The notes beneath the pieces were generated by a model. The model was not told the DNA's origin, did no database searches, and was given only the letters and a program-made list of their open reading frames with translations. A stretch of DNA of 61,770 bases, filler included. It is 8 parts of 8 records of this genome, joined end to end, with 100 filler letters (N's around TTAATTAATTAA, not from the genome) between each part and the next. Parts side by side here need not be neighbours in the genome. Positions count along the whole stretch, not along the records: positions 1 to 8,226 come from SRR31147125_2993; 7 more parts are not named here. One strand, 5' to 3'. Shown in pieces: positions 1-61,770 of the stretch; the first letter of the stretch is position 1, and every line of letters begins with the position of its first letter. A program made the position numbers and the translations under genes.

Positions 1-1
1 A

Positions 2-577
2 AATCCAGTTGTCGAGCAACAACTGGGAACAACATTATATCAGTTCCCGTATGTAACTCCATATTCTAAGACACACACGGGCTACTATTGTACACCTGAG
101 ATGGAAGATAATGTGATTGTTTATTTTCCAAATGAAATAGAGAATACAGCCTATATAATTGGTTGTGTAAATAATGTTGGGAATATTAGGTTTAGCGATA
201 GATATAATAGAAACTTTATAGTACCTGGCGACTCTGAAGGAGCAGATCCACATTATAATTTAGTGATTCAAAATGGAGATATTGTTGAGAATAAAACTAA
301 TCATAGTATGATGTTAAAAAATGATTTCCTTTTAGAAGGAACAAATAATTTCAAAGTTGCAAGTGGGGCAAATATTGTTATAGAATCAACTGCTGATATG
401 CAGATGACATCTGGAAGCAATATACAAATTAAAGCTGAGAGTAACTTTGAGGCAGAGGGAAGCGATGCAGTTAACCTAAAAGGTAAAGAGTTTGTGGCAG
501 AAGGAGATTCAGCTGCAAGTATAAAAGCTGGTTCAGATTTAAGTTTAAGCGGAAGCAAAGTAAATATAGGTGGATAA
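2..577 (+). CDS. VgrG/gp5-like spike protein, C-terminal part (5' truncated at window edge)
   Basis: The frame is open from nt 2, upstream of the listed ATG at 101. It reads QFPYVTPYSKTHTGYYCTPEMEDNVIVYFPNEIENTAYIIGCV, resembling the gp5/VgrG OB-fold motif (G.y.lPEvGDeVvV.F), followed by ~8-residue beta-helix repeats ending LSGSKVNIGG. Confidence 0.8.
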   Translation, partial: NPVVEQQLGTTLYQFPYVTPYSKTHTGYYCTPEMEDNVIVYFPNEIENTAYIIGCVNNVGNIRFSDRYNRNFIVPGDSEGADPHYNLVIQNGDIVENKTNHSMMLKNDFLLEGTNNFKVASGANIVIESTADMQMTSGSNIQIKAESNFEAEGSDAVNLKGKEFVAEGDSAASIKAGSDLSLSGSKVNIGG

Positions 578-586
578 GAGTATAGT

Positions 587-892
587 ATGGAAAGATTAAT
601 TAGAGAATTAGAGGATAAAGCAGAAGGGATAGTACGAGGTTCGAAAAAGCTAAAGTTACGAAAGCTAATAACGAGAAGCATGTATTATTTTGTGGTTCAG
701 GTTGCTAGGAAGGTAAAGTATCTAGAAGCTATAATTGGTGAAACATTTAAAGAGGAAAAAGGAGATTTTTTTATTTTTACATTTCTCATGCCAAAATCAG
801 AACTACCTGTGTATGAGCAAGATTTTCAACCTGTAATAAAACCAAAAAGGAAAAAAGAAAACTACTTTAATTTGGAAAAAAAAGTAATTTGA
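587..892 (+). CDS. N-terminal part of a ~420-aa conserved protein of the VgrG-associated cluster (frameshifted at A8, 876-883)
   Basis: Starts 9 nt after the spike gene. Adding one A to the A8 run joins it in frame to 889..1848 (LEKKSNLILDHVP). From memory it resembles the N-terminus of proteins auto-annotated 'normocyte-binding protein' in Firmicutes VgrG clusters. Confidence 0.6.
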   Translation: MERLIRELEDKAEGIVRGSKKLKLRKLITRSMYYFVVQVARKVKYLEAIIGETFKEEKGDFFIFTFLMPKSELPVYEQDFQPVIKPKRKKENYFNLEKKVI

Positions 893-1848
893 TATTGGAT
901 CACGTTCCAATAACCGGTATGAATTCGAATGAACTAGAGGGCAGAAGATTTAACGGCTTATACACTTTTGAAGAAAAAAAGTATAAATTTGAGATAGAGC
1001 TCCAAAAAAATCATGAGTATATGAAAAAAGTGAGTGAACTCTATAATGTATTTAGAAAAAATAAAAAAAACTGGAGAGGTTTTCCCAGTTATTATTTTGA
1101 AAATATTTATGATATGAAAGTTGTAAGAGTCGAACAAGGAGATGAAGTTGAAAATGCTGGTTTTATTTTTTATGAGAAATATTCCATTGATTTTGAAGAA
1201 ATTCAAAAAAATGTTCACATAGATTGTATTCCAGTTTGGAATGTTTTTTCTGACAAAAGAAATGAACCTTCTCGAGTTAGACCGGTAAAAAATAGATATT
1301 TGTATGAATATAATTTTGGTAAACATACTGAAAACAACACTTTAATTAAAACTTCTTCTGAAATATTATCTGTTTTTAGAGATGACGCTAAAAATTTAAT
1401 GGCTTATTTTGATAAAGAAACTATTTGGACAGTGGAAACACTATATCTCAAACAGAATATTGATGAAAAAAAATATATTCAAGAGAAATCTCAAGTATTA
1501 AGTACGAAAATATTATATTTTGGTGAAAATCAAAAAAGAAATTTTAATGATATGAGGTTAGTCGAAAAATTTGAGTTGAAAAAATATTTAAACAGATTTA
1601 ATTCTTTAAAAGAACTTAGTCTCGAAGAGATGAACTTTGTTGAGGCGTTTGATTCGAATAGTTTAGAAGCAAAAGTTGATTACATTGAAAATGAATTTGA
1701 TTTAATGAAGAGTCGGAAAAAAATGGAACTTTCATTTTCTTGCAAAAATATTAATCATGCAAATGAACTAATCCATTTTGCGGTAGATGTTGTATCTGTT
1801 TTCTTTCCCGAATATATGGTTAGGGGAAGACTTTTGCATAATATGTAG
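889..1848 (+). CDS. C-terminal part of the same protein; putative baseplate (TssF/gp6-like) component
   Basis: Its frame opens only at 871, the TTG start has no clear RBS, and it has CIPVWNV and a terminal FFPEYMVRGRL like the family recalled above. The baseplate role is inferred from operon position. Confidence 0.55.
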   Translation: MILDHVPITGMNSNELEGRRFNGLYTFEEKKYKFEIELQKNHEYMKKVSELYNVFRKNKKNWRGFPSYYFENIYDMKVVRVEQGDEVENAGFIFYEKYSIDFEEIQKNVHIDCIPVWNVFSDKRNEPSRVRPVKNRYLYEYNFGKHTENNTLIKTSSEILSVFRDDAKNLMAYFDKETIWTVETLYLKQNIDEKKYIQEKSQVLSTKILYFGENQKRNFNDMRLVEKFELKKYLNRFNSLKELSLEEMNFVEAFDSNSLEAKVDYIENEFDLMKSRKKMELSFSCKNINHANELIHFAVDVVSVFFPEYMVRGRLLHNM

Positions 1849-1961
1849 TTATATATACAAATAATTTTTGACTAGGTTAAATTACTGAATCAAAACATTT
1901 GAAATAATTATTTAACAAATTTTAGACTTTATAAACGCTTTAAAAGATTAGGGAGAAAATA

Positions 1962-2681
1962 ATGTTCAAAAAAACTTATAGTTATATTTGGAGTGTTCTG
2001 ATTAGAGCTAAAGAAGACGGCAAAGGTGTAGAGGAGATAAAGTTTAAGGCAAGTAAAAAAATATCTCCTTATTCGGAATTAAATGTGGGATATCTTGATT
2101 TTGAGGATATGAAAAGAGTGAATCAGAAATATGAAATTGATGTAAATCCATATATCAGATTTGCTGGTCCATTTACAGAGTTATTAAATATAAATTATAA
2201 AAAATCAATTAAACTTAGAGAAAGTTTGGCAAATGTTTTTTTTCATATTATGGCAAATTTAGATATGATGGAAGGTCAGAGTAAGAGAGAATATCACATT
2301 GAGTTTATAATATTAGATCTGCAAAATAAAAAATTTGGACAAGAGATAAAAACATTATTTAATTTATTTAATGAAAATGAACAACGGAATATTGCAGAGG
2401 TAATGCATGATTTATATACCTTTGAAAATAGAGTAGAAGCGTATAAGAAGGCTTTGAAAAAAATATTTAATGCTTCAATTTTATATAATAACAATTTCTC
2501 AAAGAATGAAGTTGTTGTATATTTAAGTAATAAAGATACTAAAGAAAACAGGCAGAAGTTGAGGTGCCTAGATATGTTATTCCTTCCACTGGGATTAAAA
2601 ACAAGGGTGTTTTGGGAGTATCATTTTGGAATATTAGGTATACCTGCTACAACGAAAATTGGAAAAATTGCAATTTATTAA
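1962..2681 (+). CDS. Conserved protein of VgrG-associated cluster; putative baseplate wedge (TssG/gp48-like) subunit
   Basis: RBS GGGAG upstream. It has EIDVNPYIRF and C-terminal LFLPLG...WEYHFGILG...TKIGKIAIY, recalled from proteins misannotated 'iron-dependent peroxidase'. I recognise no peroxidase motif. Confidence 0.6.
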   Translation: MFKKTYSYIWSVLIRAKEDGKGVEEIKFKASKKISPYSELNVGYLDFEDMKRVNQKYEIDVNPYIRFAGPFTELLNINYKKSIKLRESLANVFFHIMANLDMMEGQSKREYHIEFIILDLQNKKFGQEIKTLFNLFNENEQRNIAEVMHDLYTFENRVEAYKKALKKIFNASILYNNNFSKNEVVVYLSNKDTKENRQKLRCLDMLFLPLGLKTRVFWEYHFGILGIPATTKIGKIAIY

Positions 2682-2702
2682 ATATAGGAAAGAGGGATTA
2701 TT

Positions 2703-5291
2703 GTGGAAAAAAGGTTTTACTCATATGAAGATTTGAAACACAAATCTCAATATGACCTTTACCAAATCTGTAAAAACGAAAGATTAGTTGAAGGAGTTTT
2801 AGTAGGGAAAATAAATAAAAATGAATTGATAAATCTTATTTTAAAATATAGAGGGGAAAAACCAAAATATACAATTGATGATATAAATGAGTTTGGACTT
2901 GCATATATACAGGAGCTTTTGGATAGAAGGCTAAATGCTAGATTACACGATAATGGTCAAATAAAAATACCTAATAAAATCAATATCTACAAAGGTTTAA
3001 ACCTAAGAGCAGATGATAAGTATAGTGTGACACTACCTGATGGGTTAAATAATAGAAATGTGTTTTTAGTAAATGAAAATAATTATTTATGTGGGATATT
3101 TGGTTTAGAAAGAGATAGAAAACATAAGGATAAGTTCTTTTTAACAAGCAATAATGAGCAGTTTAGATTAGAGGGACTTCAAAATGAAAATTTCTCATTG
3201 ATATTCTTTAAAGAAGTTGATTCAAAATTTTTGTATGATTTCTATTATGGAAGAACAGAGAAATACCCACATCAATTAGACTATTTTAAGGCTAAAATTA
3301 ATCAACTGGAGATAAAGAATCTTGAGGATACAAGGACAGCTCTATGTATAGACTTTGGGAGTACAAACACAGTTGCAGGTGCTTTTATTGATCAGTTTTA
3401 TATCAATGATATACCTCAAAATGATGTACAGAACGGAAATATTAAACTTAACGAGATTAACTATGTGTATTTCCCAAAGCATGAGGATTCAGATGAGAAA
3501 ACCGAGATATATCCAACGATAATGTATATAGAGGAATGTTCAGGTGATAATGTAGAGTATCTATTTGGACATGAGGTAAATAATAAACTAAAAGAAAAGA
3601 ACTATATATTAAATGGAACGATACTTTATAAGATTAAATCTTGGATACATGATTTAGATATTGATGAAAAGGTAGTAGATAGTTATGGAAATATTAAGTT
3701 CATACCGCGAAAAGAGATTTTAAGAGAGTATTTTAACTATTTAGTGGAAAAGGCTAGATACCAATTTAAGTGTAATTTTAAAAACCTTCATATTATAACA
3801 CCGGTAAAACTTAAAGAGGAATACCTAAATCTATTTACCAGTATATTACCAGATTACAATATTTTGCAAAAGAACGTTCTAGATGAAGGTATTTCAGTTA
3901 TGTACAACACAATTGAAAAACATATGAGAAATAATCGTTTTGAAAATGGTGGAGAGTATAAGGCATTTATTATAGATTGTGGAGGTTCAACAACTGAACT
4001 TGCTACATGTAATTTTTCGATAACGAAATCTGAGATTTGCTATAACTTGAAGATTTCTACGAGTTTTGAAGATGGTGAAGAGAATTTTGGAGGTAATAAT
4101 ATTACCTATAGAATAATGCAGTATCTTAAAATAGCTCTTTCTCATCATTATTTGGGAAATAGAGATTTTTCCTTTGATGATTTGATTCCTTTTAGAGATG
4201 AGGAAATATATAGACACATTGATCAAAAAGGTATTGCCAGTGTGTATAAAGTTTTTGATAATGAATATAATAAATCAGAAGCAGTAATACCTACAAAATT
4301 TGGAGAGTTTGAAAATAAATCAAGTAGTGAGTATAAAAAAATTAAAAATAACTTTTTCTTTTTATGGGATATAGCGGAAAAACTAAAAGAGTTTTTCTTT
4401 TCAGAAGATAATATTCTACAGGTTAAATTTGACTATGCAGATACTCCTGCAGGGGCTAATATGTCTATACTGCCTATGCCAACTTGGAAACTACATACTT
4501 TGGAAAATGGACTTTTTAAAATTATGGATACTTTTCCTTCAAAAGTGTTTAATGCTTTTGAGCTTAGAAAGTTGATAAAGGGAGATATCTATGAAGTTAT
4601 AAGGAAATTTATGCAACCATATTTTGAAACTGATGAAATATTTGATTATTCTATAATAAAACTTAGCGGGCAGAGTTGTAAGATACCTCTATTTAATGAA
4701 GTATTAAAGGAGTTTGTTCCAGGTAAGTTTATTGATTTTAAAGTAAAAAATAATTCTAACCCATATGAATTAAAACTTAGTTCAATTAACGGAGCCATAA
4801 ATTATCTGAATTCAGCGAGGTTTGGTGATATTAGAGTTGAAATGGTGAATGAAGTTTCAACAATACCAGTATCTGTACGAAGTACGAAGTATACTGGAGA
4901 AGAGGTGTCGGTACTTGAGGTAGGAACAGACATGGATAAAAATATTGGTTATGTTTCTAAAGGTAGTAATGCGATGGAAGTGAATTTTAAGCTATACAGT
5001 TCAGAGAATGAAATGAAGAGAGAGTACCTTTATACGAATACTCTAGATCAATATAGGAATATGACTGCTGAACAAATAGTGAATGAATTTAAGCATAAAA
5101 TAAGTCAAAGGGACTTAGATACAATAGAAAACTTTACAAGTAAATTTTTCGTTTATACAAATACATCTAGTTGGGGATTTTATGTATGTGCTGTAAAAAG
5201 GGAAGATGAAATACTGTATATTGGTGAAAACAAATATTTTCCATTTGATAATAAGAATAATATAATTTCGTTCTTTAATGGAAAACATTAA
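2703..5291 (+). CDS. Atypical Hsp70/actin-fold ATPase ('molecular chaperone' of VgrG-associated clusters), not DnaK
   Basis: Phosphate-1 CIDFGSTNTV, phosphate-2 IIDCGGSTT, FGGNNIT and adenosine-like LSGQSCKIP motifs. It has a ~210-aa N-terminal extension and no DnaK substrate-binding domain signature. Confidence 0.8.
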   Translation: MEKRFYSYEDLKHKSQYDLYQICKNERLVEGVLVGKINKNELINLILKYRGEKPKYTIDDINEFGLAYIQELLDRRLNARLHDNGQIKIPNKINIYKGLNLRADDKYSVTLPDGLNNRNVFLVNENNYLCGIFGLERDRKHKDKFFLTSNNEQFRLEGLQNENFSLIFFKEVDSKFLYDFYYGRTEKYPHQLDYFKAKINQLEIKNLEDTRTALCIDFGSTNTVAGAFIDQFYINDIPQNDVQNGNIKLNEINYVYFPKHEDSDEKTEIYPTIMYIEECSGDNVEYLFGHEVNNKLKEKNYILNGTILYKIKSWIHDLDIDEKVVDSYGNIKFIPRKEILREYFNYLVEKARYQFKCNFKNLHIITPVKLKEEYLNLFTSILPDYNILQKNVLDEGISVMYNTIEKHMRNNRFENGGEYKAFIIDCGGSTTELATCNFSITKSEICYNLKISTSFEDGEENFGGNNITYRIMQYLKIALSHHYLGNRDFSFDDLIPFRDEEIYRHIDQKGIASVYKVFDNEYNKSEAVIPTKFGEFENKSSSEYKKIKNNFFFLWDIAEKLKEFFFSEDNILQVKFDYADTPAGANMSILPMPTWKLHTLENGLFKIMDTFPSKVFNAFELRKLIKGDIYEVIRKFMQPYFETDEIFDYSIIKLSGQSCKIPLFNEVLKEFVPGKFIDFKVKNNSNPYELKLSSINGAINYLNSARFGDIRVEMVNEVSTIPVSVRSTKYTGEEVSVLEVGTDMDKNIGYVSKGSNAMEVNFKLYSSENEMKREYLYTNTLDQYRNMTAEQIVNEFKHKISQRDLDTIENFTSKFFVYTNTSSWGFYVCAVKREDEILYIGENKYFPFDNKNNIISFFNGKH

Positions 5292-5294
5292 TTC

Positions 5295-5334
5295 AAATTA
5301 CTCCCACATGCTATTTTCTAGTGGGAGTAATTTT
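5295..5334 (+). terminator. Rho-independent terminator ending the spike/ATPase operon
   Basis: AAATTACTCCCAC(5295-5307)/GTGGGAGTAATTT(5321-5333) inverted repeat right after the stop codon. Confidence 0.75.
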
Positions 5335-5401
5335 CATGTTGAAGAACGAAATAAAGTTGAATTTTTTTAGGGATTAGTTATTGAGAGTAGAAAGGGAAAA
5401 G

Positions 5402-5470
5402 ATGAAGGAACAGATTAATTTGGTAACTATGATAGTAATAGTTATATTTATAATTACATTTACCTCATAA
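5402..5470 (+). CDS. Possible 22-aa hydrophobic small peptide
   Basis: MKEQINLVTMIVIVIFIITFTS*, preceded by purine-rich AAAGGGAAAAG. Could be chance in AT-rich DNA. Confidence 0.25.
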   Translation: MKEQINLVTMIVIVIFIITFTS

Positions 5471-5627
5471 GGAAGTAAAACGAAAATAACTAGGAAAAAT
5501 AGGAGAAAAGGTAAGCTTAAACCTATGCCGTGCACACCGCGGACTGAAGGAAGTAGGTTATGGGTATAGTAAAGGAATTAAATGTTGTTATAGTCTTAAT
5601 GTAAAGGTTAAAAGAGAAAAAATAAAA

Positions 5628-5672
5628 TAGTCACAAAGTTTCCAGAGATTTTCTCTGTATTCTTTGTGACTA
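5628..5672 (-). terminator. Terminator-like hairpin downstream of lgt
   Basis: TAGTCACAAAG...CTTTGTGACTA with an inner CAGAGA/TCTCTG stem and A/T-rich flanks. Confidence 0.65.
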
Positions 5673-5683
5673 AAATTTTATTT

Positions 5684-6571
5684 TTAGTTGTTTGCTGTTG
5701 CTGAAGGTTCTTTATATATAAATTTCAGTGTAATCAGGGCACCGGCAATTAATATAATACTAATCAAATGAGGTGCTCTTAGTCCTCCTAACATCAAGTC
5801 CTCTGATCTAAAGAAACTTACAAAAGTTCTAATTACTGAATAAAAAATTAAATAAAAACAAGTTAATGTTCCAGCTTTAAGATTTTTCTTTTTAAGTATA
5901 AAGTATAGTATGAAAAAAGCAATAAAGTTAAGAATCATCTCATATAGCATTGCTGGATGTAATGCAAGGTTTGGAAACTCTGAACCTGCTGGTGAACTCT
6001 TAGGAAACACAACTCCCCAAGGTACTAATTCTCTAAATTCAGTTTGTTTTTGTAGAGGTAGTGTGTTATATGAAGCAAACCAGTTATAGAATTTGGGTTT
6101 CACTGAGAAGATAACACTAAGCGGTGTAAATGTAGGAACTCCATGTACCTCGCCGTTCATAAAGTTACCTATACGCCCTATTCCTTGTCCTAGAATAAAT
6201 AAAGGAGCAGCCAAATCTGTTAAAGTCCACAGTTTAATTTTATGTTTACTAGTATAGAATATAGACCAGATTATTCCGCCAAGAATAGCTCCGTGTATTG
6301 CCATCCCACCGTGCCAAACAGCAGGAATCTCAAGTGGCTTAGATAGATAATATTTCAGGTTAAATAGTACATAATAGAGTCTTCCACCTATTAACCCTGC
6401 AACAATTACACTAATTCCATAATTTTCAACTGTATTTTCATCAAGTCCAATCTCTTTGGCATCTTTTTTTGCTAAATATAGTGCCAGAAGAAATGAGAGA
6501 GCATACATTAATCCATAATACCTAAGTTCAATAGGACCAAGTTTAAATAATATTGGATTCAAATTCTTCAC
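5684..6571 (-). CDS. lgt: Prolipoprotein diacylglyceryl transferase
   Basis: GGRLYY, GGMAIHG, GRIGNFMNGE and HPAMLYE motifs. The VHGVPTFTP...KPKFY.W insertion is typical of Fusobacteriota Lgt as I recall it. Confidence 0.95.
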   Translation of the reverse strand: MKNLNPILFKLGPIELRYYGLMYALSFLLALYLAKKDAKEIGLDENTVENYGISVIVAGLIGGRLYYVLFNLKYYLSKPLEIPAVWHGGMAIHGAILGGIIWSIFYTSKHKIKLWTLTDLAAPLFILGQGIGRIGNFMNGEVHGVPTFTPLSVIFSVKPKFYNWFASYNTLPLQKQTEFRELVPWGVVFPKSSPAGSEFPNLALHPAMLYEMILNFIAFFILYFILKKKNLKAGTLTCFYLIFYSVIRTFVSFFRSEDLMLGGLRAPHLISIILIAGALITLKFIYKEPSATANN

Positions 6572-6779
6572 CTTCTTTAAAATTTTAAGTTTTATTTTGA
6601 TATTTTGAGTATTACATATTATAATTATATTGGTATTTTTTCACCACTAGACATAGTATAACATATTTATTTCAACTAAGAAATAGAGTAATTTGTATAG
6701 CTCTAGTTAACACAAAAAAATCGTTTATTTTTAAAAAGCTGAATTTAACTAGAATTATATCAAAAATGCCGAAAAATGC

Positions 6780-6821
6780 TTGTAAAGTATTAATAAAAAT
6801 GATATTATTACTAATATTATC
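6780..6821 (+). promoter_or_regulatory. Sigma70-type promoter of fprA with an overlapping imperfect inverted repeat
   Basis: TTGTAA(6780)-17 bp-TATTAT(6803) with a TGn extension. GATATTATT-ACT-AATATTATC (6801-6821) overlaps the -10. Confidence 0.4.
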
Positions 6822-6903
6822 AATTTTATTAAATAGCAAGATAATTAATAGATATATTTATATATGAATTTGGAAAATATTTGTAAAAGGAGGAGTGCAG
6901 AAA

Positions 6904-8106
6904 ATGCATAATGTAGTAAACATTACTGATAAAATTTATTGGATTGGTACAAATGATAGAAAGACTGACAGGTTTGAAAATATGTGGCCGCTTGATAAAG
7001 GAGTTTCATATAACTCATACCTAATTGTTGATGAGAAGGTAGCTGTTGTTGATACAGTTGAGTTTGGAACTCATGGTACTTATTTACAAAAAATTCAAGA
7101 AGTTTTAGGTGGTAAAGAAGTAGATTATATTATAATAAATCACATGGAACCAGATCACTCTGGTTCAATTGAAACGTTAATTCACAGATATCCAAATGCA
7201 AAATTAGTTGGGAACAACAAAACGCAAAAACTATTAAAAGGTTTTTATGGCATTGAGGATAACTTTCTTGAAATTAAAGAAGGAGATGAGCTTGATTTAG
7301 GTGATCATAAACTAACGTTCGCTATGATGCCAATGGTACACTGGCCAGAATCGATGGTAACTTATGATAAAACAGCTGGAGTACTTTTTTCAAATGACGC
7401 TCTTGGAAGTTTTGGGGCCTTAGATGGCGGAATATTTGACGATGAGTTAAATATCGAAGAGTATGAAGATGAAATGATTAGATATTACTCAAATATCGTA
7501 GGAAAATACGGTGTTCAGGTTCAAATGATTCTTAAAAAGCTTGCGAATATTGATGTGAAATTTGTAGCACCTTCACATGGTCCTATCTGGAGAAGCCATA
7601 TTGATACAGTAATAGGAATGTATGATAAGCTAAGTAAATCTGAACCTCATGCAGAGGGAGTAGTTGTTGTATACGGAACTATGTATGGAAACACAGCTAA
7701 ATCTGCGAATGTAATTGCTAGAAAATTAGCTGAAGAGGGAATCAAAAATATAAAAGTTTATGATGCTTCAAAAACTCACATGTCTTATATTCTTAGAGAT
7801 ATCTGGAAATATAAGGGGCTAGTTATTGGTTCTTGCGCATATAATACAAGCTGCTATCCTAAGATTGAGACTCTGTTAGCTGAACTTGAATTGTACGGAT
7901 TAAAGAATAGATATGTAGGAGCATTCGGAACATACGCATGGAGCGGTGGAGGAATGAAGAAAATTAAAGAGTTCGCTGAAAAAATGAGAGGACTTGAATT
8001 AGTTGGAGAACCAGTTGATATATATTGTTCACCTACAGCAGATGATTATACTAAAGTTGAAGCGATTGCCGTTGATTTAGCAGCAAAACTTAAAGCTGAA
8101 AGATAA
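6904..8106 (+). CDS. fprA: Flavodiiron protein (A-type flavoprotein, O2/NO reductase)
   Basis: Metallo-beta-lactamase HMEPDHSG, HWPE and PSHG motifs plus a flavodoxin TMYGNT loop. ATG 6904 fits the AAGGAGG RBS better than GTG 6895. Confidence 0.93.
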   Translation: MHNVVNITDKIYWIGTNDRKTDRFENMWPLDKGVSYNSYLIVDEKVAVVDTVEFGTHGTYLQKIQEVLGGKEVDYIIINHMEPDHSGSIETLIHRYPNAKLVGNNKTQKLLKGFYGIEDNFLEIKEGDELDLGDHKLTFAMMPMVHWPESMVTYDKTAGVLFSNDALGSFGALDGGIFDDELNIEEYEDEMIRYYSNIVGKYGVQVQMILKKLANIDVKFVAPSHGPIWRSHIDTVIGMYDKLSKSEPHAEGVVVVYGTMYGNTAKSANVIARKLAEEGIKNIKVYDASKTHMSYILRDIWKYKGLVIGSCAYNTSCYPKIETLLAELELYGLKNRYVGAFGTYAWSGGGMKKIKEFAEKMRGLELVGEPVDIYCSPTADDYTKVEAIAVDLAAKLKAER

Positions 8107-8117
8107 TAAAATAGTTT

Positions 8118-8155
8118 AATTGGCAGATAGATGATAGATCTATCTGCCAATTTTT
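8118..8155 (+). terminator. Rho-independent terminator of fprA
   Basis: 15-bp perfect stem AATTGGCAGATAGAT/ATCTATCTGCCAATT followed by Ts. Confidence 0.85.
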
Positions 8156-8226
8156 ATTGATATCATAATAAAGTGTAGAATTTTTAACCATTTATATGAG
8201 TGAAAATAAGGTTCATATTTACACAC

Positions 8227-8326
8227 NNNNNNNNNNNNNNNNNNNNNNNNNNNNNNNNNNNNNNNNNNNNTTAATTAATTAANNNNNNNNNNNNNNNNNN
8301 NNNNNNNNNNNNNNNNNNNNNNNNNN
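8227..8326. other. Artificial contig spacer
   Basis: N44-TTAATTAATTAA-N44, with stops in all six frames. Confidence 0.98.
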
Positions 8327-9828
8327 CGAGTTATATTCCCTGTGATTTCACCATTTTTCATGATAATCAAATTATCTGACATTCCGATAAGTTCTGGAAG
8401 TTCTTCAGAAATCATAAGAATAGCTCGTCCTTCTTTTTTAAACTGCTCCAAAAGGCGATAAATAGCCGCTTTGACCCCGATATCAATTCCTCGTGTCGGA
8501 CAATCCATAATAAATATCTGAACATCATTTGCCGTGCATTTGGCAATTGAAACCTTTTGCTTATTTCCGCCGCTCAAGCTGGATACCGGCAAATTTAAAC
8601 CGCCCATTTTAATGCTTAATGATTCTACCTGCTCTACGGATAATTTCTTTTCAATTCTCGGTGTAATAAACATACCCTTTTTCAGTTTGTTTAAAGACAT
8701 CATAACAATATTATCCTTGATGCTGGATGCTAACATAAGCCCTTCCATCTCACGGTCTTTAGGCGTATAACCCATACCATTTTTTACGGCATCTGCTGAA
8801 CTCTTTATTTCAACATTTTTCTGAGGTAATTTAACTTTCCCAGAATCTGGTCTTTCCAAGCCATAAAGCACCTTACAAAGATCATGCATGCCGCAATCAG
8901 TCAAGCCTCCGATACCCAAAATTTCACCTTTATGCAATTCAAATGAAATATTTTTTAAACGTTTGCCAAGTGTTATGTTTTCAGCTTCTAACATCACCAC
9001 ATCTTTATCATAATTCGCATCAAAATCTGTACGATAGTACTTACCCGACAAGTTACGTCCAATCATGTTCTCACGCATAGCATTCAGCGTTATTTCATCC
9101 TCTTGAAGTGTAGTTATATATTCTCCATCACGCATAACTGTAATGCTGTCACAAACTTGTTTAAGCTCATCTAGGTCATGAGAGATGAAAATAACCGAAC
9201 TCCCCGCATGTTTCAATTCTTCAATAATGCGATAAATCGTATCCCGACCTTCTTGAGATAAGGCTGTCGTTGATTCATCAACAATCAAAATTCGAGGGTT
9301 CTCCTTCATTACCATACCCGCTTCAACAAGCTTTCTATCTTCAAAAGAAAGTTCATCGATAAGATGCGAGGGTTCAATATCGCCAAGACCTATTTTTTCA
9401 AGAATTTTTTTGGTTGCTGCATTCATTTTTCGGCGATTTACGATTCCATAAGCTGCAAACTGTGCCTCTTGTCCAAGAAAAACATTTTCAGAAACTGTCA
9501 GATGATCAATGGTACCTTTTTCCTGAATCAGCATACAAACACCAGCAGCTCGTCCTTCCAGCATGTTTTTCGGCGCATGTGGCTTTTCGTTCATATACAT
9601 CTTTCCGCTGTCTGGATTCAAACTGCCAGCAATCATTGATGCCATCGTGGATTTACCACTCCCATTTTCACCAATCAATCCACGAATTTCTCCTGCCACA
9701 AGTTCAAAATGCATGTCAACAACGGCTTTAGTGGGTCCAAAAGACTTATTCAATCCCACAACTCTCAAAAGAGGCTTGCACATCTCACTGTTATGTGATT
9801 TATTCTCAATTCCGGAATTTACATCCAT
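8327..9828 (-). CDS. Monosaccharide (CUT2, RbsA/MglA-type) ABC transporter ATP-binding protein, 3' truncated
   Basis: Two ABC domains with GENGSGKST, LSGGNKQKV and PTRGIDIG. It runs into the contig edge. Confidence 0.9.
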
Positions 9829-10020
9829 GTTTTGTAATTCTCCCTTCCACGTTTGATCCGACTTCAGAGCCTATGCAAAACACAATTATACTCTTTTCAC
9901 TAGAATGTCTTTATCTAGTATTCGCCTTTTCATTTATTATCATTATGTTAGTTTTTTTTATTAGGTTGTCTTAAACTTTCTACTCTGTGTTTATACAATA
10001 ATCAAAAAAACAGCTTGGGT

Positions 10021-10057
10021 ATATCATTTCATTCACTTTTATGTTATAATTCTCACG
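10021..10057 (-). promoter_or_regulatory. Candidate AraC operator, copy 1 (upstream of ABC operon)
   Basis: 29/37 ungapped identity with 12603-12639 by my count. On the minus strand it contains GTGA...AT elements with ~20-bp periodicity. Confidence 0.45.
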
Positions 10058-10085
10058 TACAATTTTAGTTTTAGGAGAAAGAATT

Positions 10086-10856
10086 ATGCCTTATATTAAT
10101 TCAAAAAAAATATATTATCACGATTTTTTTAATCGCGAAAATAACATTCGGCATCATCGTTATGACGAAGAGATGAAACTATATGATTTAATGAAAGCTG
10201 GAGATTTGAACGCTGTAAAAGAATGTGTGAAAATGTGGACCTCAGAACTTCCAGGTCACCTTTGTGATGATACTTTGAGAAATTATAAGTATCTTTTTGT
10301 TGCTTCAATAACTCTCACCACACGATTCGCAATTGAGGGCGGTATGGATGAAGAGTTCGCCTATAATACCAGCGATCTTTATATTCAAAAGGTAGATTTG
10401 TGTAAGGATACTGAAGAAATTCTTGTTCTCTACGAGGATATGTTCACCTTTTTCACAAAAAGTATGGCTAGTATGAAAAAAAAATCTGTAATTTCAAAAC
10501 CCGTAGTTTTGTGTATGGATTACATTTATTATCATCTTCACGAAAAAATAAATATTGATACCCTTGCAGAGCACGTAAATTTAAATCCTACATATCTATG
10601 TGGACTTTTTAAAAAGGAAACCGGCCAGAAAATTGCAGAATACATCAAAAGCAAACGTATGGAGGCTTCAAAAAATATGTTAAAATATTCTGAATTCACC
10701 ATAGCAGAAATTGCATCCGTATTAGCTTTTTCTTCGCAGAGTCACTTTACCAAGACTTTTCGCGAAACACATGGTTTTACACCCAAACAATTCAGAAACC
10801 TTTTTTTCCGTTCGGGTTATATATATAGCAAGGATACTTCAAGTTCTACTGATTAG
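10086..10856 (+). CDS. AraC-family transcriptional regulator
   Basis: C-terminal double HTH (LNPTYLCGLFKKETG ... FSSQSHFTKTFRETHGFTPKQFR) and an AGGAG RBS. Confidence 0.92.
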   Translation: MPYINSKKIYYHDFFNRENNIRHHRYDEEMKLYDLMKAGDLNAVKECVKMWTSELPGHLCDDTLRNYKYLFVASITLTTRFAIEGGMDEEFAYNTSDLYIQKVDLCKDTEEILVLYEDMFTFFTKSMASMKKKSVISKPVVLCMDYIYYHLHEKINIDTLAEHVNLNPTYLCGLFKKETGQKIAEYIKSKRMEASKNMLKYSEFTIAEIASVLAFSSQSHFTKTFRETHGFTPKQFRNLFFRSGYIYSKDTSSSTD

Positions 10857-10873
10857 AGTTTCTATTCCTCTTC

Positions 10874-12292
10874 TTAATATATCTCCCCATTTTTCTTTAT
10901 CAGTTTTTGATACCAATAAAACGATTTTTTCTTATATCTTTTCATGGTACCATGTTGCTCGTCATCTAAATCAATGTAGATAAACCCATACCGTTTTCGG
11001 ATTCCCTGATGCGTACTAATTAAATCAATCGCCGACCAAGGACAGTAGCCGATTAAATCGACTCCTTCATCAACTGCAAGCTTAGCCTGATAAATATGCT
11101 TGCTCAAAAAATCAATTCGGTCGTTATCAATAATTTGCCCGTCTTTATCCATCGATTCATATAATCCAAGACCATTTTCCGTCACCAAAATCGGTAGTTC
11201 ATAACGCGCATATACACTCTTTAGAGTGATTCTAAATCCAGGCGCGTCAATATCCCATCCAAATTTAGTCTTCTCCAGATATGGCGAATCATATACTCCA
11301 AACCACCCTGGTTCAGAGATTGCGGTTTGCTGATCTCCCGTTGTTTTCGCTGTTTTATTCAATTCTAAATATTTTATCGTTGTCGAACTGTAATAATTTA
11401 ATGCAAGAAAATCCGGATTGGCATTTTTGAGAATATCCATATCCCCCGGCAAAATCGTCGGCGTACAATCATTCTTTTCAAGATAGTTCCACGCAATTGG
11501 ATTATACCTGCCATATACGGCCATATCATAATACAACCAGTTTCTAACCGCCGAAAAATTTTGCGCCGCCAAATAATCTTCTGGTTTACATGTAGCAGGA
11601 TAAACATTCGAAAAGTTCGGAGCCGGTCCTATCAAAGCATCCGGTAACATTTCATGGCAAAGTTTCATAGTGCGGGCTTGTGCAAGAAACATGTGATGAT
11701 TTTGAGTATATACCTTTTTCATTCGATTGCCGATTTCGTCAAAGTCAGTGCCCAATATTTGTCCGTGCAGAATCATCATATTCTGCTCATTAATCGTAAG
11801 CCAATACTTAACTTTTTCACCGTAGTGCTCGAACAATAACTTTGCATACTCTACAAATGCGTCAATTGTTCTCCTATTTGACCATCCGCCGTCAGTTTCC
11901 AATGCATAAGGAAGGTCAAAATGATAAAGGGTAACCACTGGTTCAATCCCATGTTTAATGCACGTATCAATAACATGGTGATAATGATCTAACCCCTTTT
12001 GATTAATATGCCTCCTGCCTTCCGGCAAAATCCTTGTCCATGCAATAGAAAATCGATATGCCTTTAAGCCCATCTCAGCCATCAAGGCAATATCTTCCTC
12101 ATACTTATGATAGTGATCAACAGAAACATCAAACCCTAGTGTTCCCTCTGGTACTTCCTTTACGTCTTGCACCGATAAGCCTTTTCCCTCGTCTTTTGCA
12201 GCACCTTCAACTTGATAAGCAGATGTAGATGCTCCCCATAAAAAGTCTTTTTTAAATTCTCTTATCATATCTTCTTTATTTAATTTATCCAT
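10874..12292 (-). CDS. Glycoside hydrolase family 1 (6-phospho-beta-glucosidase-like)
   Basis: FLWGASTSAYQVEG, acid/base TINEQ, nucleophile VTENG, and WSAIDLIS. Confidence 0.93.
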   Translation of the reverse strand: MDKLNKEDMIREFKKDFLWGASTSAYQVEGAAKDEGKGLSVQDVKEVPEGTLGFDVSVDHYHKYEEDIALMAEMGLKAYRFSIAWTRILPEGRRHINQKGLDHYHHVIDTCIKHGIEPVVTLYHFDLPYALETDGGWSNRRTIDAFVEYAKLLFEHYGEKVKYWLTINEQNMMILHGQILGTDFDEIGNRMKKVYTQNHHMFLAQARTMKLCHEMLPDALIGPAPNFSNVYPATCKPEDYLAAQNFSAVRNWLYYDMAVYGRYNPIAWNYLEKNDCTPTILPGDMDILKNANPDFLALNYYSSTTIKYLELNKTAKTTGDQQTAISEPGWFGVYDSPYLEKTKFGWDIDAPGFRITLKSVYARYELPILVTENGLGLYESMDKDGQIIDNDRIDFLSKHIYQAKLAVDEGVDLIGYCPWSAIDLISTHQGIRKRYGFIYIDLDDEQHGTMKRYKKKSFYWYQKLIKKNGEIY

Positions 12293-12330
12293 GGAATACT
12301 ATATACCTTTCTTATCTTATAATATTTCTT

Positions 12331-12450
12331 TTAACCTGACTTCAAACGTAAGATTATGGACGCACTCTCCGAAGCTAAAAACAGACTGCCAATCCTCAAT
12401 GCTGCGCCTGTAATGACTACAATTTCCCCTGTAAAATCGCAACTATAGCC
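12331..12450 (-). pseudogene. Internally deleted short-chain dehydrogenase (SDR) remnant
   Basis: Minus frame reads CDFTGEIVVITGAALRIG-SLFLASESASII, which is the SDR N-terminal TGxxxGIG region joined directly to the C-terminal LFLAS motif. Confidence 0.55.
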
Positions 12451-12602
12451 TATCCGGTCATTCTATCTTATACATACTTATTCATTATAGCTGTATGTCC
12501 ACTTTTTTACTTTACTGTGTGTCATCAACAACATATTAAGTGACTCAAAATCATTAGAATCCTGAGTACACAATAAAATTATAATAAAAAAATAAGCTAT
12601 TT

Positions 12603-12639
12603 ATATCATATTGTTCATTTAAATATTATATTTCTCACG
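12603..12639 (-). promoter_or_regulatory. Candidate AraC operator, copy 2 (upstream of SDR remnant/GH1)
   Basis: Second copy of the 10021-10057 motif in the same orientation, followed on the minus strand by a TATAAT-like -10. Confidence 0.45.
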
Positions 12640-12744
12640 CATTTTTTTATGAGCAACTTCGTGTTTACTCAGCAACTCTTAATATTGGTTCTGGCGCAAA
12701 AATAGTAGTTAGTAATATAATATGCTTCTTGTGAGGTGCAAAAA

Positions 12745-13041
12745 ATGCAAACCAAAAAGAAATCCAGAATCCTATATCTTCTAAAATATTTGAGCGAAAA
12801 GACTGATGATACTAACCCTGTTTCAACAAATGATATCATGCAGTATCTTAGTTCTATTGGAATAGATGTTCATAGAGATACAGTATACAATGATATCGAT
12901 ATGCTGTTGGAATATGGGGTAGATGAAATAAATGATGGTGGTCTTACTTTCCAGATTACTGATATAATGGTTCATCCTGATTATCAAGGAAAAGGCGTTG
13001 GGAAAATGATAATGGATTTATTAAGGGTATTAAGAATATGA
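12745..13041 (+). pseudogene. Chimeric remnant: N-terminal HTH of a WYL-type regulator fused to a GNAT acetyltransferase fragment
   Basis: KSRILYLLKYLSEKTDDTNPVS...RDTVYNDIDML (WYL-regulator HTH) is joined near 12925 to DGGLTFQITDIMVHPDYQGKGVGK (GNAT motif A). Confidence 0.65.
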
Positions 13042-13086
13042 GAAAGAAAGATAACAATAACTAAATAATTTGTGTGTTGTGTTAAT

Positions 13087-13121
13087 AAGAGCAATTCATT
13101 GTTTTAATGAGTCGCTCTTTA
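13087..13121. terminator. Bidirectional terminator-like hairpin
   Basis: AAGAGCAATTCATT/AATGAGTCGCTCTT between convergent ORFs. Confidence 0.55.
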
Positions 13122-13129
13122 TTTATCTT

Positions 13130-13372
13130 CTACTCTTCATCAAAAATTGTATTATTCATCTCTTCAAAATCTAGAAAATCTGACACAGTCATATTAAGAC
13201 CAATAGCTAATCTATGCAATGTCCTAAGCTTAGGATTTTTAGTATTACCTTTAGCTATATTGTCTAAAGTAGATTGAGTTATTCCGCTAATTGTAGCAAG
13301 CTTATTAAGTGTAATACCTTTATTTGCACACACTTGTTTTAATCTAATCGCAATTGCATCACCATAAGTCAT
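13130..13372 (-). CDS. XRE/Cro-C1 HTH transcriptional regulator
   Basis: GITLNKLATISGITQSTLDNI...NPKLRTL HTH_3 pattern and an AAGGAGGA RBS. Confidence 0.9.
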   Translation of the reverse strand: MTYGDAIAIRLKQVCANKGITLNKLATISGITQSTLDNIAKGNTKNPKLRTLHRLAIGLNMTVSDFLDFEEMNNTIFDEE

Positions 13373-13383
13373 AGAATCCTCCT

Positions 13384-13492
13384 TAACCTTATAAGGTTAT
13401 ATTAATTAGGTTACCAAGGATTTTATAAAAATATTAACCGTATACGGTTGACAACTGTAAAATAGTACTGTATTATATTCTACATAAGGTTA
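13384..13492. promoter_or_regulatory. Palindromic operators and divergent sigma70 promoter
   Basis: TAACCTTATAAGGTTA (13384-13399), AACCGTATACGGTT (13436-13449) and a half-site ATAAGGTTA near 13484. TTGACA(13448)-17 bp-TATTAT(13471). Confidence 0.7.
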
Positions 13493-13647
13493 TTAATGCT
13501 TGTATTAACATTTAATACTAATTTAATATTTGTAAGAATTTAATTTTGGGGAGAAACTTTTTATGGAAGGGGCTAGCGATATAGCCTCTTTTATAATTTC
13601 ATGGCAATCATTCGATTGCCTATTTTTGTTATACAGGAGGTTTTTAT

Positions 13648-13896
13648 ATGGCACTAGACCCAGCAACAGCAAAAGCAATAGCAATGCTGGCAAAGAAAGC
13701 AATAGAAGACAAGACGACAAGGCGAACGATCATGATAGCCATCATGATTCCTATATTGGTTATTGTGTTGATACTAGCTTCACCTTATGCAATACTGTTT
13801 GGACTTGCTGGTGAAACAAAAGCTAACAAAGGAAAACCAATCAGCGAAATAATGCAAGAGTTAAATACCACCAAAAGAGCAGATTGTTATTGTTAA
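13648..13896 (+). pseudogene. Truncated N-terminus of a conjugative-element membrane protein (possibly the cell-wall hydrolase gene)
   Basis: AGGAGG RBS and MALDPATAKAIA... plus one TM helix, as recalled for Clostridial ICE genes. It ends abruptly with no catalytic domain. Confidence 0.4.
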
Positions 13897-14053
13897 TCAG
13901 AAAGAAAAAGAAAGTTTCGCTAAAGTTCTGTTTAATGCTGTTGGGGCTGTTTTTCGGTTTATTATTTACGTTATTGTTTTTTTGCTTTCTAGTGTGGGGT
14001 TGACAGTGCTAATAAATGAAGAGATAAGAAATTTGTTAATAAAATTATTATGA
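13865..14053 (+). pseudogene. Start-less C-terminal fragment of a small membrane protein (ICE-like)
   Basis: Open frame IVIVNQKEKESFAKVLFNAVGAVFRFIIYVIVFLLSSVGLTVLINEEIRNLL with no start codon at its 5' end, overlapping the end of the previous remnant. Confidence 0.35.
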
Positions 14054-14127
14054 AAATTCCTATTTGGAATTTTGTAGATATATGATAAAATATTACTATA
14101 TAAATAATTTACTAAGCGAGGCTTAAT

Positions 14128-14460
14128 ATGAGTGATATATTGCAGTTAATTTCTGATTTTATAATAATTGTATTCGGTATTCTATTTTTTTTGAACAAAG
14201 CTGGGGTAACTGAATCTGTTTCAGAATTTATTAAACATAAGACTGTATCGGGTGACAAAAAGAAGCAATTAGAAAGTGATAAAGAGTTATTTGAACGTAA
14301 ATATTTCAAAGACACATCAATTGATGATATTGTTTTTTTAATTAGAGAATGGTCTTGTATAATATATGATAACGAAAACTGCTTTTTAAAAAAAGCAGAC
14401 AAGAATTTAGTAATTCAAATGGCGAAAAAATTCCTAAAGAAAAACAAATGGCTGAAATAA
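14128..14460 (+). CDS. Hypothetical protein with N-terminal TM, first half of a probably frameshifted ~200-aa gene
   Basis: The downstream frame is open from 14373, and one extra A in A7 (14388-14394) would fuse both ORFs. Confidence 0.5.
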   Translation: MSDILQLISDFIIIVFGILFFLNKAGVTESVSEFIKHKTVSGDKKKQLESDKELFERKYFKDTSIDDIVFLIREWSCIIYDNENCFLKKADKNLVIQMAKKFLKKNKWLK

Positions 14461-14729
14461 GAACTAAAATGCTAATATGTTGTTCTGCTATAACATTAGA
14501 ACTTTTTTCATTGTATATTCAACATAATCTAGGTAATTTAAAATATAAATACAAACATGAAGAGGCTTATGTTATTGCGTTGATTATTAGTAATATAAAA
14601 TACGATTATAGTGGAAATTTTATCAATCCGATAAATATTTTATCCGCAGAAATATTAAACATACACGAAATAATTGAAAATTCAGAATTACTAGAAAAGG
14701 AGTATGCTAAGTTTTTTAGACAAGATTAA
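14448..14729 (+). CDS. Hypothetical protein, second half of the probable frameshifted gene
   Basis: Overlaps the previous ORF in the -1 frame. No recognisable family. Confidence 0.45.
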   Translation: MAEIRTKMLICCSAITLELFSLYIQHNLGNLKYKYKHEEAYVIALIISNIKYDYSGNFINPINILSAEILNIHEIIENSELLEKEYAKFFRQD

Positions 14730-14770
14730 ATTAAGGAGAATAAAATAAATGAAAAAAATAACAGCACTAG

Positions 14771-14786
14771 TGTACTGACCCCAAAA
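14771..14786 (+). mobile_element. Terminal inverted repeat of an IS3-family (IS150-group-like) element at contig end
   Basis: TGTACTGACCCCAAAA resembles IS150-group ends. It follows the first seven codons of an ORF starting at 14749 (AAGGAG RBS, MKKITAL) and the contig breaks here. Confidence 0.55.
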
Positions 14787-14886
14787 NNNNNNNNNNNNNN
14801 NNNNNNNNNNNNNNNNNNNNNNNNNNNNNNTTAATTAATTAANNNNNNNNNNNNNNNNNNNNNNNNNNNNNNNNNNNNNNNNNNNN
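14787..14886. other. Artificial contig spacer
   Basis: N44-TTAATTAATTAA-N44. Confidence 0.98.
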
Positions 14887-14937
14887 GTAATCTAATCCTA
14901 TTGTATATTTTGACATGTTATTCTTTGTCTTAATAGA

Positions 14938-16266
14938 TTAATGCTTACTGGCCACTTTAACAGCGTAAAGTGTAATAATTACAAAACACACAGCCGGTAC
15001 CAGATAAGCCATATTTATTCCAGCAGGCAAGGCTATTAATGAGCTTTGTGTTATTTTATCAACCGATGTTGAAACCAAACCTTGCAATTGAGTAATGATA
15101 GCTCCACCAACTATAGTCATAATCAGTCCAGAACCTGCAATTTTGGTATCTTCACCTAAGCCTTTTACAGCCAACCCAAATATTGTTGGAAACATTAGCG
15201 ACATACAACCAGAAACACCAACCAGAGCATAAACACCAACCTGACCACCAACAAATACCACAACTAAAATTAGTGCTATTGCTAAAATACTTGCATAAGT
15301 TAACAAGTTACCGGGTTTGAAATATCTCATAAGGAAAGTAAAAACAAAACGGCAGGCAACAAATAAAACCAAAGATGCGATGTAGTAATTGGCTGCTATT
15401 TGTTCTGCTGTTTTCCCCGCAGGTAAAACTATTTCTTCTAATCTAAGTTCTTGCATGGTATAACGTATTGTAAACGACCAAATTCCAATTTGAGCTCCTA
15501 CATAAAAGAATTGGGCAAGCACCCCGGTTGTATAGTTCCTATTTTTAAGTAGACGTTTTACAGTGGGGCCAAAATCTATGCTGCCACCTGCATCTTTAGT
15601 GCGGGGCATTTTTGCAAAATATATCACTGCCCATAAAACCAATAGCAAAACCCCAATGGTAATGTAAGTCGTAGTTACTGAGTTCAACTCTGCGCCCTGA
15701 ATGACTGCCAACTCACCAGAAGACATGGCTGCTCGTTCTTCTGCCCCTGCCTTGTTTAACGATGACAAAATAAAAACCTGACTAACGACAACCCCCATAA
15801 TTGAGCCAATGGGATTAAACGACTGCGCAAGGTTTAGCCTGCGTGTACCAGTCTCCTCGGGGCCCATGGCAATAATGTATGGGTTGGCTGCGGTTTCAAG
15901 AATAGAAAGCCCACCAAACAATACCCACAATGCCCCTAAAAAATGGAAGTAATTTCCGGTTAATTTTGCTGGAAAAAATAAAATACATCCAATTAAATAT
16001 AAGCCCAGCCCCAATAAAATACCCGATTTATAGGAATATTTTTTTATATAGACTGCAGCAGGAATTGCAAATATAAAGTAGCCCAGTCCATAACAAGAAA
16101 TTTGAATTAACGCTGTTCGTGAATCAGTCATACTCATTATTCGCTTAAATGCAGCAAGCAAGGTATCGGTCATATTATTGGCCAAGCCCCACAAAAAGAA
16201 CAATAAGGTGATTAATATAAATGGGATTAATATGTTTCTAGGGACAATACTTGTTTTAGTATTCAT
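14938..16266 (-). CDS. fucP: L-fucose:H+ symporter (MFS)
   Basis: LFFLWGLANN, LETAANPY, RRLNLAQSFNP, QFFYVGAQ and SLMFPTIF motifs. The start at 16266 avoids overlap with the upstream gene. Confidence 0.9.
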   Translation of the reverse strand: MNTKTSIVPRNILIPFILITLLFFLWGLANNMTDTLLAAFKRIMSMTDSRTALIQISCYGLGYFIFAIPAAVYIKKYSYKSGILLGLGLYLIGCILFFPAKLTGNYFHFLGALWVLFGGLSILETAANPYIIAMGPEETGTRRLNLAQSFNPIGSIMGVVVSQVFILSSLNKAGAEERAAMSSGELAVIQGAELNSVTTTYITIGVLLLVLWAVIYFAKMPRTKDAGGSIDFGPTVKRLLKNRNYTTGVLAQFFYVGAQIGIWSFTIRYTMQELRLEEIVLPAGKTAEQIAANYYIASLVLFVACRFVFTFLMRYFKPGNLLTYASILAIALILVVVFVGGQVGVYALVGVSGCMSLMFPTIFGLAVKGLGEDTKIAGSGLIMTIVGGAIITQLQGLVSTSVDKITQSSLIALPAGINMAYLVPAVCFVIITLYAVKVASKH

Positions 16267-16310
16267 AATAAATTCTATTTGATTTCTGTTAGTGAATAAA
16301 CTTGGAACTC

Positions 16311-17435
16311 CTAAATATCTGTTCTTAAAGGCACCACCATATTCCATGTTTTCTCAAATTGCCAGGCTTTAGGGCCTACTCCTGTCGCCGCAAACAGGTG
16401 CGTTGGTTTTCCATTTTCTACCAGCACAAAAGGTCTTTCAAAATGATTATGCTCGGCATAAGTGCCATCTTCCCACATTACTTTGCGGCTATATGCTTTT
16501 ACTTTATCGAATAGGTTCCAGTTAATGCCATCGTTGGACCAAACATGAACGCCGCCCCCCTCTTCACCACATATTTTACCAGAGCGGTCTTTAACAATGG
16601 CTTCGTATTTATTGCCAGCCCACCAAATATAAGGGTCTTCCACATCAATGCGGTTGTTATCTTCGGTTTCAAACCTGAAAATTGGATCTTCGCTTAAGCG
16701 CTTGTAAGGTCCCTTGGGCGATTGTGCCTTTGAAACACCAAGCAAAAGCGGAGGAACCAATCCATTTGTAGAAGATTTATACATCAACAAAATTTCACCT
16801 GTTTTATCGTTTACCGCTGGTGCAGGATTAGAGGTTATTGAAGCATCCCAGTGACCTGCTCGCGGTTCGATAACTGGTTTATCCAAACGTTTCCAGGGGC
16901 CATAAACACTATCGCTAATGGCAACGCCAATCCGCTTGTTCATCCAGGCTGCCCGCCAATCGTCGGACGTTGGTTTTGGATTGGCAGCATCAGGAGTGGG
17001 AAAATCATAGGTATTACCAAAATAATACAGTAAGTATTGGCTTTTATACTTAATAATTCGCGGATTATGGGTACACAATCCGTCCCAATATTGTGGCCCC
17101 CTAACCGGCAGCGCCACCTCGTGGAATTCGTATGGGCCAACTGGAGTGTCGGCAATGGCATGAGCAATCTCGGAGTTGGTAACCCAATTGCCAAAATCTA
17201 CTTCTTTGCTCCACCTACTGGCAAACATATGGTATCTTCCGTCTTCACCTTTTATTACCGATGAGCCCCAAATCCAATAATTTGGATCGGAAAAACCACC
17301 ATTTTTGGGTGCAGGTAAAATACGGTCGATAAAAGCTATATCGCTATACGCTTGCTGGCATCCCATTAGGCTGGGTGCAAGAGCCATTCCTGCCGTCCCG
17401 CTTGCTGCTATGTTTATAAAGTTCCTTCGTTTCAT
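16311..17435 (-). CDS. Five-bladed beta-propeller glycoside hydrolase (GH43/GH117-like), Tat lipoprotein
   Basis: MKRRNF Tat signal with lipobox LMGC. WGSS, HNP, SNP, EDP and ERP blade motifs. Confidence 0.75.
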   Translation of the reverse strand: MKRRNFINIAASGTAGMALAPSLMGCQQAYSDIAFIDRILPAPKNGGFSDPNYWIWGSSVIKGEDGRYHMFASRWSKEVDFGNWVTNSEIAHAIADTPVGPYEFHEVALPVRGPQYWDGLCTHNPRIIKYKSQYLLYYFGNTYDFPTPDAANPKPTSDDWRAAWMNKRIGVAISDSVYGPWKRLDKPVIEPRAGHWDASITSNPAPAVNDKTGEILLMYKSSTNGLVPPLLLGVSKAQSPKGPYKRLSEDPIFRFETEDNNRIDVEDPYIWWAGNKYEAIVKDRSGKICGEEGGGVHVWSNDGINWNLFDKVKAYSRKVMWEDGTYAEHNHFERPFVLVENGKPTHLFAATGVGPKAWQFEKTWNMVVPLRTDI

Positions 17436-17467
17436 TTTTCTATGTTTTTAGTTAGTTTTTTTGATGT

Positions 17468-19564
17468 TTAATGAATTACTCCAATCTCTCCCACAGAAAT
17501 TTGGTTTCCACCTTCTACTTCCGATTTGGCTACCAATTTGAGGTAACGCGATTCGGTTGATTTAAAAAACTTCGCTTGTAAAACCGGGTTGTTGCGAATA
17601 TTAGAAAATTCGCCTGCCGATTGTTTCTGCCAACGTTTTTTATCCTTGCTGGTGAAAAACTCGTATTGATAGATTAGATTCAAACCATTTCCAATTTGGC
17701 GCGGCATGTAGGTAAAACCTTTAATAGTTTGCAGCTCGCCCATATCAATTATTATCGACATTGGCAGTTTATTATCTTTTTTCGAAGTCCAAACAGAAGC
17801 AGGATTTCCATCAACCAAATTATCACTACCATCCAAATTATTTTCACTAATTACCAGAACTTTCCAAAAGGCTTTTGCTTTTCCGTATTTGGCAAGCGTT
17901 GTTTCACTTTGGCGCTTTTCGTTAGCACAAAATGCAATGGCTTTTATATTGGCCGATTCCGAGCACATAAACGAACCTGCATATTTTTCAGATGCAGAAG
18001 TTGGCTCGCTGCCATCGAGCGTGTAATAAATATCGTAGTCTTCTACTGTTGTTATAGTAACCCAACCTTTTTTATCTCTCGAAACCGATGGTGTTTTAAT
18101 CAAAACCGGAGCATTGTAAACCTCAATTGTTGAGATAAGCGGACAAGCTCTTGCATTGGTAATATTAATGCGTAAAGCGCTTGCATCAACTCTTTCGGTA
18201 CGCAAAATACGTTTGTAGCCAATGGTAGTTTGGTTGGCAATTGTCTTCCATTCTCCGTTTATTTTGGCTTCAATATTAAAGTTGCGTACACGTTGCCCCA
18301 ATGCTATAAATTCCTGCAAAAGTATACGGTTAAAAGCTGTTGGCTGGTTGAAATCGAAAGTTAAGGAAGCCGTTGTAACATTATCGTCGGTGGCCCAGTA
18401 GGTATTTTTATCGCCATCAAGCACATTTTTAGCTTTATATGTTTTACTGTTTCCGCGGACGTTGCTTGCTACTATTTTTGACTTAGAAAGCAATTCGGTT
18501 TCAAAATCTTGTTTGATTTGGGCAGCCCAGCCCTTTAGGCGCGCTTCATCAATTTCGTGCACCAAACCTCTGCGGTCAACCGGAAGGTTTAATAGCAAAC
18601 TGGCATTTCGTCCTACTGATTTGTAATAAATATCCGTTAAGTGTTCAACTGTTTTTACTTTACTATCTTCAACCTGATGGTAGAACCATCCCGGCCGAAT
18701 GGAAACATCGGCCTCGCCGGGCACCCATTTCTCTCCATCTTCGTGTCCCGACATAAATTCTTTGTAATGTACTTTCCCTGCCAATTCATCTTTTTGGCGC
18801 AACATGCTCCAGTTGGTAGGATTTGCCTCACCATGCTCGTTTCCAATCCAACGTGCTTCCGATGGACCAACACCCCAAACCAGGGTATTTGGCGACCATT
18901 CATAAATTAGTTTATAGGTTTCTTCCCAGTTATAATAAATTAAGGTATTTATTTTTCGGCGTTCGTTGGCTCCTCCGTAATAACCAGTTCCGCCATTTGC
19001 TCCGTCGAACCACATTTCGAATACCTCGCCATAATTGGTTAACAGCTCGTGTAACTGGTTTCTGAAATAAGTTACATACTCTTCTTTTCCATATCCCGGA
19101 TGATTTCGGTCCCATGGTGAAAGGTACAAGCCAAATTTTATTCCGTATTCTTTACAGGCCTCGGAAAGTTCGCGCACCACGTCGCCTTTACCGTCTTTCC
19201 ATGGCGACTGCTTAACCGAATGGTCGGTGTATTCCGATGGCCATAAACAAAAACCATCGTGGTGTTTTGCTGTTAAAATTATGCCTTTTAAACCGGCCTC
19301 TTTTACTATACGTGCCCACTGTCGGCAATCCAACTCAGTTGGGTTAAAAATTTCAGGCGACTCATTGCCAAAGCCCCATTCTTTATTTGTGAATGTGTTT
19401 GTAGTAAAATGTACGAATGCGTACATTTCCAAATCGTGCCAAGCCAGTTGCTTTTCAGAAGGAATAGGATAACACGGTTCCGGTGCAGGAGTTTTATCTT
19501 TACAGCTAACAAAACAGCCCAAAACCAGAAAGACCAGTAAAATTTTTAATGTTTTCATATTCAT
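17468..19564 (-). CDS. Alpha-L-fucosidase GH29 with F5/8 (CBM32-like) and FN3-associated domains
   Basis: AKHHDGFCLWPS, LSPWDRN, WFDGA and SIRPGWFY, plus a lipoprotein signal. Confidence 0.92.
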   Translation of the reverse strand: MNMKTLKILLVFLVLGCFVSCKDKTPAPEPCYPIPSEKQLAWHDLEMYAFVHFTTNTFTNKEWGFGNESPEIFNPTELDCRQWARIVKEAGLKGIILTAKHHDGFCLWPSEYTDHSVKQSPWKDGKGDVVRELSEACKEYGIKFGLYLSPWDRNHPGYGKEEYVTYFRNQLHELLTNYGEVFEMWFDGANGGTGYYGGANERRKINTLIYYNWEETYKLIYEWSPNTLVWGVGPSEARWIGNEHGEANPTNWSMLRQKDELAGKVHYKEFMSGHEDGEKWVPGEADVSIRPGWFYHQVEDSKVKTVEHLTDIYYKSVGRNASLLLNLPVDRRGLVHEIDEARLKGWAAQIKQDFETELLSKSKIVASNVRGNSKTYKAKNVLDGDKNTYWATDDNVTTASLTFDFNQPTAFNRILLQEFIALGQRVRNFNIEAKINGEWKTIANQTTIGYKRILRTERVDASALRINITNARACPLISTIEVYNAPVLIKTPSVSRDKKGWVTITTVEDYDIYYTLDGSEPTSASEKYAGSFMCSESANIKAIAFCANEKRQSETTLAKYGKAKAFWKVLVISENNLDGSDNLVDGNPASVWTSKKDNKLPMSIIIDMGELQTIKGFTYMPRQIGNGLNLIYQYEFFTSKDKKRWQKQSAGEFSNIRNNPVLQAKFFKSTESRYLKLVAKSEVEGGNQISVGEIGVIH

Positions 19565-19582
19565 AACTATCTTATTTCGTGA

Positions 19583-21130
19583 TTATTTTTCTTTTAAGAA
19601 TTCGATTTGTTTCCAGAATTCCGAGCCATCATTTTTTTGCTGTTCACCTTCAGTACTTCTGCCATTAAATACAATTTCGCTTAATTCTGAACGGAATTGA
19701 TTTACCAGCTCAGGATGCTTGTCTGCCTTATTATTCTCTTCTGCCACATCATCCTTTAAATTAAACAATTGAACGGATGGAAGTACTTTTCCCATTTGCT
19801 CAACTTGTTTGGGCGTTGGATAACTCCACCCTGCCGAGCCCGAACAAAAACAAACTTTCCAGTCGCCACGACGCAAGGCAAAATTTCCATAACCAGAATG
19901 CTGCACCATACTTTCGCGTTGTGTTTTATCTGAATCGATACCCAAAGCCGAAAGCATACTAAATGAATCTTCGCCTTCATTATCATGAAGCTCCATGGCA
20001 AACAAATCGGTTAGCGTTGCATAAAAATCCGTTGTTGAAACCAACTGCTTGCTTTCGCCACTTTTTATTTTTGCCGGCCAGCTCACAAAAAATGGCACGC
20101 GGTGTCCGCCTTCGTAAATGTCGGCTTTGGTACCTCGGAAATCGCCACTCGGGTTATGTCCTTTCGAAAGAAGGTGCTCGTAATTTGCCACCGGTGAACA
20201 TCCGTTATCGCTGGTAAAAACAATTAGCGTATTCTCTTCTATTCCTTGTTCTTTCAGTGTTTTTGTAATTTCTCCAACCACCCAGTCAATCATTATTACG
20301 AAATCGGCATAAGGACTATCGATACCACTTTTCCCCTTAAAATCGTCGGTTGGCAGAATTGGCAAATGCGGTGCAGGCATCGGAAAGTACAAGAAAAAAG
20401 GACTTTTCTGTTCAGCTTTCTCTTGGATGTAAGCAACCGCTTTTTGCGTTATTTCGGGCAAAACCTGTTCGTGATTGAAATCTTCAGAACAAACTCCCGT
20501 ACGAAACCATCCATATTTCGAGCCACCATCGTCGGCAATTTTGCTAGGAACCATTGTTGGCTGGTCGTTTTCAACCCAAACGTAAGGTGGCATGTCCAGC
20601 GAGCCACAAAATCCATAGAAATAATCAAAGTCTAAAGTAGTAGGCCCGTTTTTAATGGGCTGAGCAAAATCAACACTGTCCTTTCCTTTATCAATACCGT
20701 GCCAGTCCCACCCCAGGTGCCACTTTCCAATACAAGCCGTTTCATAACCTTGTGTTTTCAGAACTGTTGCCAAAGTTGAACGTTGCGGCTTAATCAAAGA
20801 TTTTCCGTAGCCGGTAACCACCCACGATTTCAATTCGGTTCGCCAATTATAACGGCCGGTTAAAATACCATAGCGCGTTGGCGTACAGACAGCTGCGTTG
20901 GTATGCGCATCGGCAAAAACCATCGACGCCTCTGCCAACTTATCTATTTGAGGTGTTTGAATTTTCCCGTTCGGATTTAAGCACGAAACATCGCCATACC
21001 CCAAGTCATCGGCAAGAATATAGATGATATTGGGATTATCGTTCTGCTTTTTGCATTTATTACAGGCCTGAAATACTATCAGCCCGAAAATTAAATATAT
21101 AATAATTGATTTTTCCCTTAGTTTGTTCAT
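19583..21130 (-). CDS. Formylglycine-dependent sulfatase (S1 family, Cys-type)
   Basis: PNIIYILADDLGYGD, CTPTRYGILTGR, GKWHLG and SDNG. Confidence 0.93.
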   Translation of the reverse strand: MNKLREKSIIIYLIFGLIVFQACNKCKKQNDNPNIIYILADDLGYGDVSCLNPNGKIQTPQIDKLAEASMVFADAHTNAAVCTPTRYGILTGRYNWRTELKSWVVTGYGKSLIKPQRSTLATVLKTQGYETACIGKWHLGWDWHGIDKGKDSVDFAQPIKNGPTTLDFDYFYGFCGSLDMPPYVWVENDQPTMVPSKIADDGGSKYGWFRTGVCSEDFNHEQVLPEITQKAVAYIQEKAEQKSPFFLYFPMPAPHLPILPTDDFKGKSGIDSPYADFVIMIDWVVGEITKTLKEQGIEENTLIVFTSDNGCSPVANYEHLLSKGHNPSGDFRGTKADIYEGGHRVPFFVSWPAKIKSGESKQLVSTTDFYATLTDLFAMELHDNEGEDSFSMLSALGIDSDKTQRESMVQHSGYGNFALRRGDWKVCFCSGSAGWSYPTPKQVEQMGKVLPSVQLFNLKDDVAEENNKADKHPELVNQFRSELSEIVFNGRSTEGEQQKNDGSEFWKQIEFLKEK

Positions 21131-21164
21131 TTTGTAATTCTTCAATCGATTATTGTTTCTTAGT

Positions 21165-22805
21165 CTACCACCAAGGCACCATTTTTACCTCACCAATCGA
21201 GATGTCTTTTTTCTCTATTAACACTTTTACGTGGTTCTCAATACGCTTGTAAAAAGCTTTATCTTCTAATACTTTGTGTTTATTCCAAGCCAGTTCGGCA
21301 AGCGGAAGTACACGTGGGAACATCATACGCTCAAAATTTTCCATGGCATCGAAACGTACCTGGCCGCTGCTGTCTAATCTTCCATGCTCTCCCCACACAC
21401 AAGCCTGAATTCCAAGTATTTTTTCTTCGTATTTCTCAGGAACGAAGTGCAGTGGTTGATACTGGTAAACATCTTTTTCGGAACGGCGCTCGTAAGTAAT
21501 ATCGAAATACACGTTATTAATCGGTGTCATAATCATGTTATTCCCGTTTTTTAATACAGATTCAATAATTTCCTTGTCGTGCTTGTGCCCGTTCCAAAAC
21601 ATTACCGTTGTTGATGGATTAATTCCGCCCTGCATTATCTCGTTCCAGCCAATCATTTTCCGGCCTTTCGAAATAATGTGCTGCTCCAAGCGCTTTACAA
21701 AATAACTTTGCAGTTTTTTCACATCTTCCAGATTTTCATCTTCCATACGCTTAAGGCAATGCTTACATTTCTCCCAACCGTGTTTATAGGCCTCGTCGCC
21801 ACCAATATGAATATATTCCGATGGGAACAATTCCATCACCTCGTCGAATACATTAGTTAGCACCTCGAAAGTTTCTTCCTTTCCGATACATACCTCGCGG
21901 TTGGCATCCCATTGGTATTGCTTTAATCCCTCTTTGTTTCGCCTGTTGTAATCTAAGCCAAACAGTCCTTTATGCGGATTTGGCAAAGTATCAATACTTG
22001 TGCAGCGAAGCTCGGGAAAGGCCGCAAGAAAAGCTCCGGCGTGTGCAGGCATATCTATTTCGGGCACAACATCGATATACATTTCTTTTGCGTATTCCAG
22101 AATTCGTTTAATGTGTTTGTGTTTATAATACGTTCCATGTCCCTGTCCATTTCCCTCGCCCAGCCATTTGCTGCCAATTACCGAATATGGGCCTCCATAC
22201 GAACCAATTTCTGCCAAATGCGGATATTTTTTTATTTCCACGCGCCAAGCCTGGTCGTCGGTTAAGTGCCAATGCAAGGTATTTAATTTGTAGTAGGCCA
22301 TCATTCGCAAAATCTTTTTTATTTGCGCCTCGGGATAATACGTTCGGGCAACATCAATATGCAAGCCGCGCCACTGAAACCCCGGATGATCTTTTATCTT
22401 CTGACATTCGATGGTGTTATCGGTTGCCTGATCGGCCAATTGCAACAAAGACTGGATTCCATAAAAAACGCCCTTTCCATCGGCTCCCGAAATTTCGATA
22501 TTTTCTTTTTTAATGTCTAAGCTGTAGCTCCCCGATTTTCCAATTTCTGCGTTGATATTCAATTTTAACGTTGAATTACCATTTTCATTTATGTGAAGCT
22601 CCGTTTTAAGCAAAGTTGCCAGTACGACAAGCTCTTCATTTTTTTCATTGAAATCAATTTTTCCTAAATCAGGAAGTAAAAAATATCCTTTTGAGTAGGT
22701 TACTTCTGAAGGCGTTGGAATAATACGCGCTGCAGTTGTTTGCCCAGATAGCTGCCCAAAACCCAATAAAATTATAAGGGTATAAAAAATTCTCTTCTTC
22801 TTCAT
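21165..22805 (-). CDS. Beta-N-acetylhexosaminidase GH20
   Basis: WRGLHIDVAR, HWHLTDDQAWR, PEIDMPAH and catalytic HIGGDE. Confidence 0.93.
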   Translation of the reverse strand: MKKKRIFYTLIILLGFGQLSGQTTAARIIPTPSEVTYSKGYFLLPDLGKIDFNEKNEELVVLATLLKTELHINENGNSTLKLNINAEIGKSGSYSLDIKKENIEISGADGKGVFYGIQSLLQLADQATDNTIECQKIKDHPGFQWRGLHIDVARTYYPEAQIKKILRMMAYYKLNTLHWHLTDDQAWRVEIKKYPHLAEIGSYGGPYSVIGSKWLGEGNGQGHGTYYKHKHIKRILEYAKEMYIDVVPEIDMPAHAGAFLAAFPELRCTSIDTLPNPHKGLFGLDYNRRNKEGLKQYQWDANREVCIGKEETFEVLTNVFDEVMELFPSEYIHIGGDEAYKHGWEKCKHCLKRMEDENLEDVKKLQSYFVKRLEQHIISKGRKMIGWNEIMQGGINPSTTVMFWNGHKHDKEIIESVLKNGNNMIMTPINNVYFDITYERRSEKDVYQYQPLHFVPEKYEEKILGIQACVWGEHGRLDSSGQVRFDAMENFERMMFPRVLPLAELAWNKHKVLEDKAFYKRIENHVKVLIEKKDISIGEVKMVPWW

Positions 22806-22815
22806 TCTGTTTCTA

Positions 22816-24330
22816 TTATTGAATTGCTTTATGATTCACGCTTTTCCCCGATCGTTTTATCTCATCCAGCTTTTGTTTCAGCTCTTCAACAAGCTCAGGA
22901 TAACGAATGAATTCATTAATAACTTCCATTGTATCGGTTTCGATTTTGTATAGTTCGCCTTGATTGGTGGTAGTTTCGAAATTCCCTTTCATATCAATAT
23001 ACTTCCAGTCGCCTTTGCGAATGGTATAAATTCCCCAAAACGAATGGTTAACCACAGCTTCGCGTTTTGGCATTTTTGCTTCAGTATCGTTTAAAATATG
23101 CAAGAAACTTTCGCTGTCTTCGGCTGTATTTTCATCAATCGAAACATTTAGAATTTCGGCAAGAGTAGCATACAAGTCAACCGAGCAAATGGTAGAATTG
23201 CTGCTGCTACCAGCCTTAATTTTATATGGCCAACGTACCATGAACGGCACATGAAATCCGCCATCGTAAAAGCCCGCTTTACGTCCGCGCCGACCGTAAT
23301 TTGAATCGTGAGCAAACTTTTCAACTTCGTGTGGCATTCGATCCGAGCCATTATCAGAAGTAACAATTACGATGGTATTTTCGCGCACACCTGCATCGTC
23401 GATACTCTGCAGTACTTTCTTAATCATGGCATCAACCATCAGTACAAAATCTCCATAATAACCGGCTTTCGATTTTCCTTTAAATTCGTCTGTGGGTACC
23501 CAGGGAGTATGTGGCGCTGTCATTGAAAAAAACATAAAGAAAGGCTCATCCTTTTTAGCCAGCTTCGAAACGGTTGTGGTAACCTTTTCAGTAAAATGGC
23601 CTAACACATCAACATGTTTATAGCCTTTTGCAGTATCTCCGTCTCTAAAGTTTAACCCGCGGTTTTCTTTCTTGGTCATTCCATAAGGTCGGCGCTCAAT
23701 CTCTCCCTGAATCACTCCATTTTCGATGTAGCAATGTGGAAACATATCTAGTGAGCCTGGAATAATATAACCATAATCGAAACCATGGTAGGTTGGGCCT
23801 CCGGTAACCGGTTTCGAATAATCAATATTTGCTGAAGATTCAATCTTCCATCGTTTCCCTTCGACTAAAGGCTTTGTATTATCAATTTTTGAAAAATTTA
23901 CCCCCAGATGCCATTTCCCAATACAAGCTGTGTTGTAGCCTTGCCTTTTTAGCATTGAGGCAACGGTTTCGCGGCCACGTTCCAACACCTCCGGCTCGTG
24001 TGCTTCAATTACTTGAGACTTGAGACTGCCGCGCCACGAATAGCGTCCGGTTAAAATCGTATAACGCGTTGGCGTACATACCGACGAAGCCGTTAATGCA
24101 TTGGTAAAAGAAATGCCTTCTCTTGCAAAAGCATCTATCGCTGGTGTTTGAACTTTACTTTCCGTGTTTAGGCACGAAACATCGCCATAGCCCAGGTCGT
24201 CAGCCAGAATGTAAACAATGTTGGGTTTTATCGCTTGGGATTCTGGCTCTGCATTACATCCGCAAAGCCCCAATAAAACAAATGCACCAGCGCAAAGTCT
24301 GGTGCTTTTTAATAAACTCATACTTTTCAA
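22816..24330 (-). CDS. Formylglycine-dependent sulfatase (S1 family, Cys-type)
   Basis: PNIVYILADDLGYGD, CTPTRYTILTGR and GKWHLG. An alternative start is ATG 24321. Confidence 0.93.
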   Translation of the reverse strand: MKSMSLLKSTRLCAGAFVLLGLCGCNAEPESQAIKPNIVYILADDLGYGDVSCLNTESKVQTPAIDAFAREGISFTNALTASSVCTPTRYTILTGRYSWRGSLKSQVIEAHEPEVLERGRETVASMLKRQGYNTACIGKWHLGVNFSKIDNTKPLVEGKRWKIESSANIDYSKPVTGGPTYHGFDYGYIIPGSLDMFPHCYIENGVIQGEIERRPYGMTKKENRGLNFRDGDTAKGYKHVDVLGHFTEKVTTTVSKLAKKDEPFFMFFSMTAPHTPWVPTDEFKGKSKAGYYGDFVLMVDAMIKKVLQSIDDAGVRENTIVIVTSDNGSDRMPHEVEKFAHDSNYGRRGRKAGFYDGGFHVPFMVRWPYKIKAGSSSNSTICSVDLYATLAEILNVSIDENTAEDSESFLHILNDTEAKMPKREAVVNHSFWGIYTIRKGDWKYIDMKGNFETTTNQGELYKIETDTMEVINEFIRYPELVEELKQKLDEIKRSGKSVNHKAIQ

Positions 24331-24340
24331 TTCTATTCTT

Positions 24341-25683
24341 CTATTTCTTCAATGTAATTTCGAAAGTGTAGATTGGACGATCTGTTTTATTTTGTGGAGT
24401 AATCTCCAAACCAGATTCCGATAAATTGTATTCAATTTCATACTTGCGATCGAGGCTCTTAACGGCCTGAATCTCCTTGTAATCAATTTCCGAAATATCC
24501 AGTTTGTAAAGCTCTCGTTGATCAAAAAAATGGACATACACTTTGTTTCCTTTTTGCGTAAAACGAACCTTATCGTAACCAAAAATTTTAAACGGTCGAG
24601 TTCCATAAATCGCATCTCCATTTACCTGCATCCAATCTCCTATTCCTTTTAATCGCTCAATAGTTAGCGGAGAAAGTGTTCCATCGGGTTTTGGGCCAAT
24701 ATCCAGCAAAAAATTGCCGTTTTTACTAACTACATCTACCATCGTTTCCAAAAGTTGGTCTACAGTTTTGTATTTATTGGCACTTTCTTCAGTGCGGTCG
24801 TAGCCATAAGAATGTGCCATCCCTCCGCTACTTTGCCAAATTTGCTCGCGAATGGTCTTGTTTTGCAGGTAATCTTTTTCATCAACACCACACCCCTCCG
24901 GGTAATTATTGCGTGTCCATTTTTTATTGTTCCAATAAACACCTTTGCCCCATTCTTCTGCCATATTTAAATATTCGGCAATCATTTCGCAGTGATATTT
25001 ATTCATAAAACGATCAACAGCGGGAGCATCGGGCTTTTTACTGTTGCTCGGCGCATCATCAAGCCACATAAAATCGGGTTGATATTTTTCGCATAGTTTA
25101 ATAAATCGAGCCTTGTAGTCTTTCATAAAATTTTCAGAAAGAGTAAATGGACCGTACAAATCAGCACATTCAGGAACCTTTTCTATCTCTTGTTTTATGT
25201 AATCCAAAGGCTCGCTATCCGAGCGGTAATCATTTAAACTATTGGTGTAAAATCCCCAATGTCGCTCGCGATGATAGCTGATTCCATATTTTATTCCCTG
25301 CTTGCGAATCGCTTTGCCAAGGGTCTTAATAAAATCGAATTTGGGCCCCATTTTTACACTGTTCCAATTGCTGTAAGGATTGTCCCACATGCTAAAGCCA
25401 TCATGGTGTTCCGCTGTTGGGATAACGTATTTTGCTCCTGCGTGGTAAAAAAGCTCTACCCACTCTGTAGCATCAAAATTTACAGCCTTAAACATTGGAA
25501 TAAAATCCTTGTAACCAAATTTGCCTAATTTACCATAGTTTGCTTCGTGATGCTTTATAAACGATTGATTCCTGTACATCATCGTTGAATACCATTCGGC
25601 ATATTGTCCTCCATCGCTCCATCCTGGAACAGAATATGGCCCCCAATGAATAAAAATTCCAAATTTGGCATCGCGAAACCATT
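24341..25683 (-). CDS. Alpha-L-fucosidase GH29, 5' truncated at contig edge
   Basis: The frame continues upstream of 25582 as WFRDAKFGIFIHWGPYSVP. It has AEHHDGF and VSKNGNFLLDIGP. Confidence 0.9.
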
Positions 25684-25783
25684 NNNNNNNNNNNNNNNNN
25701 NNNNNNNNNNNNNNNNNNNNNNNNNNNTTAATTAATTAANNNNNNNNNNNNNNNNNNNNNNNNNNNNNNNNNNNNNNNNNNNN
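25684..25783. other. Artificial contig spacer
   Basis: N44-TTAATTAATTAA-N44. Confidence 0.98.
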
Positions 25784-25906
25784 ATAATCGCAAGGATTCG
25801 ACAAATCGAGCGCTGCCTTTAGGCAGAATAAGCGAGATGCGTCCGATATCCCTCTAGATACGCCATACAAACAGGCATCACCGCAAGGGTTCTGATGTAT
25901 AGGCAC
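25784..25906. other. GC-richer multi-hairpin non-coding element cut by contig end (structured RNA or mobile-element end)
   Basis: Adjacent stems CTGCC-TTTA-GGCAG, TATC/GATA and CATCA-CC-GCAA-GG..TGATG, with an abrupt return to AT-rich sequence after GGCAC. Confidence 0.35.
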
Positions 25907-25991
25907 TTTAAATCATGCTAGTTTATCTTTCTAAATCTTTGTTTTTACTCGCTTTCTTAGGAAACGGTATTGGTCTTGGGTCAATAAAGTC

Positions 25992-26369
25992 CTAAAACTC
26001 CTCTGGGGACATAACGTTAATCACAATGTTGTCTTCCACTTGTTCTTTAGTAAACTCATATGGTATTTTAAACTTCTCTATATACTTTTCAATCTGTTTG
26101 TCAGATAGCGATATCGTTTCGCCCATACCGTTATCACCAACAATCAAAAAGTCACCACAGATTATCTCATTACCTATCAGCCTGTTTCCTTTTAGTCCAA
26201 TTAGTTTTCCCTCTTCATTTAGAACTGCATTTGCGTTGCTGCCTACTGGATAAAACTCAATAAGTCCTCCAACAGCTTTTTGCAATTCTCTAAAGTCATT
26301 TTCTATCTCAATTTCTTTCGGTGCTTCACCTACCTTTATTTGCAATGCTTTTACTTTTTCTTCTGTCAT
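25992..26369 (-). CDS. DUF3846-like protein of conjugative elements
   Basis: LQKAVGGLIE...NEEGKLIGL.GNR...IICGDFLIVG...ISLSDKQI pattern. It overlaps the stop of the ArdC-like gene (ATGA). Confidence 0.8.
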   Translation of the reverse strand: MTEEKVKALQIKVGEAPKEIEIENDFRELQKAVGGLIEFYPVGSNANAVLNEEGKLIGLKGNRLIGNEIICGDFLIVGDNGMGETISLSDKQIEKYIEKFKIPYEFTKEQVEDNIVINVMSPEEF

Positions 26370-27294
26370 CTTACCATCCTCTCGTTTTCTCTTTTAACAA
26401 TTTGATCTATGGTTTCAATTCCTAATTCCTTATCAATCGACTTTGTAATCTCATCAGCGCATTTTGAAATTGTTCCAAGCGAACTCATCAATTCCTTAGT
26501 GCTTTTATCACTACTCCAACTAGCAATATATCCAAATGAGTATTCCGATGTATCAACGCCATACTTACTGCAAACTAAAAAAGCAATAGATTCTGCTTGA
26601 ACCTCTCGCTCCCTTGATGTATATTTACTCTTAATATCACTATATAATTTCGCATGTGCAATCTCGTGAATTAATGTTTTAAATATCTGGCTATCACTCA
26701 TACCAAGTCTAAGAGCTATATATTTTTCTTCTATATGATAATATCCGTTTGATTTTCCAACTGGTTTATCGCAAAAAGTTGGCACTGGTGATATGCTTTT
26801 TACTGCTTTAATAGCTCCTTTTATATCATCAGAATTATCATTAAGTTCCTTTGCTAGCCTAGGCAGTTCTTTTCCATTCGTCTGTTCTATATCAAAGATA
26901 TTTCCAACCTTGAATGACAAGCCTTGCAGTTCTTGCTCTTCGGTAATCTTCTCACCTTTTTCAGATATCCTTTCGATATTTCGGCTATATTTATATGGGA
27001 TCGGTACTATCACCTTGATTCCCTTTTCGCCTTTAACAATTTTTCTGCCAAGCTTCTTCCACGTCTGAAAGCTTGCTACATGACTTGCATTCGTTTTCTG
27101 CATCAAAATCAATATCGTATTGTTGATGCTGTAGTTGTGAAACTTTGAATATATTTTTAGAAACTCAGCATACTTATCACTAGAAAAGACACTCTTTATA
27201 CCTTCTTCAAGGCGTTTAAAAATGTCGTGCTGTTCCTGTTGTTGTTTTTTGCTATATAATCCTCTTTGGATAGAGGATAATTTGTTTGGGTCAT
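26366..27294 (-). CDS. ArdC-like ssDNA-binding/zincin antirestriction protein, with a -1 frameshift near its 5' end
   Basis: FHNYSINNTILILMQ, ASFQTWKKLGRKIVKGEKG, HEIAH and EVQAESIA. The likely true start is ATG 27294 with an AAAGGA RBS, and the frame changes at A6 (27245-27250). Confidence 0.8.
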
Positions 27295-27376
27295 GTAAAT
27301 TCCTTTCTTAACATAAAAATAACATCACCTTTCGATGATGCTTGAAATTTAATGTTTAGTTATATAGATATTTATT

Positions 27377-28258
27377 CTATGTTTGTATTCTACATTTGCG
27401 AAGGTTATATAAAGCCAATAAGCTAAATACTAAACACACTACCGCAAATATAGGCAGTGGTAATTCAGACATTGGCACTGTAGTGCTGTGGTGTTTTGCA
27501 TTAAGAAAAAGATATATAGTAAGAGCAGTTAAAGTCTCAAATGCCATCACTATAATACCTATAGTAAGTATAGCTCCCAATGCCTTTTTTTGAAGTAGTA
27601 GCACAGCACCGGTTATTGAAAATACAGCATATATACTTAAATCTGTTACATTAAGTTCAGCCGTAGTATATATGCTCACATCAGGGTGGATAGTACCATT
27701 TACCAATACGCTAAAATCTATTATTAGCCATGTAACTATAAAGTAGAAAGCGAGTATCATTGCAAATATAGATAGTGTCTTGATAGGTAGTTTGCTAATA
27801 ATGGTGCTCGTTATCTGCTTATATGTGATTTCCTTTACAATGGAAACGACTGTAAATATGCTCAGTACAAACATTATCATATATAGCAAGAAGTATTCAT
27901 TATGTGCTGTTCCTATGCTGGATATTATAAAACTATATATTAGGAAAAACAAGGATGCTATTAAAAGAAAGAAGCCTATCATCCTATTTTTAATATATAG
28001 CACCAGCCCAACTATCATAATGACATTACCAATGCATAGATAGAATATATCATATGCTCGCATCATCAGTGCTTTGTCTACTATATCATATTTGTATAGT
28101 CCCTCACCACCGTATATAGTCACATTTTCTCCTCTTACAGAAGTGAATTCATATGGAGCGCCACCATCATCCAGAAGTATTGCACCAATAGACATGCCAA
28201 CTAGTAGCACTAGCAATATACAACACATTACTATTATTATTAGCTTAGATTTTTTCAT
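27377..28258 (-). CDS. Hypothetical polytopic membrane protein
   Basis: About 8 hydrophobic segments and an FTSVRGENVTIYGGEGLYKYD loop. The start is taken at MKKSK. Confidence 0.75.
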   Translation of the reverse strand: MKKSKLIIIVMCCILLVLLVGMSIGAILLDDGGAPYEFTSVRGENVTIYGGEGLYKYDIVDKALMMRAYDIFYLCIGNVIMIVGLVLYIKNRMIGFFLLIASLFFLIYSFIISSIGTAHNEYFLLYMIMFVLSIFTVVSIVKEITYKQITSTIISKLPIKTLSIFAMILAFYFIVTWLIIDFSVLVNGTIHPDVSIYTTAELNVTDLSIYAVFSITGAVLLLQKKALGAILTIGIIVMAFETLTALTIYLFLNAKHHSTTVPMSELPLPIFAVVCLVFSLLALYNLRKCRIQT

Positions 28259-28266
28259 TATTATTC

Positions 28267-28947
28267 CTAACTTATATATTTCTGCAGCAGTACTTTGCAA
28301 GTATTTACCAGGTCTGTGACATATTTTTCTTTGTCATCGATACTCACTCTGCCAGTTACATACTCTGACAGCTGACCTATTATATACCAATGGAGTATAG
28401 ATCTGATTTTGCTAGCTGTCTTTTTACTAATGGCATTATCAGTACCGATTAATAGTAATTGTGCCATATTGTTTCCTACATCCGTAGCTACACCATGTGT
28501 GCTGGTATATACGTCAAACCCTAATCTCTCAAAGTAAAAGAAATTAATTCTAGCTGGATGGTATATAATGTATGATATAAAGGATTTAAAGGCTAAGAAG
28601 ATAATATTTTCAGGACTACTAGCTTGTGCAATATCCCTTTGCATAGTGTTCGAAAAATCATCACATATTTTTATTAATACTGTGTTAAGGAGATTATCGA
28701 AGTTTTGAAAATAGTTATAGATATTTGGAGCTGAGCAATTGATCTCTCGAGCTACCTGTCGTAAATTGACATTGAGTGCACCACCATTTTCCTCGATAAG
28801 TCGCAGAGTAGTGTCTATTATTTTTTCGCTCCCCTTCCGTAAGGGTATATCGTATTTTTTAGTTATCTCCATTTCAATACGATAGTATTCAGGTTCACTG
28901 TCTACAATAACACCATCCATATCAAATAAAATTGCTTTTAACATCAT
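28267..28947 (-). CDS. TetR-family regulator carrying a fused N-terminal HAD-phosphatase fragment
   Basis: MLKAILFDMDGVIVDSE (HAD motif I) for ~36 aa, then EKIIDTTLRLIEENGG...LRQVAREINCSAPNIYNYF (TetR HTH). Confidence 0.75.
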   Translation of the reverse strand: MMLKAILFDMDGVIVDSEPEYYRIEMEITKKYDIPLRKGSEKIIDTTLRLIEENGGALNVNLRQVAREINCSAPNIYNYFQNFDNLLNTVLIKICDDFSNTMQRDIAQASSPENIIFLAFKSFISYIIYHPARINFFYFERLGFDVYTSTHGVATDVGNNMAQLLLIGTDNAISKKTASKIRSILHWYIIGQLSEYVTGRVSIDDKEKYVTDLVNTCKVLLQKYIS

Positions 28948-28983
28948 TCTTCTTCCATAAGTCAATTCCTTGCCAACATTTTC

Positions 28984-29787
28984 CTACTCTACAGTTAACT
29001 CAATTGCTTTTTGAAATCCAGTAGCTGCCCCATCATCTGTACAGTGAGGTAAAATATGATCTGCAATATTCTTAAGTTTTTGTAGCCCATTGGCAACTGC
29101 AAAGCTTGTGCCCGCAAGCTCAAACATTTCAATATCATTTTCTCCGTCGCCCATTACGAGAAACTTATCTAAAGGTATTTTGACCAACCGTGATAGCTCT
29201 AACATCGCAATACCTTTTCCAGCGTTTTCCCCAACAACTTCAGCAAAATGTTGGCTAGAGAAACTGAACTTATATTCATTATGTGAGAAGAACTCGCTAT
29301 TTATCTTTTCCAACGACTCTCTTTCACCACATATCGTTAATTTCAAAATATCACCTACAATATTGTTATCATTTAGTGCAGAATCAACTTCCAATTTAAC
29401 GCCTCTATCCTGGATCAAGTCATTTTTATTAAGTGCCCATATCCCAATATCTGTATAAGCTAAAAGACAGACATCTGGATAAGTGTCACTAATATCATAA
29501 ATTAATTTCTTAGTTCTGTTTGCCATAGGTGATTGCCATAAAACTGTTTCACTAGAGAAATCATAAATCATAGCTCCACCATATACAATGCTCGGTGCAT
29601 TAACCTTAATTAATTTAGCTATTTCAGTAGTAGAAATTGGTGCTCTACCAGTTGCTATTCCTAAACTAATTCCATGGCTCATAAGCTGAGTCGCTTTTTT
29701 CTTAGCATTTGCGCTAATTAGATAATCCTTATATAATAATGTGCCATCCACATCAGATAGCAACATCCAGTTTGATTTTTCTATCAT
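28984..29787 (-). CDS. Cof-type HAD-IIB hydrolase
   Basis: SDVDGTLL, ATGR, KG and GDGENDIEM. Confidence 0.92.
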   Translation of the reverse strand: MIEKSNWMLLSDVDGTLLYKDYLISANAKKKATQLMSHGISLGIATGRAPISTTEIAKLIKVNAPSIVYGGAMIYDFSSETVLWQSPMANRTKKLIYDISDTYPDVCLLAYTDIGIWALNKNDLIQDRGVKLEVDSALNDNNIVGDILKLTICGERESLEKINSEFFSHNEYKFSFSSQHFAEVVGENAGKGIAMLELSRLVKIPLDKFLVMGDGENDIEMFELAGTSFAVANGLQKLKNIADHILPHCTDDGAATGFQKAIELTVE

Positions 29788-29921
29788 ATATAATTAATAC
29801 TTTCCTATTTATTTTCGTCATTATAGAATCCAGTTGCATTAACACGAGATTCGTCATGTTTTCATGACAAAGTGCCTTAAATACACGTTCTTGAATTCAT
29901 GCTATTATTCCAACAAAAGAA

Positions 29922-30713
29922 TCATGTTGATTCTTGTCCTATATAATTATCTTGCTCTGTACATATCACTCTTCTATCATTTTCGTTCATATAATCAACA
30001 ATCTTTGGATCACTGTAATCTGTAATAATCGCATCCATCTCTTTTAAGTCGAATACAGTATAAAACAGTTTTTTATTGAGTTTACTACTATCAGCAACAA
30101 TATACTTTTCATCTGCAATATCTCTCATTACATGTTTTATTCCAACCTCAGAAAAAGTACGATTAGATATACCAAATTCTAAATCAATCGCATCTGCTCC
30201 AAGAAAAACTTTGTTAGCATGAAATTTTCTTAAAAAGTTCATAGCTGAAAATCCAGTCAATGTATAAACTCCCTTTACCAACGCCCCACCAATAACCATA
30301 AGGTCGATAAACTCTTTTTCTGCAATTTCATTTGCTATTTTTATATCATTGGTAATAACTGTTGCATTTTTTGCTGTGATATGCTTTGCAACTTCTAAGG
30401 TTGTTGTGCCGGCATCAAGTACAACAATATCATTGTCTTTAACCATGCGCGCAGCACAACGCCCAATATCCGTTTTGCTTTTTTGATTAACAGTTGTTTT
30501 ACTCTTATATGGTATCTCATAAGAAAGCTTAGTATGGGTTGATATAACTCCACCATGAGTTTTTATAACAAGTTTACGCTCAGCCAAAGAGTCAATGTCT
30601 CTGCGAATTGTGATTGTTGATACACCGAACTTTTCACTTAAATCATTGATATTTGTACTATTATGCTCGTTTATATATTCTAAAACTCTACTAATTCTTT
30701 CATATTGAAGCAT
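29922..30713 (-). CDS. DeoR/GlpR-family transcriptional regulator
   Basis: VSTITIRRDI HTH and LDAGTTT sensor motif. Confidence 0.93.
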   Translation of the reverse strand: MLQYERISRVLEYINEHNSTNINDLSEKFGVSTITIRRDIDSLAERKLVIKTHGGVISTHTKLSYEIPYKSKTTVNQKSKTDIGRCAARMVKDNDIVVLDAGTTTLEVAKHITAKNATVITNDIKIANEIAEKEFIDLMVIGGALVKGVYTLTGFSAMNFLRKFHANKVFLGADAIDLEFGISNRTFSEVGIKHVMRDIADEKYIVADSSKLNKKLFYTVFDLKEMDAIITDYSDPKIVDYMNENDRRVICTEQDNYIGQEST

Positions 30714-30716
30714 ATT

Positions 30717-31520
30717 TTATTTCCTCATTTCTTTCACTTTATTCATAAATTCACTAACACGTTTTTCATCAACAAAGTTTTCAAAAACACCATCAACCTT
30801 GAATGTTGTGCCTACAACAGCTCCATCAGCTATTGAAAGATTTTTTTCCACGTTATTAACGTTTAGTCCTGTATTACAAAACACTAGTGTTTTAACCGCA
30901 TTTTTAACATTTTGCAATACTTCAGAATCAGTTTCTGACCCTGCTGTTAAACCAGAGACACAAATTCCATCTGGCAAATAATTAAACTCCGTTGTTTTTG
31001 CAATTTCTTCAACTGGTCTATCAGCAAGATAAGACGCTGCCTCCGGAACAATATTGTAAAGCATTTTTACATCAGGGCAGTGTCTCTGTCTATGACGCAC
31101 AACTTCACCGCCATTAGTGTTCCAAAGACCAAAATCACTTGCATAAACTCCGCTAATTATTTCTCTAATAAATTTTGCATCTGTTGCAGCAGCAAGATCA
31201 AGTGATGCAATCGGGTCCCATAACACATTGACACCATATGGCACCTTAATATCTTCTTGTAATTCACCAATAATTCTTGCCATAGCTGCTGTTGTAATTG
31301 TCTCAACTTTTGTAAGATATGGTAAACTAAATTCATTTGAAAACATTATACCATCAACCCCACCATTTTGTAACGCAATTAAATCTGCTTTTGCATAATT
31401 AATGACTTGTTTCATATTGTCTATTCCTACTGTATACGCAGGATCTCCAACCATTGGCCTAAAGTGACACATTGCGATTACGGGTTTTTCTGTTTTGAAA
31501 GTTTCTTTTAACCATTTCAT
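30717..31520 (-). CDS. BtpA/SgcQ family TIM-barrel protein
   Basis: LQNGGVDGIMFSNEFSLPY, YGVNVLWD, VSGLTAG and ADGAVVGT. Confidence 0.9.
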   Translation of the reverse strand: MKWLKETFKTEKPVIAMCHFRPMVGDPAYTVGIDNMKQVINYAKADLIALQNGGVDGIMFSNEFSLPYLTKVETITTAAMARIIGELQEDIKVPYGVNVLWDPIASLDLAAATDAKFIREIISGVYASDFGLWNTNGGEVVRHRQRHCPDVKMLYNIVPEAASYLADRPVEEIAKTTEFNYLPDGICVSGLTAGSETDSEVLQNVKNAVKTLVFCNTGLNVNNVEKNLSIADGAVVGTTFKVDGVFENFVDEKRVSEFMNKVKEMRK

Positions 31521-31609
31521 ATTAATTACCTCTTATTTATTATTTTTATTTTATGTTACAAAATATTAAATCGTTTAAGTCTATTTTTGATCAAATCTAT
31601 ATAAATTCA

Positions 31610-32055
31610 CTATATGTTATCCTTAGTTAAATCAGCCAAAATATGGTGTTCATCAATGAGCTTTGTATATAAACTTTTATATACTTCGTATAGCTTTCGA
31701 TATCTCTTATTATTTTCTAAATTAGGTACAATCACCTCTTCAATTTCAACAAATTTATTGATGTCTTCCCAATCATGAATAAGTCCAACTCCAATTCCGG
31801 CAATAAATGCTGCTCCGAGTGATGATCCAGGATGACTTACGATTGATTCCAACGTAAGTCCTGAAATATCTGCGATGATTTGTCGCCATAATCTACACTT
31901 AGATCCACCATTAGTTATTCGAACTTTGTTCAGCTCAGCTCCCAGTTCTTCAAAAACTTCAAAATGGTTGTTAAAACCAAATCCAACTCCTTCAAGTAGC
32001 GCTCTATAAAGATGCCCTTTAGTGTGCCCAAGGTGCAATCCAAAAAAAGTCCCCT
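31610..32055 (-). CDS. FGGY-family carbohydrate kinase, C-terminal part (5' truncated)
   Basis: GTFFGL...HLYRALLEGVGF, GGSK..LWRQIIADI and SLGAAFIAG. Confidence 0.88.
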
Positions 32056-32155
32056 NNNNNNNNNNNNNNNNNNNNNNNNNNNNNNNNNNNNNNNNNNNNT
32101 TAATTAATTAANNNNNNNNNNNNNNNNNNNNNNNNNNNNNNNNNNNNNNNNNNNN
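32056..32155. other. Artificial contig spacer
   Basis: N44-TTAATTAATTAA-N44. Confidence 0.98.
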
Positions 32156-32273
32156 ATCCGGAGCTGTACCCGCAGCTGTAAGCCTTATATAATTGTGAAT
32201 GCAACCGCAGCCACTGTCCGTTTTATCGAATGGGAAGGCAGCAATCATAAATAGGTGAGCCAGAAAACCTGCC
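32156..32273 (+). ncRNA. Cobalamin riboswitch (5' part truncated)
   Basis: ATCCG-GCTGTACCCGCAGCTGTAA, GCCACTG, GGGAAGGC and B12-box GAGCCAGAAAACCTGCC, directly upstream of btuF. Confidence 0.92.
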
Positions 32274-32366
32274 AATTTTTATTTTTTTTAATGAACGAAC
32301 TTCGGGAATAAAGTTTCGGAAAACATTGTCTGATTCTGCCTTTATTTCGGTTAAAAAGTAATTTAA

Positions 32367-33182
32367 ATGTTTGCACGAAGAATTTATTTGTTGGCATTGT
32401 TAATGCTGACTTGCATTATTGGCTTTTCTCAGAAAGTAAAAAAGGTAGTTTCGCTAACTCCTTCAATTACCGAAATTATTTATGAAATTGGTGCACAAAA
32501 TAAAATAGTGGGCTGCACCAGTTATTGTACTCCCGCCATAAAAAATGGTGTTGAACAAGTTGGTTCTGCGGTGAATGTAAATATCGAAAAACTTTTTGCG
32601 CTACAACCCGATGTAGTTTTAACCATGAAATTAACCAAACCTCAGGATGTGGCAGCCATGAAAAAACTCGGAATTAAAGTTGAAGTAATGGAAACGCCTA
32701 AAAATTTCGAGGAAATATGTGCCCAAACCCATAAAATTGCAAAGCTGGTTGGGAATACTGAAGAAGCTGAAATTGTAGTTGCTGAAGCCCATAGAAAAGT
32801 TGCCGAAATTAAGGAAAAAACAAAAAGTAGCCAAAAACAAAAGGTATTTTTCCAGATTGGAGCTAACCCAATTTTCACGGTACTCGATAATACTTTTATG
32901 GATAATTATATAACGTTTTGCAACGGAAAAAATATTTCTGCCGGAATGAAACACGGGACAATTACGCGCGAAAGTGTTTTGGTGAAAAATCCTGATGTTA
33001 TTCTGATTGCTACTATGGGTGGTTTTGGCGAACAGGAGAAAAAGGTTTGGAATGATTATTCAGAAATGTCGGCTGCAGAAAACAATAAAATTTTTATAAT
33101 TGATTCGGAAACATCGTGTAGTCCAACTCCTAAAAATTTTGTAAGCGCACTTAGTTATGTTTATGAGTGTATGAATCAGTAA
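32367..33182 (+). CDS. btuF: Cobalamin ABC transporter substrate-binding protein
   Basis: VVSLTPSITEI...NIEKLFALQPDVV helical-backbone fold, downstream of a B12 riboswitch. Confidence 0.85.
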   Translation: MFARRIYLLALLMLTCIIGFSQKVKKVVSLTPSITEIIYEIGAQNKIVGCTSYCTPAIKNGVEQVGSAVNVNIEKLFALQPDVVLTMKLTKPQDVAAMKKLGIKVEVMETPKNFEEICAQTHKIAKLVGNTEEAEIVVAEAHRKVAEIKEKTKSSQKQKVFFQIGANPIFTVLDNTFMDNYITFCNGKNISAGMKHGTITRESVLVKNPDVILIATMGGFGEQEKKVWNDYSEMSAAENNKIFIIDSETSCSPTPKNFVSALSYVYECMNQ

Positions 33183-33222
33183 TAAATCAGTTAATTTACA
33201 AAGACGTAATAAGGCAATTCGC

Positions 33223-34233
33223 ATGAAACGAAAATATATAAAATGGTTATTGTTTTTATTGGCACTGGTGGCGTTGTTAATAGTGGCTGTTTTGGTTTCA
33301 ATCTCGTCAGGCGAAGTCAAAATATCGATTTCTCAGCTTCCTGACATATTCGCGAAAAAAAGCGGAATAGAATATACCGTATTAACTAAAATACGTTTCC
33401 CCCGCTTATTACTTGCTATTGCAGTTGGTGGATCATTAAGTTTGTCAGGGGCTATTTTACAGGGAATTTACCGGAATCCTTTGGTGGAACCTTATACGCT
33501 TGGTATTTCAGGAGGAGCAGCATTAGGCATAGCCATTGCAATTGTTTTCGGATTGAATACACTTAGCTTTTTAACATTGCCGGTTTTCGGATTTGGTGGT
33601 GCAATAATTACTTTATTTCTGGTTTATTTTTTAAGTGTGAAACGGGGAGGGCTAAGTATTAACAGTATGCTGCTAATTGGGGTTATGGTTAGCTTTGTTT
33701 CATCGTCGGCAATGATGTTTTTAATGTCGATAACAACAACCGATAACCTGCAAAGCATTGTTTTTTGGGTAATGGGCTCACTCGACGAGTCGGATAATCT
33801 GCTTATAAAAATTGCCTTTTATTCATCGGTATCCGGTCTTGTATTAACCTATTTCTTTGCACAGCCATTAAATGCGCTTCGGTTGGGGCAGGCAAAAGCT
33901 AAACATTTAGGTATTAACACGAATATTACGGTACGTTTGTTGTTTTTTGTGGCATCGTTACTTACCGGAATTGCCGTTTCTGTAGCAGGTGTAATTGGTT
34001 TTGTGGGGCTTGTTATTCCACATATTATCCGTTTATGTATAGGTAACGATTATCGTATCTTAATTGCAGGTTCCTTTTTAGGAGGTGCTATTTTCCTTGT
34101 TTTTTGCGATACGGTTGCCCGCACAATAATTGCTCCCAACGAATTGCCAATTGGCGTAATTACAGGTTTTGTGGGCGGCTTGGTCTTCATTGTAGTGTTA
34201 AGTCGTTCAAAGTCGCATTTTAAATTGAATTAG
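33223..34233 (+). CDS. btuC: Cobalamin ABC transporter permease (FecCD/BtuC)
   Basis: IRFPR, RNPLVEPYTLGISGGA and GFVGLVIPH. Confidence 0.88.
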   Translation: MKRKYIKWLLFLLALVALLIVAVLVSISSGEVKISISQLPDIFAKKSGIEYTVLTKIRFPRLLLAIAVGGSLSLSGAILQGIYRNPLVEPYTLGISGGAALGIAIAIVFGLNTLSFLTLPVFGFGGAIITLFLVYFLSVKRGGLSINSMLLIGVMVSFVSSSAMMFLMSITTTDNLQSIVFWVMGSLDESDNLLIKIAFYSSVSGLVLTYFFAQPLNALRLGQAKAKHLGINTNITVRLLFFVASLLTGIAVSVAGVIGFVGLVIPHIIRLCIGNDYRILIAGSFLGGAIFLVFCDTVARTIIAPNELPIGVITGFVGGLVFIVVLSRSKSHFKLN

Positions 34234-34234
34234 A

Positions 34235-35038
34235 ATGGAAAAGTTTTTCAGTATAAAAGATTTTTCGTGCGGCTACCCTGGAAAGTTCGTGCTAAACAAA
34301 ATCAGTTTCGAAATTGGTAAAGGCGATTTTGTGGGAATAATTGGGCCAAATGGTTCCGGAAAAACTACTTTGTTTCGTGGTATTTCAGGAGAAATTCCGT
34401 TGCTTTCGGGTAGCATGGATTTGGCCGGAAAGAACATGGATAAGATGAACCTAAAAGACAGGGCTCAGAATTTGGCCATTGTTACCCAGAATATTGAGGT
34501 GGGCAGTATGACCGTTGAGGAATACGTTCTAATGGGCAGGCTTCCGTACCACAGACAATTTCAGTTTTTCGAGACCCAGGAAGATATAGAAATTGCCGAT
34601 AAATACATGAAGTTAACAGGTGTTGACAGACTGAAAGGAAAATTCATGAATGCTTTGAGTGGGGGAGAACAACAACTTGCCGGAATTGCACGGGCCTTAA
34701 CACAGGAACCACAGCTCCTTTTACTCGACGAACCAACCTCGCACCTTGATATTACGCACCAGGTGCAAATATTGAATCTTATCAGGCGGCTGAGTAAGGA
34801 ATTAAAGCTTACAATTCTTATGATTATTCACGATTTGAATCTGGCAGGAGAATATTGCGATTCGTTAGTGATGATGCAGAAAGGTACCATGCGGAAAATG
34901 GGAAAACCTGCTGAAGTTTTAAATTATTCCGATATCGAAGCTGTTTACAATACTGTTGTGGTTACACGTACTAATCCTATTTCTGGAAAACCGGTTGTAT
35001 TTTTAGTTTCCGAAGAAGTAATAGCAGACAAGAAATAA
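34235..35038 (+). CDS. btuD: Cobalamin ABC transporter ATP-binding protein
   Basis: GPNGSGKTT, LSGGEQQ and LDEPTSHLD. Confidence 0.88.
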   Translation: MEKFFSIKDFSCGYPGKFVLNKISFEIGKGDFVGIIGPNGSGKTTLFRGISGEIPLLSGSMDLAGKNMDKMNLKDRAQNLAIVTQNIEVGSMTVEEYVLMGRLPYHRQFQFFETQEDIEIADKYMKLTGVDRLKGKFMNALSGGEQQLAGIARALTQEPQLLLLDEPTSHLDITHQVQILNLIRRLSKELKLTILMIIHDLNLAGEYCDSLVMMQKGTMRKMGKPAEVLNYSDIEAVYNTVVVTRTNPISGKPVVFLVSEEVIADKK

Positions 35039-35284
35039 CCTACACATTTTTTAGGAAAACTTCTGTTGTACAATCTAATTTTCAATATTTCTACCCTAAT
35101 GTACATTGAAAGTTTCAAACGTTTTAATATATTGCAATCTGCACTTTGCAACTTGATTTTCAGTGCCATTAAACTTTAAATTACAGTTAACAAAGGCAAG
35201 TTTTTAATAAAGAAAAAATTCTCTAATTGATTTTATGGTTATTTTTGAATCGTAATTAAAAATCATCGCAAGACGATAAATTAA

Positions 35285-35935
35285 ATGAACGCAGCAAGAA
35301 AAAATAAGATTAAAAATCAGGCATCGGAACCTACTTTACGAAGGTTGCCCGGTTACTTGTTTTATCTTGAAAAAGTTCGCGAGGAAGGAGTGATTAATAT
35401 CTCTGCACCAACTATTGGCAAGGTGCTCGATTGCGATCCTACCCAAGTTGTTAAAGATTTATCGGTAACCGGTATTAAAGGAAAACCACGCGTTGGTTAC
35501 AATACCTACGAATTATGTCATGCTCTTGAGGATTACCTCAGCTTTAATCGTGTTAATGAAGCTTTTATAGTGGGGGCAGGTAATCTTGGTTCTGCTTTAA
35601 TGGCGTATCAGGAGCATCAGACTTTAGGTATTAAAATCATTGCAGCATTCGATGTGAATCCTGATAAGATAGGACAGCATATCGGTGGTATTCATGTACT
35701 TGAGTATAACAAGATGTTTCACCTTTCGAACCGGTTAGATGTAAAGATTGCCTTGCTTACTACACCCAACGAGGTGGCGCAAGACGTGGCAGAAGATTTG
35801 GTAAATTGTGGAATAAAAGCCATTTGGAATTTTTCGCATACCAATCTTGATTTACCCGATGATATTATTGTAGAAAACACGTCGATGAGCTCGTTTGCCG
35901 CAGTGCTTCTTCGACGATTAAACGATTCAGAATAA
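35285..35935 (+). CDS. rex: Redox-sensing transcriptional repressor Rex
   Basis: PTLRRLPGY, QVVKDL...GKPRVGY, VGAGNLGSAL and IKAIWNF. Confidence 0.92.
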   Translation: MNAARKNKIKNQASEPTLRRLPGYLFYLEKVREEGVINISAPTIGKVLDCDPTQVVKDLSVTGIKGKPRVGYNTYELCHALEDYLSFNRVNEAFIVGAGNLGSALMAYQEHQTLGIKIIAAFDVNPDKIGQHIGGIHVLEYNKMFHLSNRLDVKIALLTTPNEVAQDVAEDLVNCGIKAIWNFSHTNLDLPDDIIVENTSMSSFAAVLLRRLNDSE

Positions 35936-35957
35936 ATAATTTTTAAAATCAGTTGTC

Positions 35958-36155
35958 ATGAAAAAAACAAAAACATTATTAGGTTGTGTGGCTAATCAAA
36001 TAAAGAATTTTTTCTTTAAAGCGCAAAAAAATGATATTAGTCATGCTTGTGAAGAGCTGTTCGATAAGCATGAAGAAACTACTCCTGAAGAATTAAAATA
36101 CTTTGAAGAGTATGCAATAAAATATGCCACAACTACTCGTTGGCAGACTGTGTAA
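35958..36155 (+). CDS. Hypothetical 65-aa protein downstream of rex
   Basis: Co-oriented 22 nt after rex. No recognised domain. Confidence 0.5.
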   Translation: MKKTKTLLGCVANQIKNFFFKAQKNDISHACEELFDKHEETTPEELKYFEEYAIKYATTTRWQTV

Positions 36156-36338
36156 ATTTCAACTTGAGATTCTTGAATATAATTAGTGCTTCTTTGTAGA
36201 AGCCCAATAAATATTGGTGGCCGGTTTTATTCTGCTATCATTATTTCATACGTGTTTTAATTTTTGATTCGTACTGCTCAACTTCTCTTGCTTAATTTAT
36301 TATCTTTATCAGCAATAAATCAACTAAATTCTATAAAG

Positions 36339-37175
36339 ATGAATAAATCTATTTTTCTCATTGTTTTTGCTTTATTTATTTCAACAATTGTGTTTGGGCA
36401 GAAACCTGAAAGACCGGCACCGCAACCGGCACCAGAAACTTCCGAGCAGTTTAAACTTGGTGTAGCTGGTTTTACATTTTATAAATTCGATTTACAAACT
36501 ACACTTGAAACCATGCAACGTTGCGATGTGCATTATCTGTGCATCAAAGATTTTCATTTACCTGTAAAAAGTACTGCCGAAGAAATTAAAGCCTTCCACG
36601 AGAAATGTGCAGAATATGGTGTTGAAGGTTATGCTGTTGGCCCGCTTTACATGAAATCGGAAGAAGATATTGATAAATATTTCGATTATGCCAAAAGGGT
36701 GGGAGTGAAGACTATTGTTGGAGTACCAAATTATGACCTACTTCCTTATGTAGATAAAAAAGTAAAAGAGTACGGATTCAATTTTGCAATTCATTTACAT
36801 GGTCCTGATATTGATAAATTTCCTGATGCAGAAGATGTGTGGGAACATACTAAAGATTTAGATCCAAGAATTGGAATGTGTTTGGATATTGGCCACGATA
36901 CCCGAAATGGCAAAGACCCGGTTGCGGACTTAAAAAAATACCACACACGCGTTTTCGATATCCATTTAAAAGATGTTACCGGATCTACAAAATTGGGTTA
37001 TTCGGTTGAAGTTGGCCGCGGTATTATCGACTTCCCGGCATTTGTAAACATGTTACGCAAGGTAGATTATACGGGTGTTGTTAGTTTGGAACACGAACGA
37101 AATATGGATAACCCGTTTATGGGGATTGCCGAATCAATTGGCTATTTCAGAGCTATGGTTGAAGCAACAAAATAG
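36339..37175 (+). CDS. Secreted sugar-phosphate isomerase/epimerase-like (xylose isomerase-type TIM barrel) protein
   Basis: Signal peptide from MNKSIF, metal ligands LDIGH, IHLKD and SLEHE. Confidence 0.85.
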   Translation: MNKSIFLIVFALFISTIVFGQKPERPAPQPAPETSEQFKLGVAGFTFYKFDLQTTLETMQRCDVHYLCIKDFHLPVKSTAEEIKAFHEKCAEYGVEGYAVGPLYMKSEEDIDKYFDYAKRVGVKTIVGVPNYDLLPYVDKKVKEYGFNFAIHLHGPDIDKFPDAEDVWEHTKDLDPRIGMCLDIGHDTRNGKDPVADLKKYHTRVFDIHLKDVTGSTKLGYSVEVGRGIIDFPAFVNMLRKVDYTGVVSLEHERNMDNPFMGIAESIGYFRAMVEATK

Positions 37176-37199
37176 AGTTTTTGTTTAATATTAACGTTC

Positions 37200-37228
37200 G
37201 AGGTGCTAAGTGTTTAGCACCTTTTTTA
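37200..37228 (+). terminator. Rho-independent terminator
   Basis: AGGTGCTAA-GTGT-TTAGCACCT followed by a T run. Confidence 0.8.
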
Positions 37229-37646
37229 TTGTTTCATCAGTTCTAATTTATTTAGAATTTCAAATACATGATATCCATCGGGAGTGCATGATGAACATTT
37301 ACAGCCATTGCCATTAATTCTTTATCTCCGTTCATTAAACATTTTTTCGAAGGTAATTTTTGGAGTATAATCTTCAATTTTAAAATTTCGGGCATGAGTT
37401 AATGTTGTTATTTTATTCCACGGAACAGAAGAATAATTAACTGTATCTGGAAGCCTGTCTCCATCACTTAAACACTGCCTTTGGTATTAAATGCCTCTTC
37501 AATTTCTTTTTACAATTTTTGGTTAAGGGGTTAAGGTCGATGCAGGCAAAGGTTGACGAAGCGTAAATTTCATCGAAAATGTAAACCTTTTTGTCGATAA
37601 CCCCTGCAATGGAATTCTTTAACCCACATTGCAGGTTTTAAGTCCA
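37226..37646 (-). pseudogene. Degraded chloramphenicol acetyltransferase (CatA-like) gene
   Basis: Several frames give NYSSVPW...TLTHAR...PKITF, then MAMAVNVHHAL/DGYHVFEIL (catalytic HHxxxDGYH). It has multiple frameshifts and runs off the contig. Confidence 0.75.
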
Positions 37647-37746
37647 NNNNNNNNNNNNNNNNNNNNNNNNNNNNNNNNNNNNNNNNNNNNTTAATTAATT
37701 AANNNNNNNNNNNNNNNNNNNNNNNNNNNNNNNNNNNNNNNNNNNN
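37647..37746. other. Artificial contig spacer
   Basis: N44-TTAATTAATTAA-N44. Confidence 0.98.
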
Positions 37747-37926
37747 CCTTGAAATTATTAAAAAAATGTGTTTATTAAATAGGTGGGTTTCGTTATGATT
37801 ATAAATACTTATTCCAGATTTGAACTTTAAAAAGGCCTACGCATCTGCAGTTTCTGAGTCTTGCCAGTACTTGATTATAGTAGTAAAAGTAATATTTTGC
37901 TGAACATACGAATATAAAGCCTATTT

Positions 37927-39984
37927 ATGTCGACAAACACTGAAACAGATCAAATTATTACAACCATCCAGGATGGATTGTTTTGGAGGATAATCCAGGC
38001 AGAATCCGTGACCTCTGGTGAACAGTTGTGGTTTAAATTATTAACGGAAAAATATGCCGCAGAATCTGATATTGTGGCGATGTTTCACGAGTCCGCCTCC
38101 GTTTCAAAAACTCTTCAGTATGATAACATTATACCAACACTGGATCATGGCCAGGAAAATTCAAAGCATTTTTGGGTTATGAATCCATTTAAAGGTGTCC
38201 CCCTTGTCGACCATTTAATGAATGTGCATTGTATTGAAGAGAAAAAGGCCGTTAATATTATATTACAGGTCTGTGGAGCACTGCAGCATGCCCATCTCAG
38301 CGGTGTTTATCATGGGGGATTGACGCCGGATAGTATATTTATTAATCAGAAAAATCATATTTCTATTATTAATTTTGGTTGTGCACCCATTCTAAATCTG
38401 CTTGTGCAGAGGCGTGACAAAAATGCATTATATGTGGCTGCTTATCTTTCTCCTGAAAGGCTCAGAGATTCAGGCACTGTTAATAGCCGCACTGAACTTT
38501 ATTCCGTGGGTGCCATTTTTTATCAACTATTGACAGGCTATCTTCCGTTCAAAGGCGAAAATTTAGGTGATATTCAGGACACAAAGGAGCGGGTTTTTCC
38601 TTCACCGCGTGAGTATAATAAGGAAATCTCGCCTCACATTGACAAATGTGTCATGAAATTACTGGCAAAACAACCGGGTGACAGATATCCTAATTTTGTA
38701 AGTTTTATACAAGATCTTACATACAATACGGGTGATGTGGAACCGGATAATAACATCCCAATACATGAAACGGGTTTTATTGACCCTAATGCCGGGATTC
38801 GCGGATTTTCTCACAAGTGGGCACCTACATGGGTCGGGAACAAACGGAGATTGGCTTCTGTTTTTATGATTATTTTAATGGTTTTTATCATTGCCGCTTC
38901 AGTTATTTTTCTGTCAGATATTGATATATATCAAACGTCGCAGGTATTATCATCGCAGGACAATGTTAAAAGTGAGGAAATAAATTCTGCCGACAACATT
39001 GACAAAATAAAAGATAATAGCGATAAAAATATAAATCCAATCAAGGATTCGTTAAACAAGAATGAAAAAGGTCAAAAGAATCTTAATGCCATTCGTAATT
39101 CAGCATCAAAACCAAAAGCAGACAGAATAGTAACGGCGACAAAATTACCTGTTGAATCCGTTAAAAGCAATGCTCAAAAAATGGGATCTGATGCAGGGCT
39201 TTTTAAAAATTATAGGGCTTCCATTGAACAACCGATATCCTTAATGGAGGATATCCCTGGAAATCCCATCCGTGAAAAAACTAATGCCACTTTGATTGTA
39301 AACACGTTTATCGATTCTCTACCTGTTTCAGCTCTCGTTTATTTGAATGATAAATTTGCAGGCAATACAAATGGAATGGATCCTCACTACATAACCGGAT
39401 TAAAAGCCAATGAGAGTTATTCAGTAAGAATCCAAAAAGCGGGATTTAAAATCTGGGAGCAAAAGTTTACAGTTTCTGAAAATGATTCGTTACATATTCA
39501 TGCCATTCTTGAGACAAAAGCGGATGCTTTAAGACGATTCCGTTTTGCAAAAGTGTCCTTTGCCGATAAAATAATTTTGGATAATCGATTGCCATCCCAG
39601 TTTTTACCCTATTCGGTTGATTTGCCAATAGGGATTCATACTGTCACCTATATCGATTCAAAGAATGATTTTACCTGGAACACTCATATCTCTTTGGATA
39701 TGAACAGCGATAAAGATATCTTTTTTTATGCGGAACAAGTGGGATTTGGCATTTTGGATATCGGTATTCCCCCGGATTTATTGGCAAATGGTTCTGTTCG
39801 TGTTAAAGTCGATGGTTTGGAATTGGCTCGTCAGAATCTCTCTTCTCAATTGAGACTGGCTGTTGGCTGGCATCGTATCATTGTTGAACGAAAGAATTAT
39901 CGTTCCATACCGGATGGAAAAATAGTTCATATACCGGCTAATGGAAAAAAATATATTGATTTTCAATTCATACCTTTAGAATAA
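37927..39984 (+). CDS. Membrane-anchored Ser/Thr protein kinase-like protein (pseudokinase) with PEGA-like extracellular domains
   Basis: Kinase fold (YLSPE, ELYSVGAIFYQLLTGYLPF), but HRD is HGG and DFG is NFG. One TM helix and PEGA-like repeats follow. Confidence 0.8.
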   Translation: MSTNTETDQIITTIQDGLFWRIIQAESVTSGEQLWFKLLTEKYAAESDIVAMFHESASVSKTLQYDNIIPTLDHGQENSKHFWVMNPFKGVPLVDHLMNVHCIEEKKAVNIILQVCGALQHAHLSGVYHGGLTPDSIFINQKNHISIINFGCAPILNLLVQRRDKNALYVAAYLSPERLRDSGTVNSRTELYSVGAIFYQLLTGYLPFKGENLGDIQDTKERVFPSPREYNKEISPHIDKCVMKLLAKQPGDRYPNFVSFIQDLTYNTGDVEPDNNIPIHETGFIDPNAGIRGFSHKWAPTWVGNKRRLASVFMIILMVFIIAASVIFLSDIDIYQTSQVLSSQDNVKSEEINSADNIDKIKDNSDKNINPIKDSLNKNEKGQKNLNAIRNSASKPKADRIVTATKLPVESVKSNAQKMGSDAGLFKNYRASIEQPISLMEDIPGNPIREKTNATLIVNTFIDSLPVSALVYLNDKFAGNTNGMDPHYITGLKANESYSVRIQKAGFKIWEQKFTVSENDSLHIHAILETKADALRRFRFAKVSFADKIILDNRLPSQFLPYSVDLPIGIHTVTYIDSKNDFTWNTHISLDMNSDKDIFFYAEQVGFGILDIGIPPDLLANGSVRVKVDGLELARQNLSSQLRLAVGWHRIIVERKNYRSIPDGKIVHIPANGKKYIDFQFIPLE

Positions 39985-40069
39985 AACGTGCGAAATTTTC
40001 GTTAAATTATAATATAAGTTTGTCAAAAAGTTTTGTGAACCAAGATAAAGGTAGGATGCCTATTCAAGT

Positions 40070-40843
40070 TTGATACGCCCTTTAAATAAAATCCTTTTCT
40101 TTTTCTGCCATCTTTTAGTGTATGGATTCCTGCTGGTTTCTCCAATTTATGCACAAGAGGATAATGTACCACCGGATAAACCTCTTGATCTTGTGGTAAA
40201 TGGTACAAATCCGGGCGCATGGAGCACCAGATCCCAATTTATACTTGACTGGACAAATCCATACGATCCAAGTGGAATAAAAAAATACCACTACAAGATG
40301 GGTTCACGGCCTCTTTACCGAAGAGATGTCACAGGCAGTGGTCCGGCTACTCCGCCTGTTTCTATCGAATTGGCGAACGAGGGCGCACAATATCTTTATC
40401 TCTGGCTGGAAGATGGACAGGGGAATGCGGATAAATTTAACTATGAAAAGGTTTTGATAAAGTATGATGAAACACATCCGGTTATTGAAAAATGCCTGAT
40501 TGCAAACGCACAATATGATGGACAATGGATAAATCCCGATTCTACAGACCTGGCCATTATTCGGGTCCGTTATAATGAGAAGCATCCATCACTCGTACAA
40601 ATGCGTGCTGATTTCCTTGAATCAGAGTACTTGAAAACCGACATGCCAGGGGGGACCATAAATCAATTGATTTCAGAGTCAATATTACAAATTTTAAAGA
40701 TGGATGTTATCCTGTTTATATCACCTTGTCAGATAGCGTTGGCTATACGGTTATGGATACTCTTTTTGTTTGTATTGACAGTACAATACCGGATAATGCC
40801 AGGGTATTTTCTCCATCCATCAGTTCAAATAATCAGTTTTTAA
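40070..40843 (+). CDS. N-terminal part of a large secreted Ig/FN3-like repeat protein (frameshift at G6, 40649-40654)
   Basis: Signal peptide, then a repeat unit that recurs in 40726..43386. One extra G restores DMPGGDHKSIDFRV, which aligns with DVPAGENVFFDV in the second repeat. Confidence 0.7.
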   Translation: MIRPLNKILFFFCHLLVYGFLLVSPIYAQEDNVPPDKPLDLVVNGTNPGAWSTRSQFILDWTNPYDPSGIKKYHYKMGSRPLYRRDVTGSGPATPPVSIELANEGAQYLYLWLEDGQGNADKFNYEKVLIKYDETHPVIEKCLIANAQYDGQWINPDSTDLAIIRVRYNEKHPSLVQMRADFLESEYLKTDMPGGTINQLISESILQILKMDVILFISPCQIALAIRLWILFLFVLTVQYRIMPGYFLHPSVQIISF

Positions 40844-43386
40844 TTTCCTGGGAAAATGAGAACCAGGGGGATGACGGAGACGGGTCTGGGTTGGCAGGTG
40901 AATATGATGTCCGCGTTCGTGAAGATGATGGTGAGTGGTATACTTTTCTGGAACGGACAAAAGCGTCATCTACTTATTTTACCGGTGTGCAGGGCCATAC
41001 CTATTTTTTTGAGGTTGCTGCCTGGGATCAGGTTGGTAACAGAGAACCTTTTAACAATATCGCTGAATCAACCACAATTATAGTATCTTCCTTTCATGAC
41101 AATATTCCGCCCGACTTACCTACGGAACTTGAAGTATTATCCGGGAATCAAAATTCCTGGCAAAACTCACCCGTTTTTGATGTAACTTGGAAAAATCCAC
41201 AGGATCCGAGCGGTATTGAAAAGATATATTACAAACTCGGAGGCGAGCCGGAAAGCAACACAGATACAACTGGAACCGCTTTTGCCAATCAAAATTTAAG
41301 TATAGAAGCTACAAAGGAATATGGCCAGCTTTTGTTTGTCTGGCTCATGGATGGCAATGGTAACATGAATTTTACCGAATATAAAAGTGTCCCGCTTTAT
41401 TATGACGGTACCAACCCGGTTATTGATAGCGTACGTGTCCTGAATCCTTTTTCTGAACAGACGTTATTTAATCAGCAAGAAATTGGAGATGTTTCCTTTC
41501 GTATCTATTATGACGAATCCTCCCCGGAAAAAGTAACGTTGACGAATCCAAACCTTCCGGCCAGGATTTTTTCTGATGATGTGCCTGCCGGAGAAAATGT
41601 TTTTTTTGATGTTGAGCTACTCATGGCAGATGTTCCGGATGGTGAATACTGGATCTATTTTTCCATTGAGGATAAGGCCGGGAACAAGAGCCATCTGGAT
41701 TCGACTCTATTATGGCTGGATAGTACTCCCCCAAAGATTGTTCATGAAAATGATACATTATTTGTTAGTCCGGGTCAGCCATTTGAAGTAAATGCCTATA
41801 TATCTGACAAAAATTCAATAGAAAATGCTAGCCTGGATTATTGGATGTCCGGCAGTCGACGCAGGCAGAGTCTTGCGATGACGAACAAGAATGATTCTCT
41901 GTATCATGCCACAATCCCGGCTGATTCAGTAACCAGTCGTGGTTTACAATATATAATCCGGGCCAGTGACGGACTGTCTGAAAGCAGAGCACCGTCAATA
42001 GCGGCTATAGATACAATTTTTTCTGTTCCGGCACGGATAGTGGGAAATAATAAAAATGGTTTACAACAACCGTTTCCTCTCCCATTTGGAAGCGATGAAA
42101 ATGCCTTTCGCATGATTTCTTTTCCTCTGCAAATGGACAATGCATCTTCCCGGGCTATTTTGGAAGATGATTTGGGGCCCTATAATACGGAAAAATGGCA
42201 ATTCTTTTATTGGAATGCCTCAGAAAACGTATTTTATGAATATCCGGAAACAGATTCGTTGTTTCCCGGACGGGCCTATTGGCTGTTAAATACCATGCCG
42301 GATATGTACATAGATACTGGCCCGGGCACATCTGTAAATGCGTCGACTCCCTTTGTTATTCCTCTGCATCCGGGTTGGAATGATATTGGCAATCCGTTCC
42401 ATTTCGAAATAGATTGGCAGGATATTTTTGACATAAGCGATTTGGATGTTGAATCCATAATGGGTCCATACACATATCAGGGACGGTGGTTGTTACCTTT
42501 TGAAATAGAAAAGATGAAACCGTGGGAAGGATATAGTCTTTACGTTGAATCAGAGAATCAGGATCTTGTTATTCCAGTAAAGCAGACCATCAAGGACATC
42601 AAGAAACAAGCAACCACAAAAACTTTTGATAATGCAACCTGGTGTTATTCAATTGAAGCACTTCAGGGCAAGTCGGTTGATTCTGGTAATCTCTTTGGCA
42701 GTTTAGAAGAAGCAACGGAATCGTTGGACTATGGGTATGATTTTATCGAACCTCCGGCTATTGGTTCCTTTATTTCTGCGTATTTTAAACATGAAGATTA
42801 TGACTTGCAGGAGAGTAAATATTCAACAGATTTTAAAAATGCCGGTAATGGCGGAGTGTGGTCACTTGACGTCTCCTCTAATGTGTTCGACCAGGAAGCC
42901 ACACTGGGTTTTCATAAAGTCAAAGCGTTACCAGGTGCTTTCAAACTAACCCTTGTGGACGTGGACGATCAAATTTCTGTAGATTTATTACAGGATTCCA
43001 CTTATTCTTTCTCGTTTACAAAGGAAGAGCCAGTGAAACATTTCACGATTTATGTTGGCAGTACAGATTTTATGACGGATTTCCAGGACGCAATACCCAT
43101 AGAATCTGATGAATATCTACTTGTACAGAATTTTCCCAATCCATTTAATGGTTCAACCACCATTAAATATGAGTTAAAAGAAGATACGGATGTAAAAATA
43201 GCCATTTACAATCTTTTGGCACAGCAGGTCAAACTTGTTTATTCGGGACTACAGCCCAAAGGCGTTTATCAATATCTGTGGGATGCAAAAGATGATGATT
43301 TCAGAGATGTGGGAACAGGGATTTATATATTGCGACTGGAAACGGCATCCTTTACGGCAACCAGAAAAATGATTTACATGCGTTAA
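40726..43386 (+). CDS. C-terminal part of the secreted protein, with FlgD-Ig/T9SS-like C-terminal sorting domain
   Basis: Ends LVQNFPNPFNGSTTIKY...WDAKDD...TGIYILRL...RKMIYMR, typical of FCB-group (KSB1/Calditrichota) secreted proteins. Confidence 0.8.
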   Translation: MSDSVGYTVMDTLFVCIDSTIPDNARVFSPSISSNNQFLISWENENQGDDGDGSGLAGEYDVRVREDDGEWYTFLERTKASSTYFTGVQGHTYFFEVAAWDQVGNREPFNNIAESTTIIVSSFHDNIPPDLPTELEVLSGNQNSWQNSPVFDVTWKNPQDPSGIEKIYYKLGGEPESNTDTTGTAFANQNLSIEATKEYGQLLFVWLMDGNGNMNFTEYKSVPLYYDGTNPVIDSVRVLNPFSEQTLFNQQEIGDVSFRIYYDESSPEKVTLTNPNLPARIFSDDVPAGENVFFDVELLMADVPDGEYWIYFSIEDKAGNKSHLDSTLLWLDSTPPKIVHENDTLFVSPGQPFEVNAYISDKNSIENASLDYWMSGSRRRQSLAMTNKNDSLYHATIPADSVTSRGLQYIIRASDGLSESRAPSIAAIDTIFSVPARIVGNNKNGLQQPFPLPFGSDENAFRMISFPLQMDNASSRAILEDDLGPYNTEKWQFFYWNASENVFYEYPETDSLFPGRAYWLLNTMPDMYIDTGPGTSVNASTPFVIPLHPGWNDIGNPFHFEIDWQDIFDISDLDVESIMGPYTYQGRWLLPFEIEKMKPWEGYSLYVESENQDLVIPVKQTIKDIKKQATTKTFDNATWCYSIEALQGKSVDSGNLFGSLEEATESLDYGYDFIEPPAIGSFISAYFKHEDYDLQESKYSTDFKNAGNGGVWSLDVSSNVFDQEATLGFHKVKALPGAFKLTLVDVDDQISVDLLQDSTYSFSFTKEEPVKHFTIYVGSTDFMTDFQDAIPIESDEYLLVQNFPNPFNGSTTIKYELKEDTDVKIAIYNLLAQQVKLVYSGLQPKGVYQYLWDAKDDDFRDVGTGIYILRLETASFTATRKMIYMR

Positions 43387-43641
43387 TTATGGTCATATAA
43401 AGCTGTCAGCCTGGATTTTATAAAAAGGGGATAATATATAGAATGCAGGGGATCTTCCGTTTCTGTCCTGACTGGCCATCCATGAAAACAAATCAAGTAA
43501 ATGTCACGAAAATAGAATAATGTGAAACCGGATGTCCTGAAAAGACGTACATAGAACAACCGGTGTAATCATGTTTTTTTGAATCATTGTGAAAAGAAAA
43601 GTGCACAACAGATAACATAATCGGAAAATGGAAAGAGAGAT

Positions 43642-44619
43642 ATGGATCTACTTGAATTTGAACAGGACTTATGGCAGCAGGGATATCAGTACATTGCCGG
43701 TGTGGATGAAGCAGGTCGGGGTCCTCTGGCCGGACCTGTGGTTGCCGCGGCTGTCATATTTCCACCTACTTTGGCTCCTCTTGAAATGATAAACGATTCA
43801 AAAAAACTATCCCACATTCAGCGCCAAAAAGCCATGAAAATTATTAAAGAAAACGCACTTGCTATTGGCGTGGGTATTGTCTCTAATGAGGATATTGATA
43901 AAATAAATATATTGCAGGCCACGTACAAAGCCATGACGAAAGCCATTTTTTCTTTGCACCGTCAACCTGATTACATCCTTTTTGATGGCCGGGGCGCACC
44001 GCCATGTCAATGTGATTACAAGTGTCTTGTCAAAGGTGACTCACGATCCATGTCTGTTGCGGCGGCTTCCATCATTGCCAAAGAAACCCGTGATACCATA
44101 ATGAAAGAATATGATGTGTCCTATCCGGAATATGGTTTTGCCAGACATAAGGGCTATCCAACACAAAAACATATGGATGCTATTTTGGAAAATGGGCTGA
44201 GTCCTTTACACAGACGCTCATTCAGACCGAAAAGACTTTTAGATTTTTATGAAAAAGCTAATACCACAAAACTGGGACGACAGGGTGAAGATATTGCTGC
44301 CTCTTATCTGACTGGTTGTGGAATGAAGATCCTGGAGCGGAATTTTCGCGCTGAAAGAGGCGAGATTGATATCATCGCCAAGGATAACACAACTTTGGCG
44401 TTTATTGAAGTAAAGTCGTGCAAAAGCAAGGCATTTGGAGAACCGGAAACCTGGGTGACATTACAAAAGCAAAAACAGATCGGCAAGGTTGCGCAGGCCT
44501 TTCTGCAAAAACATGACATCGATAATATGGATTGCCGTTTTGATGTGGTCGCTGTCACTTTTGACAGACAAAAATCAACTGTTCGATACATAAAGGACGC
44601 GTTCTGGCTGCAAGAATAA
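43642..44619 (+). CDS. rnhB: Ribonuclease HII fused in frame to a YraN (UPF0102) nuclease domain
   Basis: GVDEAGRGPLAGPV, DSKKL, KGD..SVAAASIIAK and HRRSF, then GRQGEDIA...RNFR...GEIDII...FIEVK...RFDVV. Confidence 0.92.
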   Translation: MDLLEFEQDLWQQGYQYIAGVDEAGRGPLAGPVVAAAVIFPPTLAPLEMINDSKKLSHIQRQKAMKIIKENALAIGVGIVSNEDIDKINILQATYKAMTKAIFSLHRQPDYILFDGRGAPPCQCDYKCLVKGDSRSMSVAAASIIAKETRDTIMKEYDVSYPEYGFARHKGYPTQKHMDAILENGLSPLHRRSFRPKRLLDFYEKANTTKLGRQGEDIAASYLTGCGMKILERNFRAERGEIDIIAKDNTTLAFIEVKSCKSKAFGEPETWVTLQKQKQIGKVAQAFLQKHDIDNMDCRFDVVAVTFDRQKSTVRYIKDAFWLQE

Positions 44620-44631
44620 AAAGGAGATAAT

Positions 44632-44973
44632 GTGAAGTTTTTAAAAACTGCGAGAGCTTTTATTTTAGAAATTGCCAAGTGGGGTCTTGTTTTATGGTTG
44701 TTACTTCCTCTTCGTTTAGCCATGACAGAACGTGTAGATTTTGCCCGCATCACTGCCGGTATCCTGCTATTTATTATATTCACCGGAAAAATGCTGTATG
44801 ATATAATCCTGGATCCGTGGATGAAGACCTCGGAAAAAAGCGCATCCGTGGACTTGTTGAGAATGCTAGGAGTTGTGGTCGTTATTGCCCTGGTCGTGGG
44901 GATTGTCATCTTTTTTATTGGCCTGCTGGCCTATAGTTATTTTCAAATGGGCCTGGAACCTGCGGAAAGTTAA
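44632..44973 (+). CDS. Hypothetical membrane protein (3 TM)
   Basis: AAGGAG RBS and three hydrophobic segments. Confidence 0.7.
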   Translation: MKFLKTARAFILEIAKWGLVLWLLLPLRLAMTERVDFARITAGILLFIIFTGKMLYDIILDPWMKTSEKSASVDLLRMLGVVVVIALVVGIVIFFIGLLAYSYFQMGLEPAES

Positions 44974-45148
44974 GAAAGCGAGAAAAGGTGTGACGAAACA
45001 AAATTTAAGGACCGATATGTAAATAGATGTTAAAGAAAGATCTGTTTGGATAAAAGTCATCAGCCAGATCATTTATGTTTTTAGCACCCTTTAAAGCCTT
45101 CAGAAAATAGAGTTTTTGAGACTGGCTTGTATCGTGACCGAATATGGT

Positions 45149-46489
45149 TCAGGGTTGCCATTGTAATATGTTTACCGAACTGCTTCTGGTGATCTCAAAC
45201 TCCGGAACAGGTTGACCCTGGGGGAAATGGAACGCAAATTGAAAAAATAAATCCAGACGATGCTGCAATTGCCATAACTTTTTGTCATAATTGGGTTCCC
45301 ACGCCGGTAACGGACTATCATAAATATCAAATTCCTGCCACAGGTCATAGGGTTCATTGGATGATGTTACTATCCGGATTCGATCCCCTTTTTCACTGTC
45401 ACGAAAAATGATATACACTGTATTATCCTGTGCTATGGCGATGTTCGGGTTGGACATCGTAAGAACTTTTTCCCACTCATTTTTACCATCTAGCGGCATA
45501 TTTCGTCGGGAAATTTGCCGCGCCAGCCATGTGGTGCCATTCCACCACCGATGGACATATTGAGGAATGCCATTTGTGTCGTTTTTATAGTAGGCTATAT
45601 GCGGCCTGTTGTGAGAGTCCATGGCTATGGATGCCTGTCCTTCTGAATCGGAACCGGATATCTTTTCAATGATCTGTGACTTTTCTCCGGATAGTGGTAA
45701 AACGTATTCAGAATTATCACTTTTCATCCATGTTTTACCATCATCAAGGGATTTGGCATAACATACAAGAGTATTTTCACCCTGAGCTGTTGATGATCGC
45801 CAGGCCCAAACCAGATGCAAACTCTTTTGGGAATCTATGCAGAATGATGACCATGACAAAGCCTTACTCTGCGTGCTACTCACCAGAGGGTATTGTAATT
45901 TTTGCCAATTTCTGTTACTTTCATCGTATTTTATAATACACAACTCATTTTGATTTTTATGAATGTATTGGCATGAAAGGTATAGATCATGTTCCGGAGT
46001 ACTAACAAATTGTGGGTTAGAGATATGCTTTGAATTAATATCCATTAAGATAGGGTGAGGGGCAAATTTATAGGGATCTTGCGGTAAAGTGCTCTTGAAA
46101 TAGCTAAGAGAATCACTTTTTGATGTAAAGCAAAGATGTATGTAACCCTTTTTGTCTAATGCAAAAGAAAGAAATTTGTCTTTGTCTAGAGAGCCATATA
46201 GTTTTGTGAAAAAGGATTCCCAATTTTCATTGTCATGGTTGCGTCGGGAAAAAACAATTTGTCCGTCCGGGTCGTAATAAGCCAGATATTGATGGTTATT
46301 ATAGGTATAAATAGCGTTTTGATGATTGACGGATGTATTGACAGGGCTGCCAGCATAACCACGGCCAACATAAACCCGGCGGGCTGGATAGCCTTCACTA
46401 TAGTATTTTTTTTCAGAAGAAAACCGGCATGCTGAGAACATACTTGAAATCAGTAGTAAATATATGGGAATGGTTAAGCGTAGCATCAA
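45149..46489 (-). CDS. BNR-repeat (BNR_4-like) beta-propeller lipoprotein
   Basis: Lipobox FSAC, QYLAYYD, Asp-box SLDDGKTW and WEPNYD. Confidence 0.8.
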   Translation of the reverse strand: MMLRLTIPIYLLLISSMFSACRFSSEKKYYSEGYPARRVYVGRGYAGSPVNTSVNHQNAIYTYNNHQYLAYYDPDGQIVFSRRNHDNENWESFFTKLYGSLDKDKFLSFALDKKGYIHLCFTSKSDSLSYFKSTLPQDPYKFAPHPILMDINSKHISNPQFVSTPEHDLYLSCQYIHKNQNELCIIKYDESNRNWQKLQYPLVSSTQSKALSWSSFCIDSQKSLHLVWAWRSSTAQGENTLVCYAKSLDDGKTWMKSDNSEYVLPLSGEKSQIIEKISGSDSEGQASIAMDSHNRPHIAYYKNDTNGIPQYVHRWWNGTTWLARQISRRNMPLDGKNEWEKVLTMSNPNIAIAQDNTVYIIFRDSEKGDRIRIVTSSNEPYDLWQEFDIYDSPLPAWEPNYDKKLWQLQHRLDLFFQFAFHFPQGQPVPEFEITRSSSVNILQWQP

Positions 46490-46686
46490 ATTGAATCACG
46501 TAAGTGTGCTGGTTTGTGGATAGTTTTTAATTAATAAATCTTTTAAAATAGATTATTTCCATTAGAACTGCAAGAACATTTTAAAGAATAAGGATAACAG
46601 CTTGAAAACAGGGAGTTGAATAAGCGGTTTTATCATCACGCGCGGGTAAAGATGACTGCCTTTCATGAAAGAATTATACTGGTTTT

Positions 46687-48348
46687 TTAACATCTTGTGC
46701 AATGCTTACTGTTTTCTTTTTTTGCAGCTTGTTTTTGGGCTTTGGGAAGCCACTCAAGAACCATTTTGTGCTGCGGCTGTATGTCCAGACATTGTTCCCA
46801 TGCTGCCAAAACAGCATTCCAGTTTTTCAGCTCCCAATGGGCGCATCCAAGATTATAAAAAGCAGATGCATATAAAGGATTTATTTCGATCGCCTTTTGA
46901 TGATCCTGTAAAGCTTGTTTGAATCGACCTGTATTTCGATAACTGATACCACGATTGTTATAGGCAATGGCGTGCTGCGGATTCAGTTCAATAGCTTTGT
47001 CAAAGTCTTTTATAGCCTCCTGATGTTTGCCCATATTTCGGTAGCTCAAGCCGCGATTGTTAAAAGCCGGCACATAGGATGGATCAAGCTTTATCGCCTG
47101 TGAATAATTTCGTATTGCATCCTGCATTTTCCCAAGGTTTTTATAACAGGTACCCCGATTATTATAGGCAAATGCCTTGTGGGGATTCAATTCAAGGAAT
47201 TTATTGTAATCAGTCAAGGCCTTTTCATACTGTTCCGTCTCAAGATAATTATTTGCACGATTATTATAGGCCAGGGCGAACTGTGGATCCAGTTCAATGG
47301 CTTTATTGAAATCGTAAAGTGCTTTTGTGTTTTTATGTAAATCCTGGTACGCCGTTCCACGATTGTTATACGCTGCTGCATAGTGTGGATCAAGTTCGAT
47401 CGCCTTTGTATAATATAAAATCTTTAAATCGTTATCCGCAGTGTCATAACCCCGGTCAAACCAATCAATAGCCATTTGAGCTAATATGGTTTTGTCTGTT
47501 TGTTTAGATTCTGGCTGATGGTGTTCTGTATATGTCGACTGTTCCAGAGTGGTTGTTGTGGTTTTCTTTGCAATTCTTTTCACAATCGGTGTCGCGTATT
47601 CTATAATATCCTTATCAGTTTCATTGCTTAAATGTGATTTCAATTCTGCAAGAATTTCACCTGGTTCTGTTATTATACCGTCGGCCTCTCTTTGTTTGAA
47701 TTTATTGCCAGACTCTGAATTCCTGATATCGGTTTCTTTTAACATTCTGTCAATCGCCAGCCAGCCTCTTTTTCGATCCTGCGGTTTTTCCATTTGAGAT
47801 AGTGAATTTATGACATCAGCCAGTATGCTGGTTTTTGCTTTACTATATCGCTGATTCGCCTGAATATACGGGATCATATCAGATACTTTTTGATCAAATG
47901 TAAAGTTATAGCGGATATTTTTACCATCAGATGGAACATTGACGTTTGTATATGTTTCTTCCTGCTTGTAGGCCTCTTTCATTCTTGTCTGGGTTTTGAC
48001 AAGCAGTCGAAATTTTAATTCCTTGGCTGAAATGGCGAGCCGATTATATTTGTCATCAGCCGTATGTTTTGCTACAAACATATCCAGATGTGTCAGGTTT
48101 TTAATGTTTTGTTCCAATACCTCGAGACTGTCATGTGGGGCAACATTTATTTCACGGCTACAAAGGCTGTCAAATGTTGCTGTGAATTGGGCAAGGTCTT
48201 TTGTGCTCACGTTGTCTTTTTGGGATGCCACTTTTTGCATGTCTGTCAAAAGATCAAAATCATCCTCTTTTTCGACAAACGGAGCTTGAGAAACACAGCT
48301 GAGAAGAAAAAACACCAGGAAAATAACGAGTAAATTTTTCTTTTTCAT
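46687..48348 (-). CDS. Tetratricopeptide-repeat lipoprotein
   Basis: Lipobox LLSC and tandem 34-aa AYNNRG...A..D..KAIELDP repeats in the C-terminal half. Confidence 0.9.
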   Translation of the reverse strand: MKKKNLLVIFLVFFLLSCVSQAPFVEKEDDFDLLTDMQKVASQKDNVSTKDLAQFTATFDSLCSREINVAPHDSLEVLEQNIKNLTHLDMFVAKHTADDKYNRLAISAKELKFRLLVKTQTRMKEAYKQEETYTNVNVPSDGKNIRYNFTFDQKVSDMIPYIQANQRYSKAKTSILADVINSLSQMEKPQDRKRGWLAIDRMLKETDIRNSESGNKFKQREADGIITEPGEILAELKSHLSNETDKDIIEYATPIVKRIAKKTTTTTLEQSTYTEHHQPESKQTDKTILAQMAIDWFDRGYDTADNDLKILYYTKAIELDPHYAAAYNNRGTAYQDLHKNTKALYDFNKAIELDPQFALAYNNRANNYLETEQYEKALTDYNKFLELNPHKAFAYNNRGTCYKNLGKMQDAIRNYSQAIKLDPSYVPAFNNRGLSYRNMGKHQEAIKDFDKAIELNPQHAIAYNNRGISYRNTGRFKQALQDHQKAIEINPLYASAFYNLGCAHWELKNWNAVLAAWEQCLDIQPQHKMVLEWLPKAQKQAAKKENSKHCTRC

Positions 48349-48578
48349 GTGTTCACCTCTTGTTTTGCAGAGGTTAACGCCCTGCTTTTATGCAGGGTAA
48401 TTATTACCTTCTTTTTGTTTAACAAGAGTTGTGCATTAAAAAGTTCCCGGTAAATGAGCGTTTTCGTCTTCAACTCCCTTTCACTTTTACCATGAACCAG
48501 CCAGAAAAGAAAATAATGTTTTGTTCCGATCTGGCAGCCTATTTCATCTGCATACGGCGTCAACATCCCCCTAACCCC

Positions 48579-48678
48579 NNNNNNNNNNNNNNNNNNNNNN
48601 NNNNNNNNNNNNNNNNNNNNNNTTAATTAATTAANNNNNNNNNNNNNNNNNNNNNNNNNNNNNNNNNNNNNNNNNNNN
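48579..48678. other. Artificial contig spacer
   Basis: N44-TTAATTAATTAA-N44. Confidence 0.98.
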
Positions 48679-48679
48679 C

Positions 48680-50542
48680 ATTCAGCTTTTACCCGGAATT
48701 AGTGCAACTGCCGAGGGAAGCAGCGGTTTTAGTGTTCGGGGAGGCTCATTCGATCAAAACCTGATACTACTTGATGAAGCTCCTGTTTACAGTGCTTCGC
48801 ATTTAATGGGGTTCTTTTCCGTTTTTAATTCCGACGCATTAAAAGACATGACCGTTTACAAAGGAGGAATTCCTGCAGAATTTGGCGGGCGATCTTCGTC
48901 GGTACTCGATATTACCATGAAAGACGGCAACTCAAAACAATTTGCAGCTTCGGGTGGCATTGGCCTTATTTCGTCGAGATTAACACTTGAAGGGCCCATT
49001 GGCAAAAACGAACGCACATCGTTTATTATTTCGGGGCGCAGAAGTTATGCCGACCTGGTTGCAAAGGGACTGGGTTTTATAGAAGATGACATGACCTTGT
49101 ATTTTTACGATTTGAATGTCAAAATCAATCATAAAATAAATACGAACAACCGAATTTACATTTCTACTTATTTGGGGAAAGATGCATTTGGATATGAAGA
49201 TATTGGAACCGACTGGGGAAACTCTACCGCCACCTTGCGCTGGAATCGTATTTGGAACAGCAAATTATTTTCGAATACATCGTTAATTTACAGCAACTAC
49301 GATTATGGTTTTAATATAACCAACGAAGCAGCAATGAGCTCGGGCATTGTTGATTTCGGATTAAAACACAGCTTTTCACTATATAACAGCCCCGCAAACA
49401 CCATAAAGTTTGGCATTAGTACCACCTATCATATTTTTAATCCCGGAGAATTAATACTTGAAGACATAGTAGCAGTAGAAGATGTATTGATGGAACAAAA
49501 ACAAGCATTGGAAAGTGCCATTTACTTTTCTAACTACCGGAAAATAAGCAAAAAACTATCGTTAGATTACGGACTGCGGCTTTCTATGTTTAACCAGTTT
49601 GGCGAAGGCTGGCAAAACACTTATAATTCCGACAACGAAAAAAGAGACTCAACCTGGTACGAAAGCGGAGATCTAATGCAATCGTATTTCGAATACGAAC
49701 CGCGCGTGGCTTTAAATTACCAGTTCAACAATAATAACTCAATTAAAATATCGTTTAACCGGATGGCTCAATACATGCACCTTATTTCAAACAGTACATC
49801 GGGACAACCTACCGACACATGGTTTCCCAGTACAAATAACACAGAGCCACTTATAGCTTCGCAGCTTGGTTTAGGATATTTTCAGAACTTTAAAAATAAT
49901 ACCTACGAATTTTCGGTTGAAACGTATTACAAAGACATGAATAATGTAACCGATTACGAGGATGGCACCGATATTCTTTTAAACGAAGACATTGAAGCAC
50001 AAATTTTATCGGGTAAAGGACGTAGCTATGGCCTTGAGTTTTACTTAAAAAAGAAAGAGGGCAGGTTTACCGGTTGGATAAGCTACACTTTATCGAAAAC
50101 AGAGAAAAAGATTGATGAAATAAACATGAATACCTGGTATGCAACCCGCGACGATAAAACCCACGACATTTCGGTGGTTGGAACTTTTAGGCTTAGCGAC
50201 AAAGTTAGTGTATCGGGAAACTGGGTATTTTATACCGGCAATGCAGTTACTTTTCCGAGCGGGCAATATACTTTCGAAGGGCAAACATTACCTCTTTACA
50301 CCGAACGAAACGGTTACCGAATGCCCAATTATCACCGCCTGGATTTTAGCCTGCATGTTCAGGGTAAAAAGAAAAAACGTTACCAAACGAGTTGGGATTT
50401 TTCGGTTTATAACGTATATAACAGGTACAATGCTTATACAATTACCTTCGACGAAAGCGAAGACGTTTCGGGAATTAACGAAGCAACAAAACTGAGTTTA
50501 TTTGGGCTGGTGCCTTCAGTATCATGGAATTTTAAATTTTAA
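48680..50542 (+). CDS. TonB-dependent outer-membrane receptor, 5' truncated
   Basis: The frame is open from the contig edge (IQLLPG...FSVRGG..DQNLILLD plug motif) and has C-terminal PSVSWNFKF. Confidence 0.9.
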   Translation: MQLLPGISATAEGSSGFSVRGGSFDQNLILLDEAPVYSASHLMGFFSVFNSDALKDMTVYKGGIPAEFGGRSSSVLDITMKDGNSKQFAASGGIGLISSRLTLEGPIGKNERTSFIISGRRSYADLVAKGLGFIEDDMTLYFYDLNVKINHKINTNNRIYISTYLGKDAFGYEDIGTDWGNSTATLRWNRIWNSKLFSNTSLIYSNYDYGFNITNEAAMSSGIVDFGLKHSFSLYNSPANTIKFGISTTYHIFNPGELILEDIVAVEDVLMEQKQALESAIYFSNYRKISKKLSLDYGLRLSMFNQFGEGWQNTYNSDNEKRDSTWYESGDLMQSYFEYEPRVALNYQFNNNNSIKISFNRMAQYMHLISNSTSGQPTDTWFPSTNNTEPLIASQLGLGYFQNFKNNTYEFSVETYYKDMNNVTDYEDGTDILLNEDIEAQILSGKGRSYGLEFYLKKKEGRFTGWISYTLSKTEKKIDEINMNTWYATRDDKTHDISVVGTFRLSDKVSVSGNWVFYTGNAVTFPSGQYTFEGQTLPLYTERNGYRMPNYHRLDFSLHVQGKKKKRYQTSWDFSVYNVYNRYNAYTITFDESEDVSGINEATKLSLFGLVPSVSWNFKF

Positions 50543-50552
50543 TGCTTTAAAC

Positions 50553-51353
50553 ATGAATACTAAACTACAATTGCTGTTTTTTATATTGCTTTTCTTTTTT
50601 AGCTCGTGCGAAGAAGTTATTGAAATAGATCTGAATAGTTCGAACCTAATACTGGTTGCCGAAGGTGCCATAGAACCGGGAGAACCTGCTACGCTTCGAT
50701 TAAGTTACACCTCAGATTATTTCACCGAAGAAGCAACTCAATACGAAGAGGATGCAAAGATTTTTCTTACCGATGGAAAAGAAAATTACGATACCCTGGT
50801 TTACGAAGGAGATGGTTTATATCGCGGAGAAAATATTACTGGCTCGTTTTATACCACATATACAATTTTTGTTTTCGTGAATGAAAATAGCTATCAGGCC
50901 AGTTCTGTTCTGCTGCCCGCTGTAAAAATCAGGGATGTTTGGTTTACAAAATCCACTATTAATAGTTGGTATAAGGATGGAGGAGATTATCGAATTCATG
51001 TTGGAATAACGAATGATACGAACCAGGACAATTATTATCTGTTCAAATTTTACACCAACGGAGAGCTGGAAGACGACAAGTATTCTATTGCCAACAGCAG
51101 TTATTACTCAAACGAAAATTACCTCGAATATAATCCCACAAGTGTGTATTTTGATAAAGGCGACCAGGTGGAGGTGTTTGTTTACAGGATTGATGAAGAT
51201 GCTTACAACTATTTTAGCCAGTTAAACGATGTTCGTGAAAGTGGAATGGGAATTTCGTCAACCCCTTATAATCCACAATCGAATTTTGGAGAAGATGTGT
51301 TGGGATATTTTTATGCCCGGTCGAACGATTCGCATGATGCGGTTGTTAAATAA
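50553..51353 (+). CDS. DUF4249-type lipoprotein
   Basis: FSSCEEVIEIDL, LVAEG and PYNPQSNF...LGYF, the usual partner of this receptor type. Confidence 0.85.
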   Translation: MNTKLQLLFFILLFFFSSCEEVIEIDLNSSNLILVAEGAIEPGEPATLRLSYTSDYFTEEATQYEEDAKIFLTDGKENYDTLVYEGDGLYRGENITGSFYTTYTIFVFVNENSYQASSVLLPAVKIRDVWFTKSTINSWYKDGGDYRIHVGITNDTNQDNYYLFKFYTNGELEDDKYSIANSSYYSNENYLEYNPTSVYFDKGDQVEVFVYRIDEDAYNYFSQLNDVRESGMGISSTPYNPQSNFGEDVLGYFYARSNDSHDAVVK

Positions 51354-51559
51354 TTAAAATAAGCCATATTATTCTGTTCCTTAAAACCCGAGTTCATGTT
51401 GGTGGCAATTTGCTTTCGGTGTCCGAATGCAGCAAAAAATCTTTTACCATCATTCTGGTTTTACCAGACTATTGTGAATTCAAATAGAAGAATTCCGATT
51501 AATCTAATTCAATTATAATTATTTACTTTGCGTTAAATCAATAACTAATTTTTCGGCAA

Positions 51560-54500
51560 TTGAAGGCTAAACTATCCATATTTATTCTTTTAGTTCTGCT
51601 TATTTCAAGCACTGGTTTTTCGCAGAATCAGCAACTGGAGTACAATCAAAAACTAAGTATTTCCGAAGGGTTAGCGCACAATGGCGTTACCTGTTTATTG
51701 GAAGATTCGCAAGGCTATTTGTGGATTAGTACTTACGACGGGCTTAACCGTTACGATGGTTACGAATGCAAAATTTATAAAAACACACTGGCAAAAAAAC
51801 TATTTGTTAGTAACCGAATAAGGACCATTGCCGAAGACAAAAACGGAAATATTTGGATTGGAACCGACGAAGGAATTTCGATTTACAATCACCAAAAGGA
51901 AGAATTTCGTGATATCTACTCAAATATAGCTACCGGGAAAGGGACAACCGGACCAATTGTACGAAAAATCATTCAACAGGAAAAGGATGAAAAAATTATT
52001 TGTGCTACCGAAGGCGAAGGAATTCTAATCTTTAACAGCGATTTTTCTTTAGCTGCCCAACACCAACCTCCTGCCAACCTCACCAAATCGCCAATTCTTT
52101 TTCACGAAGGTTTTCAACTCGACGATGAAAATTACGTTTTCTCAACTTCAGCAGGAATAGTTCTTTTTAATTGCGATACCGGAGAGTTTTTCAAACCTTT
52201 CCCGGAAGAAAAAATTAACAGTAAATCGATTGTTAGAATAAACGATAATAAACTGTTGGCAATACGCGATAATGGGCTAATTATTTATACGTACAATAAA
52301 GTTAACAACCTATACAAAATAGAACAAACAAAAACCCATTTTATGGGCAGGCAATTTAATAGCTGCGCCATCGACAAACTGGGTAATCTTTGGTTGGGCA
52401 CAGCGCAATTTGGAGTTATCCATATTGATAATGCTGAAGATTTTGCAAACAATAAAACATATAAACGGTCTTATTTTTCTACCGAAACGGGTTATTTACG
52501 AACCAGCTATTTTTTACCAACCGAGAACCACGGATGCTGGGTGGGCTCTTTTAACAAGGGACTTTTTCAGTTTAATCTGCGCGAAAAGCCTTTTAAGTAT
52601 GTAAACACTAAAATGCAACTTAGGTACGGGCTTAAAACCAACGAAGTGCTGCATGCAAATGTAGTTGATGCCGACCGTATTTTTGTTTCGGCAAATACAG
52701 GAGGTTCGGCCTTGTTTAACACAAGCACCGAAAAATATGAGCCTTTGCCTTTCGCAGTTGATAAGGAATATGAAAGTAATACATCGGTAGTACTAATTGA
52801 CTCGAACAACGATATTTGGGTAAAACAGCCGCACAGGTTAGGAATTGTGCGTAGAAGTAAAGGCCTACGAACAATTGAAACAATAAATATTAAAGACTTC
52901 CCCGGGCTTGCAAACCTGTCGCCAAGAAAATTGGTAGAGGATAAGTTTGGAAATATTTGGATGGGATGTGCCGAAGGATTATTCAAACTAGCTTTAAATT
53001 CTGACAAAAAAACTTTTAGCATTGAAACACTCGACGAACATCCAATGTTTCAAAACAATCATTTATCACTCGTCAGAAATATATATCCCGACCCCATGTA
53101 TAATTTTCTTTGGGTTGGCACCGGAGCCAATGGTTTGCTAAGAATTGCCACCGACGAAAATATACCAATTAAAGAAACCAAAATATGGCAATACACACAC
53201 ACACCCAATGATAAAAATTCTCTATCGAGCGATTTTGTAACAACCATTAAACGACTTCCGAACAGTGAATTGTGGATTGGAACAGAACGTGGTGGAATAA
53301 ATAAAGTTCTCGACAGCGAAAATACACCGAAGTTTATTGCACTTTCTGAAAAAGACGGTTTATCGAACAACGTAGTTAAACGCATTCTTTACGACGATGA
53401 TTACAATCTCTGGATTCCCACAAATATTGGGCTGAATAAATTTGATATAAAATCGGAACACTTTACAATATATGGCAAGCAAGATGGATTGCCCTTCGAA
53501 GATTTTCTTTACTCCTCGGCAAAACTAAAAAATGGCAATATGTTGTTTTCGTGCTCCGATGGTTTTATTTATTTCAATCCTAATGATATTCGCTCTGAAG
53601 AAGTGTTGCCAAAAATTAAATTTGGCGAAATCACGGTTTTTAATGAAAGAATTCAGCCGGGAGAAGAATACAACAAAAGAATATTAATTGAAGAATATTT
53701 AGAACCAGACGACGAACTGGTACTTAAACACAACGAGAATGTTTTTTCGGTAGAATTGTTGTCGTTACATTATTCTACACCCGAAAACCATTTTATAAAA
53801 TACCGCCTTTTACCTTTAAACGAAGAGTGGATTGAAGTAGCAAGTAGCCAACGAAACATTTCATACAATGGACTTCGGCCCAATAAATACACTCTCGAAG
53901 TAATGGCTTCGAATGCCCAAAACGAATGGTCTAATCCGGTTGAACTAAATATTACAGTAACTCCTCCTTTTTGGGTAACAGTTCCTGCCTTTATTTTGTA
54001 TTTTATTCTGCTGGCACTAATTACTTATTCTGTAATTTATTATTTCTTACGATTAAATAAGCTTCAGCACAAACTCGAAATTGAAGAACTGGAAAAGGAC
54101 AAAGTTAAAGAAGTTAATGCCGCCAAACTTCGTTTTTTTTCAAATATATCGCACGAAATTAAAACTCCGCTCACCCTAATTTCGGGGCCGGTAAATCTAC
54201 TTGCCGAGCGTTTTAAAACCAACGACGATGTACGCGAAAAACTACAAATTATACAGCGCCAGTCGCGAAAAATGCTGCGTTTGGTAAATAAGGTTCACGA
54301 TTTTCAACGTTCCGATGCCAACCAGTTGAAAATGAATTATTCGCAATTTTGCTTCAACAATTTTCTCGATGAAATATTAACCGACTTTAAATACAAAGCG
54401 GACAACGATAAAAAAGAATTAAAAGTTAAGGGGCCGGAGAAAAAGATTTTTGTATCGGCAGATTACGACAAATTGGAAAAAATTCTGAATAACCTGCTAA

Positions 54501-55368
54501 ACAACGCATTTAAGTTTACCAAAGAAGGCGACTCCATAACTGTTGAATACAGCAATATAAATAATGAATTACTACTGAAAGTAACAGACACCGGGAAAGG
54601 TGTCGACAAAGAAGATTTGCCCTTTATTTTCGACAGGTTTTATCAATCGAAAAAGAAACACAGCCAATATACAGGCGGTTCCGGAATTGGCCTCGCATTT
54701 TCGAAACGCCTTGTTGAAATGCATTATGGCAATATTTCGGTAGAAAGTTTATTGGGGAAAGGTTCTGCTTTTATTGTGAATTTACCTGTTATTTCGAATG
54801 AGAATATTGTAAGCAATTTAGAAACGGAAGAAAAAATTCTGGAAAAAGAGAAGGAATTCGATTCAAACCAAATTCCCCTGGAAAGTATCGATCCGGCACG
54901 AATAAAAGTAAGCGAGGAATTTTCGGATGTAAAAATATTCTTTGCTGAAGACAATTCAGATATGCGAAAATTCATTTCAGGCATATTATCGAACTTTTTC
55001 AAGGTTACATCGTTTATAAACGGATTAGATTGCCTTAAAGCCATGGAAGAAGAATGGCCCGATATTGTTATAAGCGATGTGCTAATGCCCGAAATGAATG
55101 GATTCGACCTTTGCAAACAGGTAAAGTCGGATATAAAAACAAGCCATATTCCGGTTATTCTTTTAACAGCCTGTACAAGTATCGACGAACAGTTACAAGG
55201 CCTCGAAGTTGGTGCCGATGCATATATTAAAAAGCCATTTAATGTTCAGCACCTGGTAACCCGTACCGAAACTTTGCTAAAAAACAGGCAGGCTTTACGA
55301 AAACGCTTTCAATTGGGCATTCCTCTGTCGCTCGACAATAAGGAAGACAACAGTAACGACATTGCTTT
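51560..55368 (+). CDS. Hybrid two-component system sensor kinase/response regulator, 3' truncated
   Basis: Reg_prop repeats (GNIWIGT), Y_Y_Y, TM, ISHEIKTPL, NLLNNAFKF, GSGIGL and receiver SDVLMP. The usual AraC tail lies beyond the contig edge. Confidence 0.93.
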
Positions 55369-55468
55369 NNNNNNNNNNNNNNNNNNNNNNNNNNNNNNNN
55401 NNNNNNNNNNNNTTAATTAATTAANNNNNNNNNNNNNNNNNNNNNNNNNNNNNNNNNNNNNNNNNNNN
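55369..55468. other. Artificial contig spacer
   Basis: N44-TTAATTAATTAA-N44. Confidence 0.98.
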
Positions 55469-57127
55469 AAAAAGATTGCAGATGATATAAGTGAACTAAT
55501 TTCTGCTTACGAGTCGAATAACCAGAAAAACCACGACTTAGTGCTTAAAAAAGATACGATTAATGAACAAAGGGAAATTGCTGCGACCAATGCAATTGCA
55601 CAAATAACCAATGTAATTAATGCAGAAACAAATTACTCTAACGAGAATAAATCAGATTACGATGCTGTAAAAAGGATTTTTAGTTTCCTTGAAGCAAAAA
55701 ATGCAATGAACAGGGTAATAAGCACTGCCAGTAAATATGTTGCAAACCCTAATGAAACATATGAGATGCAGCTTAAAAATGAGCTTGATGGCATTTCCCA
55801 GGTTTTAATTACCGCAGAACAAGAAACATCGTCGCTTGAAACGCAAATGGCCATGTTCGATGCAATTGGTTCCATTGAGGTATACAGAAACGAATTCGAC
55901 ACTTATAAAAGTGTTGTTGAAGAACAATTGGAAATTCAAAACAGTCAGTTAAACAATGCAGCCAGATTGCTGGAAAGCACTGAGCAACTCCGAGAAGGTG
56001 TTTATACCTATATTGATGGAACCAAAACAAAAGCAGTTACTCAATTAATATTAATTGTTGCCATTGCTATTGTTGCTGGTGTAGTAATAGGCTCATTAAT
56101 CACCAGAAATATTACGCACCCATTAGCAAAAGGTGTTCAATTTGCCAATTCCATATCAGAGGGGGATTTAACAAAAAAGTTGGAGATTAACCAAAAAGAT
56201 GAAATTGGACAATTAGCCAACGCCATGAACAACATGTTAGTTAAGCTAAAAGATATTGTTACCTCAGTTATATCCGGTTCTGGGAACATTGCTTCAGCCA
56301 GCCTTGAAATTACGTCAACATCGCAACAAATTTCCAACGGTGCCAGCGAACAGGCATCTTCCGTAGAAGAAGTTTCGAGCACGATGGAAGAAATTGCAGC
56401 GAATATTCAACAGAATACAGATAATGCCATTCAAACAGAAAAAATATCTGATGCCGCAAAAACAGGTATTGAAGAGGTGAGCCACAGTTCGAGTGAAACC
56501 ATTGAAGCAAACAAACAAATTGCAGAAAAGATTAATATAGTTTCTGATATTGCTTTCCAAACAAACTTACTTGCCTTAAATGCTGCTGTTGAAGCAGCAA
56601 GAGCAGGAGATCAAGGGAAGGGATTTGCCGTTGTGGCAGCAGAAGTAAGAAAGCTTGCTGAGAGAAGTAAAGTGGCAGCTAACGAGATTGTAGAATTGGC
56701 CAAAAACAGTCTTACGCAAGCAGAAAACACAGGCAAGAAAATGGAAGAAATTTTACCTGAAGTTGTTCGAACAGCGCAATTAGTCCAGGAAATTACATCT
56801 GCAAGCCAGGAGCAAAACAATGGTGCAAATCAAGTGAACAATGCTATGCAGCAATTAAGTGGCGTAACACAACAGAATGCTGCAGCCAGTGAAGAACTAG
56901 CTTCTAATTCTGAAGAAATGAACAGTCAGGCAGAACAATTGCAAGAGATTATAAGCTTTTTTAGAATAGATAAAAGAAAACAAAATAAAAAGGAAGTTAA
57001 AGTAAAAACGACTACTTCCAGGGTTTATAAAACAGAAAATAAAAAACCTGTTGAGAAAAAAGAAAAGAACGTAGATTCATTTAATTTCAACATGGATGGC
57101 AATGATTCGGATTTTGAGAAATTTTAG
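55469..57127 (+). CDS. Methyl-accepting chemotaxis protein, 5' truncated
   Basis: TM2, HAMP (KDEIGQL), [35 protein letters not shown], and C-terminal pentapeptide DFEKF. Confidence 0.95.
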
Positions 57128-57164
57128 GATGTCTGCCTGGTGAAATATTTAAGATTTAGTTATC

Positions 57165-57197
57165 GCGTATTTATATGAATAGATACGCAATTTTTTT
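57165..57197 (+). terminator. Rho-independent terminator of MCP gene
   Basis: GCGTATTTAT-ATGA-ATAGATACGC followed by AA and T7. Confidence 0.7.
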
Positions 57198-57359
57198 CAG
57201 CGCTAATAGAGAGTTGAGCCAGAGTATACAATATTAATTTTTGATAATGCTTTGAATGCAAGTCGCTGTTTGGCATTACATGATTTTAGATAGTCTAATC
57301 TTTTAAAGTCTAATTCCTATTTCTACTTTAAAAACGTAGATTAGCTGGTTTTCGGATGA

Positions 57360-57546
57360 CGCGTTACAAACGCGCCATAGCTAAGATGATAGACCTATAA
57401 GAATTACTTTTTAGCCAGCTTCTTTTTTTTACACTTTGACTTTGTAAATTCTTTATTCCTTATGAGGGAGTCTACCTAAATCTAATATTTCTATCTAAAT
57501 AATTTCAATTGTATTATATAAAACGCGTTGCAAACGCGCTTTAGCT
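57360..57546. repeat. Two REP-like palindromes
   Basis: CGCGTT-ACA-AACGCG-CCATAGCT (57360-57382) and CGCGTT-GCA-AACGCG-CTTTAGCT (57524-57546). Confidence 0.6.
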
Positions 57547-57628
57547 GTGCAGATAAGTTAAAAAAAATAATTTTCGTGCATTCTCACACGAAAACTATAC
57601 TATTTATTATGCTATCAGACTTTTACAT

Positions 57629-59305
57629 CTACTCCGAAACAACCCTCATGGTATGATAAGCTATAAAGGTTCTACCGTATCTATCCTGGGCTTTTACCTC
57701 AATAACGTGTCTTCCTGCCGGCCAGTCTGTACCTATATTTGCTTCCCATAAATGGGTCGTTGTTATCGGTCTTGGCATATTAGTTCCCGGAAATGCTTCA
57801 CCATCCAGAGATTCTTCGTTTTGCCACAACTCACCCAGATTAAGTTTTTTAAAGTTTTGCCATCTTTTGGCAATCATCAGGTAATACGGATCGTATTTAT
57901 CAACCTTTTCCATGGTCTCCCACTCGGTGAGGCCTTTAATTCTGTATTCTAATTTTGACTGCTCGCTTCCATTAAAAAAGTTTACTGTTAACATGGTTGT
58001 GTCTTGCGAATTTGCCACAATCCCCCTGGGAACGTGAATGTTCATCCGGTGGTCGTTTGGACTCCCGGCCACTTTCCAATCAATAACATATTCTGCTCCA
58101 TTAAACGAGATAAACGAGTAACCATTGGGTGTACCGTCTCGCATCATGGTGTGGGGTACATCTGTCTCACCTCTGAGTCCGTTCCACCAACTCCCTGATG
58201 TTGTTCCAACATTAAAATGATGATGTGGTTTAGCTTGCTGCCAATCTGTTGAATCTTCATGAAAAAACCGGTTGTCGTGAACATGTGTATGCGCAGAAAT
58301 GGAGAGTGTATGCGGAAAGTCTTTTAGCAAATCGAATAATTTTTTCTGATCGCTCTTTCTAAAACTTTCTCCATGCATGGCCAATGGAATATGCATTGTT
58401 AAAACAATTAAATCATCTTTGGGAACAATATCAAGGTAATTAGACACGAAAGTAAACTGGTCGGGGCGAAGTCCACCTACGTAGCTTCGCGAACCAACCT
58501 CATCCTTATGTATTACATCATCTAAAACAATGAAATGTACATCACCATAAACAAATGCATAAGTTGCCGGGCCGTAAACACGCTCGTAGGTTTCATCAGA
58601 AAGCATATCATTTGGAGCCATGTAATTAACATCATGATTTCCGAGAACGTTGTGCCAGGGGATACCAATTTTTGAAACCGCATTGTTGAGCGGCGAGAAT
58701 AATTCCAGATCATCACCAACAATGTCTCCCATGGTCATTCCAAACTCAAGATCGTCTCTGCCTATTAATTCCGATACGATATCCTCTGCCAAAAAATCAA
58801 CTTGTTGAATGTTGTAGGGTTGCGGATCTCCAAATACGACCATTTTAAAATCGCCCTGACTTTCTTCGCTATAAAGAGGAAAATTAATTTGCCCGGGCAA
58901 GTCACCTGTTGGTTCAACTCCATTATATGTGTAATTTTCCGGATATCCATTTGGCTTGTGCAAGTAGTAAAATTGAGGCAGGTTATCCTCGTTCAGGGGA
59001 GTCATCCAGTCTTTTGGCTTAATTACAAAAACAATTGCATCATCGGATACCGGAATCTCATATTCACCTTGTTCGTTGGTCTGCACGAGCTGCGTCCCGT
59101 TCGACACAACAACATGGGCAATACCACTTTCTGATTCATCCATCACCCGGTTTTCATTTGCATCATGAAAAACATACCCTTTGGCTTGCATTTCATTTTC
59201 ACCTGCTTTTATACTATGGGGCAATTTTGATTCTTCCTTTGTCTCATTTGTGCTGCATGCTGAAAAAGCAATTAAAATTGAAAGAAAAAAACTGAGGTTT
59301 TTCAT
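57629..59305 (-). CDS. Calcineurin-like metallophosphoesterase lipoprotein (MetallophosN/C domains)
   Basis: GDPQ, MGDIV, GNHD and AHTH motifs with lipobox FSAC. Confidence 0.9.
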   Translation of the reverse strand: MKNLSFFLSILIAFSACSTNETKEESKLPHSIKAGENEMQAKGYVFHDANENRVMDESESGIAHVVVSNGTQLVQTNEQGEYEIPVSDDAIVFVIKPKDWMTPLNEDNLPQFYYLHKPNGYPENYTYNGVEPTGDLPGQINFPLYSEESQGDFKMVVFGDPQPYNIQQVDFLAEDIVSELIGRDDLEFGMTMGDIVGDDLELFSPLNNAVSKIGIPWHNVLGNHDVNYMAPNDMLSDETYERVYGPATYAFVYGDVHFIVLDDVIHKDEVGSRSYVGGLRPDQFTFVSNYLDIVPKDDLIVLTMHIPLAMHGESFRKSDQKKLFDLLKDFPHTLSISAHTHVHDNRFFHEDSTDWQQAKPHHHFNVGTTSGSWWNGLRGETDVPHTMMRDGTPNGYSFISFNGAEYVIDWKVAGSPNDHRMNIHVPRGIVANSQDTTMLTVNFFNGSEQSKLEYRIKGLTEWETMEKVDKYDPYYLMIAKRWQNFKKLNLGELWQNEESLDGEAFPGTNMPRPITTTHLWEANIGTDWPAGRHVIEVKAQDRYGRTFIAYHTMRVVSE

Positions 59306-59442
59306 ATTCGTAGTTTTTAAGTTGATGGTGAAATTAATTCAAAATCAAAAGCCATGACATTAAAAGCAGATTAATTTTTTGTTGTATTTGAGTTACAACA
59401 GAAGAAGTTTAATGTTGTTTGGATTGGTTTGATAATTGACGA

Positions 59443-59515
59443 TGTCAGGTGCTAGGCACGTTTACAGGTCGAAATGCTACTCCAAAAAGCCTGTAAGCGA
59501 GCAGAGCACCTGACA
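59443..59515. repeat. 73-bp imperfect inverted repeat (REP/MITE-like or terminator)
   Basis: TGTCAGGTGCT/AGCACCTGACA outer stem and TTACAGG/CCTGTAA inner stem. Confidence 0.6.
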
Positions 59516-59533
59516 GCGTTTACCTATGACAAA

Positions 59534-60766
59534 TTAATATTTGACAATTAATTTGGTTACCTCTCGATTTTCTACTTGCATTTTTAAAAAGTAGATTCCT
59601 TTAACAAGGTTTGATAAATCTATTACTTCATTGGGTTGAACAACAGATTTTGTTTGGAGAGATTTCCCTGATATATCATACAAAACAAGACTATGTATGT
59701 TTTTTTCAGTCTTGTTATCAATTGTAATTTTATTCGTTGTAGGATTGGGATAAACTGAAATTTCACCATCATCATAAAATGTAATGGCAGATGAAGTTGC
59801 GTATTCATAAGCACCGATGCTTGGATTTGTTGAATTTCTCGCATTACCCAGAATATCTGTTGTAATTTCAGCATAATATACTCCTTCGCCAATTACGGGA
59901 GAACCTGATTGTAAGCTTAAATCATCGGGCGCATTCTTGAATTTTGGGTCAGAAGGGGCAGGTGATTCTGAATCCCATCCAGTCTCCGATACATAATCGT
60001 TCCAGTTGGCCATTTTATAACTCTTGTTGTTGGAGTTTATGGTAACCATCCGTTGATTGGGGTATTGCTGATAATAAAAATTATTGTTCATGGAAGTTCC
60101 AGTCTCAGAACCATTGGAATATGTTACAGCAGAAAGCACATATTCATCGTTTACATTTCCATAGAAAAGATTGTTGTCGATCTTAAAATTTTCCGGGCTA
60201 TTGGTAACCAAAATCAATTGTCTGTAGCCCGAACCGTCGGCGCGTAAGTTCATTCCATAAAATGTATTGTGGGCAATAAATGAGTTTTTTAGGGCATTGG
60301 CCGATATGTGCTTTTGTTTAAGAAAACTAAAAACATTGTTGTATACCTTAAAACCTGTAAATGTTGCCTGGTTTGAATTGAGGAACAATCCCATGCTTGA
60401 AAAATCGTTGGGTTTGTTTTCCGGGTCGTCTGCCGGATTATCCCAAATCGTATTGTTTTTAATCACAAAATTCCGGAAATCATCCGGATATCCTCCATTG
60501 ATATCAATTCCTGTAGTATGATAGCCGTTATGCAATTTATTATTATCGAATGTTACGTTTTCGAAAACCAGGCTGCTGGTTCGCGTATCACTGTACACAT
60601 TGTACGATATATTTCTCCTTCCACAATCGTGGATATCATTGCCTTGTATCACTGCATCTGAATGCCAAAGCTGGATACCGATAGCAGATGCAGCACCTTT
60701 TGTGCCCATATAACCTATATGGCAATTCTTAATCTCAATCCCCTTTTTTCGTATGCCATGGGCCAA
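59534..60766 (-). CDS. C-terminal part of right-handed beta-helix protein with T9SS type-A sorting domain
   Basis: Parallel beta-helix repeats, DILGNAR...PSIGAYE, and ISVYPNP...GIYFLK...KLIVK. Confidence 0.8.
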   Translation of the reverse strand: MAHGIRKKGIEIKNCHIGYMGTKGAASAIGIQLWHSDAVIQGNDIHDCGRRNISYNVYSDTRTSSLVFENVTFDNNKLHNGYHTTGIDINGGYPDDFRNFVIKNNTIWDNPADDPENKPNDFSSMGLFLNSNQATFTGFKVYNNVFSFLKQKHISANALKNSFIAHNTFYGMNLRADGSGYRQLILVTNSPENFKIDNNLFYGNVNDEYVLSAVTYSNGSETGTSMNNNFYYQQYPNQRMVTINSNNKSYKMANWNDYVSETGWDSESPAPSDPKFKNAPDDLSLQSGSPVIGEGVYYAEITTDILGNARNSTNPSIGAYEYATSSAITFYDDGEISVYPNPTTNKITIDNKTEKNIHSLVLYDISGKSLQTKSVVQPNEVIDLSNLVKGIYFLKMQVENREVTKLIVKY

Positions 60767-61494
60767 CCACCATCAAAGCCATATTTTAATGCATACAGCA
60801 ATTCAAGATTTTCAATTTTAATATAATTCTGGGCATTGTGCGAATTCATCTTTATGGCTGCCGAACGCTGCGGCACTTCCACATAATTATAACTATTAGC
60901 CGGATTTTGGGTTGAGTACACATAAACATGATTGTCTTCCCAGCACCAATCATATTCTTCGCCCATGAGGTTAAAGCCATTATCGCGACTGCACTCACAA
61001 ATATCTTTGGGTGCGCCTTCGTTGTTAAGATGGAGGTTTTCCATATTTCCCCAGGTAACATCGCCGTTGTTGTCAACAAAGAATATGCTGGCCGGGTGAT
61101 TGGTAACCGGATTACCTGTTCGCTCCCTGGGTGCCGATACTTCATTATCTGATTTCCAAATATTACTTTGTACCTCAGTCCAGGTTTCCACTCTTTCTGA
61201 CCCCAGAATTTGTGGTTTATCACCCGTTCCATATGCAGCATACACAATGTAGTTGTTACTGTTTCCGCTTTGCTGTATGACAAGCTGCTCCCGCCAGGCT
61301 CCGCCACGTTCGAACAAAATAGAGTCGCCGGGTTGAAAGGTAGTTTCGTTCACCTTGGCAATGGTTTTCCATGCTGTTTGTTTGCTTAAGCCATTGTTAT
61401 CGTCATTTCCTGTGTTGCTTACGTAGTAATTTGTGGCGTGGATATGAATATACACAAAAAGGACAGTGAAAAGAGTTACAGTTTTCTTTTTCAT
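60715..61494 (-). CDS. N-terminal part of the same secreted beta-helix protein (frameshift at A6, 60744-60749)
   Basis: Signal peptide and YYVSNTGNDDNNGLS..TAWKTI..VN...PGDSILFERG. One extra A joins it to the next ORF (AYEKKGIEIKNCHIG). Confidence 0.75.
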   Translation of the reverse strand: MKKKTVTLFTVLFVYIHIHATNYYVSNTGNDDNNGLSKQTAWKTIAKVNETTFQPGDSILFERGGAWREQLVIQQSGNSNNYIVYAAYGTGDKPQILGSERVETWTEVQSNIWKSDNEVSAPRERTGNPVTNHPASIFFVDNNGDVTWGNMENLHLNNEGAPKDICECSRDNGFNLMGEEYDWCWEDNHVYVYSTQNPANSYNYVEVPQRSAAIKMNSHNAQNYIKIENLELLYALKYGFDGGWPMAYEKRGLRLRIAI

Positions 61495-61770
61495 AATGTT
61501 ATGGTTTTTAACGTTAAACGGCATTAAAATTTTGTACGCTCGTTCTTTTAACGTGTTACAATATTTTGTATTGCATTATAGAAGAAAAATATAATTTATT
61601 GAAATTGTTTTTGGTATTACTCGAAGACTGCTCGTAAAGATTATATTCTTAATTCTATTAGTTTATACCCCTAAATCCCATGAAGGGGACTTAAGATGGT
61701 ATACTGTCTACTAATACGTTGTTCCGATTGAATAGAAATTTGCTTAGCCCGCTAGTCATCCTGAGCCTGT

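Follow-up and report, generated by a model that had tools for sequence, protein, structure and literature searches.

The window analysed here is a stretch of 61,770 nucleotides, of which only positions 1-8226 are contiguous with the operon of interest, the remainder consisting of other contigs with N44-TTAATTAATTAA-N44 linkers between them. The original prediction described a co-oriented operon closed by a terminator, and all five elements are found where it placed them (Table 1), the operon being made up of the end of a VgrG gene, the genes for two proteins termed D and E, an ATPase gene and a hairpin. The hairpin is terminator-like, with a 13-bp stem and a folding energy of -17.5 kcal/mol (z -4.08), and none of 200 shuffled sequences was as stable. 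It was not called by a consensus terminator scan because its 13-nt loop exceeds 8 nt. Beyond the operon the contig carries lgt and then a flavoprotein gene, a pair that has 67-74% nucleotide identity to Fusobacteriota genomes. The window holds four system genes only; genes for an effector, a PAAR protein, a tube or a kinase are not seen there. Run X1 is possibly the source of the window DNA, and a Logan contig of it, which therefore does not constitute independent data, reaches 1529 bases upstream of window position 1.

Table 1. Features of the operon and of the adjacent gene, in window coordinates
Feature	Position	Strand	Basis
VgrG/gp5-type spike C-terminus, 191 aa	2..577	+	5'-open ORF; OB-fold end and beta-helix repeats
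D-family gene, N-terminal piece, 101 aa	587..892	+	D-family HMM positions 20-95
A8 homopolymer, D frame-change site	876..883	+	sequence reading and HMM-located switch
D-family gene, C-terminal piece, 319 aa	889..1848	+	D-family HMM positions 100-418
E-family protein, 239 aa	1962..2681	+	homology to relatives; constant neighbour of D
Hsp70-type ATPase, 862 aa	2703..5291	+	family profile vs PDB sequences
Terminator-like hairpin at operon end	5295..5332	+	folding vs shuffles
lgt	5684-6571	opposite strand (-)	Pfam LGT E 3.5e-70

The spike gene runs off the window start, and the direct family matches of the remaining fragment are weak (Pfam Phage_base_V E 4.9e-4, below cut-off; NCBIfam TssI/VgrG E 3.2e-4; PHROG baseplate assembly protein E 1.3e-3). 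The fragment aligns at 33% identity (E 3.8e-20) with a 486-aa relative that has Phage_GPD above cut-off, and at 40% identity (E 1e-47) with the 546-aa VgrG of genome G004. A profile of the spike family, the window fragment included, retrieves a solved VgrG with an E-value of 2.5e-22, as well as Pvc8 (6e-12) and Afp8 (7e-8). The presence of Phage_GPD in full-length relatives, and of the OB-fold end and beta-helix in the window, identifies the gene as a VgrG, or gp27-gp5, spike. One relative is named 'contractile injection system protein, VgrG/Pvc8 family' by NCBI, and one VgrG of 1254 aa has an N-terminal lipase-like region and is encoded beside five tandem lipase-like/partner gene pairs.

A single protein of about 420 aa had been predicted to follow the spike, where the window has two ORFs. 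A profile built from 24 D relatives matches the first frame with an E-value of 3.2e-7 and the second with 1.7e-42, and BLASTP aligns the 319-aa piece with residues 107-420 of a 422-aa relative (E 2e-11); the two ORFs are one D-family gene. The frame switches at the A8 run, which reads as an A_AAA_AAA heptamer in the upstream frame. The X1 contig spans positions 1-5334 and differs solely by one extra A behind position 875 (A9), from which frame arithmetic makes D a single unbroken frame of about 420 aa, and either A9 or a -1 shift would join the two ORFs. This is the length originally predicted. The D family has a typical size of about 425 aa and the E family of about 235 aa. The E protein of the window shares 26% identity (E 1e-23) with a 238-aa protein of locus L001 and 56% with its counterpart in G004. 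The D, E and ATPase proteins of the window have no PADLOC matches.

Three parts make up the ATPase: some 200 N-terminal residues, a nucleotide-binding domain that contains insertions (approximately residues 210-700) and a C-terminal stretch of about 160 residues. As a single sequence it matches nothing in Pfam or the PDB. With a 45-sequence profile of its family, however, 82 PDB sequences are retrieved at E<=1; each of the 60 matches listed is an Hsp70, BiP or DnaK nucleotide-binding domain (best E 1.4e-5), with the phosphate-1, phosphate-2 and adenosine motifs aligned to those of BiP. Residues G219, K312, E395, G427 and G656 are invariant within the family and D217 and D425 nearly so; from the consensus, K312 and E395 would be the equivalents of the catalytic K70 and E171 of DnaK. 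At the profile level, the three motifs and the conserved Lys/Glu place the protein among the actin-fold Hsp70 nucleotide-binding domains, as had been proposed. Pfam HSP70 is reached at E<=0.01 by three of the 45 family members (best 3.9e-4). No Hsp70 substrate-binding domain or lid is recognised: the PDB matches listed cover the nucleotide-binding domain only and the last 160 or so residues match nothing. Weak SrfB matches are seen in four of the 45 members, and a Selenomonadaceae protein has the ATPase fused to a vWA domain. Misleading automatic names had also been expected for this gene string, and 'molecular chaperone' is indeed attached to the ATPase in Paenibacillus, Lysinibacillus and a Lachnospiraceae MAG; 'iron-dependent peroxidase' was not seen, and 'normocyte-binding protein' was encountered solely in the automatic naming of one Bacillota cluster, which had a TM of 0.30 to a poor model.

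The expectation that the gene string would occur beyond this genome was borne out by a survey of 98 loci holding the ATPase, many of them truncated, in which the genes co-occur across phyla with an association far above chance. Within these loci were found PP2C (61), a Ser/Thr kinase (61), C (60), E (55), D (53), FHA (52), an Hcp-like protein (48), a membrane FHA protein (47), A (45), VgrG (34) and a J-domain protein (33), where A and C are further proteins of about 720 and 260 aa, respectively. The full string is present in loci whose ATPase falls, at 90% identity, into the same clusters as proteins of Lysinibacillus and Paenibacillus, and among 190 Fusobacteriota genomes the ATPase is encoded in 55, A in 59 and both in 52. 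In all five carrier genomes checked, including G004 and G005, which are the closest by DNA of the ATPase region, an A-family gene is located elsewhere, for instance on a different contig, so that split loci appear to be normal for the system. The flanks scanned in relatives consist of housekeeping genes, with no capsid, terminase, portal or tape measure gene; one cluster (G001), for instance, lies between the riboflavin operon (ribD/E/BA/H) and HAD, asparaginase and pseudouridine synthase genes. A prophage or tailocin, one of the circumstances under which the original prediction would have been abandoned, was rejected on these grounds for the related loci examined.

The related loci supply several of the partners that had been anticipated. 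DUF4280 PAAR-like proteins were confirmed in two of two scanned (E 8e-36 and 5e-22), some related loci having DUF4280 proteins with long extensions, and a small J-domain protein lies within the cluster in three of three (E 5e-24 to 3e-29). A Thr-phosphorylation module is made up of a Ser/Thr kinase (Pkinase E 1e-29), which had not been on the list of expected partners, PP2C, and one membrane-anchored and one soluble FHA protein. This T6SS-type module is found in the relatives and not in the window, and it also contributes the membrane parts, the FHA protein having two transmembrane segments and the PP2C proteins one. The Hcp/TssD-like protein is a candidate assignment, since Pfam TssD is matched in two of six scanned at 1e-3 and 7e-3, below cut-off, and the best PDB match of its profile is Hcp1 (6bdc, E 0.045). 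Lipase-type effectors (Lipase_3/Mbeg1) with partner genes are accompanied by pentapeptide proteins (two of two scanned) and an Imm11-like candidate (one of two). HlyD-like and M23 peptidase genes border the Leptotrichiaceae clusters.

A sheath, also anticipated, was not recognised. VipB (PF05943) is present in none of five carrier genomes, with a positive E. coli control, and no sheath family is recognised among the scanned cluster proteins of related loci. Phage_sheath_1 occurs in 26 of the 190 Fusobacteriota genomes, and in G181, where this was checked, it is distant from the system. Likewise, Pfam scans of the proteins of L001, L004 and further loci revealed neither a ClpV (TssH)/AAA+ ATPase nor TssJ/L/M. 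As for a TssE/F/G/K baseplate, searches of Pfam, NCBIfam and PHROGs and of PDB sequence profiles gave no match to C, D or E, nor to A, so that the structural roles given to these four proteins are guesses. In hhalign alignments to T6SS proteins of E. coli 042 and to 27 sheaths from Fusobacteriota prophages, probabilities stayed under 1%, in a comparison whose positive controls failed too.

The T6SS (T6SSi-iv) has in common with the present system a VgrG spike, a PAAR-like tip of the DUF4280 type, which Francisella IglG also represents (PMC5349215), a candidate Hcp/TssD-like protein, effector and putative immunity genes beside vgrG with a pentapeptide-repeat accessory protein, and an FHA, Ser/Thr kinase and PP2C module resembling Fha/PpkA/PppA. 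In contrast, the TssB/C sheath, the TssE/F/G/K baseplate, TssJ/L/M, TssA and ClpV are unrecognised in the present system, which has instead an Hsp70-type ATPase, a J-protein and four proteins of no known family, and which is shared by monoderm Bacillales and diderm Fusobacteriota. With Afp/PVC and the Streptomyces CIS it shares the spike, whose family profile also matches Pvc8 and Afp8, whereas an Afp-type sheath, tube and gp25/gp6 baseplate, tail fibres, tape measure and Cdc48-like AAA+ ATPase are unrecognised in the scanned locus proteins. The ATPase resembles Hsp70/DnaK with J co-chaperones in its three nucleotide-binding motifs, its conserved Lys/Glu and the dedicated J-domain protein of the cluster. 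It differs from Hsp70/DnaK in its length of 860-900 aa, with the extra N-terminal 200 or so residues and insertions, in lacking a recognisable substrate-binding domain, in the absence of GrpE from the present system and in a similarity that, for the window protein, falls below Pfam thresholds.

[quoted passage not shown] The Hsp70/J pair, the FHA/kinase/PP2C module, the Hcp-like protein, A, C, D, E and the Fusobacteriota members are not identified in those parts (PMC8651086, PMC5349215). The literature searched contains no description of the system.

The gene content thus places the locus within a conserved VgrG-centred system of the T6SS/contractile-injection-like kind, in keeping with the original prediction. 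This system is probably an extracellular toxin-delivery machine. It also seems likely, with slightly less assurance, that window positions 2-5334 represent the downstream end of a VgrG-D-E-Hsp70-like module, and that this module is part of a phage-tail-derived machinery for toxin delivery that is widespread in Fusobacteriota and Bacillota and has so far gone uncharacterised. In such a system, effectors would be loaded onto a VgrG/PAAR-tipped, Hcp-like tube, which may be built on a platform that contains D, E and C and sits where the FHA/PP2C proteins mark the membrane. Thr phosphorylation would gate firing or assembly, as in the T6SS, and the J-protein would recruit the Hsp70-type ATPase, which may spend ATP on assembly, remodelling or recycling of the structure. 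The more specific proposal of a sheath-less, non-contractile VgrG/PAAR/Hcp machine, powered by a J-targeted, Thr-phosphorylation-gated Hsp70-type ATPase across diderm and monoderm envelopes, is speculative and may well prove wrong.

A contractile T6SS-like machine is the first alternative to be considered, in which D and E would be diverged TssF/TssG (gp6/gp7) wedges, A the sheath, and the ATPase with its J-protein a replacement for ClpV in sheath disassembly or for TssA in assembly. In 40 gene pairs the Hcp-like gene has the A gene immediately upstream, and A is the most conserved component: Fusobacteriota and the distant loci share 54-57% identity in A but 36-40% in the ATPase. In a language-model feature search, an A homologue led at rank 18 (score 0.93, 155 shared features) to a viral cluster with Phage_sheath_1C in 18% of its members, a result that is a lead only. 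The D gene is followed by E in 45 gene pairs and overlaps it in 41, as expected for subunits of one complex. Moreover, Hsc70 and the J-protein auxilin take apart clathrin lattices. These observations are set against the lack of sequence or profile similarity of A to sheaths and of D and E to TssF/G/K/E, and A alone is as large as TssF would be (about 600 aa). A cryptic sheath in the form of A, and hence a contractile machine, is quite conceivable, if short of an even chance; the complete assignment is more doubtful, as is a ClpV-like recycling role for the ATPase, and its standing in for ClpV/TssA, as first proposed, is surmise.

About as tentative is the view that D, E and the ATPase are not baseplate or recycling parts but a VgrG-specific loading set, akin to Tap/Eag/DUF2169, that folds effectors and mounts them on the cognate spike. 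Folding and loading are classical tasks of Hsp70/J pairs, and the D-E-ATPase trio adjoins a VgrG in all arrangements seen. Effector or partner genes may interrupt the trio, the order in G004 being VgrG-D-E-c15-lipase-ATPase, with L041 and L055 similar, and some genomes have two ATPase copies, with VgrG sharing the locus in the copies examined (G181, G151). However, in Bacillales-type loci the core order is fixed and includes a single D-E-ATPase set, two VgrGs lying downstream, and the distribution of D, E and the ATPase is as wide as that of the core. That D and E are baseplate-like rather than VgrG-specific adaptors is itself rather unlikely.

It is improbable that the system is a producer-internal, phosphorylation-gated stress or phage-response device, comparable to the cytoplasmic CIS of Streptomyces or the Hsp70-containing conflict systems (Kaur et al. 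2020), rather than an intercellular weapon. Its occurrence in monoderm bacilli, where a thick wall would need to be crossed, fits such a device, and the kinase, PP2C, FHA and vWA-ATPase fusion recall themes in PMC7159879. However, the polymorphic lipase-type effectors with tandem partners, the Imm11-like genes and the long-extension DUF4280 proteins are hallmarks of delivered toxins, the HlyD-like and M23 peptidase genes flanking Leptotrichiaceae clusters also tell against it, and GTPase, tubulin and GAP1, the defining parts of the Kaur systems, are not seen in related loci. Least probable by far is a decaying remnant (a prophage tail fragment or dead copy) functionless in this organism, for although D is frameshifted in the window, the contig has only the four system genes and nothing effector-like lies between E and the ATPase, unlike in G004, the non-independent X1 contig restores D by frame arithmetic, the other ORFs are full length with the catalytic positions of the ATPase retained, related loci are without phage genes and a detached A gene is the rule in the five carrier genomes checked.

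T6SS-type weapons are regarded as a Gram-negative trait. If the sheath-less machine were real, secretion systems would gain a new class, and Gram-positive bacteria their first phage-tail-like one. What is added here is a conserved parts list of about 15 genes, in which an Hsp70/J pair, putatively in place of ClpV, is an unexpected ATPase. Cultivable carriers exist in Lysinibacillus, Paenibacillus, Sebaldella and Pseudoleptotrichia, and members occur in host-associated Leptotrichiaceae. If confirmed, the system would change the view of interbacterial antagonism in fusobacteria and among the Firmicutes of gut, mouth and soil.

The locus is occupied from 2 to 5291 by five open reading frames (ORFs), all in the same orientation, which are followed by a hairpin, with lgt lying on the strand opposite to the operon (see the table). 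The operon that the original prediction had placed here is real, with the reservation that the gene of the D family is split in the window. Seven linkers join separate contigs into the window, so the gene order across them is artificial, and physical linkage to the 2-5334 locus is limited to window 1-8226. Further system genes were not found on the other contigs of the window, a lack that is uninformative because only 1-8226 is linked to the locus. The contigs at window 16000-26000 and 40726-55420 have a G+C content of 41%, against 29.7% for the contig of the locus, and encode fucosidases, sulfatases, GH20, a protein bearing the T9SS sorting domain Por_Secre_tail and a Reg_prop/Y_Y_Y hybrid sensor, which we take to be Bacteroidota-like hallmarks; given this gene content, the window assembly may mix organisms. 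A cobalamin riboswitch (36.5 bits) is found at window 32156-32267, exactly at a contig start, with Peripla_BP_2 and FecCD transporter genes downstream.

Features of the locus and linkers of the window
Feature	Coordinates	Strand	Size or score
Spike fragment ORF, 5'-open	2-577	+	191 aa
D, first ORF	587-892	+	101 aa
D, second ORF	889-1848	+	319 aa
E ORF	1962-2681	+	239 aa
ATPase ORF	2703-5291	+	862 aa
Hairpin, 13-bp, behind ATPase	5295-5332	+	-17.5 kcal/mol, z -4.1
Linkers, seven, N44-TTAATTAATTAA-N44	8227-8326, 14787-14886, 25684-25783, 32056-32155, 37647-37746, 48579-48678, 55369-55468		

The two D ORFs (101 and 319 aa) are, on sequence grounds, one D gene. In a D-family profile built from 24 relatives, positions 20-95 correspond to the first frame (E 3e-7) and positions 100-418 to the second (E 2e-42), and the reading frame switches at an A8 run at 876-883. 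When compared with 1-5334, the Logan contig of sequencing run X1 (9,756 bases) has zero substitutions and one additional A behind 875; X1 is the likely source of the window DNA and its contig is therefore not independent data. With A9, frame arithmetic gives a single D protein of ~420 aa, so that the ~420-aa protein of the original prediction stands as a single frame on the X1 contig and gives way to two ORFs in the window. The A8/A9 difference is either an assembly error or slipped-strand variation. A programmed -1 frameshift at A_AAA_AAA is ruled out as the main reading, since D is a single ORF in relatives and the X1 assembly has A9. The X1 contig reaches just 1.5 kb upstream of the window start. 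Run X2, a sediment metagenome, has contigs of 41-251 bases, those over window 1445-5301 being 159-251 bases; in four of these, segments of D, E and the ATPase are aligned with 4-9 differences per contig. A close relative may therefore be present in the X2 sediment, although few of the words are shared. Run X3 has no contig that covers the locus, and no RNA data set was among those listed for it.

At the upstream end of the locus, the spike fragment has weak family matches of its own (Phage_base_V, E 4.9e-4; TssI/VgrG, E 3.2e-4; PHROG baseplate protein, E 1.3e-3). Its homology to complete proteins 486-546 aa long (E 3.8e-20 and 1e-47) is nevertheless clear, and Phage_GPD is above threshold in the 486-aa protein of locus L001, the one full-length relative scanned with Pfam. 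The profile of the spike family matches a solved VgrG structure (E 2.5e-22) and also Pvc8 and Afp8.

Searched as a single sequence, the ATPase has no match in Pfam, NCBIfam or the PDB. Its relatives form 418 representative clusters at E<=1e-3, and a 45-sequence profile matches 82 PDB sequences (E<=1). All of the 60 matches listed are Hsp70/BiP/DnaK nucleotide-binding domains, and the alignments run through the motifs for phosphate-1, phosphate-2 and adenosine. Five residues (G219, K312, E395, G427 and G656) do not vary across the family and two more (D217 and D425) are almost constant; K312 and E395 can be read as the catalytic Lys and Glu of Hsp70. No family was assigned to the first ~200 aa and the last ~160 aa. 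Among the 45 family members, Pfam gives HSP70 in three and SrfB in four, all weakly, the latter labelled 'virulence factor SrfB'. Further relatives come from a Lachnospiraceae MAG, and another is a VWA fusion from Selenomonadaceae (P0289, named 'VWA domain-containing protein' at source), and there are longer relatives with N-terminal extensions.

The surroundings of related ATPase genes were compared by clustering the ORFs of one Leptotrichiaceae MAG contig (L001/L004), 16 Fusobacteriota genome stretches and 80 metagenome loci. Across 98 ATPase loci, many of them cut by contig ends, the ATPase co-occurs with PP2C (61), a Ser/Thr kinase (61), the ~260-aa family C (60), E (55), D (53), a soluble FHA protein (52), an Hcp-like protein (48), a membrane FHA protein (47), the ~720-aa family A (45), VgrG (34) and a J-domain protein (33). 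The typical order in Fusobacteriota is A - Hcp-like - C - J - FHA(TM) - FHA - PP2C(TM) - (PP2C-like) - kinase - ATPase, where VgrG, D and E adjoin the main block or occupy a second locus. In distant loci it is kinase - A - Hcp-like - J - FHA(TM) - FHA - PP2C - PP2C(TM) - D - E - ATPase - C - c24 - VgrG - pentapeptide protein - Imm11-like - DUF4280 - VgrG. Of the 45 pairs in which D and E are neighbours, 41 overlap, and in 40 pairs A stands immediately ahead of the Hcp-like gene. Genome G004, the closest by DNA in the ATPase region among relatives with readable context (ATPase protein 57% identical), has the order VgrG-D-E-c15-lipase-like-ATPase.

The DUF4280, FHA, PP2C and J-domain partners that the original prediction proposed to look for are found in related loci. 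A DnaJ domain is present in all three J-domain proteins scanned (E 5e-24 to 3e-29), and Pkinase, FHA, PP2C, M23, DUF4280 (E 8e-36), pentapeptide, Imm11, HlyD-like and lipase_3/Mbeg1 domains were also detected. Of six Hcp-like proteins scanned, two match Pfam TssD below its cut-off, the best PDB match of the family being Hcp1 6bdc (E 0.045), and a second paralogue of this family adjoins VgrG. Individual loci differ in their cargo. L028 (G135:C1, 6122-17121) encodes a 1254-aa VgrG whose N-terminal region is lipase_3/Mbeg1-like. Upstream of this gene, a lipase-like gene (~230 aa) paired with a partner gene (~280 aa) occurs five times in tandem, in what looks like a polymorphic effector/immunity array. 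A DUF4280-related ORF of 720-818 aa directly upstream of the ATPase in L156 (G138:C49, 4168-6624) appears to encode a PAAR-like protein that has a long extension, possibly one that carries a toxin. In L120, L113, L118 and L119 a second, diverged A paralogue (25-30% identical, ~685 aa) lies directly behind the ATPase; L120 (2611-5724 and 12640-14697) combines the two A types with a tandem pair of Hcp-like genes.

Within Fusobacteriota, the ATPase is present in 55 of 190 genomes and A in 59, both together in 52, the ATPase alone in three and A alone in seven. A was present in all five carriers checked, even where it is on another contig, and the genes of the system are often spread across several loci. 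Several complete Leptotrichiaceae-type genomes (among G149-G164) have A hundreds of kilobases from the ATPase locus. Exact sequence look-ups returned proteins of Sebaldella termitidis and Pseudoleptotrichia goodfellowii, in which D, E and C are named 'hypothetical' and the spike 'VgrG/Pvc8 family'. The ATPases of four loci with the distant order share 90%-identity clusters with Lysinibacillus and Paenibacillus proteins named 'molecular chaperone' or 'Hsp70 family'.

In the related loci examined, the system is neither a prophage nor a canonical T6SS or eCIS. In contrast to the canonical T6SS, an AAA+ ATPase, TssJ/L/M and TssE/F/G/K are not recognised in the system loci scanned, and the same holds for the Afp-type parts of eCIS; VipB was found in none of five carrier genomes, with a positive E. 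coli control. PADLOC has no match for the five window proteins. D and E have clear relatives by sequence, but Pfam, NCBIfam, PHROGs and PDB profiles assign them to no family, and PDB profile searches with A, D, E and C returned no match with an E value under 0.27. With hhalign, probabilities stayed under 1% when A, C, D, E and the Hcp-like protein were compared with TssA/B/C/E/F/G/K/Hcp of E. coli 042, and when A was compared with 27 prophage sheaths; these negatives carry no weight because the positive controls (one sheath subgroup with another, a sheath with TssC, the Hcp-like protein with Hcp) failed too. In the ESM Atlas, which lacks the exact A sequence, the A homologue P0396 finds its own clusters and a weak viral lead (Phage_sheath_1C in 18% of members, score 0.93), and the model of the D homologue P0516 is poor (pLDDT 0.33) and yields no usable match. 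Phage_sheath_1 occurs in 26 of 190 Fusobacteriota genomes, in G181 at ~185 kb from the system. Among 50,697 phage records, a tblastn search with A found three matches at chance level. No prophage location was seen: the cluster of genome G001 is flanked by a riboflavin operon and housekeeping genes, and these flanks, together with the cross-phylum conservation, argue strongly against a prophage remnant.

The relatives show a conserved cross-phylum gene set that, as predicted from its proteins, comprises a VgrG/PAAR-like/Hcp-like puncturing set, polymorphic lipase-type effectors, a Thr-phosphorylation module and an Hsp70/J pair. This conservation supports the general reading of the original prediction, a VgrG-centred toxin-delivery system of the T6SS/contractile-injection kind; the specific roles it proposed, D and E as baseplate subunits and the ATPase as a stand-in for ClpV/TssA, would be candidate assignments. 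A literature search, with subscription journals and supplements outside its coverage, found no description of the gene set; firmicutes appear under T6SS in the accessible text of PMC3482391, which gives no detail there, and the Hsp70-containing GTPase systems in the available portion of PMC7159879 are different from the system here. Effectors would be delivered on a spike-tipped tube put together at a membrane site, with assembly gated by phosphorylation in the manner of the T6SS, and the Hsp70-type ATPase would reach a structural client through the J-protein; A may be a sheath. The system can be seen as a variant form of phage-tail-like secretion and may go beyond one.
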